Part shown: positions 1 through 64,000 of the stretch, piece by piece
How positions within the stretch are numbered: position 1 is the first letter of the stretch
How the letters are laid out: each line of letters begins with the position of its first letter
Source of the DNA: Clostridia bacterium
GTDB lineage: Bacteria; Bacillota; Clostridia; RGIG6154
Direction of reading: 5' to 3'
DNA: 64,000 bases
NCBI GenBank assembly: GCA_045605445.1
Contig: JAZUPZ010000004.1
Span: 1,695-65,694 of the forward strand
Position numbers and translations under genes: made by a program
The notes under the pieces: model-generated
Database searches by the model: none
What the model saw: only the letters and a program-made list of their open reading frames with translations
Told to the model about the DNA's origin: nothing

Positions 1-930
1 ATTCCTATAAAGCCTTCCATATTGTCGCCTATTTTGTATTTTGAAGTAATAATACTGCAGTCCTCAAAAGCTGTGTTTTCATTGCCTATGCTTATTGAAA
101 TGCCGTCGTTATTTAGGTTAAGCTGATTTATTGTGGTAAGCATTTCTGTTTTTGAATCCACAAGCTTTAAAAATCTTTTTGCTTTTTCAACGTCTCTGTA
201 TTCGGGGTAGTTGAAAATGTTTGATGAACCGTTAATGTAAATTTCGCTGTCCTGCGCTTCGCCGGTACATTCCTTTATAAATTCAAAAACCTTTAAAACA
301 AGCTCGTTTGAAGCTCCGGCTTCATTAACAAGAAGAATAATTTTCTCCATTGTTATTTCAGAAAAGTCAATTCCCGAAATGTGAGTATTTATAGAGTTTT
401 CAAGGTTTTCAAGCTCATCTGTTGTAATTTTTCCTTCAAGAAGGAGCTTCTTGTCTTTGATAATTCCTTCCTTTGTAACAATAACTGCAAGAAGAATGTT
501 TTCTTCTATATATACAAGTCGTATGTTCTTTATTGCATCGGTCTTTATTTTCGGTGCCACCATAAAGGTTGTGTAATTTGTCATATCACTTATTAAAGCC
601 GAAGCGGTTTTTACTATTTTTTCAAGATAATCAACCTTTTCGGTTAAAACCGATTTTAAAACGTCAATTTCCTCTAAGGTCAGACTGTATTGAGTCATAA
701 GCTCGTCAACGTAAAGCCTGTAGCCTGAAAGGGAGGGAACTCTTCCTGAGGAGGTGTGAGGCTGGCTTAAATATCCCAGCTCTTCAAGCTCTGCCATTTC
801 GTTTCTTATAGTTGCGGAGCTTAAACCTAAATTGTACTTCTTTTCAAGAGTTTTTGACCCGGTAGGTTCAGCGGTGTCAATATAGTTGTCAATTATCGCT
901 TTAAGTATTTTCTTTTTTCTTTCGTCAAGC
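1..930 (-). CDS. hrcA: Heat-inducible transcription repressor HrcA. The C-terminal part is cut by the window edge; the N-terminus with its start codon lies inside the window.
   Basis: Minus-strand translation begins MLDERKKKILKAIIDNYIDTAEPTGSKTLEKKYNLGLSSATIRNEMAELEELGYLSQPHTSSGRVPS..., which is typical of an HrcA N-terminus (winged helix plus GAF-like domain). A CIRCE operator lies immediately upstream. Confidence 0.8.
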
Positions 931-952
931 ATTAAAACACCCCACTCTCTTT

Positions 953-979
953 TTAGCACTCTTTTGGTTTGAGTGCTAA
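953..979 (-). promoter_or_regulatory. CIRCE operator (HrcA binding site) in the hrcA leader. A sigmaA-like promoter (TTGACA N17 TATATT on the minus strand, about 985-1020) lies just upstream.
   Basis: The sequence is ttagcactc-ttttggttt-gagtgctaa, a perfect 9-N9-9 inverted repeat matching the CIRCE consensus TTAGCACTC-N9-GAGTGCTAA. Confidence 0.85.
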
Positions 980-1231
980 CCGTAGTGATAATATACCACC
1001 AATTACAACAAATGTCAAGCATTTTTGAAAAATATTTTTGACTTTCTCTGACCAAAGGCAAAGAATGGTAAAAAACAGAATTCTTTATGTTACATCCACC
1101 GAATCAATTAGAAAGAAATTAATCATTCGGCGTTCCTTTTTAAAAAGTCTATAACTTGGCATAAAAAATATTGCAGTTTTTGCCAAAATATGGTAAAATG
1201 TACCGAGAACTAAAAAGAAAAGAGGAAATAT

Positions 1232-4200
1232 ATGAAAAAAATAGTATCATGGATTTTAATTTTCAGCACAGTATTCTCTGTGTGCAATTCTGCGTATGCA
1301 AAAAAAGCCTATACAGATAGTGTATATATCAATGTGGAGAATACTGACGGATTTTTAAGTTTTAATTTAGCAGAAAAAAACGTTCCTGAAACTTGCGTAC
1401 CGGACAAAGATAAGCTGTTAGAAGAAATTCAGGGGAATTCCGATGTTGAATTTTTGGATGAATCAACAAAGCCGGAAACATATGCTTCGAATTTCGTTCT
1501 AAATAGTGCAATGCTTACAAGCTTTAACACAGTATCTATTCCAAGGTTTGAGAATGGAGCAAATGAGCCTAAATATTCGTATAATGAATTTTTTGAGGAA
1601 AAGGTTTCTCCTTATTCTGGAGAGTTAACTCTTAATTTTGAAGATTTAGTTTTAGAGGGTAGAAACGGACTTAATTTGAGAATTGGAAGAACTTATCAGT
1701 CTGTAAGTACAAACGTTGGTTCCAAAAATTTACTTGTATTGCCCGACGAAAACTACATTTTTGATTATTACCTTGTAAATGATAATGCTTCGTATCTTGA
1801 TGAAAAATATGATTTGGGAGTCGGATGGGGGTTTAGCTTTCCGTCCGTGCAGATAGAAAAAGAATACGAACCGAATGATATGACGGATGAAGGAATTTAT
1901 TATACATATACTGAGAAAAAACAGCTGTATTATCACTCGGGAAACGGAGACGTATATACTGTAGATTTTACCGATGATACGACAGATAGCAATTTGACCG
2001 GGTATTACAAAAAAGATATTCAATTTAATAAGGAAGATAACTCATATACATTTGGAGATGATATCTCATATTATTCAATGACTCTTGCGGACAAGACAAA
2101 ACAGTATTTTGCTGAAGACGGCAGATTGCTCGGAATAGTTGACCGCTTTGGTAATGAAATAAAATTTGAGTATGACAGCTATTATCCTACAAACAAAATT
2201 CGTGATGGGAGTTTTGTTTATGATGACGGAATGTGGGAGTTTTCTTTAAATGAAGATGGAACTGCTGATGGAAGTATAATAACCAATCAAGGGAGAACAG
2301 ATCAGAATTCCGCATATTTTGGCAGACGAAACACAGAAACAACTGACAGATATTTGTTCTCAAAACCAATACAGGTTGATCCCGGCACAAATTATAAAAT
2401 AGGGATAAGTGTAAAAGGTGATGAAAATACACTTTTAAAGATTAACATGCAAGGCTATAATTCTGTGTATACCCCTACATATATACAGTCAAATACGGTG
2501 AGGAATTACAATAACAACAATTGGAATGATTATGTAATAGATTATTATACAAGTGAAACAGAACGATATTTGGTTGTAAATATACAACCGGATGCATATG
2601 GACAAACTTATATAGATGACGTTTTTTTGTGCGAAGAGAAGAAACGCATTTCTAAAATTACTGACAGCATAGGCAGAACGGTTAATTTTTCATATTCCGG
2701 AGAATTAAATTCAAACGGGGCAAAAGGAAGTATAACTCTTACAGTAAAAAATCCTGACGGAAGTGTCGGAAAAACTCTCACATATAACAAAGAAGCAATT
2801 GAGTTTCTTACAAAATATGCAGGATGTAAAGAACAAAGATTTCACTGGTATCTTTCCTCGAGTGAAACAGAAGGGAATGACGGTGTTCCCATATATTATA
2901 CCTACGAGTGCTCAAATGACAGTGAAGACGGAGACAACAGATTTACGCTATATTCAAGTTATAATGGTTATGAAAATAATGATAGCGACAGTCTGGTATA
3001 TAAATGTGTATTGAGGAAAGTTCAGTATAAAGACAGAACTAAAAATTACAATTATCATAAAGTTACAAAAAGATTTGGGCCTGATGATGGATTTTCGCAA
3101 ACAATAAGAATAATGCATACATATGATTCTTATGCAACCTCTGTTGATGGTGGTTCAACCACCAAATATACTGGATATCAGAATGAAATAAGTTACCATT
3201 ACACCGGATATTACGGGAATATAATTTATAATGATGAAACGGGATATCCAAATTGCAGATTTGACGAAACCACGAATCTGGGTGAAAAGTGGGTGCATAA
3301 CAGGGAAATGTATAATAAAGAAACATTTACCACGTTAAGCAATCAACGGCTTATTCAAGAAAAAGTGATGTCGGATGATGTTACATATACTACCGATTAT
3401 ACCTATGACAGTGTTTTTAAAGATCAGCCGTCCGAAATCAAAAACACAGTAAGTGAAAATGATTTGAGTAAGGAAACTTATATTTTGTATAAATATAATG
3501 ATGAAGGAAATGTTGCAAGCGAAACTCTTGAGGTTGAAGCTGATGTTAAAAATAATGATGAATTGCTTGAAAAATATACAATACATTATATATATGACAG
3601 TAATTTTCCGAACTTTGTTTCTGAAAAGAAATGGTATAATAACGTAAACAGTCCGCAGGTTAAAGAAATTTATGTATATGATGAGCTTGGAAGAATAACA
3701 CAAAGCAAAAATTCTCTGAAAGAAAAAGTTGAGTATTTTTATGATTCGGTTTATCCATGGAATGTAGCAAGAATTACTCAGAATGACCCGATGGGGTTTG
3801 CCGATTTATTAGGCGGCGATAGAGTGATTGAATATACTTATGACAGTTATGGTTTATATCCCGTTTCAATATCACGGGTATACGACAAGGGAGTATCAAC
3901 CGAAAGCTACAGTTACGATTATTTGACCGGCAATCTGATAAAAACAATATATCCCGATGGTTCTGTCCTGCAAAACACTTACTATTCGGACGGAAAGCTT
4001 AAACAAACGGTTTATCCTTTGACTCAATACGACGACGGAAGAACTTTCCGTATAGTTGAAGACAGGGCGTATAAAACCAATTCCTATTGTTCAAATTACG
4101 ATTCTTCCGGCAATGTTTGTGAAATAGAAATTATTACGAGCAGTATGTGGTTTGAAGATACAGGGGAGAAACTTATATATTCGGTTGATTATAATTTCTA

Positions 4201-6763
4201 CGATGCGGCAGGGAATGTCAAAATGACTGCAAAGAACGATTTTTCTGTTCAGAATTCAGACGGAAGCTATAAAACCGTGTATGAGAAATATTACTACGAT
4301 GAATTTGACAGGGTTGTAAAATTCGTTGACAGGGAAAATAACGAAATATTGTATGAATATGATGGTTTTGACAGACCGCTGACCATTAGTGACAGCGAAA
4401 ATAATAAATATATTTACAGCTATGATACGGTAAACGACGTAACATCTGTTTATTTTGACGGAAACAGCGAAGAAGATAACACAAATATTGTAACAGAGCA
4501 GTATGATATATACGGAAATATTGTGAAAAGAACTGTTTACCCTGATAATACAATGGAAAGCACATTAAGTGAAAGCTATGAATATGACCTTAATAATAAC
4601 GTTGTAAAGTATACTGATCCTAATAATAATGTTACACAGTTTGTTTACGATTCAAAAAATCAGCTTAAGGAAACAATAATGCCCGATGGGACAAAAGCAA
4701 CCGCTTTTTATTCTTCTTTCGGAGAGCCTTCTTTTGAGAAAATATACGATACCGATGGGAATGAAAGGCTAGGCAGAGTTTCTTACAGAAATGAAAAAGG
4801 CGATCTTACAATGAAGTTTTATAACTTCGATAACCGCCAGGTAAAATCAAATGGTTACGAGGTTGACAGTAAGGGTAGAATAATAAATTTTTATGAAAAC
4901 GGAAAAAACAAAATAGCAGCGTATGATGAATCGGACAATCAGATTCTTGTAACAAGCGGCAACAGCCAGATTCAAAGTGTATATAATGGTTTCGGTGTTG
5001 TTTATTCAAAAGCAAACAGCAATGATACCTCTTCAATTACTTATAGTTATGATAACCTCGGAAGAGTCACTTCAAAGATTCAGGACAGGGGCTATAAATT
5101 TGACAATACCTATTCAGATAATGGAAATCTGACAAAAATGGTTTCTCCGTCAAAAAGACAGGAGCTTTACAGCTACACACCCAACGGAAATCTTAGAACG
5201 ATTGAAACCGATGTGCTTACTCTGGGGTACGATTATTACGACAACGGTCTTGTGAAAAGCATTTTTTATCACGATACCTTGCAAACGGATTATAAATATG
5301 ATAATATTAACCGTGTGACGGAAATGGTTACAACAAGCATAAAAACAAACACTATTATAAATCAGTTTAATTATACTTACGACAATAACGGCAATATGCT
5401 GACAGAAACAAGAAACGGAGAAACAACAGCATATGAATATGACTCTCTTGACCGCCTGATCTCTGTTATATATCCTGATGGATTAAAGGTTTTCTATGAA
5501 TATGATGTCCTTAATAACCGTACCAAAGAAATTTATTCTAACGGAACTGAAAAAGAATATGTTTATAACAAAAAATATCAGTTGGAAAATGTAAAGGTAG
5601 ACGGAAAAGTAACCGATACCTATACATACAATAAAACAGGAGCTTTAGTATCCCATAATGAAAAGGTTTATACATATAACGAATGGGATAAAATGACAGG
5701 TTATACAGACGGGGAAAACAGTTATTCCTATAAGTATGATATCAACGGAATAAGAACGGCAAAGAATGATGAGCAGTACATAGTAGACATAAACAATAAT
5801 GTAATAGCAGAAGCGGACGAAAACGGAGCGGTGTGCGAGGAAATTGTTTACGGACATCAGCCCCTTGCAAGAAAAATAGTTGACACCTGGTATTACTATA
5901 TCTACAATGCTCACGGCGATGTAGTGGGAATGACCGATGAAAACGGAAATGTGGTAAATGAATATACCTACGACCCCTGGGGAAACATTCTTTCCGAAAC
6001 GGAAACGGTAGAAAACCCAATAAAATACGCGGGAGAATATTATGACGAAGAGCTTGATATGTACTACCTGCGAGCAAGATATTATGACCCGAATGTGGGA
6101 AGATTTACAAGTCTTGACATAAAAGAGGGAGAAATATCAAGCCCTCTTGATATGAACCGCTATGTTTACTGCCGTAATAACCCAATCAAGTACGTTGATC
6201 CCAGCGGGGAGAGTGTTACGCTGACGTGTATAATACTTGGAGCTGTAATTGGAGCGGTTGTAGGCGGCGCGGTAGGTGGAGTTATAAGCTTAAGTAAATA
6301 TGGAGAAGTAAAGTGGCAACATGTAGTTGGAGGAATGCTTCTGGGAGGAGTATCAGGCGCAATTATTGGTTGGGGAGCTGGAGCTGTTGTTGCGAAGTTT
6401 GGTGCTGGGAAAGCTGCCTTGAGCATAATAAATGGTGGAGGAGCATCATTTGAAACATTTGACAAATTAAAACAGTTTTTAGGTTCTCCCGGTCAAGGGA
6501 ATCATTGGCATCATATTGTTGAACAGTGCCAAACATATACAAGCAGAGCAGGATTTTATACTAAGTGGGTTCAGAACACCAATAATGTTGTAGCTATTCC
6601 GGCAGATGTACATCGCAAAATATCTGCATACTATAGCAGTATAGATAGAACTATATCCTCTACCCAAACAGTAAGAGAGTGGCTTTCTACAAAGGGATTT
6701 CAATATCAATATGAGTTTGGTATAAAAGTTTTAGAAAGTTTTGGAATCACAGTTGGCAAATAA
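1232..6763 (+). CDS. RHS/YD-repeat polymorphic toxin (WapA/teneurin-like). It has a signal peptide and a jelly-roll/CBM-like insert. The RHS core ends with the DPxG(x) motif. A glycine-zipper segment and a C-terminal WHH-type HNH/EndoVII-fold nuclease toxin domain follow.
   Basis: 1843-aa ORF with an AGAGGA RBS and signal peptide MKKIVSWILIFSTVFSVCNSAYA. There are dozens of YD repeats (YxYDxxGRL, YTYDxxGN, YEYDxxxR). The RHS C-terminal core reads DPNVGRFTSLD...PIKYVDPSGE. A Gly-rich hydrophobic stretch follows (GAVIGAVVGGAVGG...GGVSGAIIGWGAGAVVAKFGAG). The tail is GNHWHHIVEQ...N...VHRK, a WHH/HNH-like pattern. Confidence 0.85.
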   Translation: MKKIVSWILIFSTVFSVCNSAYAKKAYTDSVYINVENTDGFLSFNLAEKNVPETCVPDKDKLLEEIQGNSDVEFLDESTKPETYASNFVLNSAMLTSFNTVSIPRFENGANEPKYSYNEFFEEKVSPYSGELTLNFEDLVLEGRNGLNLRIGRTYQSVSTNVGSKNLLVLPDENYIFDYYLVNDNASYLDEKYDLGVGWGFSFPSVQIEKEYEPNDMTDEGIYYTYTEKKQLYYHSGNGDVYTVDFTDDTTDSNLTGYYKKDIQFNKEDNSYTFGDDISYYSMTLADKTKQYFAEDGRLLGIVDRFGNEIKFEYDSYYPTNKIRDGSFVYDDGMWEFSLNEDGTADGSIITNQGRTDQNSAYFGRRNTETTDRYLFSKPIQVDPGTNYKIGISVKGDENTLLKINMQGYNSVYTPTYIQSNTVRNYNNNNWNDYVIDYYTSETERYLVVNIQPDAYGQTYIDDVFLCEEKKRISKITDSIGRTVNFSYSGELNSNGAKGSITLTVKNPDGSVGKTLTYNKEAIEFLTKYAGCKEQRFHWYLSSSETEGNDGVPIYYTYECSNDSEDGDNRFTLYSSYNGYENNDSDSLVYKCVLRKVQYKDRTKNYNYHKVTKRFGPDDGFSQTIRIMHTYDSYATSVDGGSTTKYTGYQNEISYHYTGYYGNIIYNDETGYPNCRFDETTNLGEKWVHNREMYNKETFTTLSNQRLIQEKVMSDDVTYTTDYTYDSVFKDQPSEIKNTVSENDLSKETYILYKYNDEGNVASETLEVEADVKNNDELLEKYTIHYIYDSNFPNFVSEKKWYNNVNSPQVKEIYVYDELGRITQSKNSLKEKVEYFYDSVYPWNVARITQNDPMGFADLLGGDRVIEYTYDSYGLYPVSISRVYDKGVSTESYSYDYLTGNLIKTIYPDGSVLQNTYYSDGKLKQTVYPLTQYDDGRTFRIVEDRAYKTNSYCSNYDSSGNVCEIEIITSSMWFEDTGEKLIYSVDYNFYDAAGNVKMTAKNDFSVQNSDGSYKTVYEKYYYDEFDRVVKFVDRENNEILYEYDGFDRPLTISDSENNKYIYSYDTVNDVTSVYFDGNSEEDNTNIVTEQYDIYGNIVKRTVYPDNTMESTLSESYEYDLNNNVVKYTDPNNNVTQFVYDSKNQLKETIMPDGTKATAFYSSFGEPSFEKIYDTDGNERLGRVSYRNEKGDLTMKFYNFDNRQVKSNGYEVDSKGRIINFYENGKNKIAAYDESDNQILVTSGNSQIQSVYNGFGVVYSKANSNDTSSITYSYDNLGRVTSKIQDRGYKFDNTYSDNGNLTKMVSPSKRQELYSYTPNGNLRTIETDVLTLGYDYYDNGLVKSIFYHDTLQTDYKYDNINRVTEMVTTSIKTNTIINQFNYTYDNNGNMLTETRNGETTAYEYDSLDRLISVIYPDGLKVFYEYDVLNNRTKEIYSNGTEKEYVYNKKYQLENVKVDGKVTDTYTYNKTGALVSHNEKVYTYNEWDKMTGYTDGENSYSYKYDINGIRTAKNDEQYIVDINNNVIAEADENGAVCEEIVYGHQPLARKIVDTWYYYIYNAHGDVVGMTDENGNVVNEYTYDPWGNILSETETVENPIKYAGEYYDEELDMYYLRARYYDPNVGRFTSLDIKEGEISSPLDMNRYVYCRNNPIKYVDPSGESVTLTCIILGAVIGAVVGGAVGGVISLSKYGEVKWQHVVGGMLLGGVSGAIIGWGAGAVVAKFGAGKAALSIINGGGASFETFDKLKQFLGSPGQGNHWHHIVEQCQTYTSRAGFYTKWVQNTNNVVAIPADVHRKISAYYSSIDRTISSTQTVREWLSTKGFQYQYEFGIKVLESFGITVGK

Positions 6764-6772
6764 GGAGATAAT

Positions 6773-7135
6773 ATGAAAAATTTTAATTGCGACGAAATAA
6801 TTGATAAATATATAAAATACGCTGAAGAAGAAGGCGCTTCGAAAATTAATGGAGACTATAAACTGGGAAACCAAATGTCAAAAAAATTGGAAAGACTATT
6901 TGATAGGTTTAGGGATAATAAAGAAGATGCAGAATGTATAATAGAAGGCATACTGAACAGTGATTGTCGCCGGGCAAGGATTTTAATAGCTGTTGATGCA
7001 TTACGGATTGGTATTTTAGAAGAAAAAGCGGTCTCTGAATTGAAAAAAAATATTAAAAGAGGAGATGTTTTTTCGATTGGTGCAGAAATAGCTTTGGAAA
7101 ATTGGAGAAGACAAGGGGGTGGTTCTGCGGTGTAG
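6773..7135 (+). CDS. Putative cognate immunity protein for the RHS C-terminal nuclease toxin.
   Basis: 120-aa ORF starting 9 nt after the toxin stop, with a GGAGA RBS, on the same strand. It has no signal peptide and is predicted cytoplasmic. This position is canonical for RHS/CDI immunity genes. I do not recognise a family. Confidence 0.4.
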   Translation: MKNFNCDEIIDKYIKYAEEEGASKINGDYKLGNQMSKKLERLFDRFRDNKEDAECIIEGILNSDCRRARILIAVDALRIGILEEKAVSELKKNIKRGDVFSIGAEIALENWRRQGGGSAV

Positions 7136-7292
7136 TGACACAGTGATACGAGGATGCTTCCGCTGTCTTGATAAATTGGATAAATAAAAAACGGGCGGAT
7201 GCTCACATCCGACATTGTATTAATTTGATGAAATATTCCAATTATGCTACAATCGGATCAGATAAATTATGAAAAATCAAAGGAGGAATATT

Positions 7293-8078
7293 ATGAATAA
7301 AAAGTTTGGTGTTTCAATTAAATGGTTGGCGGTAAGCTCTTTTGAAATCCGCTGCAATGATTTAACAATAGTAACAGACCCATATATTACAGAATGTGTG
7401 GGAACAGACCTTACCTGGGAGGCTGTTGAAAACTGCGACATTATCTGTTTAGGTCACGCCCACTGGGATCACATTACGGATATTCCGAGACTGATTGAAA
7501 AATTTCAGCCGAAAATTCTCTGCGGAGATCAGACGGCAATGCCTCTTGCAAAATGGCTCAATTATTCTCCGTCACTTATTTATCCTATGTATCCCGACAC
7601 AGAGCTTGACTTTGGTGATGTGAAAATACGTGCCCTTTACGGAAGACACACAGACCTGAAAAGAGGCTTTAATGACCTGTGCGATCGTTTGAATCAAAAC
7701 GAATTGTGTATAAACGATCCCGGAATAGCATCCTTGCAGGCTGTGGGAAGTATGGAATACCGTAACTTTCTGTTTACATTTCCAAACGGCACAAAAATTC
7801 TGATATGGGGCAATGATGTAACACCGGAGCAGATTAACATATGCAAAGAATTAAAACCTGATATTGCAATTATTCAGCAGTCATCGACACCTGAGAGAAT
7901 GTTGAAAAGAGCGGAATTTGCCGCAAAAACCGGCTGCAAGGTTTTAATTCCGCATCATCACGATTTCCGTTGCGTTGACGACCCTTCAATTATTGAAGGC
8001 TTCAAAAATGAATTTCTGCGAATTGCACCTGACAGAGTATTTATTACGCCAAAGCATGGCGAGTGGATTGAACTATAA
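7293..8078 (+). CDS. Metallo-beta-lactamase fold hydrolase.
   Basis: HxHxDH motif (LGHAHWDHI). An AGGAGG RBS lies before the ATG at 7293 (MNKKFG...); the upstream in-frame ATG at 7269 is less likely. A terminator hairpin follows. Confidence 0.7.
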   Translation: MNKKFGVSIKWLAVSSFEIRCNDLTIVTDPYITECVGTDLTWEAVENCDIICLGHAHWDHITDIPRLIEKFQPKILCGDQTAMPLAKWLNYSPSLIYPMYPDTELDFGDVKIRALYGRHTDLKRGFNDLCDRLNQNELCINDPGIASLQAVGSMEYRNFLFTFPNGTKILIWGNDVTPEQINICKELKPDIAIIQQSSTPERMLKRAEFAAKTGCKVLIPHHHDFRCVDDPSIIEGFKNEFLRIAPDRVFITPKHGEWIEL

Positions 8079-8080
8079 AA

Positions 8081-8113
8081 AACAGGATGTTGCCTGAAGC
8101 AACATCCTGTTTA
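8081..8113. terminator. Bidirectional rho-independent terminator between convergent genes.
   Basis: aacaggatgttgc-ctgaa-gcaacatcctgtt, a perfect 13-bp stem flanked by A/T runs. Confidence 0.55.
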
Positions 8114-8118
8114 ATAAT

Positions 8119-9120
8119 TTACAAGTATGTTTCAAGAAATTTATCCATTCTTTCATTTATGTCTTTGTTACGGCCTACTGTTTCAACAGTTACACCTGCA
8201 AGCTCTTTTTTCAGACCTTCTTTTAATGAGGTAAGCTCACTTTGTTTCATATTGCAAAGCGAAAGAATTTTGCTGTTATCTACAATACGGTCAAAGCATC
8301 GGTCATATTTAAGCTGCTGAACTGCGTAGGTTGCACCTTTTGCAGTAATGTTTAAAAAAGTTTCGTCATCAACGGTGATATATTTTAAGTTGCCGAGTTC
8401 TTTGTAGATTTCCGCAATTTCCCTCCAGGTATGATGCTCTGCGGTTGAAACATTATAGGTTTCCCTGAAAGCCTTTTCGTTGAATAAAATACCCGAAAGC
8501 ATTTTTGCAACATCACCTGCCCAGCTCATCGTTGCCTGTTTGTCCATTGCACTTTCGGGAAGCACAACGGTTTTACCTGTAAGCATTCTGTAAACAAGAA
8601 CATTAGCTTCTAAAATAGTAAGCTGAAATCTTCTTTTTGAATAGGTTATTGCAGGGCGGACAATGGTGTAATTATTATAGGGCGAATTGTTGAGTAAATC
8701 CTCTTCCTCTGCTTTGTAAATGGAGTATTCAAGCTCAGTAACAAAATCGTCGGGTTTTTTAATATCGTGAAGTCGTTTTGCGGTTTCGGATAAAGGTGAA
8801 TCGTCGGCATAAACTCTGTAGGTTGAGAAGAATATGTAGTGTTTTGTATTTTCAAGAAATAGCTTATAATATTTTTCAAAATCTTCAACCCGGTTGTAAA
8901 CCATAAAGTCATAAACTGCGTCAAATTTTTTCTCCAGCTGACCTTTTAAAAAGGCAATATCTTTTGCATCTGCTTTTATGTAGGTTAAGTTTTCATTTTC
9001 AGATGTCACTTCGTCTAAAGTTACCCCTGTGACAGCGTATCCTTTTTCAAGCAGAAGAGGGATTAAATAAACTGCCATAGCTCCCGTTGCGCCTAAAACA
9101 AGTATTTTTTTATTATTCAT
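8119..9120 (-). CDS. NAD(P)-dependent epimerase/dehydratase (NmrA/SDR-like) family protein.
   Basis: N-terminal Rossmann motif MNNKKILVLGATGAMAVYLIPLL, a GGAGG RBS, and a 4-nt overlap (ATGA) with the upstream gene, suggesting an operon. Confidence 0.6.
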   Translation of the reverse strand: MNNKKILVLGATGAMAVYLIPLLLEKGYAVTGVTLDEVTSENENLTYIKADAKDIAFLKGQLEKKFDAVYDFMVYNRVEDFEKYYKLFLENTKHYIFFSTYRVYADDSPLSETAKRLHDIKKPDDFVTELEYSIYKAEEEDLLNNSPYNNYTIVRPAITYSKRRFQLTILEANVLVYRMLTGKTVVLPESAMDKQATMSWAGDVAKMLSGILFNEKAFRETYNVSTAEHHTWREIAEIYKELGNLKYITVDDETFLNITAKGATYAVQQLKYDRCFDRIVDNSKILSLCNMKQSELTSLKEGLKKELAGVTVETVGRNKDINERMDKFLETYL

Positions 9121-9886
9121 TGTTTTCCTCCAAAAGTCTGAATTTTTCTCTCATAGTCTTTGCCTCTTCTATTGTAGGCTGAGGACCTTGCGTTTTTGAA
9201 TTTTCAAGACAGAGATAAAAGCAGGAGCCGAGAAACGGACCCAGCAGTCTGTGTTTTCGGCAATGACTTCCGTTGCACAGATGCAGAAAGGGAATATCCA
9301 GGTTTTTCTTTAAAAGCAAAATTGTTTCCAAAGAAGCGTCAAGTTCTTTTTCACTGTTTGCGACGGTAACAATCTTTGCAATATCAACACCGCGTTCCTG
9401 CTGAAGAAGTGCAATTTCGAGGACTTCTTCGGGAGAAGTATATTCAAAAATATGTGTCGACATCAGAACCTCTGCGCCTATATCGTGAATTTCTGAAATA
9501 AGCTCTTTTTGTTTTTGGACAGCAAAAGCGTTTTTTGTAACCTCGTTGCCTGAGGGAGAGAACATATCGCATCTTAGGTCAATAAGGTCTGCACCGGACT
9601 CAGCCATTTCAATAAGCTGCTTTGCAAGGATATCATCCGTAAGGTCCGTCTGCGAGTTGTTTCTTATATAGTTGGCAGCATAAATCGGTCTGCCTTTGGC
9701 TGAATCAAAAATTTTTTTATAGGTTTCTTTTGTTTTATATTCGGGCGCAAGTTCCTGAAGGAGAAGACATAAAGCCTCTGCACCCTGAACAATTGATTTT
9801 TCAATCGTTTCTGTAAAAATATCCGGTGTTTTACCGCCAATCATGGAAGTCAGTATGGGTGACTGACCGCTTAAAAATTTAGCCAT
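9113..9886 (-). CDS. Type I 3-dehydroquinate dehydratase (AroD)-like TIM-barrel protein.
   Basis: Motif-level similarity to AroD. Compare ADLIDLRCDMF with AroD VDMIDLELF. Compare VLMSTHIFEYTSPEEV...IAKIVTV with AroD VVMSNHDFHKTPEAEE...IPKIALM (His plus Schiff-base Lys positions). AAGGAGG RBS. Confidence 0.45.
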   Translation of the reverse strand: MAKFLSGQSPILTSMIGGKTPDIFTETIEKSIVQGAEALCLLLQELAPEYKTKETYKKIFDSAKGRPIYAANYIRNNSQTDLTDDILAKQLIEMAESGADLIDLRCDMFSPSGNEVTKNAFAVQKQKELISEIHDIGAEVLMSTHIFEYTSPEEVLEIALLQQERGVDIAKIVTVANSEKELDASLETILLLKKNLDIPFLHLCNGSHCRKHRLLGPFLGSCFYLCLENSKTQGPQPTIEEAKTMREKFRLLEENNE

Positions 9887-10034
9887 AGCAATACCTCCTT
9901 ATGATTATATTATATATATATACGGATTGTGTCTGCAATAGAAATTCTGATAATTTTTTATAATTTCCGATACAAAATTTCAAAAACATCTTGACGTTTT
10001 TATCACTTTTGATACAATAAAGGTGGTGAGAAAT

Positions 10035-10799
10035 ATGAATTTTTTTGAAAATATAACCCTGTCGGAAATAACCCATGCATCTTCAGTAATCTTCAGGACA
10101 CAGGAAAAAAATAAAATGACCGACAGACAGTGGTACGGAATGGCTTTTGCGCTTGACGGGGAACTTACATATATCCATAATGCAAAAAAAATTCCGCTTT
10201 TCGGGAATAAAGTTGTATTCATACCCAAAGGCGTAAGCTATGATGTGCATTGTAAAAAGGGCGGTTCTTTTGCGGTTGTCAATTTCCTTTCGCCGTGTGA
10301 ACTTGATTATAAAGAGTTTGTTACATTTGAGGTTGAAAATATTGATAATATCAGGAGTAAGTTTAAAGCTCTGCAGAGTGCTTTTAAAACAAGATACAGC
10401 GAAAGTATGTCATTGCTTTACAAAATTTTTTCACTGATTGAGAATAACGCTTCAGGAAACATTTTTCCGCCGTATCTGGTAAAGGCGGTTGAGTATATAG
10501 AAAGCAACATTTCGTCTCCGGAGCTTAGCAATTCTGAAATAGCAGAAAATATCGGGATAAGCGAGGTTTATTTAAGAAAGCTTTTTTCAAAGAACATTTC
10601 CCTTTCCGTTAACCGTTATATTCAGAATAAAAGAATTGAAAAAGCGGAAAGACTGTTGAAGGAAACTTTATTTTCAGTAACTGAAATTTCAGAACTGTGC
10701 GGATACTCGTGTATATATTATTTCTGCCGCATCTTTAAAGAACAGACGGGATATACCCCCACAAAGTACAGAAATGAAAACGGTTATAAATTGTTTTAA
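10035..10799 (+). CDS. AraC family transcriptional regulator (cupin sensor plus C-terminal HTH).
   Basis: C-terminal AraC HTH signature (...ISEVYLRKLFSK...GYTPTKYR). RBS GGTGGTGAG before the ATG at 10035. Confidence 0.75.
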   Translation: MNFFENITLSEITHASSVIFRTQEKNKMTDRQWYGMAFALDGELTYIHNAKKIPLFGNKVVFIPKGVSYDVHCKKGGSFAVVNFLSPCELDYKEFVTFEVENIDNIRSKFKALQSAFKTRYSESMSLLYKIFSLIENNASGNIFPPYLVKAVEYIESNISSPELSNSEIAENIGISEVYLRKLFSKNISLSVNRYIQNKRIEKAERLLKETLFSVTEISELCGYSCIYYFCRIFKEQTGYTPTKYRNENGYKLF

Positions 10800-10841
10800 T
10801 AAGTATGGGCGACCCTGTGTGGTCGCCCGTAATGTTTATAT

Positions 10842-11477
10842 TTATCCCGCGAAAACTTGTGTCCAATAATGACCGTAGGAGCCGCCTTTAACGTAGCCCA
10901 CGCCGAGTCGTGTTAAATTGCCGTTAAGAATGTTGTTTCTGTGGCCCTCGGAGTTCATCCAGGAGTTCATAACGCTTTCGGGGGTTTTCTGACCTGCAGC
11001 AATGTTCTCTGCAGCGTAAGAATAGCTTATTCCGAAAGCCTTCATTCTGTCAAAGGGGGACTGCCCCTTTAAGTTTGTGTGGCTGAAAAAGTTGTTTTGT
11101 GCCATATCAAGGCTGTGAGCCTCAGCAACTGCTGCAAGGGAAGAATCCCATGTGAGTGCCGAAAGTCCCTGCTTAGTTCTTTCTGCATTTACAAGTTCAA
11201 GAACCTTAAGCTCAAATTCGTCCGCTGAAATTTCCGGTTGCTGATTGTTTTCTGTTTCAGGAGCCTCCACTTCAGGCGTGTTTGTATCAGGCTTCTGAGT
11301 ATCTTCTGTTTCAGGAAGCTGAATGCCCGGTTTGCATACAAATTCAAACTTCTGACAAAACTTTGAAAAATCAAAGTGCTTGTTAAAGCTCAGGTTTTTT
11401 GCCGAAGCAGAAACCCCTGTTGTAATAATTAGCCCCGTCGAAAGAACAAGGGACAATGCTGTTTTTCTGATGTTCAT
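10842..11477 (-). CDS. Secreted CAP/SCP (cysteine-rich secretory protein/PR-1-like) domain protein.
   Basis: Signal peptide MNIRKTALSLVLSTGLIITTGVSASA, an acidic linker, then CAP domain motifs (VLELVNAERTKQGL...HSLDMAQNNFFSH...GHRNNIL...GHYWTQVF). The start is set at the ATG with a GGAGATGA-type RBS. Confidence 0.75.
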   Translation of the reverse strand: MNIRKTALSLVLSTGLIITTGVSASAKNLSFNKHFDFSKFCQKFEFVCKPGIQLPETEDTQKPDTNTPEVEAPETENNQQPEISADEFELKVLELVNAERTKQGLSALTWDSSLAAVAEAHSLDMAQNNFFSHTNLKGQSPFDRMKAFGISYSYAAENIAAGQKTPESVMNSWMNSEGHRNNILNGNLTRLGVGYVKGGSYGHYWTQVFAG

Positions 11478-11696
11478 TTTGTCATCTCCAATCGTTGCTT
11501 TTTTTGTGCAATGCGTTTTTTCCCGCAAATACATGTAATATTCTATCATTTATCCCGGAGGGGTTCAATGTAAAATATGTGGAATAAAAGGCAATTAAAA
11601 GATTTAATAAAAATTTCACACTTTTTTTACATATTATACTGGACTTTACATATAATTAGTGGTAATATATATACTGTTGTACAAAGGAGCTATGTA

Positions 11697-12692
11697 ATGA
11701 ATTTTATAAAAAAGACGGCAATGCTTATGGCAATTCTGCTTGTTTTCAGTTGCCCGTCAAACGCTTTTGAAATAGTCAGTCTCGAAAAGCCTGTTATGGA
11801 ATATGAAGACTGTAAAATATTAAAAACCTTTTCTCTTGATGAAATGCTTATAAGTGAGGGTGAGCCTTCAGAATATGCTGAAGAAATCTGCTTAAAGGCA
11901 AAGGAGGCGGGATTTGTTGATAAAATAATTCCCGATTACGGCGTAGAAATAACCAAGGCTCAGTTCGCAGAGCTGGGAGTAAAGCTTTATGAAAAAATCA
12001 GCGGAGAGGTTTTAACCTGTTCAGAGGAAAATCCTTTTACAGATACTGAAAATCAAGCGGTTCTCAAGCTGTTCTCAAAGGGGATAGTTCAGGGTGAAAC
12101 CTTTAACACCTTTAATCCAGACGAAAAAATAACAACGGTTGCAGCAGAAAAAATAATTAAGGAAATTGTCAGAGAAACAAAAAATGTTTACTATCCCGCA
12201 GGCAGAAGCAAAGAAACTCTTTCTTATGAAAATGCGGTGGTAAAGGTGTATACAGCTTATGAATACTGCGAAAATTACAAAAAGAATGTAGCAGAAAAAA
12301 TTGAAGAAATGAGAGAAAAATATCCCGAGGGCGAGTTCAGAAATTCCGAAAATGAACCCTGCGACCACGCAAAAAACGGATATAAGTTCTGCACCTTCTA
12401 TGAAGGAAGCTTCGGAGCGGGAATTCAGTGTCACGGGTTTGCAATACTGCTTTCCGACGAAATTTTCGGCAAAAATGCCCCGGTTACAAAATTTTCCGAT
12501 TTAAGCAAAATCAGAGTAGGCGATTTTATAAGATATAACGACCGTCATTCAATGATAGTTACGGGGATTTACGAAGATTATATAACTGTTGCAGAGGCAA
12601 ATTTTAATCACGACTGTAAAATAACCTGGGACAGAAAGGTTGAAAAGAAATTTCTTGAAGAATGCTCACTTTTGTGTGTTTCAAGATATTGA
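11697..12692 (+). CDS. Secreted protein with SLH-like repeats and a C-terminal papain-like (NlpC/P60/CHAP-superfamily-like) Cys-His hydrolase domain.
   Basis: AAGGAG RBS and signal peptide MNFIKKTAMLMAILLVFSCPSNA. SLH-like motifs are present (KGIVQGETFNTFNPDEKITTVAAEKIIKEI). The C-terminus reads GAGIQCHGFA...GDFIRYNDRHSMIVTG, a Cys...His pattern shared with the C-terminus of the 21646-23652 protein. Confidence 0.5.
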   Translation: MNFIKKTAMLMAILLVFSCPSNAFEIVSLEKPVMEYEDCKILKTFSLDEMLISEGEPSEYAEEICLKAKEAGFVDKIIPDYGVEITKAQFAELGVKLYEKISGEVLTCSEENPFTDTENQAVLKLFSKGIVQGETFNTFNPDEKITTVAAEKIIKEIVRETKNVYYPAGRSKETLSYENAVVKVYTAYEYCENYKKNVAEKIEEMREKYPEGEFRNSENEPCDHAKNGYKFCTFYEGSFGAGIQCHGFAILLSDEIFGKNAPVTKFSDLSKIRVGDFIRYNDRHSMIVTGIYEDYITVAEANFNHDCKITWDRKVEKKFLEECSLLCVSRY

Positions 12693-12739
12693 CCTGAAGA
12701 GCTTAAAAGAGGTATAATTATTTCAGGAAGGTGAGAAAT

Positions 12740-13618
12740 ATGAAAATGTTGCTTATCGTGAATCCAAAAGCAGGAATGACGAAAGGAAAAACGGCATTTT
12801 TCGACATAGTTCAGATTTTCTGTAAAGCAGGCTATGAGGTTACCTGTGCAATTACTCAGCATAAGGGCCATGCAACAACCCTTGTTAAAGAGGCAGAAGG
12901 CAGATTTGATTTAATCGTTTGCTGCGGCGGAGACGGCACCTTAAACGAGGTTGCCACGGGTATAATGGAGCTTGAAAACAAAATTCCTATAGGATATATC
13001 CCTGCAGGAACTACCAATGACTTTGCTAACAGTATCGGATTAAGTCTTGATATAAAAACTGCGGCTGAAAATATAATAAAAGGGGAAAAATTCAATGTCG
13101 ATATGGGAAGGTGGAACAAAAAAAGCTTTTCCTATATTGCCTCCTTCGGCGCTTTCACCGCTGTTTCCTATAAAGTGCCCCAGACAACGAAAAACATTTT
13201 CGGACATATGGCTTACATCTTCGAGGGAATAACCGATCTGGGCTCTCTTCATCCTTACCACGTAAAGCTTGAGTGTGAGGAAAAAACTCTTGAAGATGAT
13301 TATGTTTTCGGAGCAATAAGCAATTCAACCTCAATAGGCGGAATAGTAAAGCTCGATGAGAAAGTTGTTGATATGAACGACGGATTCTTTGAAGTGGCGT
13401 TGATAAAGTTTCCGAAAAATCCCAATGAGCTTAACAAAATAATCTGGGGAATAATAAATTCAGATTTTAAGGATCCGATTTTTGAATTTTTCAAAACCCG
13501 TGAAGCTAAAATTACAATGGATGAAAAAATTGACTGGACCCTTGACGGCGAAATAGCTCACGGCAGAAAAGAGATAGTTGTAAAAAATATAAAAGATGCC
13601 ATAACAGTAATTAAATAA
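12740..13618 (+). CDS. Diacylglycerol kinase catalytic-domain family lipid kinase (YegS/BmrU/DagK-like).
   Basis: MKMLLIVNPKAGMTKGK...CCGGDGTLNEV matches the DAGK_cat signature. GGAAGGTGAG RBS. Confidence 0.75.
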   Translation: MKMLLIVNPKAGMTKGKTAFFDIVQIFCKAGYEVTCAITQHKGHATTLVKEAEGRFDLIVCCGGDGTLNEVATGIMELENKIPIGYIPAGTTNDFANSIGLSLDIKTAAENIIKGEKFNVDMGRWNKKSFSYIASFGAFTAVSYKVPQTTKNIFGHMAYIFEGITDLGSLHPYHVKLECEEKTLEDDYVFGAISNSTSIGGIVKLDEKVVDMNDGFFEVALIKFPKNPNELNKIIWGIINSDFKDPIFEFFKTREAKITMDEKIDWTLDGEIAHGRKEIVVKNIKDAITVIK

Positions 13619-13625
13619 TATACGA

Positions 13626-13660
13626 AAAAGTCGTTCACTTTTTTTGAACGACTTTTTTTA
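13626..13660. terminator. Bidirectional rho-independent terminator.
   Basis: aaaaagtcgttca-cttttttt-tgaacgacttttt hairpin between convergent genes. Confidence 0.6.
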
Positions 13661-13679
13661 AAGATAAAGAATAACTGTA

Positions 13680-14540
13680 TTATGAATTCATTTCTTTTCT
13701 TTTGTTGTTTTTGAAGGTCATCGGGGAAACTCCGGTGATTTTTTTGAAAATTCTTCCGAAATGAGTAGGGCTTTTAAAGCCAACTTTATCGCTTATCTGT
13801 GTGATGTTCAAATCTGTAATGGTAAGCTGGAGCTGAGCTTCTCTTACGCGGATATTGTTAAGATAATCAATGAAGTTTATTCCCATATACTTTTTGAAAA
13901 GCCTTGAAAAATAATAGGTGCTTATGAAAAACTTTTCGGAAATGCTCTGAAGGGTTATATCTTCGTGAAGATTGTTGTTTATATAATCTGTTATCTGAGT
14001 TATAAGCTCGTGCTTTGGATTGATATATTCAATGTTTTTAACCGGCAGAGTACAGCTTTTGTTATTTAAAAGCGCAAGAAGGTGCACGAGTTCAATTTTT
14101 ATGTTGTCTGTGTGATTTTCTTTTTCGTCAAGATACCGTTTGTACAATGATTCAAGAATATATTCAACCTGAATTCTTTCCTCTTCGTTGAAACTCACAA
14201 CGTGAACACTTTTATTAAAGCATCCGTAGAGATTGGTGTTAAGCGTTGCTGTGATGTCACTGATTAACTCTTTCTTGAAATTTATAACATATCTTTCATA
14301 TTCTTTTTGTTCATACGGCGCAGTATAGTGAACATCATACACATCTATAAACACCATATTGCCCGCTGTTACGTGGTAGCATTTATCGTTTATATAATAA
14401 TATCTGTCTCCCTCTTTAAGATAAAAAATCTCATAGGAATTATGATAGTGGCTAAGTCCTATTTCCGACATTGACAGTGGAAAATTTCTGTGTTTTGCTA
14501 TCATAAAATCTTTTTCCTGTATTGAAAAAAACTGATACAT
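13680..14540 (-). CDS. AraC family transcriptional regulator (cupin plus HTH).
   Basis: C-terminal AraC HTH (YYFSRLFKKYMGINFIDYLNNIRVREAQ...). Paralogous to the next gene. Confidence 0.75.
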   Translation of the reverse strand: MYQFFSIQEKDFMIAKHRNFPLSMSEIGLSHYHNSYEIFYLKEGDRYYYINDKCYHVTAGNMVFIDVYDVHYTAPYEQKEYERYVINFKKELISDITATLNTNLYGCFNKSVHVVSFNEEERIQVEYILESLYKRYLDEKENHTDNIKIELVHLLALLNNKSCTLPVKNIEYINPKHELITQITDYINNNLHEDITLQSISEKFFISTYYFSRLFKKYMGINFIDYLNNIRVREAQLQLTITDLNITQISDKVGFKSPTHFGRIFKKITGVSPMTFKNNKRKEMNS

Positions 14541-14674
14541 ATATTTTCTTCACCCCATAACAAAATGATAACATAAAAATATTATCAGTACAACAGTATG
14601 TGGCAAGATAGGTTGAGTATTTTTGAAAAGTAGGCAAAAACTGAACAAGAAATAACAAATAATTGCAGTAATGT

Positions 14675-15520
14675 TTATTTAATGTTTTTCCTGTAAGCCA
14701 TAGGCGAAACGCCGGTAAGCCTTTTGAAAATCCTTCCGAAATGAGTAGCGCTTTTAAAACCAACCTTCTCGCTTATTTCAAAAACGCTGAGATTGGTATC
14801 CTGCAGAAGAAACTGAGCTTCTCTTACCCTTACGCTGTTAAGATAATCAATAAAGGGAAGTCCTGTATATTTTTTAAAGCTTCTTGAAAAATAACAGGGG
14901 CTTATAAAGAATTTTTTTGAAATAAGCTCAAGGGTTATGTTGTTTTTAAAGTTGCTGTTTATATATCCTGTTATTTCCGAAATGGTTTTGTGAGTGGAGT
15001 TTATATATTCTGTATGCTCAGCGTCTGAAAGTTTTCCGTGTCTGTTAATAATGCTGAGCAGGTACAAAAGTCCTGATTTTACACAAAGCTCGCTTTCGGG
15101 AGTTCCTTCCTGTTGCTCTTTGAGTATTGAAGCAAATAACGCCTCGATAAGAACCTGCTCCTTTTCATCAAACTCAATAACGTGAACGGGGTTTTCAAAG
15201 CATTTGAACAAATTAATGTTAAGGTTTCCGGCAACGCCTTTAAGAAAATCCTTTTTGAAATTTATAACATATCTTTCAAAGCCCGAATCTGAGGATGAGC
15301 TCGTATAGTGAATGTCATAGGTGTTAATAAAAACAAGATTGCCCTTGCTTATTTTGTAACATTTATCTTTAATGAAATAATATCTTTCTCCCGAAACCAG
15401 GTAGTAAAGCTCGTAAGAGTTGTGATAGTGATACATCGGCATGGAAACGGGGAGCATCTGTGCGTCGTGGGTTATTAAAAAATCCATAATGTGAAGCGAA
15501 AAAAATTGTTTGACAGGCAT
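14675..15520 (-). CDS. AraC family transcriptional regulator (cupin plus HTH), tandem paralog.
   Basis: About 45% identity to the 13680-14540 product over its full length (YHYHNSYE.YYL..G.RYYFI.DKCY...GN.VFI..YD.HYT...). The start is set at the ATG preceded by AGGAGGGA (MPVKQFF...). Confidence 0.75.
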   Translation of the reverse strand: MPVKQFFSLHIMDFLITHDAQMLPVSMPMYHYHNSYELYYLVSGERYYFIKDKCYKISKGNLVFINTYDIHYTSSSSDSGFERYVINFKKDFLKGVAGNLNINLFKCFENPVHVIEFDEKEQVLIEALFASILKEQQEGTPESELCVKSGLLYLLSIINRHGKLSDAEHTEYINSTHKTISEITGYINSNFKNNITLELISKKFFISPCYFSRSFKKYTGLPFIDYLNSVRVREAQFLLQDTNLSVFEISEKVGFKSATHFGRIFKRLTGVSPMAYRKNIK

Positions 15521-15810
15521 ACAAATCCCTCCTATTGTAAATTTTATCATAAAAACAGATAAAAAACAACTTTTTTTAACCTTTAATACAATAAAAATTA
15601 AAGGGAAATAATGGGGTTTACAAGTTTTTTGCAAGACGGGGACGTGTTTGTTAAAGCGGAATAGGGGGAAATTTTATTAAAATGTACATTGGGGTGCAAA
15701 ATAAATTGAAATCAAAATAAACAGGGCAAAATATGTAGAGCATATACGGCAAAAAAATGTTATAATAAATGTGCTAAATATACAAAAATGGGGGAGAATC
15801 CATTTTTTAA

Positions 15811-15839
15811 TTGATATTGTAACAATTTTGTGTTACAAT
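15811..15839 (+). promoter_or_regulatory. Putative sigmaA promoter with a 7-6-7 palindromic operator in the spacer, upstream of the BNR-repeat gene.
   Basis: TTGATA-N17-TACAAT. The spacer contains tgtaaca-attttg-tgttaca, a perfect inverted repeat. Confidence 0.35.
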
Positions 15840-15944
15840 ACAGTTGAAGGCGGTTTTTGCGTTATCGTTTTGAGATGGAGATATGGAGAAAAATAAACGG
15901 CGGAAAAAACTGAAAACATATAAATACATAAAGGAGAGAAAAGT

Positions 15945-18900
15945 ATGAAAAAGATTATTTCTTTGTTTCTTGTACTTACACTCGTGCTTTCTATGGTAAC
16001 CGTTGCAACTGCAGCAGTTTTTGATACCGTTGAAAGAAACGAAGCTGAAAGCACAAAAATCAGCAAGAAACAGGGCGAAACCGCAGTTATTGAAAATGCA
16101 AACTTTTCAGGCGGAAGTGCGGTTGAGCTCACAGTAACAAAATATGACGAATGGCTTAAAAATGATTACATGCGTTTTGCCGTTCCTGTTAATCAGAGAG
16201 CAGTTTTCACCATTAAAGTAGGTGTTAAAAAAGGTCCTAATCAGGGTATAATGCAGCTCTGGTTCTCTGACGTTAACGAAAGAATCGGCGAAAAAATCGA
16301 CCTTTACTCACCAACAGAAGAATATGTTGAAGTAAATCTCGGTGATTTCCCCTGTAACATTCAGTATACAGGAAGATGGTTCGAATTCAGAGTTGACGGC
16401 AAAAACCCTGCATCAAAGGGTGCAAACATCAACGTTGACTACATTCAGCTTGATTATGCCGATGAATACGAACCAAGATACAGCGACAGAATTCCATACC
16501 TTGAAGGAGAAGCTCCAAAAGCATACGGCGATGAACCTTATGCTTGGGGACAGCTTATGGAAGGCGGCACAGGCCGTTCAAACCACCTTGTAATTCATCC
16601 GACAGAACCGGGGCTTATGTATATGGGTACCGATATGGGCGGTGCATACAGATGGGAAGATGATACATACACCTGGACACCTCTTCTTGATACAGTTGTA
16701 GATGCTTCAAGAGGCGAATGGCTCGGTATCGACGGTATCGGTGTTGACCCTAACGATGCAAATGTTGTTTACCTTTGTGTAGGTACAGCTTCAAATAAGG
16801 GTAATGACTATATGGGTGCGGTTCTTAAATCAACCGACAGAGGTGACACCTGGACAGAAACAGGCTTTAAGGCACTTTTCAGTTCAAATGCTGACCCTGC
16901 AAGATCTACAAGTGAAAGAATCGGCGTTGAACCGGGTAACTCAAACAATGTTTGGGTAGGAACAATGGTAGACGGTCTTTACAGAAGTAGAGACGGCTTC
17001 AAAACCTGGGAAAAGGTTGAAATCCCCGTAACCCTTTCAAAGAACAAGGTGTTCCCTTCAATCGTTGCATTTGACGAAAGAACAAAGTCAGCTGCAGGCT
17101 GTTCAACAATCTATATCGCAATTGAAGGCTACGGTCTTATCGTTACAAGAGATAACGGTGAAACCTGGGAAGATGTTGAAGGCTGTCCTTCAGGCAATAT
17201 CAGAAAAATGAAGCAGGCAAACGACGGAACCTTTGTTGTTGTAACGGCAAGCTCAGGTCTCTGGACATTTAAAGATGGTATCTGGAAGGATATTTCTCCT
17301 GCAGGAAATAAAAAGTGGGCAACTGCTGAAATCTGCAAAACAGATTCAAATTATATAATCACAAGCTGGAACAAAGGACCTATCGGTTCTTTCGGTCAGT
17401 ATACATATTACACAACCGACGGCGGTCAGAACTGGAGAATGTTCAGAGATGATATGATTAAAAATCATACAACTCCAAGACTTGAATGGGGTGCATTCCT
17501 TGCAAACGTTACAGACATCGTAATCGACCCATACAACAAGGGCAGAGTGTTCATGTGCGGATGGTCAAACTTCTACATGACAGATGACATCTTCGCTGAA
17601 AAACCTGTGTTTACAAACCATACAATCGGTGTTGAACACGGATGTAGCTGTCATATGATTTCTCTTCCAAAGGGCGCAAGACTTATAATGTCACCTTATG
17701 ACTATGCCGGCGGAAGATATACAGACCCAACACAGTACTGCGACGAAATGCTTCCTCCAAAAGAAGCTAACCCGTCAAGAATTGCATTCTGTGAAAACGA
17801 CCCGAACTTTATCGTAAGAATAGGTAAAAATGCAGGTGCATATTCAACAGATAACGGTATTAACTGGAGAGCCTTCGGCGCTCTTCCTGAAGAATTAAAT
17901 GGAATTGAAATCCACGACGCAGCAGTATCTTCGGATATTTATCCGGAAACAGGTTATCCTGCAGTTTATGTTGTAGGACACAAATCTCAGCCATTCGTAA
18001 CCTACGACCTTGGTGAAACCTGGATGCAGGGTACAGGTGCAGTTGCTTGGCACAACTCTTCAAAATGGGGACGTGGAAGACGTATTGCAACAGATAAGAA
18101 AGATGCAAACATCGTTTACTATCTTGCAAAAGACGGTCTTTATAAGAGTGAAGACTGGGGTGTTACTTATACGCTTATTGCAGAAGGTGCAACAAGTGAA
18201 TACAACTCAGCTGTAGTAAGAACTTCATTTGCTACAAATGGAGCAAAAGCAGGTGTATGGTACTCTGAATCAGAAGGCGACAACAGACTCTGGTACTCAT
18301 CAAATCAGGGCTTGCTCTTTAAAAATGTTGGTAACTTTACTTGGGTAAGAGACTTTGACTTTGGTAAACCTGAATCAGATGACAAGCCACCGGTAGTTTA
18401 TGTTTGGGGTACAAGAGAAAAAGTAAGAGGTCTCCACGCAAGCTATGACAACGGTAAAACCTGGAAGGTTCTTCACAACGATGCAACTGCAAAACAGAAG
18501 CTCGTTACAACAATGGTAATCTGTGCAGACAGACAGACCTTCGGCGCTGTTTATGTTGGTTCATCAGGCCGTGGAACAAAATTCGGTGTACCGGCTAATA
18601 TGGAACATCCGTTCTATACAAATAAAGACGATGAAATTAAAGTTATGATTAACAGCCAGCTTGAAATCTTCGACGTTGAACCGCAGCTTATAAACGACAG
18701 AACAATGGTTCCTATGAGAAGAATTTTCGAAGATGTTGGCGCAGACGTTTATTGGGACGAAGATACTCAGACAGTAACAGCAATCAGAAAGGTTTCATCA
18801 CAGTACGGAATTGAAGAAACAACAGTTCAGCTTACCATCGGAAGCAAAACAATAAAAATCAACGACGTTGAAAAGGAAATGGATATAGCTCCTGTTGTTA

Positions 18901-19001
18901 TCAACGACAGAACACTCGTTCCTGTAAGATTCATTACTGAAGCACTTGGTGCAAAGGTTGAATGGATTGAGGATAAACAACTCGTTAAGATAAGAATCTG
19001 A
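15945..19001 (+). CDS. Secreted BNR/Asp-box repeat beta-propeller protein (GH74-like or sialidase-like glycosidase candidate). It has an N-terminal CBM6/35-like module and a C-terminal tandem Cu-amine-oxidase-N-like (Cu_amine_oxidN1) stalk domain.
   Basis: Signal peptide MKKIISLFLVLTLVLSMVTVATA. At least 8 S/TxDxGxTW motifs are present (STDRGDTW, SRDGFKTW, TRDNGETW, TTDGGQNW, STDNGINW, YDLGETW, SEDWGVTY, YDNGKTW). The C-terminus has two copies of the INDRTMVPMRRIFEDVGADVYWDE / INDRTLVPVRFITEALGAKVEWIED motif. Confidence 0.7.
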   Translation: MKKIISLFLVLTLVLSMVTVATAAVFDTVERNEAESTKISKKQGETAVIENANFSGGSAVELTVTKYDEWLKNDYMRFAVPVNQRAVFTIKVGVKKGPNQGIMQLWFSDVNERIGEKIDLYSPTEEYVEVNLGDFPCNIQYTGRWFEFRVDGKNPASKGANINVDYIQLDYADEYEPRYSDRIPYLEGEAPKAYGDEPYAWGQLMEGGTGRSNHLVIHPTEPGLMYMGTDMGGAYRWEDDTYTWTPLLDTVVDASRGEWLGIDGIGVDPNDANVVYLCVGTASNKGNDYMGAVLKSTDRGDTWTETGFKALFSSNADPARSTSERIGVEPGNSNNVWVGTMVDGLYRSRDGFKTWEKVEIPVTLSKNKVFPSIVAFDERTKSAAGCSTIYIAIEGYGLIVTRDNGETWEDVEGCPSGNIRKMKQANDGTFVVVTASSGLWTFKDGIWKDISPAGNKKWATAEICKTDSNYIITSWNKGPIGSFGQYTYYTTDGGQNWRMFRDDMIKNHTTPRLEWGAFLANVTDIVIDPYNKGRVFMCGWSNFYMTDDIFAEKPVFTNHTIGVEHGCSCHMISLPKGARLIMSPYDYAGGRYTDPTQYCDEMLPPKEANPSRIAFCENDPNFIVRIGKNAGAYSTDNGINWRAFGALPEELNGIEIHDAAVSSDIYPETGYPAVYVVGHKSQPFVTYDLGETWMQGTGAVAWHNSSKWGRGRRIATDKKDANIVYYLAKDGLYKSEDWGVTYTLIAEGATSEYNSAVVRTSFATNGAKAGVWYSESEGDNRLWYSSNQGLLFKNVGNFTWVRDFDFGKPESDDKPPVVYVWGTREKVRGLHASYDNGKTWKVLHNDATAKQKLVTTMVICADRQTFGAVYVGSSGRGTKFGVPANMEHPFYTNKDDEIKVMINSQLEIFDVEPQLINDRTMVPMRRIFEDVGADVYWDEDTQTVTAIRKVSSQYGIEETTVQLTIGSKTIKINDVEKEMDIAPVVINDRTLVPVRFITEALGAKVEWIEDKQLVKIRI

Positions 19002-19029
19002 TCAGGCGTTGAAAATTTCGCTATACCAC

Positions 19030-19063
19030 AAAAGCAAGTGCTCTGCACTTGCTTTTGTTTTTG
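19030..19063 (+). terminator. Rho-independent terminator of the BNR gene.
   Basis: aaagcaagtgc-tctg-gcacttgctttt followed by gttttt. Confidence 0.6.
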
Positions 19064-19556
19064 CTTAAGGCGATTTTGCCGTATCATCGTACTGTCTGTA
19101 ATCGCCTTAAGCAAATCTATCTGAAATTTTCTTAGCCTGAAAACTTTGGTTGATAAGAAAGGCAATACGGGATGCTTTTGTTAAAATATATTTATATTTT
19201 TTTGATTAACCATTTATAATGTTGTTGAAAATTTTGCTATACCAAAGAAGCAAGTGCAAAGCACGTGCTTCTTTTTTTGCCTGCAATAGAGTTGAATTTT
19301 GCAGGGAATAGGAAAAAACGATTTAGAACGAACGAACTGAGCTGCCAAAGCCGAGTGCAGGCTTTGGCAGTCTGCCCGAAGGCGTACAATGGTACGTCGA
19401 GAGGCGAAGTTCGTTCGGGCAAAAGGCGCATAAAATGAAAAAATATCGTTCATAAAAACGATATTTTTCCTTTGATTAAAATATTTTCACAGTTTTGCCA
19501 AGATGCTGTAGTGAAAATCTGTTTATTTTAGCCTTTTTGCGTTTTTACATTCCCTT

Positions 19557-20432
19557 TTAATTTTGCTTAAGCTGGGCAAGAACTATTCCTGCGAAAATGA
19601 GTGCACATCCAAGATATCCGAAAAGGGTCATTGTTTCGCCGAGGATTATCGCTCCGCCAATGGCGCTGAATACCGACTCGGTTGAAAGAATAATTGTTGC
19701 AAAGGTGGGGTCGGCATTCTTTTGCCCTAAAATCTGACAGGTGTAGGCAACTCCTGCCGACATAATTCCTCCGTAAAGAATAGGAATGAGCGAAATTCTT
19801 ATTCCTTCAAGGGAAACTCCGCCGGTAAAAGAAGTAAATAAAAGACCGATAATTCCGCACACGAGAAACTGTGTCATTGCAAATTTAACAGGACTTATCG
19901 ACTCTACAAAGCGGTCAATAACAATAATGTGAAGTGACCAGAAAATGGCTCCGATTATTAAAATAATATCGCCTATGCCAATGCTGTCAAATCCTGCTCC
20001 GCCCGTTGTCAAAAGGTAAAGCCCAAAAAGAGCAAAAACTGCTCCCAGCCAGGTGAGAGGATGAGTTTTCTTTCTGAAAAACAAAAAGTAGATAATGGGA
20101 ACTAAAATAGTGTAAAGTCCGGTTAAAAAGCCTGCCTTCCCTGCACTCTTTGTAAACTCAATTCCAACCTGCTGAAGGGTTGAGGCTATAAAAAGAATAA
20201 TTCCGGCACATATCCCTGCAAGAATCGTCCTTTTCAGCTTTTCGCCGTTCTTTTCTTCCTTTTCAAAAATTAAAATAACGGGGATAAGGGAAATTCCGCC
20301 TAAAACAAAACGTATTCCGTTAAAGGCATAAGAGCTTAAAACGCCAACAACAACCGTCTGCGCCACAAAGGCAAATCCCCATATTATCGCCGTTAAAAAT
20401 AAAAGAATAATTGATTTTGTTGAATTTTTCAT
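19557..20432 (-). CDS. EamA/DMT superfamily transporter.
   Basis: Ten predicted TM helices in two EamA halves. The start is set at the second ATG (MKNSTKS...). Confidence 0.75.
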   Translation of the reverse strand: MKNSTKSIILLFLTAIIWGFAFVAQTVVVGVLSSYAFNGIRFVLGGISLIPVILIFEKEEKNGEKLKRTILAGICAGIILFIASTLQQVGIEFTKSAGKAGFLTGLYTILVPIIYFLFFRKKTHPLTWLGAVFALFGLYLLTTGGAGFDSIGIGDIILIIGAIFWSLHIIVIDRFVESISPVKFAMTQFLVCGIIGLLFTSFTGGVSLEGIRISLIPILYGGIMSAGVAYTCQILGQKNADPTFATIILSTESVFSAIGGAIILGETMTLFGYLGCALIFAGIVLAQLKQN

Positions 20433-20537
20433 ATGAGTACCTCGTTTCATAAAAACAAATAAAGTATATCACATTCCTTCACTTTGAGCAACCCCGCCAA
20501 AAACTAAGTTGAATATAAAAAAAAGACACATAAGTGT

Positions 20538-20747
20538 CTATTTTTTGTACGGATTTTTTATGTCAGAGAGCCCCAGAATATAATCAGTTGAAGTATCGTA
20601 ATAGCCTGCAAGCTTAATTAAAATATCAATAGGCAGCTGTCTTTGTCCGTTTTCATATTGTGAATAAGTGTTTTGTTTAATATGCAGATAGTCTGCAATG
20701 TCTTTTTGCTTGATATCCGAGTCTTCCCTTAAATCTTTTAATCTCAT
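20538..20747 (-). CDS. XRE family HTH transcriptional regulator (small, 69 aa).
   Basis: MRLKDLREDSDIKQKDIADYLHIKQNTYSQYENGQRQLPIDILIKLAGYY is a classic Cro/C1 HTH. The start is set at the ATG with a GGTGA RBS. Confidence 0.7.
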   Translation of the reverse strand: MRLKDLREDSDIKQKDIADYLHIKQNTYSQYENGQRQLPIDILIKLAGYYDTSTDYILGLSDIKNPYKK

Positions 20748-20773
20748 TATTATCACCAATGATATTATATGAA

Positions 20774-20818
20774 ATCTCATAGTGAGATATTGACAAATAT
20801 CTCAAAATGAGATAAAAT
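20774..20818. promoter_or_regulatory. Two palindromic operators (TCTCA-N3/4-TGAGA) embedded in a divergent promoter region (TTGACA-N17-TAAAAT). This is the likely binding site of the adjacent XRE regulator.
   Basis: atctca-tag-tgagat (20774-20788) and atctca-aaa-tgagat(a) (20798-20813). The second copy sits exactly in the 17-nt spacer between TTGACA (20790-95) and TAAAAT (20813-18). Confidence 0.5.
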
Positions 20819-20844
20819 GTAATAAAAAAACAGGAGGTTTTACA

Positions 20845-21615
20845 ATGAAAAAAAGATTACAAGGTTTAATTTCGGGAATTATCATCGGAGTAATTCTTAC
20901 AGGCGGAGCGGCATTTGCAAAGCAGGCAAGCGAATGGGCAGAGCTCTATTACAACAATATTAAAATTTATATCGACGGCGGAGAAATAACTCCGAAGGAT
21001 GTAAACGGAAACTATGTTGAACCTTTTACAATGAACGGAACAACTTATCTTCCTGTAAGAGCAATATCAAACGCTTTCGGAAAAGAGGTTGAATGGGACG
21101 GAATTACTCAGAGCGTTTACATCGGCAAAAAAGACCAGACCAAACCTGATAATTATTTAAGCAAGCTTCAATATAACGACTACAAAGAAGCTGACCCGGA
21201 CAGCAATTTTGCAATTATTAACGGAACGGTAACAGATTATAATAAGAATGTTTATACCAACGGACTTATTTTTTACAGAGAATGGAGTGGAGGAATTGCG
21301 GATGATACAGATGGAGCAGATCTGCTTATTTCCTATCCTCTTAACAGTCAGTACAAAAATCTTCAGGGTAAAATTGTTTTGCCTAAAGCTTATGATTTAA
21401 CCACATGGAATAAAAGAGATAATTGCGATACTTCGTCAACAGATGTGTGGTTTTACGGGGATGGAAGACTTTTGTATAAGGCAACAGCGGTTACAGCTTC
21501 AATGCCGTTTAATGTTGATATAAATACAAGAGGGGTAAATCAGCTTACAATAAAAATAAAAACGGAAGGTAGGTATTCGCACATAGCTCTTACCGATCTG
21601 GCATTATATAAATAA
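20845..21615 (+). CDS. Secreted/membrane-anchored hypothetical protein with one Cu-amine-oxidase-N-like (stalk) motif.
   Basis: AGGAGG RBS and N-terminal hydrophobic segment. The NGTTYLPVRAISNAFGKEVEWDGITQSVYIG motif is shared with the BNR proteins. Confidence 0.5.
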   Translation: MKKRLQGLISGIIIGVILTGGAAFAKQASEWAELYYNNIKIYIDGGEITPKDVNGNYVEPFTMNGTTYLPVRAISNAFGKEVEWDGITQSVYIGKKDQTKPDNYLSKLQYNDYKEADPDSNFAIINGTVTDYNKNVYTNGLIFYREWSGGIADDTDGADLLISYPLNSQYKNLQGKIVLPKAYDLTTWNKRDNCDTSSTDVWFYGDGRLLYKATAVTASMPFNVDINTRGVNQLTIKIKTEGRYSHIALTDLALYK

Positions 21616-21645
21616 GCATTTAATTATCTTTTAAGGAGAAACTTA

Positions 21646-23652
21646 ATGAAAAAAATAATTTCAATTCTGCTTTGTCTTGCATTGTGCTTTGGAATGATAG
21701 CTTCCTTTGGGAGTGGCGTAAGCGCTTCGGGCACACAGAGTGTACAAGACGGATTATATACTTTTAAAAACGTATCAAGCGGATATATGCTTAATGTGTA
21801 TGCAGGAAAAGATGCTAACGGAACAAAGGTAACAACCTGGGAATACGACGGAACAACCGACCAGAGAATTTATATTCAGCATCAGGGAAACGGAAAATAT
21901 CTTTTAAAGTTCAACGCTTCTTCAGGTGGAAGAGTTGTCGATGTAAACAGAGGCGAAAGCTTAACTGCTTCTATTGATGACGGAGACAAAATAGATATAT
22001 GGACAGCAAACGACCTTGATGCACAGTATTTTTACATCATTCCCTGCGGAAACGGAGCATATACCTTTGAGCTTGTTTCAAAGCCCGGCCATGTTATTGC
22101 GGCGGTAAACAACTCAGCGGCGGCAAGCAACGGAACTCAGCTTCAGCTTAAAAAATATACAGGCTCGGATTGTCAGAAGTGGTATATCTGTAACACAAAC
22201 GGCTCAAAAATAAGCGTATGTAACCATATAAATACTAAAAACAAAGAGCTTATAATAACCTATGAGCAGTCGTCAGATACTCATCATAAAACCGTAACCA
22301 AATACGATGTTGTATGTAACGACTGCGGTGAAACCGTTAAAAGCAACCAGACCTCATCAAAAGAAGAAACACATATTATGAACGGTAACAGCTGTTCAAA
22401 ATGCGGCTATGCGGAAGCGGTTTCGGAGGAGTGTAAGCATACTAAAACTTATGAAATCGGAAGTGGGAAAACAGGCGAATTCAAAAGACAGAAGGATGAA
22501 AAATACCATATTTGTACGGAATATGTAGATATTATCTGTGCCTACTGCAGTAAAACACTACAGCATGAAGTTGAAAAAGAAATAGAGGTAGAACACGTTT
22601 TCAACGGCGATTACTGTATGGTTTGCAATTATGACAAAAGCAATAAAAAAGCAGAAGCATCAACGCTGACGGCAAATAAAACACAGATTACTGCAGGTGA
22701 AAGTATAGATTTCACGTGGTCAAGAGCAGAATATGCAAATTGCTATGATTTACATATGTATAAAGACGGTAAAAGGGTAAATTTGTTCGGCGGCCTTCAG
22801 GGACTTAAATACACATATAAATTTGACGAAAGTGGAGTTTATGATGTTGGAATTTACAGCATAAACAATAACGGAGATTATACTGTTGGAACTTATGTAA
22901 GAATCACAGTTAATGAAAAAGTAACAACAAGAGCCGGATATGTTTACAATACAGACGGTGCAAATCTTAATATGAGAGCGCAGGCAACAACGAAATCTGC
23001 AATTGTAGGTAAAATACCTGAGGGTAGGACAGTAACAGTAACCGGTAATGCTGTAAACGGATTCTATCCTATAACTTATGGCGGAAAGTCTGGCTACGGT
23101 CATTCTGATTATATAACCTTTACAAAGCCAACGGGAAGCAGTTCTACAGTAGTAATTAAAAATTCGAAAACAGAACAGAAAAAGTCTCAGCTTTCTTCTA
23201 TGATGAATGGTTCAACTTATGGAGGAGCATATAAAATTGGAAAGCAATATACCGGACCGTATCATAAAGAGCAGTGCAAAGGGTTTGCTAAATCTGTATT
23301 TATGCAACTTTTTGGATATAATATAGGTTCTACAACAGACGGAGGCTACGGATATCAAATTAACTATTCGAGTTCCAAAACAACTCATTTAGGAACCGTT
23401 ACGTCTATGACAGTAACAAATGTTAAAAATTTGTTTTTAAAGGCTCGTCCCGGTGACTTTGTTCAAATGAAGCAAAAAGGATCATATACAGGTCCTCATT
23501 CTGCTATTGTGTATGAAGTTTCTGAAAGCGGAGTTACGTTTTATGAATGTAATTTGGATTGGAAAAACACAATAAGCAAGAAATATTATTCGTGGACAGA
23601 AATTGTTTCGGGCAAATCGGCAATTTCTGTATACACAGCAAAAGGATATTAA
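21646..23652 (+). CDS. Secreted multidomain protein. Domains in order: ricin-B lectin (beta-trefoil), 4x CxxC zinc-ribbon-like region, SH3b, and a C-terminal papain-like (NlpC/P60/CHAP-superfamily-like) hydrolase.
   Basis: Signal peptide followed by QxW-like motifs (DAQYFYI, DCQKWYI). CxxC pairs are present (CNDCG, CSKCG, CAYCS, CMVCN). The SH3b-like stretch reads AGYVYNTDGANLNMRAQATTKSAIVGKIPEGRTVTVTG. The C-terminus reads QCKGFA...GDFVQM...HSAIVYEV. Confidence 0.6.
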   Translation: MKKIISILLCLALCFGMIASFGSGVSASGTQSVQDGLYTFKNVSSGYMLNVYAGKDANGTKVTTWEYDGTTDQRIYIQHQGNGKYLLKFNASSGGRVVDVNRGESLTASIDDGDKIDIWTANDLDAQYFYIIPCGNGAYTFELVSKPGHVIAAVNNSAAASNGTQLQLKKYTGSDCQKWYICNTNGSKISVCNHINTKNKELIITYEQSSDTHHKTVTKYDVVCNDCGETVKSNQTSSKEETHIMNGNSCSKCGYAEAVSEECKHTKTYEIGSGKTGEFKRQKDEKYHICTEYVDIICAYCSKTLQHEVEKEIEVEHVFNGDYCMVCNYDKSNKKAEASTLTANKTQITAGESIDFTWSRAEYANCYDLHMYKDGKRVNLFGGLQGLKYTYKFDESGVYDVGIYSINNNGDYTVGTYVRITVNEKVTTRAGYVYNTDGANLNMRAQATTKSAIVGKIPEGRTVTVTGNAVNGFYPITYGGKSGYGHSDYITFTKPTGSSSTVVIKNSKTEQKKSQLSSMMNGSTYGGAYKIGKQYTGPYHKEQCKGFAKSVFMQLFGYNIGSTTDGGYGYQINYSSSKTTHLGTVTSMTVTNVKNLFLKARPGDFVQMKQKGSYTGPHSAIVYEVSESGVTFYECNLDWKNTISKKYYSWTEIVSGKSAISVYTAKGY

Positions 23653-23676
23653 AAATAAAAGAACGAGAGAATAAAT

Positions 23677-24354
23677 ATGAAGAAATATATATCAGTAATA
23701 TTAGTGTTGTTAATGTTTTCCCAAGTATCAGTATTGGCATACAGTGACATAACAGATGCGCAATTTGCAGCAAAAGTTGAAAATTTATCAGAATATAACA
23801 TAATAAATGGTTATGAAGATGGAACATTCCGTCCTTACGATAACATAACAAGAGCTGAATTCTGTAAATTGATAATGTGCGCCACTATGAATGACTATGT
23901 TGGTGAATATGAAAAATGCTTTACAGATGTCGAAAACGGATTTTGGGCAGAAAATTATATTTATGCTGCAAAGATGCTTGGGATTGTTAACGGAACCACA
24001 GAAACAACCTTTGAACCGGAAGCGAATATAACAAATGAGCAGGCGGTTAAAATGATTGTTTGTGCTTTGGGATACGGTGAGGAAGCAAATGATTTGGGTG
24101 GATACCCAAATGGTTATATAAGAGTAGCCGAAAATTTAGGAATAATATCAGAAGGATTTGTCGGAGAGAAAGTTGCAACAAGACAAGGTGTTGCGGAGAT
24201 GGTTTATAATATACTTGATGTAGAATACTACTTTATTTCGTTGTCAGACGATGGTGTTATTGAGAAAAGTAAATCGGGAAGCACATTAAGGGAATATCAC
24301 GAGTTTTTGAACGACGGTGGTGATGATGAGTCGGGCGAGAATGCAGTTGGATAA
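23677..24354 (+). CDS. S-layer homology (SLH) domain protein.
   Basis: Signal peptide plus three SLH-like repeats (NIINGYEDGTFRPYDNITRAEFCKLI, IVNGTTETTFEPEANITNEQAVKMIV, ...). Confidence 0.65.
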   Translation: MKKYISVILVLLMFSQVSVLAYSDITDAQFAAKVENLSEYNIINGYEDGTFRPYDNITRAEFCKLIMCATMNDYVGEYEKCFTDVENGFWAENYIYAAKMLGIVNGTTETTFEPEANITNEQAVKMIVCALGYGEEANDLGGYPNGYIRVAENLGIISEGFVGEKVATRQGVAEMVYNILDVEYYFISLSDDGVIEKSKSGSTLREYHEFLNDGGDDESGENAVG

Positions 24355-24373
24355 AAAATAAAGCTGATACAAA

Positions 24374-24405
24374 AAGAAGTCAATCTGAAGATTGACTTCT
24401 TTTTG
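24374..24405. terminator. Bidirectional rho-independent terminator.
   Basis: gaagtcaatc-tgaa-gattgacttc followed by tttt. Confidence 0.6.
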
Positions 24406-24417
24406 CAGTGTTATGAA

Positions 24418-25782
24418 TTATTTGACAAATATTGATTTGTCAATAGTTCCGTCTTTAATGCCTTTTCTCAGCGCCTGAGTATATGTGTCTTTAAGTTCAG
24501 GTAAGTATTTGGATGCATCAATTGAGGTATCCTGCCATATGAGTTTTGCTTTATCTCCTGAAGATTCTTTTTCAAGAGCAAGTGAAGGAGAGGGTCTTCT
24601 TTCGATGTTCTGGTCTTTTACAAGGTTTGCAAACTGTGCCCACTGTACCGGGAATTTTGATTCATCGGCTTTTTCTGCAACGCCTGCTCTGATCGGAATG
24701 TAATATCCGCCTTCGTAAAGGTCAAGAAGAACATCCTCGCCCATAAGCCATGTATAAACCTTCATAGTTTTTTCAGGTTCTTTTAATGCTGTGTTTGCAA
24801 TGCAGTAGCCTGAAGTTCTTGAAGCAGGATTCTGGTATCTTTCATATCCGTCATAAACGGGGATAGGAGCAACTGCCCAGTCGCAGGTTGCAGGGAACTG
24901 CTCGGTGAGAACACCAACGTCCCAGGATGCGCCCATAAACATACCGATTCTGCCTGCTGCAAACTGAGCTCTCATTGTGTCGTTGTCAAGTGATTCAGCG
25001 CCGGGGAATGTAGCGCCTGAATTTTTAACAGCTTTTACAAAATCAATGTATTCAAGCCAATGCTCTGTATATGTGTAAGTTTCTTTGTCCCAGTCAATTT
25101 CAGTTAAAGCACCGTTGGGTGAAAGCTCGTTAAAGGTTGCGTTGCCGGGATATGCAAGCTGTGACCAGCCCTGGTCTTTAAGAGGAAGACCTAAACCAAA
25201 AACATTGTTAGCTTTGTCTGTAAGCTTTTTAGCATATTCAACAAGCTCGCTTGTTGTTTTCGGAGGTGTTGGTTCACCGTTTTCGTCAACAAGACCTGCT
25301 TTTCTGAATAAGTCTTTGTTATACATAAGGCCCTGAACTGTCTGAGCCATATTTACAAAGTAAACCTTGCCGTTGATAAGTTCTCTGTTTGCAAGAGGAA
25401 TTTCGCCGTAAGCTTCTAAAAATTCTTCACCGCCGGGCATATCTGCGATAGGAACAATATATCCCTTGTTTGCCGCATTAACCTTTGCCTGATCTCCGCC
25501 CCACATAAGAAGGTGAGGAAGCTGATCGTTCTGTGATGCAGATTCAATAATTGTAGCATAATCGTTCAGATAAGTTTCAAACTCAATTTTAATGCCCTCT
25601 TTTTTACCTGTTGTGTTGTTGTATTCCTCAACAAGCTGTTCCATGCGTTCCTGAGTGGAACCTGAGCTTGACCATACCTTGATAACTGTAACATCGCCTG
25701 ATGCACCGCCGTCTTTAGTGCAGGAAGCAAAGCAAACTGTTACCATAAGCATTGCCATAATAAGTGCCAGTAATTTTTTCAT
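24418..25782 (-). CDS. ABC transporter extracellular solute-binding lipoprotein (family 1, carbohydrate type). No cognate permeases lie in this window.
   Basis: Lipobox MKKLLALIMAMLMVTVCFASC and an AAAGGA RBS. About 450 aa, typical for a sugar SBP. Confidence 0.8.
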   Translation of the reverse strand: MKKLLALIMAMLMVTVCFASCTKDGGASGDVTVIKVWSSSGSTQERMEQLVEEYNNTTGKKEGIKIEFETYLNDYATIIESASQNDQLPHLLMWGGDQAKVNAANKGYIVPIADMPGGEEFLEAYGEIPLANRELINGKVYFVNMAQTVQGLMYNKDLFRKAGLVDENGEPTPPKTTSELVEYAKKLTDKANNVFGLGLPLKDQGWSQLAYPGNATFNELSPNGALTEIDWDKETYTYTEHWLEYIDFVKAVKNSGATFPGAESLDNDTMRAQFAAGRIGMFMGASWDVGVLTEQFPATCDWAVAPIPVYDGYERYQNPASRTSGYCIANTALKEPEKTMKVYTWLMGEDVLLDLYEGGYYIPIRAGVAEKADESKFPVQWAQFANLVKDQNIERRPSPSLALEKESSGDKAKLIWQDTSIDASKYLPELKDTYTQALRKGIKDGTIDKSIFVK

Positions 25783-25800
25783 AAAATTTGTCCTTTCTTA

Positions 25801-26499
25801 TCAGTAGGTCTGATAATTGATATTATTTGCAATTGCATAATTCATTGCATAAGAGCCGTCTTTAACATAAAGTGTAAGGCTTCTGCAATTTTTAAATGCA
25901 TAATCGCCAATCCATTCGATTGATTCGGGAAGTGTAATCTTCTGAATTTTGGTTTTGTTCATAAATACTGCGCCTGCAATTGTTTTTGTTCCCTCGGGAA
26001 TACTTATGTCAATCTCGTTTCCTTTATATCCTATGTAAGCTCCGTCGCCTACAATAACCTGGTCGTGAGGCTGATTTTCATACCAGGGAGTTCTGTAGAA
26101 TGCGTAAGCGTCAACATACTTCAGTGTTGAAGGAATTGAAATGTTTTCAAGCTTTGCGCAAAGGGCAAAGGCGCGGTTACCGATTTTTGTAACACCCTCG
26201 GGAATCACAATGTCGGTAATGAAAATGTTTGTAAAAGCCGAACGACCGATTTCGGTAATTCCCTGAGGAATGGTAACATCGGTAACATCATAGCTTTCGT
26301 AGCAGGCAAAATCGCCGATTTTTGCAATCTTAACCCCGTCGATTTCTGTGGGGAAGTTAACAGAGCCCTTGGTTGCCTGGAAAGGAGTAACAACCTCGTT
26401 AACTCCGTTTTTGGTAATAAGTGTGTAACTGTCTTCTGCATATGCAGGAACTGCAAGGAGCAGAGCAACCATAAGTACTAAGCATAAAATCTTTTTCAT
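25801..26499 (-). CDS. Secreted leucine-rich-repeat (BspA-type LRR_5) surface protein.
   Basis: Signal peptide and repeated I.IPEGVTKIGNRAF / ITLPESIEWIGDYAF motifs. AGGAGG RBS. Separated by only 14-18 nt from its neighbours on the same strand. Confidence 0.65.
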   Translation of the reverse strand: MKKILCLVLMVALLLAVPAYAEDSYTLITKNGVNEVVTPFQATKGSVNFPTEIDGVKIAKIGDFACYESYDVTDVTIPQGITEIGRSAFTNIFITDIVIPEGVTKIGNRAFALCAKLENISIPSTLKYVDAYAFYRTPWYENQPHDQVIVGDGAYIGYKGNEIDISIPEGTKTIAGAVFMNKTKIQKITLPESIEWIGDYAFKNCRSLTLYVKDGSYAMNYAIANNINYQTY

Positions 26500-26513
26500 T
26501 GTTATTCTCCTCC

Positions 26514-29500
26514 TTATTGTTTCACTTTAATTGAAAGTGTAGGTCTGTTTTTGGGATTTTCAATTTCCTTGGTATAAAGCTCAAGGATTTTTTCATTGTT
26601 TTCGGTAATTGCAATACCGATTGAAACAATCTTGTCACCTTTGTATTCTTTAATAATGTAATCTGTAACGTCAAAGGTCATCAGTGGTTTTTCTGTTCCG
26701 GTAAGGAGATACTGACCGATTAAATTTCCGAAAGGAATAATTCTCTGTGTGCGGTCAGAGTATTCTGCAGAATGAGGAATTGAGTAAACAAGCTTTTCAT
26801 TTTTAGAAGCTGAAACCTCTGTCCATTTGTCAAACTCAACCTCGTAAATACCAAGATTCTGCTCTTCTTCTGTATATCTCTTTTTAACCTTAAGACTTAA
26901 GGTTGCACTTTCAATTTCGCCCTTAACGTCGCTTATGTCAAACATAAGGTAGCCTTCCGCTGAACGGTTAAGACCTGAGTAGTTTTTGATGTACATTGAA
27001 GCGTTTGAACCGTAGTCATCGCTGTAGGGGAGCTTGTCGTAATAAATATATGTATCATCTGTCGGATAGAAGGTGTAAACTCCGTTCTCATCTGCCTCAG
27101 CAGGTTTTTCTGTAACCTCTGCCTGAAGTGTAACTGTTTTTGTTTCTTCTGTCCAGTCAACCTTGCCGTTTAAGGATTCCGTAACAAATCTGATTGGAAC
27201 AAGTGTTCTGTCGCAGGTAACGTAAGGCGCTGCATCAAGTGTTATTTCCTTGTCGTTTACATAAGCCTTGGTTGAACCGATTGTAAGAATAATTGTTTTG
27301 TCGCCTTTAACAGCTGTAACAGTCTGTGTGGGGTCATCCCAGGAAACTGTTGCACCAAGCTCTTCAAAGATTTTTCTCATTGGAACAAAGGTTCTGTCGT
27401 TAACTGTTTCTGGGTCAACATCAAAGAAAAGTCTTGTGCCGTTTAAGATAACGGTAATTCTTTCGTCGAGGAATTTCTTGAAGTTGTCAGGCTCGTAGAT
27501 GAATGTGCCGCCGTATGTACCAATCCAGGCTCTGTTTGAGAATGGTTCAAAGTTAATGTCGGTAACATAGCGAAGTCCCGGAAGACCTGTAACAACGTGA
27601 AATGTCTGTCCGTGGTCATAGCTTTCAAGAAGACCGATGCTCTTTGAGCCTGCCGCAGAGTTTCTGAAACCTATAAGCATATGGTCGGGATTTTTCGGGT
27701 CAAAGGCAATGTCTGTAACAATATCCGTATGACCGTTGTATTTGGGTTCAAATACTATAGTTTCGGGAGTTTGTCCGTATGTGAATTTAACCATTGCATG
27801 ACTCTGTGTGCCGATATATAAAGTGTTTTTATCAACAGAATCAGCACCTGAACCTGCCGCAACAAGAGTGGTATTGCCCATTGATTCCCAGTTTACACCT
27901 CTGTCAAAGGAGATAAAAGCTTCTCTGGCATCATTGTCATATGAGAAAACAACATCGTTGTCAACGGGAGAAACCGCCAGAATGTTTTTGGAGTTTGGAG
28001 TCCAGGTTTTGCCTCTGTCACGGCTTGTATAACCGGAAGCGTAAATAAAGTTTTCATCTTTGTTGTGATACTGGAAAACAACGTTGTCGCCTGTGTAGTC
28101 ACAACCCTCAACCTTAACCCATGACTTTCCGCCGTCAAAGGTTTCTTCCATAGCCTGAGCGCTCCATCCGCCTACAAAACAGTAAAGGTGGTTTGCATCT
28201 TTCGGGTCAGAAAGAATTGATTCAACAGATTTTGCAGTTCCTCTTCTCGGGTAGTTATATATTGAACGAACTGTAGGGAAATCATTTCCACCGTAGTAAG
28301 GTTCGTTTGAAACTGCAAGGTTTTTGTCACGGAATCCGTACCATATTCTTCCGTCGGGAGCAAATTCAACCCAGGTTAAGCCTGAATTTCCTGCACCTGA
28401 AGAACAGGGGAAGTAGTCAACTCCGCCGTTTTCCGATTTGTATAAAGTATCCCAGAATGCGGCATAAATTACATCAGGGTTTGTATCGTCACCCCACATA
28501 CCTTCCTGAGTCCAGCCGTTGTTGTTGTCAAGAAGAGTATCTTCGCAGTAAACGTAAGGTGTTATCCAGGTTTTGCCGTAGTCGTGGCTTGCACGCAAGG
28601 GGTAAACAATGTTTGTAAGTCTTACATAAAGATTCGGAATTCCGTTTGCAGAAGGTTTCTTCGCAAACTCAACTCTTGCGGGAGTTCCGTTCTTGGTTGA
28701 AGCACCCATATCCATTGTCATAGCACTCCAACTTGAACCGTTGTCAAAGGTTTCATAAAGCTTTTTGTTGCAAATTGCAACCCAGTGACTGTCGTTAACA
28801 GGGTCCATTGTAACAGCGGTGACCGCCTGGCCTGCTTCGGGAGTAACAATTTTCCACAGAGTGCCGCCGTTTGTTGTAATGTGAAGTCCGGGAGCCTCTC
28901 CGCCTGCAACTGCACAAATGATTTTCTGTCCGTCGGGAGATACTGACATTGCTTCAACGTAAGCAAATGTTCCTGCACTGCCAAGGTTTGTCCATTTAAC
29001 ACCGCCGTCTGAAGATTTCATAACGCCCGATGTTGTAAGAGCATAAAGGTTTTTGCTATCGTCAAAGGCAAGAAGATTTGCCGCGTGACCGTTAACAAAT
29101 GCCGCATCAAGACACATTTTCCAGGTAACACCGCCATCGGTTGACTTATAAAGACCGTCAATTGCCGATTTGTTGGCTTTGCTTGTGTAGCTTGAAGTAC
29201 CGCCTCTCCAGCCGTGAGCCGCATAGCAGATGTTTGCATTATCGGGATCAAAAATAAAGCTTGATACCGACCAGGTAGCATCGCCTTCTCTTACCTTAAA
29301 CCAGGTATTTCCGCCGTCGTGACTGTACATTGAGCCTGCAACGTCGGTGCTGAAAAGAAGATAGTTTGGATTTGAAGGTGCAGAGGCAACGGCAGTAATA
29401 ACCTGTCCGCCTTCGCTGCCCATACTCCAACCAACCTCGTTTTCGGTTTGCATAGTATAGTAGAGGAACCAGGGAGTGTATCTCACCGTGTTTCCGCTTT

Positions 29501-29636
29501 CAATAACCGGATGTCCGAACACGTTCCAGGGGAGGCGTGCCGGGTCGTAAATTTCCGGATAATCTTTTGCCCATGCTGTGCTCATTACTGAAAAAACAAG
29601 AAGCATGCAGAGCATTAAACTGATAAATTTTTTCAT
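26514..29636 (-). CDS. Secreted BNR/Asp-box repeat beta-propeller protein (second paralog; GH74-like or sialidase-like). It has a tandem Cu_amine_oxidN1-like stalk and an extra C-terminal beta-sandwich-like domain.
   Basis: Signal peptide MKKFISLMLCMLLVFSVMSTAWA. More than 10 xxDxGxTW-type motifs are present (SHDGGNTW, STDGGVTW, SSDGGVKW, FDNGSSW, SHDYGKTW, FDGGKSW, SRDRGKTW, FDRGVNW, YDHGQTF). Stalk motifs: VNDRTFVPMRKIFEELGATVSWDD and CDRTLVPIRFVTESLNGKVDWTEE. Confidence 0.7.
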   Translation of the reverse strand: MKKFISLMLCMLLVFSVMSTAWAKDYPEIYDPARLPWNVFGHPVIESGNTVRYTPWFLYYTMQTENEVGWSMGSEGGQVITAVASAPSNPNYLLFSTDVAGSMYSHDGGNTWFKVREGDATWSVSSFIFDPDNANICYAAHGWRGGTSSYTSKANKSAIDGLYKSTDGGVTWKMCLDAAFVNGHAANLLAFDDSKNLYALTTSGVMKSSDGGVKWTNLGSAGTFAYVEAMSVSPDGQKIICAVAGGEAPGLHITTNGGTLWKIVTPEAGQAVTAVTMDPVNDSHWVAICNKKLYETFDNGSSWSAMTMDMGASTKNGTPARVEFAKKPSANGIPNLYVRLTNIVYPLRASHDYGKTWITPYVYCEDTLLDNNNGWTQEGMWGDDTNPDVIYAAFWDTLYKSENGGVDYFPCSSGAGNSGLTWVEFAPDGRIWYGFRDKNLAVSNEPYYGGNDFPTVRSIYNYPRRGTAKSVESILSDPKDANHLYCFVGGWSAQAMEETFDGGKSWVKVEGCDYTGDNVVFQYHNKDENFIYASGYTSRDRGKTWTPNSKNILAVSPVDNDVVFSYDNDAREAFISFDRGVNWESMGNTTLVAAGSGADSVDKNTLYIGTQSHAMVKFTYGQTPETIVFEPKYNGHTDIVTDIAFDPKNPDHMLIGFRNSAAGSKSIGLLESYDHGQTFHVVTGLPGLRYVTDINFEPFSNRAWIGTYGGTFIYEPDNFKKFLDERITVILNGTRLFFDVDPETVNDRTFVPMRKIFEELGATVSWDDPTQTVTAVKGDKTIILTIGSTKAYVNDKEITLDAAPYVTCDRTLVPIRFVTESLNGKVDWTEETKTVTLQAEVTEKPAEADENGVYTFYPTDDTYIYYDKLPYSDDYGSNASMYIKNYSGLNRSAEGYLMFDISDVKGEIESATLSLKVKKRYTEEEQNLGIYEVEFDKWTEVSASKNEKLVYSIPHSAEYSDRTQRIIPFGNLIGQYLLTGTEKPLMTFDVTDYIIKEYKGDKIVSIGIAITENNEKILELYTKEIENPKNRPTLSIKVKQ

Positions 29637-29778
29637 TCTTATCACCCCATAATTATTATACAAGTCAGTAAGTAGCAAAAACAATATCTATTTTCGCATT
29701 TTATGAAAAATTGAAAGATTTTTGTTTATATAGTACAAAAAAGCTCCCGCTTGATATTTGGGAGCTTTTTCCTGATTT

Positions 29779-30672
29779 TTACTGAACAGTTACTTTGTTT
29801 TTTATAATTTCCGAAGAGCCGTTGTCATTTCCCATAAAGGCGCTGTCGCCGTGGTAGAAAATTTCTCCGTTACTGTCAATGGCATAGTAGCCGGTAGGAG
29901 AGGCACAAACTTTTATAATATTCTTCCATTCCTCCGGATTTGCAACCTCTTTCATTGAACCGAAAAATTTAACGGTTCCGTCGCTCTGGAGAATAATGCC
30001 GTTGTCTTCGCAAACAGAAAGCTGTGTAATATTCTTGTAGAATTTTATATCATCAAGGTCAAAACGGTTGTCTCCTGCGGAAACAGCGCTTCCGTCTGCC
30101 TTTATTCCAATAGTGCACATCTGTCCCGCGCCAATTTCAACAATACCCTTAAATTCGGTAAGGTCACACTGCCCTTTGTCGTTTCTTCCTGTTGCAACGC
30201 AGGTTCCGTTCTTTTTCAGGCCTACCGTATGACCGCCTGATGTGGCAATGTCAACAATATCTGTCCAGGAGGAAACCTCTGCCTGCCCTTTCGAGTTGTC
30301 GCCCGAGGCAACAACCGTTCCGTCTGATTTTAAACCAACCATAAAGTTGCTTCCGCCGGAAAGCTTAACAATGTTGTTCCAGCCTTTTATGTCTTCAAGA
30401 TTTTCGTTGAGCTCGCCCTTTACTTCAAGGGTGCCGTCGGGCTTTAAAGCAATTATGCTGCTTTCGAAAACGAAAATATCCAAAACTTCTGAAAAATCGG
30501 AAGCCTCTTTGAAAGCCCCTTCAACCTTAAGCTGTCCCTTCTCCAAAAGAGCAACCGAGGTTGCCGAAGCCGAAATTTTTGCATCTGTAGTAACAGATTT
30601 TACCTCTTCCCCGCAGGATGCAAGAGAAAAAGTTATAATCAATGCTGTTAATAATGAAAGAATTCTTTTCAT
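29779..30672 (-). CDS. RCC1/BLIP-II-like repeat lipoprotein.
   Basis: Lipobox LASCGEE. Repeated DGTVVASGDNSKGQ / NGTCVATGRNDKGQ / DGSAVSAGDN modules. AAGGAG RBS. Confidence 0.6.
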   Translation of the reverse strand: MKRILSLLTALIITFSLASCGEEVKSVTTDAKISASATSVALLEKGQLKVEGAFKEASDFSEVLDIFVFESSIIALKPDGTLEVKGELNENLEDIKGWNNIVKLSGGSNFMVGLKSDGTVVASGDNSKGQAEVSSWTDIVDIATSGGHTVGLKKNGTCVATGRNDKGQCDLTEFKGIVEIGAGQMCTIGIKADGSAVSAGDNRFDLDDIKFYKNITQLSVCEDNGIILQSDGTVKFFGSMKEVANPEEWKNIIKVCASPTGYYAIDSNGEIFYHGDSAFMGNDNGSSEIIKNKVTVQ

Positions 30673-30928
30673 TGTAAGTCTCCTTTTAAAAGTTATGTAA
30701 GTATTTTATCACAAATCCCGTCGTTTGTCCATATGTCCGTATTGCAAGGATTACCGGTATCAACACAACGGTTTTCAAAAAATAAAGCAAAACCTAAATC
30801 TTTTTTGTAATTAAAGTTCTGTTTCTTTCATATATATTATGAAAAGCAGCAGACTTTTTTAATTTGTCAATAAAAAAGAATTTTAACACTTAACCAAAAC
30901 AAGCTGTAAAAAATTTTTCAAAAAAGTG

Positions 30929-30976
30929 TTGACAAATTTAAAAATTGATGTTATTATAACATTGTAATCATTACAA
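30929..30976 (+). promoter_or_regulatory. SigmaA promoter (TTGACA-N17-TATTAT) with a Fur-family 7-1-7 box (TTGTAAT-c-ATTACAA, PerR-box-like) just downstream of the -10.
   Basis: The box lies at 30962-30976. The Bacillus PerR consensus is TTATAATnATTATAA. It sits immediately upstream of a Fur-family gene followed by rubrerythrin and ferritin. Confidence 0.5.
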
Positions 30977-31013
30977 AGTTGAAACAGTTACAAAAAATGA
31001 AGGGAGAATGCCT

Positions 31014-31412
31014 ATGAATGTTGCGGCAAAGCTCATTGAAAATGGAATAAGTCCCTCCATTACAAGAATAAAAATTTATGAATACCTTTACGGTAATAAA
31101 AATCATCCTACTGTTAACGAGGTATACATAGATTTGTCAAAGGAAATTCCAACTCTTTCAAAAACAACGGTTTATAATACCGTAAAGCGTTTTAAAGAGA
31201 CGGGGCTGGTGAAAATGATTACCATTAACGAAGAACAGGTAAGAATTGACGGCAATCCCGATTTCCACGGACATTTCTTATGTTCAGAGTGCGAAAAGGT
31301 TTTCGACTTTGATATCCCGAAAATGGAAGATACGTTGCCCGGCGGTTTTGAAACCGACTTGAGAGAGGTATACTATACGGGACTTTGTAAATGTTGTTCA
31401 CACAAAAGATAA
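31014..31412 (+). CDS. perR: Fur family transcriptional regulator, PerR-like.
   Basis: DNA-binding helix ...TVYNTVKRFKETGLV... and structural Zn CxxC...CxxC (CSECEK...CKCCSHK). The genomic context is peroxide-defence genes. Confidence 0.7.
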   Translation: MNVAAKLIENGISPSITRIKIYEYLYGNKNHPTVNEVYIDLSKEIPTLSKTTVYNTVKRFKETGLVKMITINEEQVRIDGNPDFHGHFLCSECEKVFDFDIPKMEDTLPGGFETDLREVYYTGLCKCCSHKR

Positions 31413-31445
31413 AAATTTTAATTAAATGAAAAGGGGTAAAAAATT

Positions 31446-32033
31446 ATGGCAAAATTTGTATGTTCAGTGTGCGGTTATGTTCACGAAGGAGATTCAGCTC
31501 CTGCAAACTGTCCGGTATGTAAGGTTCCGGCTGAAAAGTTCAAAGTTATGGAAGAGGGCGCAGCTCTCGCAGCAGAACACGAATACGGTGTTTATGCAAA
31601 AACAGTTAAAAACAATCCCGACATCTCAGAAGAAGATAAGAAATATATCTTTGAACAGCTCGTTGCTAACTTCAACGGCGAATGTTCAGAAGTAGGAATG
31701 TATCTTTGCATGGCAAGAATTGCTCACAGAGAAGGTTATCCTGAAATAGGACTTTACTGGGAAAAAGCAGCTTACGAAGAAGCTGAACACGCAGCTAAGT
31801 TTGCAGAACTTCTCGGCGAAGATTTAGAACCTAATATGAAGGCTACAACAAAAGACAACCTCAAATGGAGAGTTGACTGCGAATACGGCGCAACTCAGGG
31901 TAAATTCGACCTTGCATCTTGCGCTAAGAAAAACGGCCTCGACGCAATTCACGACACAGTTCACGAAATGGCTCGCGACGAAGCTCGACACGGCAGAGGA
32001 CTTGAAGGTCTTTTAAAGAGATATTTTAAATAA
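31446..32033 (+). CDS. rbr: Reverse rubrerythrin (N-terminal rubredoxin-like CxxC-x12-CxxC plus a ferritin-like di-iron domain).
   Basis: [27 protein letters not shown], then E..H di-iron ligand motifs ([22 protein letters not shown]). Confidence 0.85.
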
Positions 32034-32091
32034 TAACCAAAAAGGCCGTAGCATAAAATGCTGCGGCTTTTACATAAAAGGAGAGGTAATT

Positions 32092-32607
32092 ATGTTAGAT
32101 AAAAAAGTAGCAAATTTAATTAACGAACAAATTAACAAGGAGCTGTATTCTGCTTATCTTTATCTCGATTTTTCAATATTTTATGAAGACAAGGGTCTTG
32201 ACGGTTTTGCAAACTGGTATATGATTCAGGCGCAGGAAGAAAGAGACCACGCTATGCTTATGTTAAGATATCTTCAGAATAACGGCGAAAAGGTTACATT
32301 GGAAGCTGTTGCAAAGCCTGATAAAGAGATGGAAACTCTTATGGATCCGTTAAAGCTCGGTTTTGAACACGAACAGTATGTAACAGGGCTTATCAACACA
32401 ATTTATGCTGCAGCTTATGAAATTAAGGATTTCAGAACAATGCAGTTTTTAGACTGGTTTGTCAAAGAACAGCTTGAAGAAGAAAAGAATGCCGATGATA
32501 TGATTAAAAAAATGGAGCTTTTCGGCAACGATTCAAAGGGGCTTTATTCTCTTGACAGCGAATATGCTGCAAGAATCTACACAGCTCCGTCTCTTGTTCT
32601 TGACTGA
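32092..32607 (+). CDS. ftn: Ferritin (non-heme, bacterial Ftn type).
   Basis: Ferritin ferroxidase-centre motifs ...EQINKELYSAYLYL...QEERDHAMLMLRY... Confidence 0.85.
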   Translation: MLDKKVANLINEQINKELYSAYLYLDFSIFYEDKGLDGFANWYMIQAQEERDHAMLMLRYLQNNGEKVTLEAVAKPDKEMETLMDPLKLGFEHEQYVTGLINTIYAAAYEIKDFRTMQFLDWFVKEQLEEEKNADDMIKKMELFGNDSKGLYSLDSEYAARIYTAPSLVLD

Positions 32608-32689
32608 TAAAAAAGTTGTAAAGAATGACATTTTGGTAGAAAATTCAAAAAACCATTGACAAATAAAAAATACGGGAGTATAATACGTT

Positions 32690-32972
32690 TAAAATTTGAA
32701 TATCACAAAAAACGACTGTGACGAGGACGGTCGGATTGTGAGGCCTTGAGAGAGTTGCCGGGTGGTGCGAGGCAATGGCGGAGCTTTCCAATGACTTATC
32801 ACCTCCGAGTCGAAGGACCGAAAGCAAAAGCAAGTAGACTCCTTCCGTAATGCTGCGTAAAGGCAAAGGGCTTGATGGAGCCCGGTGAGTGACGGAATAT
32901 ATTTTCCGTAATTTGAGTGGTACCGCGGGTAGTTTAACCCGTCTCAAAGTTATCTTTGAGACGGGTTTTTTG
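32690..32972 (+). promoter_or_regulatory. T-box riboswitch leader. The promoter (TTGACA-N17-TATAAT) lies at 32656-32684, the T-box motif at 32910-32928 and the intrinsic terminator at 32935-32972.
   Basis: AGAGAG-containing Stem I region. The conserved T-box sequence aatttgaGTGGTACCGCGgg is present. A terminator follows (aacccgtctcaaag-ttatc-tttgagacgggtt plus a T7 run), with its 5' strand able to pair alternatively with the T-box (antiterminator). The specifier codon could not be assigned by eye. Confidence 0.7.
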
Positions 32973-33031
32973 TTTTATTCAGATTTGTAACCAAAAAACA
33001 GATTTGTCAGAAATGAAAGGAGACAAAAACA

Positions 33032-35332
33032 ATGGATTACAGTTTGAAAGAAGTAGCAGGCAGAATCAAAGACCTGCGCGAAGCAAAAGGATACACTCAG
33101 GAGGAGCTGGCAAAGCTTTGCGGCGTATCTGCAGAAGATTACAAAACTCTTGAGTTGGGCGAAACGGATTTCAGCTTCACGTTTATTTACAAATGTGCCA
33201 AGGCCTGCGGAGTTGAAGTTGTTGACCTGCTTGACGGAACAAGCACAACGCTTACCTCCTTTGCAGTTACAAGAAAAGGGGAAGGTCTTAAAATTGTTAA
33301 GAAGCACGGCGTAGAATACAACAACCTTGCTCCGAAATTCAAAGAAAAGCTTGCAGAGCCCTTTCTTGTTAAATTCCCTTATATCGAAGAGGAACAAAAT
33401 GCTCCTATCCCGCTGAATTCTCACAACGGTCAGGAATTTGACGTTATCGTTAAAGGTTCCTTAAAGGTTCAGGTTGGAAATCACATAGATGTTCTCAACG
33501 AAGGAGACTCTATTTTCTATAACAGTATTATTCCTCACGGAATGGTTGCAGTATCAGAGGGCGGTTGCGAATTCCACGCAGTTGTTCTTAATCCTCAAAA
33601 TGGAACGGTAAGCGAGGAATATCCGGAAGCGCCGATGATTGCGGCAAAAGCTGAAGCTAAAAAAGCAAAATCAGAAACAGTTGCAGATAAATTTATCGAA
33701 TCGTCTTATGATGAAAACGGCGTGTTCAACGGAATCACCTTCAAAAATGAAGATAAGTTCAATTTTGCTTTCGACTGCGTTGATGCAATTGCAGAAAAAA
33801 ATCCCGACAAGCTTGCAATGATGTGGGTTGCAAACGACAAGACCGACAGAAAATTCACCTTCAGCGATATGAAAAAATATTCTGCAAAAACAGCAAACTA
33901 TTTTGAATCGCTGGGAATCAAAAAGGGCGACACGGTAATGCTTGTGCTGAAAAGACATTATCAGTTCTGGTTCAGTATGCTTGCTCTCCATAAAATCGGA
34001 GCTATCGCAATTCCTGCAACAAACCAGCTTGTGGAACACGATTTTGAATACAGATACAAAGCGGCAAGGGTAAAGGCAGTTGTCTGTACCGCCGATGGCG
34101 ATGTTGCGGCAGAGGCCGAAAAAGCTGCGGCACAGTTCCCCGGAATGGTTAAAGTTCTGGTTGGCGGAAGCAGAGAAGGCTGGAACGATTTCAACGTTGA
34201 AATGGAGCGCTTCAGCACTCATTATAACAGAACGGAAAATACTCCCTGCGGAAACGACCCTATGCTTATGCTCTTCACCTCGGGCACAACAGGTTATCCG
34301 AGAATTGCAACTCATTCATACAAATATGCTCTCGGCCATTATCCTACAGCAAAGCACTGGCATAATGTAAATCCTGATGGACTTCATTTTACAATTTCCG
34401 ATACAGGCTGGGGAAAAGCTCTCTGGGGCAAGCTTTACGGCCAGTGGCTCTGTGAAGCGGCAACATTTACCTACGATTTTGACCGCTTCCATTCAGAGGA
34501 CATTCTGCCGATGTTTGCAAAATATAATATAACAACCTTCTGTGCACCGCCTACAATGTACCGTTTCTTCATCAAAGAGGATTTGTCAAAATATGACCTT
34601 TCTTCAATAGAATATGCAACAACGGCGGGCGAGGCATTAAATCCCGAGGTGTTCAACCAGTTTAAAAAAGCAACGGGACTTACAATTATGGAAGGCTTCG
34701 GTCAGACCGAAACAACCCTTTCAATTGCAAACTTTGTAGGTTCAACTCCGAAAATCGGTTCAATGGGAAGACCAAGTCCTTTGTACGATGTTGTTGTTCT
34801 TGACCCTGACGGAAAGGAATGTAAAACGGGCGACACCGGTGAAATCTGCATTCGTGTAAAGGAAAACGTTCCCTGCGGGCTCTTTATCGGTTATTATCTT
34901 GACGAAGAAAAAACAAATGAAGTGTGGCACGACGGATATTATCATACCGGTGACCAGGCAACAATGGACGAAGACGGTTATCTCTGGTATGTGGGCAGAA
35001 TTGACGATGTTATCAAATCGTCAGGCTACCGTATCGGACCATTTGAAATCGAGAGCGTTATTATGGAGCTTCCTTATGTTCTTGAATGTGCAATTACTCC
35101 CGTTCCCGACGAGGTAAGAGGTCAGATTGTAAAGGCAACTGTTGTTCTTGTAAAGGGACAGCAGGGTTCGGAGGAGCTTAAAAAAGAAATTCAGGAATAT
35201 GTTAAAACTCATACGGCTCCTTATAAATATCCAAGAATTGTTGAATTTGTAGATGAACTTCCGAAAACCATAAGCGGTAAGGTAAGAAGAGTTGAAATTC
35301 GCAAAAACGACCTTGAAAAAATGAATAAGTAA
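33032..35332 (+). CDS. Fusion protein: an N-terminal HTH-XRE plus cupin regulator module (about 190 aa) joined in frame to an AMP-forming acyl-CoA synthetase/ligase (about 570 aa).
   Basis: Residues 1-60 are an XRE HTH (LKEVAGRIKDLREAKGYTQEELAKLCGVS). Residues 100-190 are a cupin (HNGQEFDVIVKGSLKVQVGN...). A linker ...AAKAEAKKAKSE follows. The ligase carries the AMP-binding signature LMLFTSGTTGYPRIATHS, then YHTGDQATMDEDGYLWYVGRIDDVIKSSGYRIGPFEIE and a terminal PKTISGKVRR. No in-frame stop exists between the modules. Confidence 0.65.
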   Translation: MDYSLKEVAGRIKDLREAKGYTQEELAKLCGVSAEDYKTLELGETDFSFTFIYKCAKACGVEVVDLLDGTSTTLTSFAVTRKGEGLKIVKKHGVEYNNLAPKFKEKLAEPFLVKFPYIEEEQNAPIPLNSHNGQEFDVIVKGSLKVQVGNHIDVLNEGDSIFYNSIIPHGMVAVSEGGCEFHAVVLNPQNGTVSEEYPEAPMIAAKAEAKKAKSETVADKFIESSYDENGVFNGITFKNEDKFNFAFDCVDAIAEKNPDKLAMMWVANDKTDRKFTFSDMKKYSAKTANYFESLGIKKGDTVMLVLKRHYQFWFSMLALHKIGAIAIPATNQLVEHDFEYRYKAARVKAVVCTADGDVAAEAEKAAAQFPGMVKVLVGGSREGWNDFNVEMERFSTHYNRTENTPCGNDPMLMLFTSGTTGYPRIATHSYKYALGHYPTAKHWHNVNPDGLHFTISDTGWGKALWGKLYGQWLCEAATFTYDFDRFHSEDILPMFAKYNITTFCAPPTMYRFFIKEDLSKYDLSSIEYATTAGEALNPEVFNQFKKATGLTIMEGFGQTETTLSIANFVGSTPKIGSMGRPSPLYDVVVLDPDGKECKTGDTGEICIRVKENVPCGLFIGYYLDEEKTNEVWHDGYYHTGDQATMDEDGYLWYVGRIDDVIKSSGYRIGPFEIESVIMELPYVLECAITPVPDEVRGQIVKATVVLVKGQQGSEELKKEIQEYVKTHTAPYKYPRIVEFVDELPKTISGKVRRVEIRKNDLEKMNK

Positions 35333-35358
35333 CTTTATTTGGTAAGAAAATAAATGAG

Positions 35359-36804
35359 GTGATTCAAGTGAAAAAAACCTATGTAACATCAATGCCGAAC
35401 CATATCGGGGCATTTTTAAAGGCGAGCAGGTGCTTTTCTCTGCTTGGGGTAAATATAACCCGTGTAAGCTATAACAAAGCGGTTGATTCACATACCTTGT
35501 TTATTGACGCTGAAGGCACAGGAGAACAGCTTGAAAAGGCAGATGCCGAGCTTGAAAAAATTGGGTATCTGCAAAACAACGAAAATAAAACGAGCATTGT
35601 TTTGTTGGAATTTTGCCTTGAGGATGTTCCCGGGAGCGTAACCGGTGTGCTTGAGCTTATAAATGAGTTTAATTTCAATATTTCATACATCAGCTCCCAG
35701 GAAAACGGAACAGATTATCAGTATTTCAAAATGGGACTTTATGTTGATGATCCCGATAAGGTTTCAACGTTTCTCAAAGAGGCGGAAAAGCTTTGCAGAG
35801 TTCGCGTTATAGATTACAACAGCTCGGAAAAGATATATGATAACAGTATTTTTTACAATACCTATGTAATGGGGCTGTCGCAGGTAATGGGGCTTTCAGA
35901 AGAAATAAGCCGGGAGCTTCTTGTTCACGTTAACCTGGCAATGCAAACTCTTGATGAGCAGGGCTTGTCTCCTTACAGAACCTTTGACAGCATCAGTAAA
36001 TTTGCAGAGCTCCTCGGGGCATCGCGGGGGAAGAATTTCAATCCCCGCATAAGCAGTCATAAGATAACGGAGAATACCGAAATTGTTCTTATAGAGCCGC
36101 CCTGCGGAAGTAATACGCTTATTATAAAAAGTAATGGCAGAGTACTGTTTGTTGACAGCGGCTACGCCTGCTACAAGGATGAAATGCTTGAAATTTTCAG
36201 AAGAATTCTTCCCGGCTTTGACGAAATGGAAAAAACAATTCTGGTTACTCATGCAGATGTTGACCATTGTGGACTGCTTCCGCTTTTTGACAGAGTAATT
36301 GCAAGCGGAAAAACCGCAGACTGTCTGAAAAAAGAGTATAACGGGAAAAACGGGTACAGGGAATCAAACCCGCTTCATAAGCCTTATATAAATATCTGCA
36401 AAATTCTTACTTCGTATAAGGCGCCAACCCCCGAAAAGCTTTCAACTCCGTGGGGAAATAGTGAAAATCCTTCCAAGCCTCTTGAACAAGTCGGATTCTA
36501 TGATTTTGAAGAACTTCACTTTGAGGTGTATGAAGGATGCGGCGGTCATCTGCCCGGAGAAACTGTTCTTATCGATTATTCAAAGCATATTGCAATTACA
36601 GGGGATATTTATATAAACACCCATGGGCTTACGGCTCAGCAGGCGGAATATAATCAGTATGCGCCTATTCTTATGACCTCGGTTGATACTGACCCGAAGC
36701 TGTGCGTTGAAGAAAGAAGGGCAATTGTTGAAAGGCTCGGCGTAGGTAACTGGCAGATTTTCGGTGCTCACGGCTTTAAAAAAGATTATTCGGTAAATTC
36801 ATAA
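35359..36804 (+). CDS. ACT-ACT plus metallo-beta-lactamase-fold protein. The start is uncertain (GTG 35359 or GTG 35368).
   Basis: Two N-terminal ACT-like beta-alpha-beta-beta-alpha-beta units (TYVTSMPNHIGAFLKASRCFSLLGVNITRVS; IVLLEFCLEDVPGSVTGVLELINEFNFNISYI). The C-terminus has an MBL-like motif (ILVTHADVDHCGLLPLF). A 26-nt gap separates it from the upstream gene. Confidence 0.55.
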   Translation: MIQVKKTYVTSMPNHIGAFLKASRCFSLLGVNITRVSYNKAVDSHTLFIDAEGTGEQLEKADAELEKIGYLQNNENKTSIVLLEFCLEDVPGSVTGVLELINEFNFNISYISSQENGTDYQYFKMGLYVDDPDKVSTFLKEAEKLCRVRVIDYNSSEKIYDNSIFYNTYVMGLSQVMGLSEEISRELLVHVNLAMQTLDEQGLSPYRTFDSISKFAELLGASRGKNFNPRISSHKITENTEIVLIEPPCGSNTLIIKSNGRVLFVDSGYACYKDEMLEIFRRILPGFDEMEKTILVTHADVDHCGLLPLFDRVIASGKTADCLKKEYNGKNGYRESNPLHKPYINICKILTSYKAPTPEKLSTPWGNSENPSKPLEQVGFYDFEELHFEVYEGCGGHLPGETVLIDYSKHIAITGDIYINTHGLTAQQAEYNQYAPILMTSVDTDPKLCVEERRAIVERLGVGNWQIFGAHGFKKDYSVNS

Positions 36805-36914
36805 AACACATAAAAGAGTTGTAACGATGCGTTGCAACTCTTTTTAGTATACACTTGAAAAAATCATTGCGGGAGTATATAATAGTACAATAAAAGATAA
36901 AGGGGACAGGGAGA

Positions 36915-38549
36915 ATGGAAAATCTTTTTCGCAGTAAAGAGGATTACAGAAATTTTGTAAGAGAGCTTACAATTCCGCTGAAGCCTTTTTATTCGGATGG
37001 CAAAGCAGAACTTAAATACGGAGTACAGTCTTCAAGAGCAGAAGAAAAAACTCAGAGAACAGAAGCTTTTATTCGTCCTTTGTGGGGACTTGCACCGCTC
37101 TGGGCAGGTGGCGGAGAATGTGAAGATTTTGATAAAATATACCTTGAGGGAATTATAAACGGAACCGACCCGGAGCATCCCGAATACTGGGGAAAGCTTA
37201 GGTCACACGCACAGGAACTTTGTGAATCCCCTGCGGTTGCACATTCTGTTCTTATGGCGTCCCATAAGCTGTGGGACCCTCTTACAGAAAAACAAAAGGA
37301 CAACCTCTCTGATTGGCTTTACGGTGCAAACGGACTTGACCATGCCGACAACAACTGGCACTTCTTCCCTTTGCTTGTTAATGTGTGTCTTAAAAAGCTT
37401 GGCAGAAAATACAGTCAGGAAACTATAGACAAAAAGCTTGAGATAATCGATTCTTTTTACAGAGAAGACGGATGGTATTCCGACGGAAAACGTAATCGCT
37501 TTGAATACTATGTTCCTTTTGCACTTCATTTTTACGGACTTATTTATGCAAAGCTTATGGAAAAGGATGACCCTGAAAGAAGCAAGCTTTTCAAAGAAAG
37601 AGCAATGCTTTTTGCAAAGCATTATATTTATTATTTTGATGAAGAGGGAAGAGAAATTCCTTTCGGACGATCACTTGTTTACAGATTTGCCCATCTTTCT
37701 TTCTGGTCTGCTTGTATTTATGCAGGAATTGAGCCTTATCCGATGGAGGTTATGAAAGGTATTATCGCCCGCAACTTAAGATGGTGGATGAGTATGCCCA
37801 TTTTAGATAATGCGGGTATTCTTAACATAGGTTATGGCTATAATCAGCCTCATATGGCAGAAGGCTACACAGCGTTCGGCTCGGCTTTCTGGTGTATGAA
37901 AACAATGATTCTTCTGGCACTTCCCGACGAACATCCTTTCTGGTCAGCAAAAGAAGCACCGCTTCCAAAGCTTGACAGTGTTCACATAATGAAAGAGCCT
38001 TCCATTGTGGTGCAGAGAATAAACGGCTATGCCTGCCTGCTTCCGACAGGACAGAACGGCGGTGTTGAAAACCACAGCGATGAAAAATATTCAAAATTTT
38101 TATACAGTTCAAAATACGCTTTCAGCATAGCCGGCTCTTATGCCAATTTAGATTCTGCAGGTGCCGACAATATGCTTGTTTTTGAGCATAAAGGACAGTA
38201 TTTTATACGTCGTAAATGTATTGAATATAAGGTTAACAACGATGCAAGTGTTTACTCAAAATGGGCACCCTTTGAAGGTATAACAGTTGAAACCCTTATA
38301 GTTCCCACCGGGGATGGACATATCCGTAAACATAAAATTGAGGCAAACAACGAATATGTGGCTTACGATTGCGGCTTTCAGCTTGAAGAGGAAAGCGGCG
38401 ATGTTATCGGAAACGGAGAAAGTGTTGTAATAACAACTGCTCCTAACCTTAATCTTTATAATCCCCGACCTCTTAAAATGAAAGCAGTTAAATATATTGT
38501 AAAAAAAGGAATAACGGAAATTGAAACAAAAGTTGTTTATCCAAAGTAA
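36915..38549 (+). CDS. DUF2264 family protein (predicted alpha/alpha-barrel glycoside-hydrolase/lyase-like).
   Basis: 544 aa, cytoplasmic, with a W/Y/F-rich core (…GWYSDGKRNRFEYYVPFALHFYG…). Assignment to DUF2264 is from memory of the family signature, not a search. Confidence 0.5.
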   Translation: MENLFRSKEDYRNFVRELTIPLKPFYSDGKAELKYGVQSSRAEEKTQRTEAFIRPLWGLAPLWAGGGECEDFDKIYLEGIINGTDPEHPEYWGKLRSHAQELCESPAVAHSVLMASHKLWDPLTEKQKDNLSDWLYGANGLDHADNNWHFFPLLVNVCLKKLGRKYSQETIDKKLEIIDSFYREDGWYSDGKRNRFEYYVPFALHFYGLIYAKLMEKDDPERSKLFKERAMLFAKHYIYYFDEEGREIPFGRSLVYRFAHLSFWSACIYAGIEPYPMEVMKGIIARNLRWWMSMPILDNAGILNIGYGYNQPHMAEGYTAFGSAFWCMKTMILLALPDEHPFWSAKEAPLPKLDSVHIMKEPSIVVQRINGYACLLPTGQNGGVENHSDEKYSKFLYSSKYAFSIAGSYANLDSAGADNMLVFEHKGQYFIRRKCIEYKVNNDASVYSKWAPFEGITVETLIVPTGDGHIRKHKIEANNEYVAYDCGFQLEEESGDVIGNGESVVITTAPNLNLYNPRPLKMKAVKYIVKKGITEIETKVVYPK

Positions 38550-38557
38550 AATGTTTC

Positions 38558-38587
38558 GGGAGCTGTAAAAATTACAGCTCCTTTTTT
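38558..38587 (+). terminator. Rho-independent terminator ending the T-box operon.
   Basis: gggagctgtaa-aaat-ttacagctcc followed by tttttt. Confidence 0.65.
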
Positions 38588-38778
38588 ACGTTTTCTGTAT
38601 TTATATCCCCCTCTTGATTTGAGGTTTTGGAAAAACTTTGGAATTTATAAAAATATGTATAAATAATTTGTAAAATGCAACTTGTCAACAATTTGTCGTA
38701 AATTAGCAATATATAAGTATTGAAAAAGAAAACTTTTGAGTGTATAATTAAATAAAGTAAAACAGAAAGGAAATAATA

Positions 38779-39930
38779 ATGATAACTAAAGATATTAAAT
38801 ATATAGGTGTAAATGACAAAAAAATCGATTTGTTCGAGGGTCAGTACATTGTTCCCAACGGAATTGCATATAATTCCTATGTAATTCTTGACGAGAAAAT
38901 TGCGGTAATGGACAGCGTTGATGCCAATTTTACAGAAGAGTGGCTTAATAATCTTGAAAATGCCCTTGAGGGAAGAACGCCCGATTTTCTTGTGGTTCAC
39001 CATATGGAACCCGACCACTCTGCAAGTATTATACATTTTGCGGAAAAATATCCCCGGGCAAAAATTGTTTCATCGGCAAAATCTTTTGTAATGATGAAAA
39101 ACTTTTTCGGTACCGATTTTGCCGACAGTCAGGTAGTTGTGGGGGAAGGAGATACCCTTTCTCTCGGAAAGCATATCCTTACATTTATTGCTGCGCCAAT
39201 GGTTCACTGGCCGGAGGTAATCGTATCTTACGACCGCTTTGACAAGGTTCTGTTTTCTGCCGACGGCTTCGGAAAGTTCGGAGCTCTCGATGTTGAAGAA
39301 GACTGGGCTTGTGAGGCAAGACGTTATTATATAGGCATTGTGGGCAAATACGGAACTCAGGTGCAGGCACTTCTGAAAAAAACGGCAGCTCTTGATATTG
39401 AAATTATCTGTCCTCTTCACGGTCCCGTTCTTAAGGAAAATCTTGAATATTATATAAATCTTTATGACATCTGGTCAGGCTATAAAACCGAATCTGAGGG
39501 GGTTATGATTGCATACACCTCCGTTTACGGAAATACGAAAAAGGCAGTTCTTGAACTTGAGAAAAAGCTTAAGGAAAAGGGCTGTGAAAAGGTTGTTGTT
39601 AACGACCTTGCAAGATGCGATATGGCAGAGGCGGTTGAAGACGCTTTCAGATACGGTAAAATTGTTCTTGCAACCACAACCTATAACGGGGATATTTTCC
39701 CGTTTATGAAAGAATTTATTGATCATCTTAAAGAAAGAAATTTCCAAAACAAGAAAATAGGTTTTATCGAAAACGGAAGCTGGGCACCCATTGCCGCAAA
39801 AATAATGAAGGAAAGCTTCGAAAAAAGTAAAAATTTAACATTTTGTGAAACAACGGTAAAGATTATGTCTGCATTAAACGATGAAAGCTTAAAACAGCTT
39901 GAGGTTCTTGCGGATAGTCTTACCTGTTAA
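38779..39930 (+). CDS. fprA: Flavodiiron protein (class A FDP; rubredoxin:oxygen/NO oxidoreductase, FprA/ROO type).
   Basis: MBL-like di-iron domain (HHMEPDHSASII...) plus a C-terminal flavodoxin domain (MIAYTSVYGNTKKAV...). A rubredoxin gene follows. Confidence 0.8.
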   Translation: MITKDIKYIGVNDKKIDLFEGQYIVPNGIAYNSYVILDEKIAVMDSVDANFTEEWLNNLENALEGRTPDFLVVHHMEPDHSASIIHFAEKYPRAKIVSSAKSFVMMKNFFGTDFADSQVVVGEGDTLSLGKHILTFIAAPMVHWPEVIVSYDRFDKVLFSADGFGKFGALDVEEDWACEARRYYIGIVGKYGTQVQALLKKTAALDIEIICPLHGPVLKENLEYYINLYDIWSGYKTESEGVMIAYTSVYGNTKKAVLELEKKLKEKGCEKVVVNDLARCDMAEAVEDAFRYGKIVLATTTYNGDIFPFMKEFIDHLKERNFQNKKIGFIENGSWAPIAAKIMKESFEKSKNLTFCETTVKIMSALNDESLKQLEVLADSLTC

Positions 39931-39982
39931 GACTAAACTTTACTGAGTTGGTAAAAATAATAAGGTATAGGAGGTAGACAAA

Positions 39983-40138
39983 ATGAAAAAATATGTATGT
40001 CCCTGCGGATATGTTTATGACCCTGAAACAGGTGACCCCGATAACGGCATTGCTCCCGGCACAGCGTGGGAAGATGTTAGTGAAGATTGGGTTTGCCCTG
40101 TTTGCGGTCTCGGAAAAGATGCCTTTGAAGAGGAATAA
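39983..40138 (+). CDS. rd: Rubredoxin (51 aa; absent from the supplied ORF track because it is under 60 aa).
   Basis: [51 protein letters not shown] has both CxxCG knots. GGAGG RBS. Confidence 0.85.
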
Positions 40139-40170
40139 TTCTCTTTAAGGCTCAAAGGAGATGATTTGCT

Positions 40171-40653
40171 TTGAAAAGGAAGTTAACCGTTCTTTTGGCG
40201 GGTGTGCTGTGTTCAGCCTTTGTTCTGTTTGCAGCCTGCTCGCCGATGAATGAAATGAAAAATGCCGCGGAAGACGTTAAAAATGGCGTTGAAAACGGCG
40301 TTGAGGAACCCAAAGAAAAAGCAAATGATGTTAAAAAGAGTGTTGAAGATATGGGAAGCGGCGTTAAAGAGGGAGTAAAAAAAGCAACGGAAAATGTTGA
40401 AATGATGACCTCAAACGAAGATAAAAACGTTGACCGTACAAATTTCATAACGGAGGAAATGGCAAAGCAGGTTGCTGTAGATAAAGCAAAGGTTAATGCA
40501 AGCGATGTTACCTTCACAAAGACGGAATTTGAAAAAAACGACGGGGAATACGTTTACGAAATTGAGTTTTATTCGGGCAATACCGAATATGAAACCGAAA
40601 TTTCTGCTTCCGACGGAACAGTTGTTTCCTATGATGTAGACAAACACGAATAA
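40171..40653 (+). CDS. PepSY domain lipoprotein.
   Basis: Lipobox LLAGVLCSAFVLFAACS (TTG start). An acidic low-complexity region is followed by a C-terminal PepSY-like module (VTFTKTEFEKNDGEYVYEIEFYSGNTEYETEISASDGTVVSYDVD). A terminator lies at 40671-40698. Confidence 0.55.
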   Translation: MKRKLTVLLAGVLCSAFVLFAACSPMNEMKNAAEDVKNGVENGVEEPKEKANDVKKSVEDMGSGVKEGVKKATENVEMMTSNEDKNVDRTNFITEEMAKQVAVDKAKVNASDVTFTKTEFEKNDGEYVYEIEFYSGNTEYETEISASDGTVVSYDVDKHE

Positions 40654-40862
40654 CAAAAACAAGCTAATTAAAAAGTCGTCTTTTCAGACGACTTTTTTCC
40701 ATAATATTTTATTTAAGAAATACTTCACACGCGAAGCGAACTTCATTTGTGTGTAAATAAAAAGGGAATTCGATACGGATGCTTTGCATCCGCCTTGCTC
40801 GGGTTCAAATCCCCCCCTCTGAAATTAAAAAATATACCCTATCAACGATAGGGTATATTTTT

Positions 40863-40937
40863 TGGTGACTCCAAGGGGATTTGAACCCCTATTACCGCCT
40901 TGAGAGGGCGATGTCCTAACCATTAGACGATGGAGCC
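40863..40937 (-). tRNA. tRNA-Glu (anticodon CTC).
   Basis: The reverse complement is GGCTCCATCGTCTAATGGTTAGGACATCGCCCTCTCAAGGCGGTAATAGGGGTTCAAATCCCCTTGGAGTCACCA. This is a cloverleaf with a Glu-type D-arm, an anticodon loop CTCTCAA and an encoded CCA. A terminator hairpin lies at 40827-40862. Confidence 0.75.
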
Positions 40938-41074
40938 TTATTCAGTTAACAGAGCCATTATACAACAGACAGAAGAAAAAATCAAGTGGGTTACAAAAAA
41001 TTTTGACAACAAACTCTTAAAATGGTATAATATTTTAAATAGTGCAAAAAAATCAGAAAATGGAGCCTGGTGCT

Positions 41075-41773
41075 ATGTTTTTCAGCAAAAGTTACGAAGT
41101 TAAATACAGCGATATGGACAGCCTCGGAAACCTTAAGCTTTCTGCAATTTTAGAATTTTTGCAGGACATTTCCATAAAGCATGCGGAAACCTCAAAAGAC
41201 TGCTGCATGGATGCCTTAAGCAAAAATAATCTTGCCTGGCTTATCTGTCAGTGGAACATACGGTTTGAGGAAGAGGTTCCAAAGCCCGAAAGGGTAGAGG
41301 TTGAAACCTGCGTTTATTATTTTGGAATGACAAAGTCAAAAAGACAGTACAGAATAAAGGTAAACGGCAGAGTTATTGTCAGCGCAGTCGCCGAATGGTT
41401 TCTGTTTAATTTTAATCTGGGCAAACCCGTTAAAATTGCAGAATATATAAATAAATATTTTCCCGTTTGCGAAAACGAAATAAACCTTGATACGGAAAGA
41501 ATCGAAAAGAGGGAAATGGCGGAAGAAGAAAGCTTCAGGGTTCTTAAAAAGGACATTGATACAAATGTTCACTTAAATAACGTAAGAAGCTTTGACTACA
41601 CCTGTGAAGCACTTGAAAACAGCTTCAGACCGAAAAAAATTACTGTCAGCTATAAGCATTCGGCTTATCTTGGCGACAAAACAAAGCTTTACAAATATGA
41701 GGACGAAAAAGAAATAGTTTCCTGCCTGAAAACAGGGGATAAAGATATAATTGTAACAAAATTTACGAAATGA
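41075..41773 (+). CDS. Acyl-ACP thioesterase (FatA/FatB-like hotdog) family protein.
   Basis: MFFSKSYEVKYSDMDSLGNLKLSAILEFLQDIS...NLAWLICQWNIRF, and a C-terminal second hotdog with NVHLNNV. Confidence 0.7.
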   Translation: MFFSKSYEVKYSDMDSLGNLKLSAILEFLQDISIKHAETSKDCCMDALSKNNLAWLICQWNIRFEEEVPKPERVEVETCVYYFGMTKSKRQYRIKVNGRVIVSAVAEWFLFNFNLGKPVKIAEYINKYFPVCENEINLDTERIEKREMAEEESFRVLKKDIDTNVHLNNVRSFDYTCEALENSFRPKKITVSYKHSAYLGDKTKLYKYEDEKEIVSCLKTGDKDIIVTKFTK

Positions 41774-41898
41774 AAGCTGTAGGGGCGGACGTTCTCGTTT
41801 ACCAACTCGGTCGGCGATAAACGATTGCCACTGGCAATCATCGCCTCTGTCCGCCCGTGTTTAATCGGACAAAAAACAAACAAGAAAGGAAATTGATT

Positions 41899-44514
41899 AT
41901 GAAATACATGGGATTAAATGATATCAGAGAAGAATTTTTAAGCTTTTTTGAATCAAAGGAATGTTTAAGACTGGGAAGCTTTCCCCTTGTGCCGAAGAAC
42001 GATGCCAGCCTTCTTCTTATAAACTCGGGTATGGCGCCAATGAAAAAATGGTTCACCGGGGCAGAAAAGCCTCCGAAAAAGAGAGTTACAACCTGCCAGA
42101 AATGTATCAGAACTCCCGACATTGAGTGTGTAGGCAAAACCGCAAGACACGGAACCTTCTTTGAAATGCTGGGAAACTTCTCCTTTGGTGACTACTTCAA
42201 AAGAGAAGCAATTCACTGGGCATGGGAATTTTTAACAGTAAATATGGGTATTCCGGTTGAAAAGCTCTGGATTACCGTTTATGAAGAAGACGACGAAGCA
42301 AGAGATATCTGGATTAACGAGGTTGGAGTTAATCCAGAAAGAGTCGTAAAGCTTGGTAAGGCCGACAATTTCTGGGAACACGGAACAGGCCCCTGCGGAC
42401 CCTGCTCTGAAATTCACGTTGACAGAGGCGAGGAATACAGCTGTGGTCCCGACTGTCATCTTCCTTGCGAATGTGACAGATTTATGGAAGTATGGAACCT
42501 TGTTTTCACTCAGTTTGACAAGGACGAAGAGGGTAACTATAACCGCCTTGCAAATCCTAATATCGATACCGGTATGGGTCTTGAAAGACTTGCCTGCGTA
42601 ATGCAGGGAGTTGCAAACCTTTTTGAGGTTGACACCGTTAAAAACACAATGGCTGAAATTTCAAAGCTTGCAGGCGTAAATTATAAAGAGGACGAAAAGA
42701 CCGACGTTTCTCTTCGTGTTATAACTGACCATATCAGAAGTACGGTTATGATGGTTTCCGACGGTGTTATTCCGTCAAACGAAGGCAGAGGTTATGTTTT
42801 GAGAAGACTTTTAAGACGTGCTGCAAGACACGGAAAGCTTCTTAACATTCAGGGCGAATTTTTGTATAATATTGCCGACAGCGTAATCGACGAATCAAAG
42901 CAGGGTTATCCCGAACTTGATGAAAAGAGAGAATACATCAAGAAGATTATAAGAATTGAAGAAGAAAGATTTGCAAAAACTATCGATAACGGTCTTGCAA
43001 TTCTTAATGAATACATTGAAAATGCGAAAAAAGAGGGTGCAAAAATCCTCGACGGCGAAAAAGTGTTCAAGCTTAATGATACTTACGGCTTCCCTATTGA
43101 CCTTACTGTTGAAATATGCGCAGAGCAGGGCCTTGAGGTAGACAGAGAAGGCTTTGATAAAGAGCTTGCAAAACAGAAGCAGACTGCAAGAGATGCAAGA
43201 AAAGACGGCTCAAGCTGGGAGGATAACGACAGCTTTAATTTTGAAGATGCTGAAAAAACAGTGTTCACAGGATATACAGAGCTTGAAACCGAAGGTAAAA
43301 TTGTTGGAGTTTCCGGCAATCTTATCGCAGGCGAGGAGGGAATTATCGTAACCGATAAAACTCCTTTCTATGCAGAAATGGGCGGTCAGGCAGGCGACAG
43401 AGGCGTTATTGTTAAAGACGGCGCAAAGGCGAAGGTTGTAAATACCAAGAAAAACGGTGATAATATTTATGTTCACTATGTAACAGTTGAAGAGGGCGAA
43501 TTTGCAAAGGGCGACGTTGTAACCCTTAAGGTTTGCAAAAAGAACAGGATGGCAATCTGCAGAAACCATTCAACAACTCATCTTCTTCACAAGGCACTTA
43601 AAGAGGTTCTTGGCGACCACGTTGCTCAGGCGGGCTCAGAGGTTACTGCAAAGCATTTAAGATTTGACTTTTCTCACTTTGAAGCAATGACAGCTGCAGA
43701 ACTCAAAGAGGTTGAAGCAAAGGTTAACAATGCAATTCTTGAGGCTATGCCGGTTGTTGTTCAGGAGCTTCCTATTGAAGAAGCTAAAAAGCTTGGCGCA
43801 GCAGCGCAGTTCGGCGAAAAATACGGCGAGGTTGTAAGAGTTGTTTCAATGGGCAACTATTCAATGGAATTCTGCGGCGGTACACATCTTGAAAATACAG
43901 CTCAGGCAGGACTCTTTAAAATTCTTTCGGAAGGTGGCGTTTCAGCCGGTGTAAGAAGAATTGAAGCAGTAACAGGACAGGGCGTTCTTGAATATATTGC
44001 AGATAAAAATGCTCTTATCGAAAGAACCGCTGAAACCCTTAAATCGGCAATTCACGAAATTGATATAAAGGCAAAATCAACCGTAAACGAGCTTAAGGAA
44101 GCAGGCAGAACAATTGACGAAATGCGTTCCAAGCTTGCAGGCGGAATGGCCGACGAGGTTCTCTCTTCCGCAAAAGACGTTAAGGGCGTTAAGGTTATTG
44201 CCGCGGCTGTGCCTAATATGGGTATGGACGAAATGATGGTTATGAGCGACAAGCTTAAAGACAAGCTTCAGGGCGCAGGGGTTATTGCTCTCGGCTCTGA
44301 AAAAGATGGCAAGGTTGCTTTTGTTGTAAATGCAAACAAAGATGCGGTTGCTCTTGGTGCTCATGCAGGAAATATCATTAAAGAAATAACAAAAATTGCA
44401 GGCGGTAACGGCGGCGGTAAGCCCGACAGCGCAAGAGGCGGCGGAAAAGACGCTTCCAAAGTTAAAGAGGCTGTTGAATTTGCAGTTTCTGTTGTTGAAA
44501 ATCAGATAAAATAG
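41899..44514 (+). CDS. alaS: Alanine--tRNA ligase.
   Basis: MKYMGLNDIREEFLSFFESKECLRLGSFPLVP..., class II motifs, the editing-domain HxxxH/CxxxH (HSTTHLLH) and a C-terminal DHHA1 domain. The start is set at the ATG after AAAGGAAA. Confidence 0.9.
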   Translation: MKYMGLNDIREEFLSFFESKECLRLGSFPLVPKNDASLLLINSGMAPMKKWFTGAEKPPKKRVTTCQKCIRTPDIECVGKTARHGTFFEMLGNFSFGDYFKREAIHWAWEFLTVNMGIPVEKLWITVYEEDDEARDIWINEVGVNPERVVKLGKADNFWEHGTGPCGPCSEIHVDRGEEYSCGPDCHLPCECDRFMEVWNLVFTQFDKDEEGNYNRLANPNIDTGMGLERLACVMQGVANLFEVDTVKNTMAEISKLAGVNYKEDEKTDVSLRVITDHIRSTVMMVSDGVIPSNEGRGYVLRRLLRRAARHGKLLNIQGEFLYNIADSVIDESKQGYPELDEKREYIKKIIRIEEERFAKTIDNGLAILNEYIENAKKEGAKILDGEKVFKLNDTYGFPIDLTVEICAEQGLEVDREGFDKELAKQKQTARDARKDGSSWEDNDSFNFEDAEKTVFTGYTELETEGKIVGVSGNLIAGEEGIIVTDKTPFYAEMGGQAGDRGVIVKDGAKAKVVNTKKNGDNIYVHYVTVEEGEFAKGDVVTLKVCKKNRMAICRNHSTTHLLHKALKEVLGDHVAQAGSEVTAKHLRFDFSHFEAMTAAELKEVEAKVNNAILEAMPVVVQELPIEEAKKLGAAAQFGEKYGEVVRVVSMGNYSMEFCGGTHLENTAQAGLFKILSEGGVSAGVRRIEAVTGQGVLEYIADKNALIERTAETLKSAIHEIDIKAKSTVNELKEAGRTIDEMRSKLAGGMADEVLSSAKDVKGVKVIAAAVPNMGMDEMMVMSDKLKDKLQGAGVIALGSEKDGKVAFVVNANKDAVALGAHAGNIIKEITKIAGGNGGGKPDSARGGGKDASKVKEAVEFAVSVVENQIK

Positions 44515-44543
44515 TTAAAAGATAATAGTTAAGAGTGTTGGTG

Positions 44544-44600
44544 CAAAATCTTCGGTTTTGTTTTGATTGAACAAAAACAAACTCCGCTTATGCGGAGTTT
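44544..44600 (+). terminator. Tandem terminator hairpins after alaS.
   Basis: caaaatc-ttc-ggttttg plus tttt, then aaactccgc-ttatg-cggagttt. Confidence 0.5.
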
Positions 44601-44648
44601 GTACCTGAATTATTCACTATTCATTATTCATTTAATAAGGAGATAATT

Positions 44649-44990
44649 ATGGATTGTATTTTTTGTAAAATAGCAAATGGTGAAATTCCTTCGCAGTTTG
44701 TTTATGAAGACGATAAAATTGTTGCATTTAAAGATATAAACCCCGTTGCTCCGGTTCACGTTCTTGTTGTTCCGAAAAAACACATCTGCTGTCTTGACGG
44801 ACTTTGCGAAGAAGATAAAGAACTTATGGGACATATTATGCTTTCAATTCCGAAAGTTGCAGAAAAGTTCCCAGAGCTTGAGAAGGGATACCGTGTAATT
44901 AACAATTGTGGCGAAAATGCGGGACAAACCGTAAAGCATATTCATTTCCACATTATTGGCGGACTTTCTCTCGGAGAAAAACTTATTTAA
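44649..44990 (+). CDS. HIT family (histidine triad) nucleotide hydrolase.
   Basis: HIHFHIIGG histidine-triad motif. AAGGAG RBS. Confidence 0.8.
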   Translation: MDCIFCKIANGEIPSQFVYEDDKIVAFKDINPVAPVHVLVVPKKHICCLDGLCEEDKELMGHIMLSIPKVAEKFPELEKGYRVINNCGENAGQTVKHIHFHIIGGLSLGEKLI

Positions 44991-45099
44991 AAAAATAGCT
45001 TGACATATTACTCATTTTGTTATAAAATAAGTAATGTTATGTATAATGCTTTTAATATACCGATAAGGTATATGCATATAGCGGAGGGAGGGAAACCAA

Positions 45100-45276
45100 A
45101 TGTCAGAAGTTAAAATCAAGGAAAATGAATCCTTAGATAGTGCTCTTCGCAGATTTAAACGTCAGTGTGCTAAAGCAGGTGTTTTATCAGAAATCAGAAA
45201 GAGAGAACATTACGAAAAGCCCAGCGTTAAAAGAAAGAAAAAATCTGAGGCAGCAAGAAAGAGAAAATTCAAATAA
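45100..45276 (+). CDS. rpsU: 30S ribosomal protein S21 (58 aa; not in the supplied ORF track).
   Basis: [71 protein letters not shown]. Terminator at 45286-45320. Confidence 0.85.
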
Positions 45277-45324
45277 GGATTTCCTGAACACGAAACAGTT
45301 AACTGTTTCGTGTTTTTTTCATTT

Positions 45325-45915
45325 TTAATGTTTGGCATTTCCCGCTTTCATCATGCCGCAAAGCGAATCCCAGTTTCCGTCCGCAGCCATTTTTACATCT
45401 CTTATAAAAATGCCCTTAAACCCCGCTCTTTTAACAAGGTTGTGCCTTAGGGAAACGCTTTTAACGTCATGAATCCATACAAGATGACCCGGATGGGTAT
45501 AGTAGGAAGCTCCCGTGCTTTCGTCAGTAAAAATTGTGCTTCCCTTAACGTAGGAGTTGAAAATTCCGCGGTTAACGGAAATAATTTCCTTTCTGCGAAG
45601 CTCAAAGTCAAAGTCGGAGCAGTAAAGGTTAAGCTCAACGTAAGCCTCTTTAAGGTCAGCAAGGGAGGAAAGCGCCCTTTCAAATTTCTTCAGGCTTAAA
45701 AGTCCCGGAAGATGAGGGCTTTCAAAATTTAAAATAACGGTATTGTTTTTTAAATAATGAAGAGCTGCCCTTCTGTCGGGAGGAATAATAACCGCCGTGT
45801 TTTCAGCCTTTAAGTAATTTTTGTCGGAAAAATCCGAAAAGCTTTCAATAACACGGTGAATATGTTTAAGGTGCCGTTCCTCGCGCTCCTTTAAATATCC
45901 CAGAATTTCAAACAA
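45325..45915 (-). CDS. Hypothetical protein with a GH18-like DxDxE motif (SDFDFE). TTG start.
   Basis: 196-aa ORF convergent with rpsU. Only the motif YCSDFDFELR hints at a truncated GH18-like fold. Confidence 0.35.
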   Translation of the reverse strand: MFEILGYLKEREERHLKHIHRVIESFSDFSDKNYLKAENTAVIIPPDRRAALHYLKNNTVILNFESPHLPGLLSLKKFERALSSLADLKEAYVELNLYCSDFDFELRRKEIISVNRGIFNSYVKGSTIFTDESTGASYYTHPGHLVWIHDVKSVSLRHNLVKRAGFKGIFIRDVKMAADGNWDSLCGMMKAGNAKH

Positions 45916-45996
45916 GGGAGATTATCCTTTCCTTTCTTGTATTTTATAAATATTTATGATAAAATAAATTCGATTATTATAGTAAAGGGAAAAAAT

Positions 45997-46476
45997 ATGA
46001 AAAAATTATATCCGAAATATAAATATGAGAGTATAGAAAAAATAAATTTTGAAATGCTTAAGAAGGAAGGCATAAAAGGCTTTATTTTAGATATAGATAA
46101 TACCCTTGTTGAGCCTCATACTCCCGTTGCCGATGAAAGAACGGTAAAATTTGTTAAATTTCTCAGAGAAGAAGGCTTCAGAGTGTGCATTGTTTCAAAC
46201 AATATTTATGAAAGAGCAAAAAAATTTGCCGACTCAATTCCCGTAGATTTTATCTGCGACGGTAACAAGCCTGCAAAAAAACCCTTTTATCTGGCGCTTG
46301 AAAAGCTTAAGCTTGAACCGGGCGAGGTTGCAGTTGTGGGCGACCAGATTTTTACCGATGTGCTCGGAGCCAACCGATGGGGCTTTGTGTCGGTTCTTGT
46401 AAAACCTGTTTGCAACAAAGAGGGATGGTTTGTGAAGTTTAAAAGAATTTTTGAACGATTTATCGTCAGATGGTAA
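45997..46476 (+). CDS. YqeG-family HAD-IIIA phosphatase.
   Basis: GFILDIDNTLV (DxDxT motif), ...CIVSNN..., ...VVGDQIFTDVLGANRWG..., typical of YqeG. Confidence 0.65.
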   Translation: MKKLYPKYKYESIEKINFEMLKKEGIKGFILDIDNTLVEPHTPVADERTVKFVKFLREEGFRVCIVSNNIYERAKKFADSIPVDFICDGNKPAKKPFYLALEKLKLEPGEVAVVGDQIFTDVLGANRWGFVSVLVKPVCNKEGWFVKFKRIFERFIVRW

Positions 46477-46611
46477 ATATGCAGGGGCGCCCCTATGTGG
46501 TCGACCTCATATTGCACCCTTGTAGGGAACGACGCCTCTGTCGTTCCGTGTAAGGTAATTATCAATTTGATGTTACGCGGCAAATAATTGATAAACGAAA
46601 GGAATTTATTT

Positions 46612-47469
46612 ATGATCAGAATAGGAACAGCGGGAAATCCCGATGAATTTTACGGAAGCGGAAAAAAGTCAAGCTTTGAAATGCCCCTGTGGCTTAAAGA
46701 AAAAGGACTTAATGCTTATGAATATCAATGCGGAAAAGGTGTAAAAATAACTCAGCCCACTGCAGAAAAAATAGGGGCGGAGGCGGAAAAAAACGGAATT
46801 GCTCTTTCTCTTCATTCGCCATATTTTATAAGTCTTTCCTCCGTTGAAGAAGAAAAAAGAATCAAAAGCGTAGATTATATAATGCAGTCTCTTAACGCTG
46901 CAAAAATGATGGGCGCCAAAAGAGTTGTTGTTCATTCCGGCTCCTGCGCAAAAATTTCTAGAGAGGAAGCTCTTTCTCTTGCAAAGGAAACCTTGAAAAT
47001 GGCGCTTGACGAACAGCTAAAAAACGGCTTTGAAGATATTCTTCTCTGCCCGGAAACAATGGGAAAGGTTAATCAGCTCGGAACTGTTGACGAGGTTCTT
47101 GAAATGTGTACCCTTTCTGAAAGACTTGTTCCCTGTATTGATTTCGGTCATATAAATGCAAGGGAGTTCGGCTCCTTGAAGGCTTATGAAGACTTTGAGG
47201 CAATAACTGACAAAATATATAATAAGCTTGGCGAAGAAAGAGGAAGAAAGTTCCATGTTCACTTTTCAAGAATAGAATTTACCGTTCCCGGCGGCGAAAA
47301 GAAGCATATTCCGTATAGCGACCTCTCTTTCGGTCCTGATTTTGACCCCTTTGCAGAGCTTATAGTAAAAAAGAATTTAGAGCCCTTTATAATTTGCGAA
47401 TCGCCGGGTACTCAGGGAGAAGATGCGCTGACTTATAAAACTATAATAGAGGGAATTAAAAATGCGTAA
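46612..47469 (+). CDS. TIM-barrel AP-endonuclease-2/UV-damage-endonuclease (UvsE)-like protein.
   Basis: The metal-ligand pattern aligns with B. subtilis UvsE by eye: LSLHSPYFISLSS, VVVHSGS, LLCPETMG, CIDFGHINA, KFHVHFS. GAAAGGA RBS before the ATG at 46612. Confidence 0.4.
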   Translation: MIRIGTAGNPDEFYGSGKKSSFEMPLWLKEKGLNAYEYQCGKGVKITQPTAEKIGAEAEKNGIALSLHSPYFISLSSVEEEKRIKSVDYIMQSLNAAKMMGAKRVVVHSGSCAKISREEALSLAKETLKMALDEQLKNGFEDILLCPETMGKVNQLGTVDEVLEMCTLSERLVPCIDFGHINAREFGSLKAYEDFEAITDKIYNKLGEERGRKFHVHFSRIEFTVPGGEKKHIPYSDLSFGPDFDPFAELIVKKNLEPFIICESPGTQGEDALTYKTIIEGIKNA

Positions 47470-48484
47470 ACAAAAATTGCTTGAAGCTTCGGGAAACCTT
47501 CCCGTTTATCTTACCGATTCTGCCGATATGCTCTATTATTCCGGCTTCACCGGGGAGGGAGCGGTTATAATTTCCGAAAAGGAAACGGTTGTCCTTACTG
47601 ACGGACGTTATACCTTTCAGGCTAAACAGGAAACCGCAGGTGCAAGGGTAGAAAACTGTCTTAAACACAGCGAATATCTTGAAAAATATGATAAAGTTTA
47701 TTTTCAGCCCCACAGTCTTTCCTTTAAAGAATACAGTTATTTAAAGAGCAACGGAGCGAAGCTTGTTCCTTTTGGAGTTGATTTCGATGAGCTTCGCAGC
47801 GTAAAAGACGAGGAGGAGCTCAACTGCCTTCGTATGGCGGCGGCAATCGGCGACAAGGTGTTTTATAAAATTCTTGAAGAAATCAGAGCGGGGAAAACCG
47901 AAAAGGAAATTGCCGCAAAGATTGATTATTACATCAAGGAGTTCGGCGGAGAAAAATCCTCTTTTGACACTATCTGTGTTTCGGGAGTAAATTCCTGCAA
48001 GCCTCACGGAGTGCCAACGGATAAAAAAATCGATAACGGCGATTTTGTTACAATGGATTTCGGGTGCGTTTTTAAGGGCTATTGCTCGGATATGACAAGA
48101 ACCGTTGCTGTAGGCTTTGTTACCGATGAAATGAAAAAGGTTTACGACACCGTTCTTAAAGCTCAGGAAAGTGCTCAGGAATTTGTTTGTTCGGGAAAAG
48201 GCGCCAAAGAGGCCGATAATGTTGCAAGAAAAATAATTGAAGATGCAGGCTACGGTGAAAATTTCACTCACAGTCTGGGGCACGGCGTTGGAATTAAAAT
48301 CCACGAAAAGCCGAATCTTTCCCCAAGGGCTGATGTAATTCTTGAAAAAAACAACGTTGTAACCGTTGAACCGGGAATTTATATTGATCAAAAATTCGGA
48401 GTAAGAATTGAAAATACCGTGATTGTAGGGGAAAATGGAAGCGAAAGTCTGCAAAAAGCGGGAAAAGAATTGATAATATTGTAA
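47462..48484 (+). CDS. M24 family Xaa-Pro aminopeptidase/dipeptidase.
   Basis: Creatinase-N plus pita-bread fold. Metal ligands in DFGCVFKGYCSDMTRT and HSLGHGVGIKIHE, and ...VEPGIY... Confidence 0.8.
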   Translation: MRKQKLLEASGNLPVYLTDSADMLYYSGFTGEGAVIISEKETVVLTDGRYTFQAKQETAGARVENCLKHSEYLEKYDKVYFQPHSLSFKEYSYLKSNGAKLVPFGVDFDELRSVKDEEELNCLRMAAAIGDKVFYKILEEIRAGKTEKEIAAKIDYYIKEFGGEKSSFDTICVSGVNSCKPHGVPTDKKIDNGDFVTMDFGCVFKGYCSDMTRTVAVGFVTDEMKKVYDTVLKAQESAQEFVCSGKGAKEADNVARKIIEDAGYGENFTHSLGHGVGIKIHEKPNLSPRADVILEKNNVVTVEPGIYIDQKFGVRIENTVIVGENGSESLQKAGKELIIL

Positions 48485-48555
48485 ATAGTACTTGAAATTT
48501 TTGCTAATTTATTATAGAATATATACGTATAAATATTATTGGAGGTTTTTTACTT

Positions 48556-49113
48556 ATGATATCAGCAGGTGAATTTAGAAATGGCGTTACATTTGAATTT
48601 GAAGGTAACGTATACCAGATTGTTGAATTCCAGCATGTAAAGCCGGGTAAAGGTGCGGCTTTCGTTAGAACAAAACTTAAAAACGTTATAACAGGCGGCG
48701 TTGTTGAAAAAACATTCAGACCAACAGAAAAATGCGAAAAAGCTATGATTGAAAGAAGAGATATGGCTTTCTCATATTCAGATGGCGATCTTTACTATTT
48801 TATGGATCAGGAAACTTTTGATATGATGCCTCTTTCAACAGAACAGGTTGGCGATGCTCTTAAGTTCGTTACAGAGAATATGATTTGCAGAATCCTTTCA
48901 TACAAAGGAAGCGTTTTCGGAATTGAACCGCCTACATTTGTTGAGCTTACAGTTGCTCAGACAGAACCGGGCATTAAGGGCGATACAGCAACAGGCGCAA
49001 CAAAGCCTGCAACTCTTGAAACAGGTGCAACAATTATGGTTCCTTTGTTTATCAACGAAGGCGAAAAAATCAGAATTGATACCCGTACCGGCGAATATAT
49101 GGAACGCGCATAA
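48556..49113 (+). CDS. efp: Elongation factor P.
   Basis: [44 protein letters not shown]... Confidence 0.9.
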
Positions 49114-49142
49114 TTAAATAAAAAAAGAAAGGTGTGTATCAA

Positions 49143-49562
49143 ATGAGCACTTTAAAAGAAAAAGCAGAATTCCTTAAGGGACTTGCAGAAGGACTTGACC
49201 TTGATGCAAGCAAGAAGGATAACAAACTTGTAGCAAGAATGCTTGAACTTATCGACGAAATGTCAGAAAGAATCGATGACCTTGAAGATTATATCGATGA
49301 ACTCGATGCAAAGGTTGACGAAATTGACCAGGATCTCGGCGAACTCGAAGAATTCGTTTATGATGATGACGATGACGACGAAGATTTTGAAGATTTCGAC
49401 GATGACGATGTTTATGAATTTACCTGTGACAATTGCGGCGATGCAGTTTATGTTGACGGTGAATATCTCGATGACAACGAACAGATCGTTTGTCCAAGCT
49501 GCGGAGAAGAAATTAAAATCGACCTTGAATGTGATGGCGATTGCGACTGCTGCGAAGACTAA
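49143..49562 (+). CDS. Small acidic zinc-ribbon protein (N-terminal helix, poly-Asp/Glu tract, CxxC-x17-CPxC, Cys/Asp-rich tail).
   Basis: MSTLKEKAEFLKGLAEG...DDDDDDEDFEDFDDDD...CDNCG...CPSCG...CDGDCDCCED. Good RBS; a terminator (49574-49600) follows. Confidence 0.5.
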   Translation: MSTLKEKAEFLKGLAEGLDLDASKKDNKLVARMLELIDEMSERIDDLEDYIDELDAKVDEIDQDLGELEEFVYDDDDDDEDFEDFDDDDVYEFTCDNCGDAVYVDGEYLDDNEQIVCPSCGEEIKIDLECDGDCDCCED

Positions 49563-49911
49563 TATTAAAAGCAAAAGGCGGAACAGTTTGTTCCGCCTTT
49601 CAAACCGTCGAAAAAGTCGGTTTACCGCAAGAAAAAAATTAAAAATGTAGGGTTTGGCGATTTTCGACAAACCGCAATCAAGTGTTAAAAACAGAGCTGT
49701 TTCTTCCAAGAAGTGGCTCTGTTACTTGCTTTTCACCGAAATGAGCCTTGCCGTACCAAAGTACTGTCTGCGTCCATTTCGGCGAAATACACTTTCCTTT
49801 TTCTTTTTATTTTAATAAAATATAAGGCGTAAGGGGGCTGCCTGAGAATAAAGGTCTGTTTGCATCATATATATATGGCGACAGACTTTTTTGTTTGGAA
49901 GGAAGAAGAAA

Positions 49912-51315
49912 ATGAATTTTAATGAAACACTTTCAAGGTTAAGCTCCTTTTTGTGGGGAACTCCTCTTGTTACTCTTATTCTTGTTACAGGAATATGGCT
50001 TACCTTAAGACTGAGGTTTATTCAGGTTTTTCACCTGAAAAAAGCGCTGAAATTTATGGTAACCAATGAGAAGGGGGGGAGGGGCGAGGTTTCAAGTTTT
50101 GGAGCTCTCTGCACAGCCCTTTCTGCCACAATCGGAACGGGAAATATAGTCGGCGTTGCAACCGCCCTTTGTGCGGGAGGTCCCGGTGCATTGTTCTGGA
50201 TGTGGATTGCGGCGTTTTTTTCAATGGCAACAAAATATGCCGAGGGCTTTCTTGCGGTAAAATATCGTCAGTTTGACAAAAAAGGAAATGTTCTGGGCGG
50301 ACCTTTTTATTATATTGAAAAAGGAATGGGGAAGGAGTGGCGATGGCTTGCTCTTCTTTTTGCCTTTTTCGGTGCGGCGGCAGGAGTAATGGGAATAGGA
50401 ACAATAACCCAGGTTAACGGAATAACCTCAGCAGTATCCGATTTTTTTGACCCCTCCGCCACAAACTGTATAACTCTGTTTGGAAATAACTATACTTATG
50501 CAACGGTTGTATCGGGACTTATAACGGGAGTGCTCTCCGGCGTTGTGATAATCGGAGGAATAAAGCGAATTTCAAAGGTAGCTTCGGTGGTTGTCCCCTT
50601 TATGGCTGTTCTTTATATTTCCTTTACGGTTTTGGTTCTGATATATAATTTTGAAAAAATCCCCGGGGCAATAACAACTGTGATTACCTGTGCCTTTAAT
50701 CCCCGTGCGGCGGCAGGAGGGATATACGGAATAACTCTTAAAGAGGTTGTAAGCAAAGGCGTTTCAAGAGGGATTTTTACCAACGAGGCGGGGCTTGGCT
50801 CTGCTCCCATAGCTGCCGCTGCGGCTCAGACAAAGGACAAGGTAAGGCAGGGGCTTGTTACAATGACGGGCACCTTTATAGATACTATCGTTATGTGTAC
50901 AATGACCGGGCTTGCGGTGGTAATTGCCAATGCCTGCGACCCTGCAATAGGGCTTGAAGGGGCAGCTGTAACCTCTTATGCCTACCGTACCTGCCTGCCC
51001 TTCAAGCCGGAAATAAGTGCCTTTGTTCTTATGCTGTCTCTGGTGTTTTTTGCCTTTTCAACAATAATAGGCTGGAACTACTACGGAGAAAAATGTCTTG
51101 AATATCTGGCGGGGAGAAATAAAAGAAAGGTTATGATGTACCGGGTTCTGTATATCCTTTCGGTTTTTGCCGGCCCGTATCTTACAGTAAATTCAGCCTT
51201 TAATCTGGCAGATGTTTTCAATGCCCTTATGGCGCTGCCAAACCTTGTTGCGCTCCTTGCTTTAAGCTCTGAGGTTGCAACGGAAACAAAAAAATATTTT
51301 GAAAGAAGCTTTTGA
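49912..51315 (+). CDS. Alanine/glycine:cation symporter (AGCS family).
   Basis: About 11 TM helices. AGCS signature GALCTALSATIGTGNIVGVATAL. GGAAGGAAG RBS. Confidence 0.8.
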   Translation: MNFNETLSRLSSFLWGTPLVTLILVTGIWLTLRLRFIQVFHLKKALKFMVTNEKGGRGEVSSFGALCTALSATIGTGNIVGVATALCAGGPGALFWMWIAAFFSMATKYAEGFLAVKYRQFDKKGNVLGGPFYYIEKGMGKEWRWLALLFAFFGAAAGVMGIGTITQVNGITSAVSDFFDPSATNCITLFGNNYTYATVVSGLITGVLSGVVIIGGIKRISKVASVVVPFMAVLYISFTVLVLIYNFEKIPGAITTVITCAFNPRAAAGGIYGITLKEVVSKGVSRGIFTNEAGLGSAPIAAAAAQTKDKVRQGLVTMTGTFIDTIVMCTMTGLAVVIANACDPAIGLEGAAVTSYAYRTCLPFKPEISAFVLMLSLVFFAFSTIIGWNYYGEKCLEYLAGRNKRKVMMYRVLYILSVFAGPYLTVNSAFNLADVFNALMALPNLVALLALSSEVATETKKYFERSF

Positions 51316-51540
51316 AAAATATCCCCCTTGCCAAAGAAAAGAAAAAATGGTGTAAAATTAGAGTGGAAAAACACAAAAAGCGGGAGAAATTTTCTTTAAA
51401 AAAGTGTTGACAAAAAAATTTTTTTGTAATATTATGTAAAATGAGAAGGAATTTCCCCTTTTATGTAGAATAATAAAATCTCAAGAGGTGAAATTCTATG
51501 TCAACAACACTTAAAATATTGAGAACAGGAGGAGCTGTCG

Positions 51541-51789
51541 GTGAAAAATCTAAAAATTTTAACAAGGGCAATAAAGAAAAGCTATCTTAACATCGAGCGT
51601 ATTTTATGTATAAATACAGCTTTATTTTCTTACGCCGCCGAGCAGGGATACAACGCGGCAGTGGGTTTGTTTTCAGGGAACAATATTATATCAAAGGCAG
51701 CTTTGGCATTGTTTAACGTGTTTTTGACGAAACGCAGTAAACCCGAACGCTTTAAAGACGGAGCCCCTTTATGGGGATACGGCTTTTAA
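51541..51789 (+). CDS. Hypothetical small protein (82 aa, GTG start). An overlapping 30-aa ORF (51499-51591, MSTTLKILRTGGAVGEKSKNFNKGNKEKLS) also has a strong RBS. Which of the two is real is unresolved.
   Basis: AGGAGG lies 8 nt before the GTG. The ORF sits inside a short promoter-to-terminator unit (promoter TTGACA...TAATAT around 51408-51440; terminator 51833-51862) upstream of the Lon-like gene. No recognisable family. Confidence 0.25.
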   Translation: MKNLKILTRAIKKSYLNIERILCINTALFSYAAEQGYNAAVGLFSGNNIISKAALALFNVFLTKRSKPERFKDGAPLWGYGF

Positions 51790-51918
51790 CAAACGTCGGC
51801 TTTTTATCAGTCTTAAAACAGGTGAAATAATGCCAGGGTGCAAATTGTTGCACTCTTTTTTGTACCCTGAAAACATATTGTTTCACATAATACGCTGTTG
51901 AAAAAGGGAGGAATATTT

Positions 51919-54900
51919 ATGAAACGTGATGTTCACAACGAAGAGTTTTTTGACAACGAGCTTTTAGATGTGGATTACGACAAGGCTTTTAACCCGGAAG
52001 AGAAAAAGGGCGGCAAATGTATCGGCGTTATAAGAAGAATAATAATTCCGAACACGCCTGATGAGCCTTATGAGCTTCTTGTTTATGACCGTGATAACAG
52101 AAAAAAGCTGGTTCTTTATGTGGAAAACGGTGAAAAGCTTTTTACCCAGATCCTTATAAAGAACGAGAAATACGGCTTTTTGTACGAAGAAAAAGACGGA
52201 AAGAATTACGCTGGCTTTGTTTTTCACGCTGTAAAGAACAAAGAGAATGACTTCGAAAGGCGTATAGACGCTGTAAAGGTTAGCGAAAGAGGCTATGTGG
52301 GCCCGAGTATTGATGCTAAATACTGGAAATATCTGGGAGAAAAGGTTATTGTAGGCCTTGAAGTGGAAGGCGTTGTGATAAATAAAAGAACAGAAGAACT
52401 ATCCAATCATATCAATACAAGATTCTCTCTTGTTACAAAAACAGGCAAAACAGAATGTTGCATTCTTGGAAGTCTTTTTAGTCAGGGGGAGCTTTTCAAC
52501 AAAGCTGAGCTTATTCAGAACAGTCTGTATCAGCTTAAAGGCTATTATTGCGAGGGTGTGTACTATGTAACCTGCTGGGATGAGGTTACAAGCGTTTCCA
52601 AGGAGGAATATATGAAGGGTATTGAAACTACGGTAGAAATCAGAGGGTGTATAAAATTCAGAGAATTTCCTGCGCCCGGAGAACAAAAGGTTGTTTTCTC
52701 CGTTGTAAGCGGAAATGAAAGCTATGATGTTGTTATTGACAGGGTAAAGGCAAAGGGCAAGGACGAGCTTCGTGAGGGAGAAGAATATATTCTTACCTGT
52801 GAAAGTACGGAAAAGGGCTACGAGGTAATAAGCTACAGCCGTTGCCTTATAGACCTTGACGATCTTCCCCGTGAAGGAGAAGACGGCAATGCCCATCGCA
52901 GAGAGGTTTTAAAGAAACTGGATCAGAAAATCTTCGGTGAGGCGTGCATCAAAAAAGAGTCGGGCTTTGTTCCGCTGGGAATCAGGCTTTCGGGAATTCC
53001 CGAAAGAGTTGAAACAAAGGGAGAAATGGTTTTCTTTATTTTAAGGGAAAGCCTGTCAAAATATATATGTGTATATAACCCTGCCCTGACGGGCACCGTT
53101 AAGTGTGACCAGCTTATAAATTCCTGTCAGAAAATAGAGCTTTACGGAGCCCTGGGTAAAAGTGTTGTTTATGTAAGAAATTACACTATGCTTGCCTCGG
53201 ATGAAATTCAGATAAGAAGCTTAAGACCAAGTAATAAAAGAAACAAAAAGATGGCTGACCTGCTTGAGGATGAGGCAAAAGAAGAGAAAAGAGATAAATA
53301 TACAAAGGTTGCAAATGCAGGCAGAGCCGGCATAGAAGACGAGGACGATCTTTATTCAAAATTCCTCAGCAAACAGGAATATTATCCTCCTGAGGTTCAG
53401 ACGGCAATTATCAGAGCAATGAGAGATTCCTCTCTTAAAAGCTATCAGAAGAAAAAGGTTTTAGAGCCTCTTGTAAATGCTCCCTGGTCAAGACAGCTTG
53501 AACTTAAAACAGATGCAAAGTATCTTATGGACAAGCTTAATGAAACTCACTACGGTCAGGAGTATCTTAAAAAAGCAATAATTAAAATTCTCGGAGCTTA
53601 CGAAAGCAAAACCGAGGGCAAGGGAATGGTGCTTCTTGTGAGCGGCCCTCCCGGGGTTGGTAAAACAACTCTTTTCCAGAGCGCGGCAAAGGCGGCAGGT
53701 ATGCCTTTTGCAAAAATAACTCTTAACGGAATTGACACGCCGTATTTCCTTAAAGGAACTCCCCGTCTTTATGACAACGCCATCACCGGCGAAATCGTAA
53801 GAGTAATAGGCGAAGTGGGAGACAGAGCAATGATTCTTCTTGATGAGGTTGACAAAATGGCAACCAACGGCAAGGAGGGAAACCCCTATACTGCGCTTTA
53901 CGACCTTCTTGATACCGATGCTCTGTTTCAGGACAGCTTTGTGGAATCGGGAATTTCTCTTAAGGACACAGTTTTCGTTATGACGGCAAACGACCTTGCC
54001 TCTGTTCCTACTCCGATTATCGACAGGGCAACAATGATAAGCGTTCCCGACTATACACAAGAGGAAAAGTTTGCCATAACCAAAGACTATGTAATTCCAA
54101 AGGCAATGAAGAAGTATCAGCTTAACGGAAAGGTTATTCATTGGGATGAAGATATTATAAGTGACATTGCCAACCGTTTTTCAATAACCAACGGCGTGCG
54201 AGACATTGAAAGAAACGTAAACAGCGTTATAAGATCGGCTCTTGGTCATATGAAGCTTGAAAATTCCGGGGAAATTACCGTAAATAATACCAATGTAAGA
54301 GAGCTGGTAGACCTTCCTCCGGTAGGAAGAGAAAGAATTGAACAGGAAATTTCCGGACTTAAAAACAAGTTCAGATGCTACAAAACAGAATACGGTAAAG
54401 AGGTTTGCGATGCCATTGCAATGAAGTTTGTAAAATACGATTCCTGCAAAAACGACGTCGACCGTGAGCTTTTAAGAAAACAGCTTTATCAGCTTGTAAA
54501 TGTTGTTCCGGGAAAACGTGCCGAAAAATATAACTTAAAGAAAATAAAAGAACGCCTTGACAGTACCCATCATTCAATGGAAGAGGTTAAGGAGCAAATT
54601 CTTATGAGCTTTGCGGGAATGAACGCTTCAAAGAAAAACGGCGCAAGATGTATGCTTCTGAACGGCCCCTACGGTGTAGGAAAAACAAGCATCTGTAAAA
54701 CAATTGCAGATGCGATGGACAGAAAATTTGTTAAAATTTCCCTTAACGGTGTTGACGATGTTCACTTCATCAAAGGCCATAACGAGAGCTATAAAAATGC
54801 AGAGGGCGGAGCAATAATGAAAACTCTTGCCGATAACGGAACCGATGCTCTTCTTATTCTTCTCGATGAGGTTGACAAAATGTCGAAAGGCGCTTCGGGA

Positions 54901-55905
54901 AATCCTTATGATGCTCTTATCGACCTTCTGGACGATTCGGGAATTTTTACCGATTCCTTTACAAATGTTCCTGTCGACATTTCAAACGTTTTCTTTATCG
55001 CAACCTCGAACATAAAGGAAAATATTCCTGTTGCTGTAATGGACAGAATGGAGCTTATTGAGCTTTCCGGTTACTGCGAAGAGGAAAAACAGACTATTGC
55101 CGAGGAATATATTATTCCTGCTAAGCTTAAAAAGTACAGAGTTGAGAAAACCCTGGAAATTCCCTCCGAAACCGTAGCCTTTATCGTTTCCAATTACGGA
55201 AAGGCATTTGGTATGCGCGATGTAGACAAGGCGGTAGACAAAATAATCCGTAAGGCACTCAAGGAACGTGAGCTTGGAAACAAAATAAAGAACGTAAGTA
55301 CAGAATTTGTTGAAAAAACCCTTGGCGCAAAGCCTCTCAAAAGAGGAAACGTAGCCTCTTCGGGAGTTTCAAGACCGGGAATTGCAAGAGCTCTTGCAGT
55401 AAGCGGAAATTCGGGTACAACCTTTGCAATTCAGGTTGCTTCTAATCCTTACGGCACAAAGGATGAAATAACGGGACTTCCGAAACAGAGCACTCTTGAC
55501 AGTATAAAAATTGCCAAATATTTAGTAAGCAAACTTCTTGGCAAGGAGCTTAAACCGGTATGTATTCACTTTGCAGAGGGCGGAATTGAAAAAGACGGTC
55601 CTTCTGCAGGTATAACTCTCTTTTCGGCAATCTATTCTCATTTTACCGGAAAAGAAATCAGCCGCAATATAGCCTTTACCGGAGAAATTGACCTGTTCGG
55701 GGACATATGGCCCATAGGCGGGGTAGACCTTAAGCTTACTGCAGCTGAAAACGAGGGCTGCACAGAGGTGTTTATCCCTGTGGCAAACTACAAACAACTG
55801 GTTGAAAACGGAACGCTTGGAAAATACAAGTGCAGAGTTATTCCCGTTGAAAACGTAAAAGAGCTTGTGGGAGAGCTGTTTGAAACGGAAATAAACGCCG
55901 CTTAA
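51919..55905 (+). CDS. Giant Lon-like ATP-dependent protease. It has an N-terminal domain of about 480 aa with no recognised family, two tandem Lon-type hinge+AAA+ modules and a C-terminal S16 Ser-Lys protease domain.
   Basis: Module 1 reads ...KYLMDKLNETHYGQEYLKKAIIKILG...GPPGVGKTT...LLDEVDKM...IIDRATMISVPDYTQEEK. Module 2 reads LDSTHHSMEEVKEQILMSFAG...GPYGVGKTS...LLDEVDKM...VMDRMELIELSGYCEEEK. The protease domain reads KDGPSAGITLFSAIYS...GGVDLKLTAAE (catalytic Ser and Lys retained). GGGAGG RBS. Confidence 0.75.
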   Translation: MKRDVHNEEFFDNELLDVDYDKAFNPEEKKGGKCIGVIRRIIIPNTPDEPYELLVYDRDNRKKLVLYVENGEKLFTQILIKNEKYGFLYEEKDGKNYAGFVFHAVKNKENDFERRIDAVKVSERGYVGPSIDAKYWKYLGEKVIVGLEVEGVVINKRTEELSNHINTRFSLVTKTGKTECCILGSLFSQGELFNKAELIQNSLYQLKGYYCEGVYYVTCWDEVTSVSKEEYMKGIETTVEIRGCIKFREFPAPGEQKVVFSVVSGNESYDVVIDRVKAKGKDELREGEEYILTCESTEKGYEVISYSRCLIDLDDLPREGEDGNAHRREVLKKLDQKIFGEACIKKESGFVPLGIRLSGIPERVETKGEMVFFILRESLSKYICVYNPALTGTVKCDQLINSCQKIELYGALGKSVVYVRNYTMLASDEIQIRSLRPSNKRNKKMADLLEDEAKEEKRDKYTKVANAGRAGIEDEDDLYSKFLSKQEYYPPEVQTAIIRAMRDSSLKSYQKKKVLEPLVNAPWSRQLELKTDAKYLMDKLNETHYGQEYLKKAIIKILGAYESKTEGKGMVLLVSGPPGVGKTTLFQSAAKAAGMPFAKITLNGIDTPYFLKGTPRLYDNAITGEIVRVIGEVGDRAMILLDEVDKMATNGKEGNPYTALYDLLDTDALFQDSFVESGISLKDTVFVMTANDLASVPTPIIDRATMISVPDYTQEEKFAITKDYVIPKAMKKYQLNGKVIHWDEDIISDIANRFSITNGVRDIERNVNSVIRSALGHMKLENSGEITVNNTNVRELVDLPPVGRERIEQEISGLKNKFRCYKTEYGKEVCDAIAMKFVKYDSCKNDVDRELLRKQLYQLVNVVPGKRAEKYNLKKIKERLDSTHHSMEEVKEQILMSFAGMNASKKNGARCMLLNGPYGVGKTSICKTIADAMDRKFVKISLNGVDDVHFIKGHNESYKNAEGGAIMKTLADNGTDALLILLDEVDKMSKGASGNPYDALIDLLDDSGIFTDSFTNVPVDISNVFFIATSNIKENIPVAVMDRMELIELSGYCEEEKQTIAEEYIIPAKLKKYRVEKTLEIPSETVAFIVSNYGKAFGMRDVDKAVDKIIRKALKERELGNKIKNVSTEFVEKTLGAKPLKRGNVASSGVSRPGIARALAVSGNSGTTFAIQVASNPYGTKDEITGLPKQSTLDSIKIAKYLVSKLLGKELKPVCIHFAEGGIEKDGPSAGITLFSAIYSHFTGKEISRNIAFTGEIDLFGDIWPIGGVDLKLTAAENEGCTEVFIPVANYKQLVENGTLGKYKCRVIPVENVKELVGELFETEINAA

Positions 55906-55968
55906 TCTGTGGGGAGAGAAAAACTCTCCCTGCCGGTTAAAAGGCAACTAAAGAAAAGGATGAAAAAA

Positions 55969-56373
55969 ATGATTAACCTGAAAATTCTTGATGAAACCAA
56001 AGCAAAGGAATATTACGGCGAGCTTGAGACCCAATGTATTCTTAATGAAAAAAACTCGGTTTTTATGAATCCCGAGGAAATAAGAAAGCAAATGAACATA
56101 AAAAAAGGGGATAAGTTCCTGCTTGTTCACTTCAAAGGGAGTTTTGAAAGCTTTAAAGAGGAGTTTAACTTTGTCAGAATGCCCTGGATTTATACAAATG
56201 TGGTAGTGCTTTTAAGAGTAAGCAAATATCTTAAGGCAGAAGAGCTTGAAAAATTGTACTCTGTGGTTTCAGACTGTTTGGGTAATCAGGGGGAAAGCTT
56301 AAGCATAAGCTATATTTTAACCGACAGGGAGGAAATCTTAGGCGAGGTAGAGCTTATACTCAAGGTATGGTAA
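55969..56373 (+). CDS. Hypothetical small cytoplasmic protein encoded immediately downstream of the Lon-like protease.
   Basis: 135-aa ORF starting 64 nt after the Lon stop with an AAAAGGA RBS. A bidirectional terminator lies at 56391-56431. Confidence 0.4.
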   Translation: MINLKILDETKAKEYYGELETQCILNEKNSVFMNPEEIRKQMNIKKGDKFLLVHFKGSFESFKEEFNFVRMPWIYTNVVVLLRVSKYLKAEELEKLYSVVSDCLGNQGESLSISYILTDREEILGEVELILKVW

Positions 56374-56483
56374 AAAGCAAACATATCACAAAACCCACAC
56401 AACGCTTATTCAAAGCATTGTGTGGGTTTTCATTTAATTTGAAAGTGTTCTTACGGACACTGTCATTTTACAGTTTCTTTTTT

Positions 56484-57251
56484 TTATTCGTTATTTTTGC
56501 TGTACAGTATCATAAGTCCTTTGAGAAGAAGAGCATCGTCAAGAATGATTTTGCTTTTGCAAAGGGGAACAACAATCTGGGCAAGACCGCCTGTTGCAAC
56601 TACGGTGCAATTTTCTCCCATCTGTTCGTTAATGTTTTCTATAATTCCGTCGAGCGCTCCTGCATTACCGTACATAAGACCGCTTCTGATACAGTCGGTA
56701 GTATTGGTGCCGATGATTTTTTTAGGCTTTTCAAGAGCAATGCTCTGAAGCTTGGAGGTTCTGTTCACCAGAGCGTCGTGAGAAATAACAACGCCGGGAA
56801 GAATACATCCGCCGATATATTCCTTTTTTTCGTTGATAACCGAAACTGTGGTTGCAGTACCCATATCAATCAGAATCAAAGGGGTTTTGTATTTGGCAAC
56901 CCCTGCAACCGCCGAAACAAGAAGGTCAGAGCCCAGCTGAGCCGGATTGTCAATTTTTATGCTTATTCCTGTTTTTATTCCCGGTTCAACTACAAGAACC
57001 TTTATTTTTGCAATTTTTTCTATAGCCTGCTTAACGTTGTTTGTAACGTTTGGAACAACAGATGAAATAATTGCCCCTTCAAGGTCAGAGGGACTTATGT
57101 TATACATTTCAAATGCGGTTTTCATCATTGAGGCGTATTCAAGTCTTGTAGCAAGATGGTTTGTTGACATTCTTTCAATAAAAACAACCTCGCCGTCTTT
57201 TATACATCCCAAAACTATCTGGGTATTACCGATATCAACTGCAAGTACCAT
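56484..57251 (-). CDS. coaX: Type III pantothenate kinase.
   Basis: MVLAVDIGNTQIVLG...GTATTVSV...ATGGLA, Bvg accessory factor/CoaX motifs. AAGGAG RBS. Confidence 0.85.
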   Translation of the reverse strand: MVLAVDIGNTQIVLGCIKDGEVVFIERMSTNHLATRLEYASMMKTAFEMYNISPSDLEGAIISSVVPNVTNNVKQAIEKIAKIKVLVVEPGIKTGISIKIDNPAQLGSDLLVSAVAGVAKYKTPLILIDMGTATTVSVINEKKEYIGGCILPGVVISHDALVNRTSKLQSIALEKPKKIIGTNTTDCIRSGLMYGNAGALDGIIENINEQMGENCTVVATGGLAQIVVPLCKSKIILDDALLLKGLMILYSKNNE

Positions 57252-57255
57252 ATAC

Positions 57256-57831
57256 CTATCTCCTTATTGCTTTCATAATCTGAACAACGGCGGGAGCAAG
57301 AACAATGTTAATTGCAAGCTCAACAAGGAAGTTTCCGCCTACAAGAACGAAAATTATATAGTGTCCTACAGCGCTGCCGCCTGCCCACTGAGTAATAGTT
57401 TCCATAAAGAACAAAAAGCATCCCAATAAAAATATTCCTGTGTTTACGCAGGGGCATACAACTGCCGCTGCCATTGTTGAAAGATAGCTGTTGCCCGAAA
57501 GCTTTTTGATTGCCTGAAAGGTAACGCCCGCAAGAAGGCCGCAAAGTGTACCTTTTGCAAGAACCGTAATAACGGTTCCGATAACGTTAACTGTAAGAAA
57601 AGCTGCCGCATCGCCACTTGCAAGAACAACTACGCCGAAAACAAAACCAAGCCATGCGCCGATTTTAGTTCCGCAGGTTGCCGCACCGATTACGATAGGG
57701 ATAAGCACCAGCGAAATTGAAAATGGCCCGAATTTTACAAAACTGCCCATATACTGAAGCAGTACCACCAGAGCTGTCAAAACAGCCGCCATTACCAACC
57801 TTTGAGTTGACATTCCTTTTGTTTTTTCCAT
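57256..57831 (-). CDS. ECF transporter S component (probable pantothenate-specific PanT, given the coaX linkage).
   Basis: Six TM helices in 191 aa. AGGAGG RBS. A 4-nt gap to coaX suggests an operon. Confidence 0.6.
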   Translation of the reverse strand: MEKTKGMSTQRLVMAAVLTALVVLLQYMGSFVKFGPFSISLVLIPIVIGAATCGTKIGAWLGFVFGVVVLASGDAAAFLTVNVIGTVITVLAKGTLCGLLAGVTFQAIKKLSGNSYLSTMAAAVVCPCVNTGIFLLGCFLFFMETITQWAGGSAVGHYIIFVLVGGNFLVELAINIVLAPAVVQIMKAIRR

Positions 57832-58086
57832 ATTAAATTCCTCCTGTTATTGTCCCGTTTACGGGTACATTACATTTCATAATAATGTTTTAAGGTGCAA
57901 ATGTCAGATTCCTGAAGAATACCTGCATATAATTAAAAGTACCTCTTTTTATTATTATGATGGTTAATTATAACAAAAAAAAAGGAAAAAGTCCACAATT
58001 ATTTCACAAAATCATCAAAATAGGTAATTGTAAAAATGTATAAATATGGTATAATGTATTTTAGCAGTGATAAGGAGGAATGATAA

Positions 58087-60696
58087 TTGAAAATTTACAG
58101 TCAATCAAAAGATGAGGTTTTAAAGACTTTGTCAGTTGATGAAACAGAGGGCTTAAGCGGGGAGCAGGCAAGTGCTCTTCTTGAAAAACACGGCCCCAAC
58201 AAATTAAAGGAAAAAAAGAAAAAAACCAACCTTGAACGTTTTATAGAACAGTTTAAGGATGTTATGATTTTAATTCTTCTTGCGGCGGCGGCAGTTTCTT
58301 TTGTAATTGCCTGTGTTGAGAGAAATCCGGCAGAATTTTTTGAGCCTGCCCTTATTCTGCTTATTGTTGTTCTTAACGCGCTTATGGGAGTTATTCAGGA
58401 AAGCAAGGCTGAAAAGGCTCTTGACGCCTTAAAAAGTATGTCGGCTCCTCACGCAAGAGTAATAAGAAACGGAAAAGTTGATGTTATCGATGCATCACTG
58501 CTTGTGCCGGGAGATATTATAAAGCTTGAGGCGGGAGATTTTATCCCTGCCGATGCCAGACTTTTGAGCAGCGCAAGCCTTAAAAGTGAAGAATCTGCCC
58601 TTACTGGGGAATCGGTGCCCTCTGAAAAAGATGCAAATGCAGTGGTTGAAGAAAATGCACCCCTCGGAGACAGAACGAATATGGTTTTTTCCGGCTGCAG
58701 CGTTACTTACGGTACTGCAACAGCAGTTGTAACCGCAACAGGAATGGATACCGAAATGGGCAAAATTGCAAATCTTCTTGATAACGAGGAAGAGGGACAG
58801 ACGCCTCTTCAGGAAAAGCTTTCACAGCTTGGTAAATATTTGGGAATTTTAGCTCTTGCAGCCTGCGGCATAATTTTTATAGTAGGTATAGCAAACGGAA
58901 TTCCTGTTCTTGAAATCTTTATGACCTCGGTTTCTCTTGCAGTTTCCGCAATCCCCGAAGGTCTGCCCGCAATTGTAACAATTGTTCTTTCAATCGGCGT
59001 TCAGCGAATGGTTAAAAGAAATGCGCTTATAAGAAGACTTCCTGCGGTTGAAACTCTTGGAAGCGCTTCAATAATCTGCTCAGACAAAACGGGAACATTA
59101 ACCCAGAACAGAATGACTCTTGTTAAGGCTTACTGCGACGGAGCGACTGTTGAAGATGTAACCGAAAACTGCTCGGAGGGAGTAAAGGCGCTTCTTAAAA
59201 TGGGAACTCTTTGCTGCGACGGTGAAGTGGTTTTTAAAAACGGCGAGGAACAGCATATCGGCGATCCTACAGAAACGGCAATCGTTCTTGCTGCTCATAA
59301 AAACTCAATGCCAAAGGATGAGCTTGAAGCGGAATATCCCCGTCTTGCGGAAATTCCTTTTGATTCAGACAGAAAGCTTATGTCAACCGTTAATAAAATA
59401 AATTCAAGCAACGTTGTTATAGTAAAGGGTGCCTTTGATGTAATGGCAGAAAAATGCGTTGCAGGCAACCTTGAAAAGGCTAAGGAAATAACCGAGGAAA
59501 TGAGCAGAAATGCTCTTCGTGTTCTTGCGGTTGCATATAAGGAAATTGAATCTGTTCCCGAAAATCCTACAACAGATGAGCTTGAAGAAGGACTTACCTT
59601 TATGGGACTTGTGGGAATGATTGACCCGCCAAGACCTGAAGCAAAGGCGGCAGTTGCCGTTTGCAGAAAAGCGGGAATAAAACCCGTTATGATTACCGGC
59701 GACCACGTTGTTACAGCCTCTGCAATTGCCGGAGAGCTTGGGATTTTTTTGGAAGGCGATATGGCGATAACCGGTGCCGAGCTTGATGCTATGACAGACT
59801 CTGAGCTTGACAGAAAGGTTGAAAACATTTCGGTTTATGCCCGTGTTTCTCCTGAAAATAAAATAAGAATTGTAAAAGCATGGCAGAGAAAAGAACAGGT
59901 TGTTTCAATGACAGGCGACGGCGTAAACGATGCGCCTGCTCTTAAAGCGGCAGACATCGGCTGTGCTATGGGCATTACAGGTACAGACGTTGCAAAGGGC
60001 GCGGCAGATATGACTCTTACCGACGATAATTTTGCAACAATTGTTGATGCTGTCCGTGAGGGCAGGGGTATTTATGCAAACATCAAAAAGGTTGTAGGCT
60101 TCCTGCTCGGAACAAACATCGGCGAGGTTATAACCGTGTTTGCGGCAATGCTTCTCTGGCATAAAACCCCGCTTCTTTCAATGCAGCTTCTCTGGATAAA
60201 TCTTGTAACAGACAGTATGCCTGCCATTGCTCTTGGAATGGAAGATGTTGAAAAGGATATAATGGAAAAACCTCCTAAGTCGAAAAACGAAGGTATTTTT
60301 GCTCACGGTCTGGGAATTCGTGTTGTTCTCCAGGGCTTTATGTTTGCAGTGCTCACTCTTATCGGTTTTAAAGCCGGCGAAAATGTTACTTCAACTCTTG
60401 AAGGCGGTCAGACTCTGGCGTTTATGGTGCTTTCCCTTTGCCAGATTGTCCAGGCGTATAATATGAGAACAGAACATTCTCTCTTTAAAATTGGCATATT
60501 CTCAAACAAAAAGCTCAACGGAGCGGCTCTTATTTCCGTTCTGCTTGTAGCTCTGGTGTTGTTCACGCCTCTTAAAGGTGCTTTCGGGTTTGTTGCTCTT
60601 CCGATGAAGCTTTACGGACTTGGCTTAATATTGATTTTCGTGCCTTTCGTGATTATGGAAATATCAAAGCTGTTGGGATTTATAAAGCATAAATAA
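58087..60696 (+). CDS. Calcium-translocating P-type ATPase (P2A/PMCA-like).
   Basis: DKTGTLT phosphorylation motif (ICSDKTGTLTQN), TGES (LTGESVP), GDGVNDAPAL, ten TM helices. TTG start 8 nt after AGGAGG. Confidence 0.85.
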   Translation: MKIYSQSKDEVLKTLSVDETEGLSGEQASALLEKHGPNKLKEKKKKTNLERFIEQFKDVMILILLAAAAVSFVIACVERNPAEFFEPALILLIVVLNALMGVIQESKAEKALDALKSMSAPHARVIRNGKVDVIDASLLVPGDIIKLEAGDFIPADARLLSSASLKSEESALTGESVPSEKDANAVVEENAPLGDRTNMVFSGCSVTYGTATAVVTATGMDTEMGKIANLLDNEEEGQTPLQEKLSQLGKYLGILALAACGIIFIVGIANGIPVLEIFMTSVSLAVSAIPEGLPAIVTIVLSIGVQRMVKRNALIRRLPAVETLGSASIICSDKTGTLTQNRMTLVKAYCDGATVEDVTENCSEGVKALLKMGTLCCDGEVVFKNGEEQHIGDPTETAIVLAAHKNSMPKDELEAEYPRLAEIPFDSDRKLMSTVNKINSSNVVIVKGAFDVMAEKCVAGNLEKAKEITEEMSRNALRVLAVAYKEIESVPENPTTDELEEGLTFMGLVGMIDPPRPEAKAAVAVCRKAGIKPVMITGDHVVTASAIAGELGIFLEGDMAITGAELDAMTDSELDRKVENISVYARVSPENKIRIVKAWQRKEQVVSMTGDGVNDAPALKAADIGCAMGITGTDVAKGAADMTLTDDNFATIVDAVREGRGIYANIKKVVGFLLGTNIGEVITVFAAMLLWHKTPLLSMQLLWINLVTDSMPAIALGMEDVEKDIMEKPPKSKNEGIFAHGLGIRVVLQGFMFAVLTLIGFKAGENVTSTLEGGQTLAFMVLSLCQIVQAYNMRTEHSLFKIGIFSNKKLNGAALISVLLVALVLFTPLKGAFGFVALPMKLYGLGLILIFVPFVIMEISKLLGFIKHK

Positions 60697-60841
60697 TTTA
60701 AGAATGAAAAAAGAACTGTTTCAAACTGCAGTGTGCGGTTGACAGTTCTTTTTTGTTTGCTGAAATGTTGAAAAAACATATATTGTATGGTATACTGAAA
60801 ATGAAGAATTATGCAGAAAAACGGCATTAGGAGAGAATTTT

Positions 60842-61771
60842 ATGGATAAAACGAAAATGTTTGAAAAAATCGGGCTTACTCCGAAAAACGGAAAGCTTAC
60901 AGCAGAACAAATAGGGGCGGTAAAGGGTCTTGGTTTTCTTCGTGATAAAAGGTATGAAGATGTGTTCAACGCAAGAATTATAACAAGAAACGGAAAGCTT
61001 ACCACAGAGGAACACAGAGCTGTTGCCGAAGCTGCAGACCTGTTCGGCTCATCGGAGGTTGCAATGACAAGCCGTATGACGCTGGAAATTCAGGGCGTTT
61101 CTTATGAAAACATTCCTGCTCTTATTTTGTTTTTAAAGGAAAGAGGACTGGAACCCGGCGGAACGGGACCAAAGGTTCGACCTGTTGTTTCCTGTAAGGG
61201 TACAACCTGCCAGTTCGGACTTATCGATACCTTTTCTCTCAGCAGAAAAATTCACGATTTGTTTTATGTGGGCTATCATAACGAAACCCTTCCTCATAAA
61301 TTTAAAATAGGTGTGGGAGGATGTCCGAACAATTGCGTAAAGCCCGACCTTAACGATCTTGGAATTGTGGGTCAGAGAATTTTTTCCCCCAACCTTGAAA
61401 AGTGCCGCGGATGCAGAACCTGCGCTGTAGAAACAGCCTGCCCTATGAAGGCTGCAACCCTTTCAGATGGGAAAATACATATAGACAGTAAAGCTTGTAA
61501 CAACTGCGGAAGATGCCATAAAAAATGTCCTTTCGGTGCTTTTGAAAGTGCAAGTGAAGGCTATAAGGTTTGTATTGGCGGAAGATGGGGCAAAAAAACT
61601 GCAATGGGCAGACCTCTTTCAAAGATACTTACCTCTGAAAAAGAGGTTCTTGATGTGGTGGAAAAGGCAATTATTCTTTTCCGCGACGAAGGAATAAAGG
61701 GCGAACGCTTTGCAGATACAATAGAAAGACTTGGCTTTGAATATGTTGAAAAGAAACTTATTGAGAAATAA
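60842..61771 (+). CDS. Small sulfite/nitrite-reductase-like protein (NIR_SIR ferredoxin-like half-domain, a siroheme-[4Fe-4S] Cys cluster and a 2x[4Fe-4S] ferredoxin domain; AsrC/DsrA-like).
   Basis: C-x5-C...C-x3-C (SCKGTTCQFG...GVGGCPNNC) plus CRGCRTCAVETACP and CNNCGRCHKKCP. AGGAGAGA RBS. Confidence 0.55.
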   Translation: MDKTKMFEKIGLTPKNGKLTAEQIGAVKGLGFLRDKRYEDVFNARIITRNGKLTTEEHRAVAEAADLFGSSEVAMTSRMTLEIQGVSYENIPALILFLKERGLEPGGTGPKVRPVVSCKGTTCQFGLIDTFSLSRKIHDLFYVGYHNETLPHKFKIGVGGCPNNCVKPDLNDLGIVGQRIFSPNLEKCRGCRTCAVETACPMKAATLSDGKIHIDSKACNNCGRCHKKCPFGAFESASEGYKVCIGGRWGKKTAMGRPLSKILTSEKEVLDVVEKAIILFRDEGIKGERFADTIERLGFEYVEKKLIEK

Positions 61772-62699
61772 AATTATATGTACGGCAATAAGCTTGATGC
61801 TTGTTTATTTGTGCGGGTGCAGTCAGAAAGTGGCTGATAATACAGAAAATCAGGTTATATTTAAAGATGCGTTAAACTGTCAGGTTTCAATAGGAAAAAA
61901 ACCAAAACGTGTTGCCGCTTTAATCGGAAGCTTTGCAGAAATCTGGCAGCTTGCGGGTGGAGAGGTTTGCGCAACCTCCGAGGATGCCTGGGAGGATTTT
62001 AACCTTGAGCTTGAAAACTGCGTAAATATCGGAGGGGCTCACTCTCCGGGGCTTGAGGCTTTGCTTTCCGCAAATCCGGAGCTTGTAATAGCAAGCGCCT
62101 CCACCGCCTCAAACGTAAAAATGAAGAATTCCCTTGAAAGTGCGGGAATCACCGTTGTATATTTCGATGTAGATTCCTTTGAGGATTATCTTTTTATGCT
62201 TGATGTATGTACAGATATAACCGGCAGAAAAGACCTGTACGAAAAAAACGGTGTTGAAATAAAAAACCGAATTGAAGGTATCAGAAAAGAATTTTTCAAT
62301 GCAGAGCTTTCGGAAGAAAAGAAAAAGATTCTTGTTCTCAGGGCATCTTCGGGAGCGGTAAAGGCAAAGGGAAGCAAAGGAACGGTTCTGGGGGAAATGC
62401 TTGAAGACCTGGGCTGTGTAAACATTGCCGACAGCGACAAAAACCTTCTTGAAACCTTAAGTGTTGAAAGTGTAATAAAACAGAATCCCTACCGTATTTT
62501 TGTTGTAGCAATGGGAAATGAAGAGGCGGCAATGAAAAGCCTTTCACTGATAATGAAGGAAAACCCCGCCTGGGGAACCCTCAGCGCAGTAAAAGAAAAT
62601 CGTCTTCATATAATGGAAAGAAAGCTTTTTAATTTAAAACCAAACAGAAATTGGGCAGAATCCTATGAAAAACTCAGTGGAATTTTACTTTCAGAATAA
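61743..62699 (+). CDS. ABC transporter substrate-binding lipoprotein, class III (iron-siderophore/cobalamin type).
   Basis: Lipobox LVYLCGCSQ. Helical-backbone SBP length. Followed by a FecCD permease and an ATPase. Confidence 0.65.
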   Translation: MLKRNLLRNKIICTAISLMLVYLCGCSQKVADNTENQVIFKDALNCQVSIGKKPKRVAALIGSFAEIWQLAGGEVCATSEDAWEDFNLELENCVNIGGAHSPGLEALLSANPELVIASASTASNVKMKNSLESAGITVVYFDVDSFEDYLFMLDVCTDITGRKDLYEKNGVEIKNRIEGIRKEFFNAELSEEKKKILVLRASSGAVKAKGSKGTVLGEMLEDLGCVNIADSDKNLLETLSVESVIKQNPYRIFVVAMGNEEAAMKSLSLIMKENPAWGTLSAVKENRLHIMERKLFNLKPNRNWAESYEKLSGILLSE

Positions 62700-63684
62700 A
62701 ATAAAAATTCTTTACGGCATCGGAATATTATTTCTGATGCTTTCGGCGTTGCTTGGAATATTTCTCGGAAGCACCCCTCTTGCCGTAAATGAAATTGTTA
62801 CTGCCTTTTCAGAGGGCTTTAACTATTCGGCAGGAACAAAAATTTTCGGCTATGTAAGGCTTCCCAGAACAGTTGCTTCAATCCTGTGCGGAGCGGCGCT
62901 GGCGGTGGCGGGAACGGTAATTCAGAGCGTTCTTGCAAATAAGCTTGCATCTCCGGGCGTGGTGGGGGTAAACTCCGGCGCAGGACTTGCGGTAACTCTT
63001 TGTACCGCAATGGGGTTGTATGGTGGCTGGGAGCTGTCGTTTTTTGCATTTCTGGGAGCCTTTGCCGCAGTTATGGTTGTAAGCCTTGCCTCAAAAAAAT
63101 GGAGAGCTTCAAGAAGCACGGTAATTTTAATCGGAGTTGCAATGAACAGCTTTCTTTCTGCAATTTCGGATACGGTTGTAACCTTTATTCCAGATGTGGG
63201 AGTAATGAGCAACAACTTCAGAATAGGAGAATTTTCAGCAGTTACTTACGGAACTCTTGCTCCTGCGGCTCTGATAATTTTTATAGCTCTTTCAGTTTTA
63301 ATGACAATGACCAACGAGCTTGATATTCTTACTCTTGGAGATGATAATGCAAAGGCACTTGGTATGAATGTTGTTTTTATAAGAACACTGTTTCTGATTC
63401 TGGCGGCTTTGCTTGCAGGATGCGCCGTAAGCCTTGCAGGACTTTTGTCCTTTGTGGGACTTATAGTGCCCCACGGAGTACGAAGACTTGCAGGGGGTAA
63501 AACGGTTCATCTGCCGGGGTTGTGCGCTCTGTTCGGCGGAGGCTTTGTCTGCCTTTGCGATACCCTTGCAAGAGTTGCCTTTTCTCCCTATGAAATCCCA
63601 GTGGGAATTATAATGGCGTTTCTGGGAGCACCTTTTTTTGTTTTTCTTCTTGTGAGGGGCAAAGGAGGGCATAAAAATGATTGA
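62665..63684 (+). CDS. FecCD/BtuC family ABC permease (iron chelate or B12 uptake).
   Basis: About 9 TM helices with the FecCD signature region (...GAALAVAGTVIQSVLANKLASPGVVGVNSGAG...). Confidence 0.75.
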   Translation: MKNSVEFYFQNKIKILYGIGILFLMLSALLGIFLGSTPLAVNEIVTAFSEGFNYSAGTKIFGYVRLPRTVASILCGAALAVAGTVIQSVLANKLASPGVVGVNSGAGLAVTLCTAMGLYGGWELSFFAFLGAFAAVMVVSLASKKWRASRSTVILIGVAMNSFLSAISDTVVTFIPDVGVMSNNFRIGEFSAVTYGTLAPAALIIFIALSVLMTMTNELDILTLGDDNAKALGMNVVFIRTLFLILAALLAGCAVSLAGLLSFVGLIVPHGVRRLAGGKTVHLPGLCALFGGGFVCLCDTLARVAFSPYEIPVGIIMAFLGAPFFVFLLVRGKGGHKND

Positions 63685-64000
63685 ACTTAAAAATATATGC
63701 GCAGGCTACGGTAAAGGCAACGTTCTTAAAAACTTTTCAGTCTGCTTTGAAAAGGGAAAGCTTTTGTCTGTTATCGGGCGCAACGGCTCGGGAAAAAGCA
63801 CAACGCTGAAAACAGCCGTTGGGGTAATAACCCCAACCTCGGGAGAAATTTTTATCAATGGCGAGTCTGCCTTAAATATGAAAAAACGGGAAATTGCCCG
63901 TCGGGCGGCGTACCTTTCCCAGGGGAGAAATACTCCCGATATGACTGTAAAACAGCTGGTTCTTCACGGCAGATTTTCCCATCTTGACTATCCAAGAAGA
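63677..64000 (+). CDS. ABC transporter ATP-binding protein (FecE/BtuD-like). The 3' end is cut by the window edge.
   Basis: Walker A GRNGSGKST. AAAGGAGGG RBS. Overlaps the permease stop. Confidence 0.8.
   Translation, partial: MIELKNICAGYGKGNVLKNFSVCFEKGKLLSVIGRNGSGKSTTLKTAVGVITPTSGEIFINGESALNMKKREIARRAAYLSQGRNTPDMTVKQLVLHGRFSHLDYPRR

What the first reader, a model, noticed from the sequence alone, without database searches (positions are those of the whole stretch)
32650..38590. T-box riboswitch-controlled operon encoding an HTH/cupin::acyl-CoA-synthetase fusion, an ACT-ACT-MBL protein and a DUF2264 protein, nested inside a PerR/rubrerythrin/ferritin/flavodiiron/rubredoxin cluster
The 5' leader is a clear T-box element (promoter, AGAGAG Stem I, aatttgaGTGGTACCGCG T-box, terminator). 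Yet it controls neither an aminoacyl-tRNA synthetase nor a biosynthesis/transport gene. The first gene has a full XRE HTH plus a cupin (ligand-binding) module joined without a stop to a complete AMP-forming acyl-CoA synthetase. I do not know this architecture from characterised proteins. It is followed at 26 nt by a tandem-ACT (amino-acid-sensing-type) domain fused to an MBL-fold hydrolase, and then by a DUF2264 protein. A single terminator ends the unit. The set resembles a tRNA-charging-responsive module that adenylates or CoA-activates an amino-acid-derived acid. The ACT domains suggest an amino-acid ligand. The regulator domain may make the enzyme autoregulatory. Placement between perR-rbr-ftn and fprA-rd suggests a link to redox or oxygen stress.
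Basis: partly seen in the sequence, partly recalled or inferred. Interest (0 to 1): 0.78.

Follow-up and report, generated by a model that had tools for sequence, protein, structure and literature searches.

The report
Isoleucine-starvation RNA switch for isoacid salvage
An RNA switch that senses uncharged isoleucine tRNA turns on an enzyme that most likely activates the gut fermentation acid 2-methylbutyrate so the bacterium can rebuild isoleucine from it, which points to genes and a control logic for a rumen pathway known biochemically since the 1960s.

Summary
The T-box is real: full-length RF00230 match, 92.3 bits, E 6e-21. Its specifier is AUC (Ile), invariant in 63 orthologous leaders. 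The HTH/cupin::acyl-CoA-synthetase fusion is also real, a 766-aa ORF found in at least 580 species genomes.

The operon is shorter than claimed. A strong terminator (36812-36845) and a separate promoter split off DUF2264, which is absent from all 161 related loci. The ACT-ACT-MBL gene is an optional, clade-restricted partner. The redox-gene neighbourhood is not conserved.

The ligase domain is 55% identical to Methanosarcina MacsMa, which prefers 2-methylbutyrate, and keeps its pocket Trp. In more distant relatives the fusion occurs as Ile-type and Val-type paralogs, each behind a matching T-box (AUC or GUA/GUC). One pocket residue separates the two classes perfectly: Gly461 in Ile-type, Ala in Val-type. 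These genes are often followed by a VorB-family 2-oxoacid:ferredoxin oxidoreductase, and in one locus by an aminotransferase.

Best reading: tRNA-Ile-gated salvage of 2-methylbutyrate into isoleucine by reductive carboxylation. The roles of the acidic HTH-like domain, the cupin with its conserved His-Glu-His triad, and the ACT-MBL protein remain open. This is a new variant of known kinds.

The parts
32656..32684 (+). Promoter: -35 TTGACA, 17-nt spacer, -10 TATAAT
   Evidence: 12 of 12 consensus match. Both hexamers are conserved in 72 orthologous loci while the spacer is not.
32692..32712 (+). 5' arm of a long-range helix that closes the leader (AAATTTGAATATCACAAAAAA), at or near the transcription start
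   Evidence: AAATTTGAATATC is invariant in 63 leaders. It pairs with 32966-32986 in the MFE fold and in the RNAalifold consensus. 92.9% of cells are paired, against 41-63% when the partner is slid.
32709..32949 (+). T-box leader (Stem I, Stem II, Stem III, antiterminator)
   Evidence: RF00230 model positions 1-219 all matched, 92.3 bits, E 6e-21. 24 of 76 consensus pairs show compensatory double changes across 63 orthologs.
32798..32800 (+). Specifier codon AUC (Ile), followed by A
   Evidence: The covariance-model alignment places AUC at the specifier position. ATC is invariant in 63 of 63 leaders, while the two preceding bases vary TT/CC/CT.
32910..32927 (+). Conserved T-box sequence AAUUUGAGUGGUACCGCG. 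The UGGU at 32918-32921 would pair with the tRNA 3' end ACCA.
32936..32977 (+). Leader terminator: 14-bp hairpin plus U-tract. Its 5' half overlaps the 3' half of the antiterminator.
32966..32986 (+). 3' arm of the leader-closing helix (TTTTTTGTTTTATTCAGATTT): the terminator U-tract plus the next 10 nt
   Evidence: GTTTTATTCARAT is nearly invariant. The changes seen are A-to-G opposite U, which keeps a wobble pair.
33032..35332 (+). Fusion gene, 766 aa. HTH-like domain aa 1-72 (33032-33247). Cupin aa 73-190 (33248-33601), with H131, E135 and H169 at 33422-33424, 33434-33436 and 33536-33538. Linker aa 191-239. MacsMa-type acyl-CoA synthetase aa 240-766 (33749-35329), with G461 at 34412-34414 and W465 at 34424-34426.
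   Evidence: Pfam. PDB 3ETC at 668 bits and 55% identity. Invariant residues. Gly/Ala class switch.
35368..36804 (+). ACT-ACT-MBL-fold protein, 478 aa, with variant metal motif H-A-D-V-D-H. Second gene of the operon in this clade only.
   Evidence: Pfam. Identical deposited protein. Invariant residues. Structure model and fold search. Adjacency to the fusion.
36812..36845 (+). Intrinsic terminator that ends the T-box operon
   Evidence: 15-bp hairpin, dG -18.9 kcal/mol, z -6.1, followed by UUUUU.
36855..38582 (+). NOT part of the unit. Own promoter (36855-36883), DUF2264 gene (36915-38549) and its terminator (38558-38582).
   Evidence: DUF2264 is absent from all 161 related loci.

Best explanation
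This is a two-gene operon gated by an isoleucine-specific T-box transcription attenuator. When tRNA-Ile(GAU) is uncharged, it pairs with the AUC specifier and with the UGGU bulge. That stabilises the antiterminator, and RNA polymerase reads through the terminator at 32936-32977.

The first product is an AMP-forming short or medium branched-chain acyl-CoA synthetase of the MacsMa/MbcS type. It converts exogenous 2-methylbutyrate, an abundant gut 'isoacid', into 2-methylbutyryl-CoA. A VorB-family 2-oxoacid:ferredoxin oxidoreductase then reductively carboxylates this to 2-oxo-3-methylvalerate, and an aminotransferase makes isoleucine. The module is therefore Ile-starvation-induced salvage biosynthesis.

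Shown here: the T-box and its Ile specifier; the homology and conserved catalytic and pocket residues of the ligase; the Ile/Val paralog-to-T-box correspondence; the VOR and aminotransferase linkage in relatives.

Inferred: the substrate, the direction of flux, and that this organism encodes a VOR elsewhere in its genome.

The N-terminal HTH-like/cupin module is conserved and probably binds a metal or ligand through His131-Glu135-His169. It more likely modulates the enzyme than binds DNA. The ACT-ACT-MBL protein is a clade-specific accessory, probably an amino-acid-regulated metallo-enzyme, of unknown reaction.
For: T-box.
- Full-length covariance-model match, E 6e-21.
- AUC is invariant in 63 orthologous leaders, and 24 pairs show compensatory changes.
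- A T-box motif lies upstream of the fusion gene in almost all of the ~78 close loci with enough upstream sequence.

Ligase.
- 668 bits and 55% identity over 521 aa to PDB 3ETC, MacsMa. Its preferred substrate is 2-methylbutyrate and its Trp259 is critical (PMC10455477).
- W259, G459, Y460, R490, K519, Y525 and Y527 equivalents are conserved, and those checked, plus Lys750 of the C-terminal SGK motif, are invariant in 64 orthologs.
- The best NCBIfam model is MbcS, a 2-methylbutyrate/isobutyrate-CoA synthetase (PMC10026030).

Paralog logic.
- Among 48 full-length T-box-linked fusions, 28 carry AUC and 20 carry GUA/GUC.
- The nearest sequence neighbour has the same specifier class in 48 of 48.
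- Tandem Ile-then-Val pairs, each with its own T-box, occur on at least 9 contigs.
- Exactly one alignment column separates the classes. Residue 461 is Gly (Ile-type, as in MacsMa) or Ala (Val-type), four residues before the pocket Trp. This fits a one-methyl difference between 2-methylbutyrate and isobutyrate.

Pathway context.
- In 16 of 48 distant loci with enough downstream sequence, the fusion gene or genes are followed on the same strand by a P-loop protein, a 2x[4Fe-4S] ferredoxin and OFOR alpha, beta and gamma subunits.
- The alpha subunit passes the curated cut-off for VorB, 547 bits against 399.
- In L086 the T-box(Ile) operon ends with a class I/II aminotransferase.

Ecology.
- The close relatives named by host are ruminant gut and rumen Oscillospiraceae/Acutalibacteraceae MAGs.
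- Reductive carboxylation of 2-methylbutyrate to Ile is documented for rumen organisms (PMC2812497; PMC10658910).
Against: - No VOR or aminotransferase lies next to the fusion in the window or in its 81 close relatives. Whether this genome encodes a VOR could not be checked.
- The ligase scores below the MbcS equivalog cut-off, 453 against 850. No substrate was tested.
- The T-box is 0.7 bit under Rfam's gathering score. The covariance-model alignment skips the four 5'-side AGUA consensus positions of Stem I.
- About 30 more distant fusion genes have no T-box, so the T-box is not an obligatory partner of this architecture.
- The functions of about 240 N-terminal residues and of the ACT-MBL gene are unexplained.
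- The Ile and Val classes are also two clades. A fixed Gly/Ala difference could be historical, although it is the only such column and it lies in the pocket motif.
Confidence: 0.7

Rival explanations
1. The ligase supplies lipid primers. It scavenges 2-methylbutyrate to make 2-methylbutyryl-CoA as a FabH primer for anteiso branched-chain fatty acids when Ile, the normal primer source, is scarce. This is what MbcS does in Staphylococcus aureus.
For: The best NCBIfam hit is MbcS. MbcS has exactly this role (PMC10026030). Ile limitation would also deplete anteiso primers. An acyl-ACP thioesterase gene lies 6 kb downstream, which is weak support.
Against: In relatives the gene is co-operonic with a VorB-family ferredoxin oxidoreductase and with an aminotransferase, not with fab genes. 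T-boxes sense tRNA charging, which is a protein-synthesis need. Neighbouring Phe T-boxes control PaaK-like ligases whose product has no lipid role. The two uses are not mutually exclusive.
Confidence: 0.1
2. The fusion is a trigger enzyme or transcription factor of the BirA type. The HTH binds DNA, for example its own promoter or the conserved AAATTTGAATATCAC element. The ligase or cupin domain senses acyl-adenylate, CoA or substrate. Together they add autoregulation or regulon control on top of the T-box.
For: HTH_3 and HTH_31 hits are above Pfam cut-offs. The HTH is under purifying selection: 88% identity across 64 orthologs against 74% for the linker. An invariant 15-nt element lies at the transcription start and an inverted copy lies after the terminator. 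Two of the three columns that best separate Ile-type from Val-type proteins lie in the HTH domain.
Against: The HTH domain is net acidic (-1 to -10) in all 12 divergent members. The recognition-helix consensus xxEEY is acidic. The conserved element is not an internal palindrome, and its two copies are about 275 bp apart. The substitutions keep G.U pairing, which fits RNA better than an operator. HppE shows the same two-domain module in a non-DNA-binding enzyme.
Confidence: 0.13
3. The substrate or entry point is different. The ligase might activate propionate, which would be reductively carboxylated to 2-oxobutyrate and fed into the IlvBCD route to Ile. Or it might activate another Ile-related acid rather than 2-methylbutyrate.
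For: MacsMa forms adenylates with C3-C8 acids (PMC10455477). Synthesis of Ile from propionate is known in anaerobes (own knowledge).
Against: MacsMa completes the CoA step only with 2-methylbutyrate among the substrates described. The existence of a Val-T-box paralog differing by Gly-to-Ala in the pocket fits the 2-methylbutyrate/isobutyrate pair. There is no propionate-type analogue for Val. The VorB family acts on branched 2-oxoacids.
Confidence: 0.05
4. One reading: a three-gene T-box operon (fusion, ACT-MBL, DUF2264) functionally tied to the surrounding PerR/rubrerythrin/ferritin/flavodiiron/rubredoxin oxidative-stress cluster.
For: These genes are physically adjacent in this window. PerR-Rbr lie upstream of the fusion in a few relatives (L014, L018, L032, L059, L089). 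The ACT-MBL motif H-x-D-x-D-H resembles the H-x-E-x-D-H motif of flavodiiron proteins (own knowledge), and the model matches FDP and ODP folds among many MBLs.
Against: A terminator and a promoter lie between ACT-MBL and DUF2264. DUF2264 occurs in 0 of 161 loci, FprA in 0, Rd in 1, and PerR/Rbr in 4-5. The neighbourhood of the fusion gene is otherwise highly variable.
Confidence: 0.02

Closest known systems
T-box leader (Rfam RF00230), Ile-specific class, as upstream of ileS and ilv-leu operons
   Same: Stem I with K-turn, specifier loop (AUC plus a purine), AGAGA bulge and distal loop. Stem II and Stem III. A UGGU-containing T-box sequence. Mutually exclusive antiterminator and terminator. 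Transcriptional attenuation logic.
   Different: It controls an acyl-CoA synthetase, and in relatives a ligase-VOR operon, rather than a tRNA synthetase, a de novo pathway or a transporter. I found no paper in the searchable library that reports this. In this clade the covariance-model alignment skips the 5'-side AGUA positions of Stem I, and a conserved helix of about 19 bp pairs the 5' end of the transcript with the terminator U-tract and the sequence after it.
MacsMa, medium-chain acyl-CoA synthetase of Methanosarcina acetivorans (PDB 3ETC)
   Same: 55% identity over the whole 521-aa enzyme. The acyl-pocket Trp259, the Gly at the class-switch position and the CoA-site residues Y460, R490, K519, Y525 and Y527 are conserved. 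2-methylbutyrate is its preferred substrate.
   Different: MacsMa is a stand-alone archaeal enzyme with no N-terminal HTH/cupin module, no T-box, and no physiological role mentioned in the one paper on it that I could read.
MbcS, methylbutyryl-CoA synthetase of Staphylococcus aureus (NCBIfam NF047394)
   Same: Best-scoring curated family. It selectively activates 2-methylbutyrate and isobutyrate scavenged from the medium.
   Different: The score is below the equivalog cut-off (453 against 850). MbcS feeds fatty-acid initiation and is not a fusion. No regulatory leader was reported in the paper I read.
BirA, NadR and PutA-type 'trigger enzymes' (own knowledge)
   Same: A helix-turn-helix domain fused to a metabolic enzyme. 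In BirA that enzyme is adenylate-forming.
   Different: DNA binding is not shown here and the acidic HTH argues against it. The HTH is of the XRE type and is followed by a cupin.
XRE-HTH + cupin two-domain proteins (PDB 1Y9Q regulator; HppE epoxidase, PDB 5U55)
   Same: The same domain order. There are weak but specific sequence matches, E 1e-4 and 2e-3. H-x3-E...H residues sit at the cupin metal-site positions, as in the HppE 2-His-1-Glu Fe(II) site (own knowledge).
   Different: Here the module is fused to a 527-aa ligase. Metal binding and ligand are untested.
SerB2-type ACT-ACT-hydrolase architecture (Mycobacterium avium SerB2)
   Same: Tandem N-terminal ACT domains precede a hydrolase-type catalytic domain. 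The Foldseek match covers the whole length.
   Different: The catalytic domain here is an MBL fold with an H-x-D-x-D-H motif, not a HAD phosphatase. The TM-score is low (0.19-0.20).

Membership tests
T-box leader (RF00230) | Covariance-model score at or above the curated gathering score (93 bits) | tested here: not met
   The window scores 92.3 bits, 0.7 bit short, with E 6e-21 and model positions 1-219 all matched. Orthologous leaders score 83.5-99 bits. I treat it as a member on the structural features in the next rows.
T-box leader (RF00230) | Stem I with a specifier loop that presents a codon followed by a conserved purine | tested here: met
   AUC-A at 32798-32801. ATC is invariant in 63 of 63 leaders, and the flanking helix covaries, GAGG/CCUC against GAAG/CUUC, 28:35.
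T-box leader (RF00230) | Conserved T-box sequence with UGGN, inside an antiterminator that competes with a terminator | tested here: met
   AAUUUGAGUGGUACCGCG at 32910-32927. The 3' half of the antiterminator is the 5' half of the terminator at 32936-32967.
T-box leader (RF00230) | Read-through induced by uncharged cognate tRNA | not testable with these tools
   This needs in vitro transcription or a reporter assay.
ANL superfamily, short/medium-chain acyl-CoA synthetase (MacsMa/MbcS group) | AMP-binding and AMP-binding_C domains with the core motifs and the C-terminal Lys of the SGK motif | tested here: met
   Pfam 200 and 80 bits. TSGTTGYPR, GFGQTE, YHTGD and GRIDDVIKSSGYR are present, and K750 of the SGK motif is invariant. 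Motif names are from my own knowledge.
ANL superfamily, short/medium-chain acyl-CoA synthetase (MacsMa/MbcS group) | MacsMa-type acyl pocket, with the alternative Trp (W259) | tested here: met
   W465 corresponds to W259 and is invariant in 64 orthologs (PMC10455477).
ANL superfamily, short/medium-chain acyl-CoA synthetase (MacsMa/MbcS group) | NCBIfam MbcS equivalog cut-off (850 bits) | tested here: not met
   453 bits. It is a homolog, not an equivalog.
ANL superfamily, short/medium-chain acyl-CoA synthetase (MacsMa/MbcS group) | 2-methylbutyrate-dependent acyl-CoA formation | not testable with these tools
   This needs an enzyme assay.
XRE-family DNA-binding transcription regulators | HTH_3-type fold | tested here: met
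   HTH_3 41.5 bits against cut-off 23; HTH_31 37.6 against 27.
XRE-family DNA-binding transcription regulators | DNA-binding surface: basic or neutral domain with a polar or basic recognition helix and a palindromic operator | tested here: not met
   Net charge is -1 to -10 and the recognition-helix consensus is xxEEY. No palindromic operator was found. The conserved element behaves like an RNA pairing partner.
Metal-binding cupins | His/Glu/His ligands in cupin motifs 1 and 2 | tested here: met
   H131, E135 and H169 are invariant in 12 divergent and 64 close sequences. Metal binding itself was not tested.
Metallo-beta-lactamase fold hydrolases (gene 2) | Canonical H-x-H-x-D-H motif plus the downstream His, Asp and His | tested here: not met
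   The motif is H-A-D-V-D-H, with Asp replacing the second His. H295, D297, D299, H300, H394, D413 and H468 are invariant. The fold itself is supported: Pfam 31.8 against 22.7, and Foldseek E 1e-7.
ACT-domain proteins (gene 2) | ACT domain, beta-alpha-beta-beta-alpha-beta | tested here: met
   Pfam ACT 32.1 against 27 for residues 82-146. The model shows two such units at residues 2-64 and 76-140, and the fold search matches the tandem ACT of SerB2 and 1U8S.
T-box operon membership of DUF2264 | Co-transcription and conserved linkage | tested here: not met
   A terminator at 36812-36845 and a promoter at 36855-36883 intervene. DUF2264 occurs in 0 of 161 related loci.

The most novel reading that the evidence does not exclude
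The protein may be a three-part machine rather than a ligase with a vestigial regulator. The conserved acidic HTH-like domain and the cupin with its invariant His-Glu-His triad would form a second functional site. Options are a metal-dependent catalytic or stereo-selective step on the 2-methylacyl substrate, an allosteric sensor of Ile or the 2-oxoacid, or a BirA-like switch. This site would couple substrate availability to the tRNA-charging signal. In addition, the conserved helix that pairs the transcript's 5' end with the terminator U-tract and the following 10 nt may be a further, undescribed layer of T-box leader control, through processing, stability or termination efficiency.
Probability: 0.25. 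Interest if true: 0.8.

Novelty: new variant of a known kind. Interest (0 to 1): 0.7.

Why it matters
Rumen and gut anaerobes have been known since the 1960s to need or use 'isoacids' (2-methylbutyrate, isobutyrate, isovalerate, phenylacetate) to make Ile, Val, Leu and Phe by reductive carboxylation. Isoacids are fed to ruminants for this reason. None of the papers I could read names a bacterial activation gene or its regulation.

This locus and its relatives give a concrete, testable gene set: a T-box(Ile or Val), a MacsMa-type ligase, a VorB-family oxidoreductase and an aminotransferase. They also give a predicted one-residue specificity switch (Gly461 or Ala) and a regulatory logic in which salvage is switched on only when the cognate tRNA is uncharged.

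The result extends the T-box regulon to carboxylate-activating enzymes. The same genomes also show Phe T-boxes before PaaK-like ligases and Leu T-boxes before another AMP-binding fusion. It also shows that T-box specifiers can be used to annotate acyl-CoA ligase specificity in uncultured gut Clostridia. The fusion protein is very common, present in at least 580 species genomes, yet it is annotated only as 'AMP-binding protein'.

Tried and rejected
- The whole-window Rfam gathering scan missed the T-box, which is 0.7 bit under threshold. An E-value scan resolved this.
- An MFE fold of Stem I alone was uninformative, z -0.13. The specifier was read from the covariance-model alignment and from conservation instead.
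- The exact-sequence contig look-up for the window's fusion protein and for P0270 found nothing, so the source genome was not identified.
- The single-sequence AlphaFold model of ACT-MBL was unusable, pLDDT 44. A 30-sequence alignment gave pLDDT 69.5. The fold search then returned only generic MBL neighbours plus tandem-ACT proteins, with no specific function. Profile and sequence searches of the PDB were equally generic.
- I searched for extra copies of the AAATTTGAATATCAC element as a possible operator. The window has no more matches than chance. In the loci the only recurrent second copy is the inverted one after the terminator. I reinterpreted it as an RNA pairing partner.
- I looked for T-boxes before ACT-MBL where it lies upstream (L028, L068), before an unfused homolog (P0126), and before two distant fusion clades (P0192, P0267). 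None was found.
- The first automatic specifier caller gave several false codons. I replaced it with a family-specific pattern plus manual reading. Three leaders (L160, L162, L166) remain unread.
- Literature: no paper in the searchable library links T-boxes with acyl-CoA ligases, VOR or isoacids. There was no hit for DUF2264. The MacsMa primary papers and the two large T-box surveys (Vitreschak 2008; Gutierrez-Preciado 2009) are not held, so prior mention there cannot be excluded.
- No pathway genes were found among 10 other large ORFs of the window that I scanned.

Full report
OBSERVATION

The region holds a perfect sigma-70 promoter, TTGACA-17-TATAAT, at 32656-32684. It is followed by a leader that matches the whole Rfam T-box model, positions 1-219, at 32709-32949 with 92.3 bits and E 6e-21. 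The whole-window scan at gathering threshold did not list it only because the family threshold is 93 bits. Orthologous leaders score 83-99 bits. The terminator is a 14-bp hairpin at 32936-32967 plus a U-tract, and its 5' half is the 3' half of the antiterminator.

In the covariance-model alignment the specifier position holds AUC, followed by A. In an alignment of 63 distinct orthologous leaders, ATC (window 32798-32800) is invariant while the two preceding bases vary TT/CC/CT. This excludes UAU and CAU. RNAalifold finds 76 consensus pairs, and 24 of them show compensatory double changes. One example is the helix under the specifier loop, GAGG/CCUC in 28 sequences against GAAG/CUUC in 35. The T-box is therefore real, functional-looking and Ile-specific.

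GENES

Gene 1 (33032-35332) is one 766-aa ORF with HTH_3/HTH_31, Cupin_2, AMP-binding and AMP-binding_C. The fusion is not an artefact. Hundreds of 90%-identity clusters have the same length and architecture. At least 580 species-representative genomes encode a relative, and the best 80 are 88-94% identical. Those named by host are ruminant gut or rumen MAGs labelled Clostridia, Oscillospiraceae, Acutalibacteraceae or Ructibacterium. At 50% clustering, only a few clusters are full-length fusions (P0069, P0121, P0125) plus N-terminal fragments. Other MacsMa-like ligases carry C-terminal GNAT or glyoxalase domains instead.

Gene 2 is an ACT plus MBL-fold protein. Its start is GTG 35368, based on a 100% match to a deposited 478-aa protein. 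Gene 3 is DUF2264.

OPERON LIMITS

Directly after gene 2 lies a 15-bp hairpin followed by UUUUU (36812-36845; dG -18.9 kcal/mol, z -6.1). A TTGAAA-17-TATAAT promoter follows at 36855-36883. DUF2264 is next to the fusion in none of 81 close loci or 80 distant loci. It is a separate unit.

ACT-MBL follows the fusion in about 12 of 73 close loci with enough downstream sequence, precedes its T-box in 2, and is absent from all 80 distant loci. Starting instead from ACT-MBL proteins, 4 of 4 contexts place it directly after the fusion. It is therefore a clade-restricted accessory that is faithful to the fusion where it occurs. In 40 of 73 close loci the next gene is on the opposite strand, so the conserved T-box-controlled unit is the fusion gene alone.

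PerR/Rbr sit next to the fusion in 4-5 loci, FprA in none and Rd in one. The redox 'nest' is local synteny, not a conserved association.

WHAT THE LIGASE IS

Residues 240-760 match PDB 3ETC at 668 bits and 55% identity. This is MacsMa of Methanosarcina acetivorans. Its preferred substrate is 2-methylbutyrate, and it is the only substrate described with which the enzyme completes the CoA step. Its Trp259 is critical (PMC10455477).

With a tag offset of 23, which matches G459, Y460, R490, K519, Y525 and Y527 at once (K461 aligns to Arg), all these residues and W259 (W465 here) are conserved. Those checked, together with Lys750 of the C-terminal SGK motif, are invariant in 64 orthologs. The best curated family is MbcS at 453 bits, below its 850-bit equivalog cut-off. 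MbcS is a 2-methylbutyrate/isobutyrate-CoA synthetase (PMC10026030).

TEST OF THE AMINO-ACID/ACID CORRESPONDENCE

A second organism (L082-L085) carries two tandem fusion paralogs, each with its own T-box. The specifiers are AUC for the first and GUC for the second.

A metagenome scan gave 80 diverse loci at 48-64% identity. Reading the specifier upstream of each fusion gave about 28 AUC, about 20 GUA/GUC, about 30 with no T-box (mostly the most distant ones) and 3 unread. Eight further contigs have the tandem arrangement, Ile-type then Val-type.

I aligned 48 full-length T-box-linked proteins, 28 Ile-type including the window and 20 Val-type. The nearest neighbour always has the same specifier class (48 of 48). 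Exactly one column separates the classes perfectly. Window residue 461 is Gly in all Ile-type proteins, in all 64 close orthologs and in MacsMa. It is Ala in all Val-type proteins. The motifs are TGW-G-KALW-GK and TGW-A-KAMW-GK, four residues before the pocket Trp. A one-methyl smaller pocket for the one-carbon smaller acid is what 2-methylbutyrate against isobutyrate predicts.

PATHWAY CONTEXT

In 16 of 48 distant loci with at least 2 kb downstream, the fusion gene or genes are followed on the same strand, often within a few nucleotides, by four further products. These are a 222-aa P-loop protein, a 68-aa 2x[4Fe-4S] ferredoxin, and the alpha, beta and gamma subunits of a 2-oxoacid:ferredoxin oxidoreductase. 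The alpha subunit passes the curated cut-off of the VorB (3-methyl-2-oxobutanoate dehydrogenase) family, 547 bits against 399.

In L086 a T-box(AUC) precedes two fusion paralogs and a class I/II aminotransferase. Ligase, VOR and aminotransferase are the three steps of the reductive-carboxylation route from branched-chain volatile fatty acids to branched-chain amino acids. That route is described for rumen organisms (PMC2812497; PMC10658910; Robinson and Allison 1969 from my own knowledge).

The window and its close relatives do not have VOR adjacent. That this genome has one elsewhere is an inference.

THE N-TERMINAL MODULE

The HTH (aa 1-72) and cupin (aa 73-190) are under selection: 88% and 90% identity across 64 orthologs, against 74% for the linker and 93% for the ligase. 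H131, E135 and H169 are invariant in 12 divergent and 64 close sequences. The PDB matches are an XRE-cupin regulator (1Y9Q, E 1e-4) and the HppE epoxidase cupin (E 2e-3). HppE uses a 2-His-1-Glu Fe(II) site (own knowledge).

The HTH domain is net acidic (-1 to -10) in all 12 members, with an acidic recognition-helix consensus xxEEY. I therefore rate DNA binding and autoregulation as possible but not favoured. A metal- or ligand-binding regulatory or catalytic role seems more likely. This part is unresolved.

ACT-MBL

The alignment-based model (pLDDT 69.5) shows two ACT units and an MBL domain. The fold search gives generic MBLs (BcII, flavodiiron proteins, ODP, alkylsulfatases) and tandem-ACT proteins such as SerB2. 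The metal motif is H-A-D-V-D-H, and H295, D297, D299, H300, H394, D413 and H468 are invariant. Its function is unknown. An amino-acid-regulated hydrolase, for example a thioesterase safety valve, is speculation.

SEEN IN PASSING

A conserved long-range helix closes the leader. AAATTTGAATATCAC(A)AAAAA, just after the -10 box, pairs with the terminator U-tract and the next 10 nt. It appears in the MFE fold (z -4.9) and in the RNAalifold consensus. 92.9% of cells are paired, against 41-63% when the partner is slid. Only G.U-compatible one-sided changes occur, and there is no double covariation. It is absent from the distant clades.

Neighbouring T-boxes in the same genomes point to a general theme of T-box-gated carboxylate salvage:
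- Phe (UUC) before a PaaK-like ligase plus an ACT protein.
- Leu (CUC) before a LeuA-like gene plus an AP_endonuc_2::AMP-binding fusion.
- Tyr (UAC) before an SSF transporter.

COMPARISON AND VERDICT

The element works like, and is, an Ile T-box. The enzyme is a MacsMa/MbcS-type ligase. The new points are:
- the class of gene under T-box control;
- the HTH/cupin fusion;
- the Ile/Val paralog system with a predicted Gly/Ala switch;
- the operonic link to VOR.

I found no report of these in the searchable literature. The two large T-box surveys could not be read.

Novelty: new variant of a known kind. Interest: 0.70. Confidence in the salvage-to-isoleucine mechanism: about 0.7.

Noticed in passing
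window 32692-32712 paired with 32966-32986: A conserved long-range helix of about 19 bp joins the 5' end of the transcript to the terminator U-tract and the next 10 nt, enclosing the whole T-box. The 5' arm is invariant in 63 leaders. The 3' arm changes only A-to-G opposite U. It is absent in distant clades (L082, L086). It could be a processing or stability element, or could influence termination.
   Followed up: partly
L098 396-8576; also L107, L109, L110, L117, L134 (tandem) and L122, L129, L130, L133, L139 (single): Operons of the form T-box(Ile)-fusion, T-box(Val)-fusion, P-loop protein, 2x[4Fe-4S] ferredoxin, then VorB-family OFOR alpha, beta and gamma subunits. In effect this is a complete T-box-gated isoacid-to-2-oxoacid module.
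   Followed up: yes
window codon 34412-34414 (Gly461); alignment of 48 fusions: This is the only alignment column that separates Ile-T-box from Val-T-box ligases: Gly against Ala, four residues before the pocket Trp. Leu464 against Met mostly follows the same split. Two near-discriminating columns (residues 50 and 54) lie in the HTH domain.
   Followed up: yes
L004 3452-3685 with genes at 3738-5144 and about 5100-7600; 15 further loci; L039: A Leu-specific T-box (CUC) precedes an HMGL-like/LeuA_dimer gene and an 820-845-aa AP_endonuc_2 (xylose-isomerase-like TIM barrel)::AMP-binding fusion. This may be the leucine/isovalerate counterpart. It often sits directly upstream of the Ile T-box-fusion unit.
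   Followed up: partly
L004 1187-1441; L081 9004-8753 (-); 8-12 loci in all: A Phe-specific T-box (UUC) precedes a PaaK-like phenylacetate-CoA ligase and a 143-aa ACT protein. In L081 a DAHP synthase follows. This suggests T-box-gated phenylacetate salvage to Phe.
   Followed up: partly
L065, about 11984 (-): A T-box with an apparent Tyr specifier (UAC) lies upstream of a sodium:solute symporter (SSF) that recurs near the fusion gene in 8 loci. A LysR regulator, a PF04392-type ABC transporter and a MaoC-like dehydratase also recur nearby.
   Followed up: no
P0123, P0140, P0128 (representative proteins): Other MacsMa-like ligases at 50-57% identity carry C-terminal GNAT acetyltransferase or glyoxalase/VOC domains instead of the N-terminal HTH/cupin. 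This ligase family is prone to regulatory or accessory fusions.
   Followed up: no
window 35368-36804, residues 295-300 of the 478-aa protein: The MBL metal motif is H-A-D-V-D-H, with a carboxylate in place of the second His, as in the H-x-E-x-D-H motif of flavodiiron proteins. This hints at an Fe or Mn site rather than a di-zinc site.
   Followed up: partly
window 31446-32033: The rubrerythrin has its rubredoxin-like domain at the N-terminus ('reverse' rubrerythrin). It sits in a Fur-family (PerR-like)-Rbr-ferritin row just upstream of the T-box promoter, with no predicted terminator between ferritin and that promoter.
   Followed up: no
window 15945-19001 and 26514-29684 (-): Two very large proteins of more than 1000 aa combine BNR/Sortilin-Vps10 repeats and a Cu_amine_oxidN1 domain; the one at 26514-29684 also has CBM96. 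An RCC1-repeat protein is at 29779-30672 (-). These are probably cell-surface glycan-binding proteins.
   Followed up: no
L087 2910-2987 and 3919-3996 (-); the same in L088: Near-threshold Gut-1 RNA (RF01706) matches, 49.3 and 43.8 bits against 50, flank a DUF6199 gene downstream of an unfused MacsMa-like ligase.
   Followed up: no
window 40866-40937 (-): A single tRNA gene (Rfam 64.6 bits) lies between the rubredoxin and acyl-ACP thioesterase genes. Its anticodon was not determined with ARAGORN.
   Followed up: no
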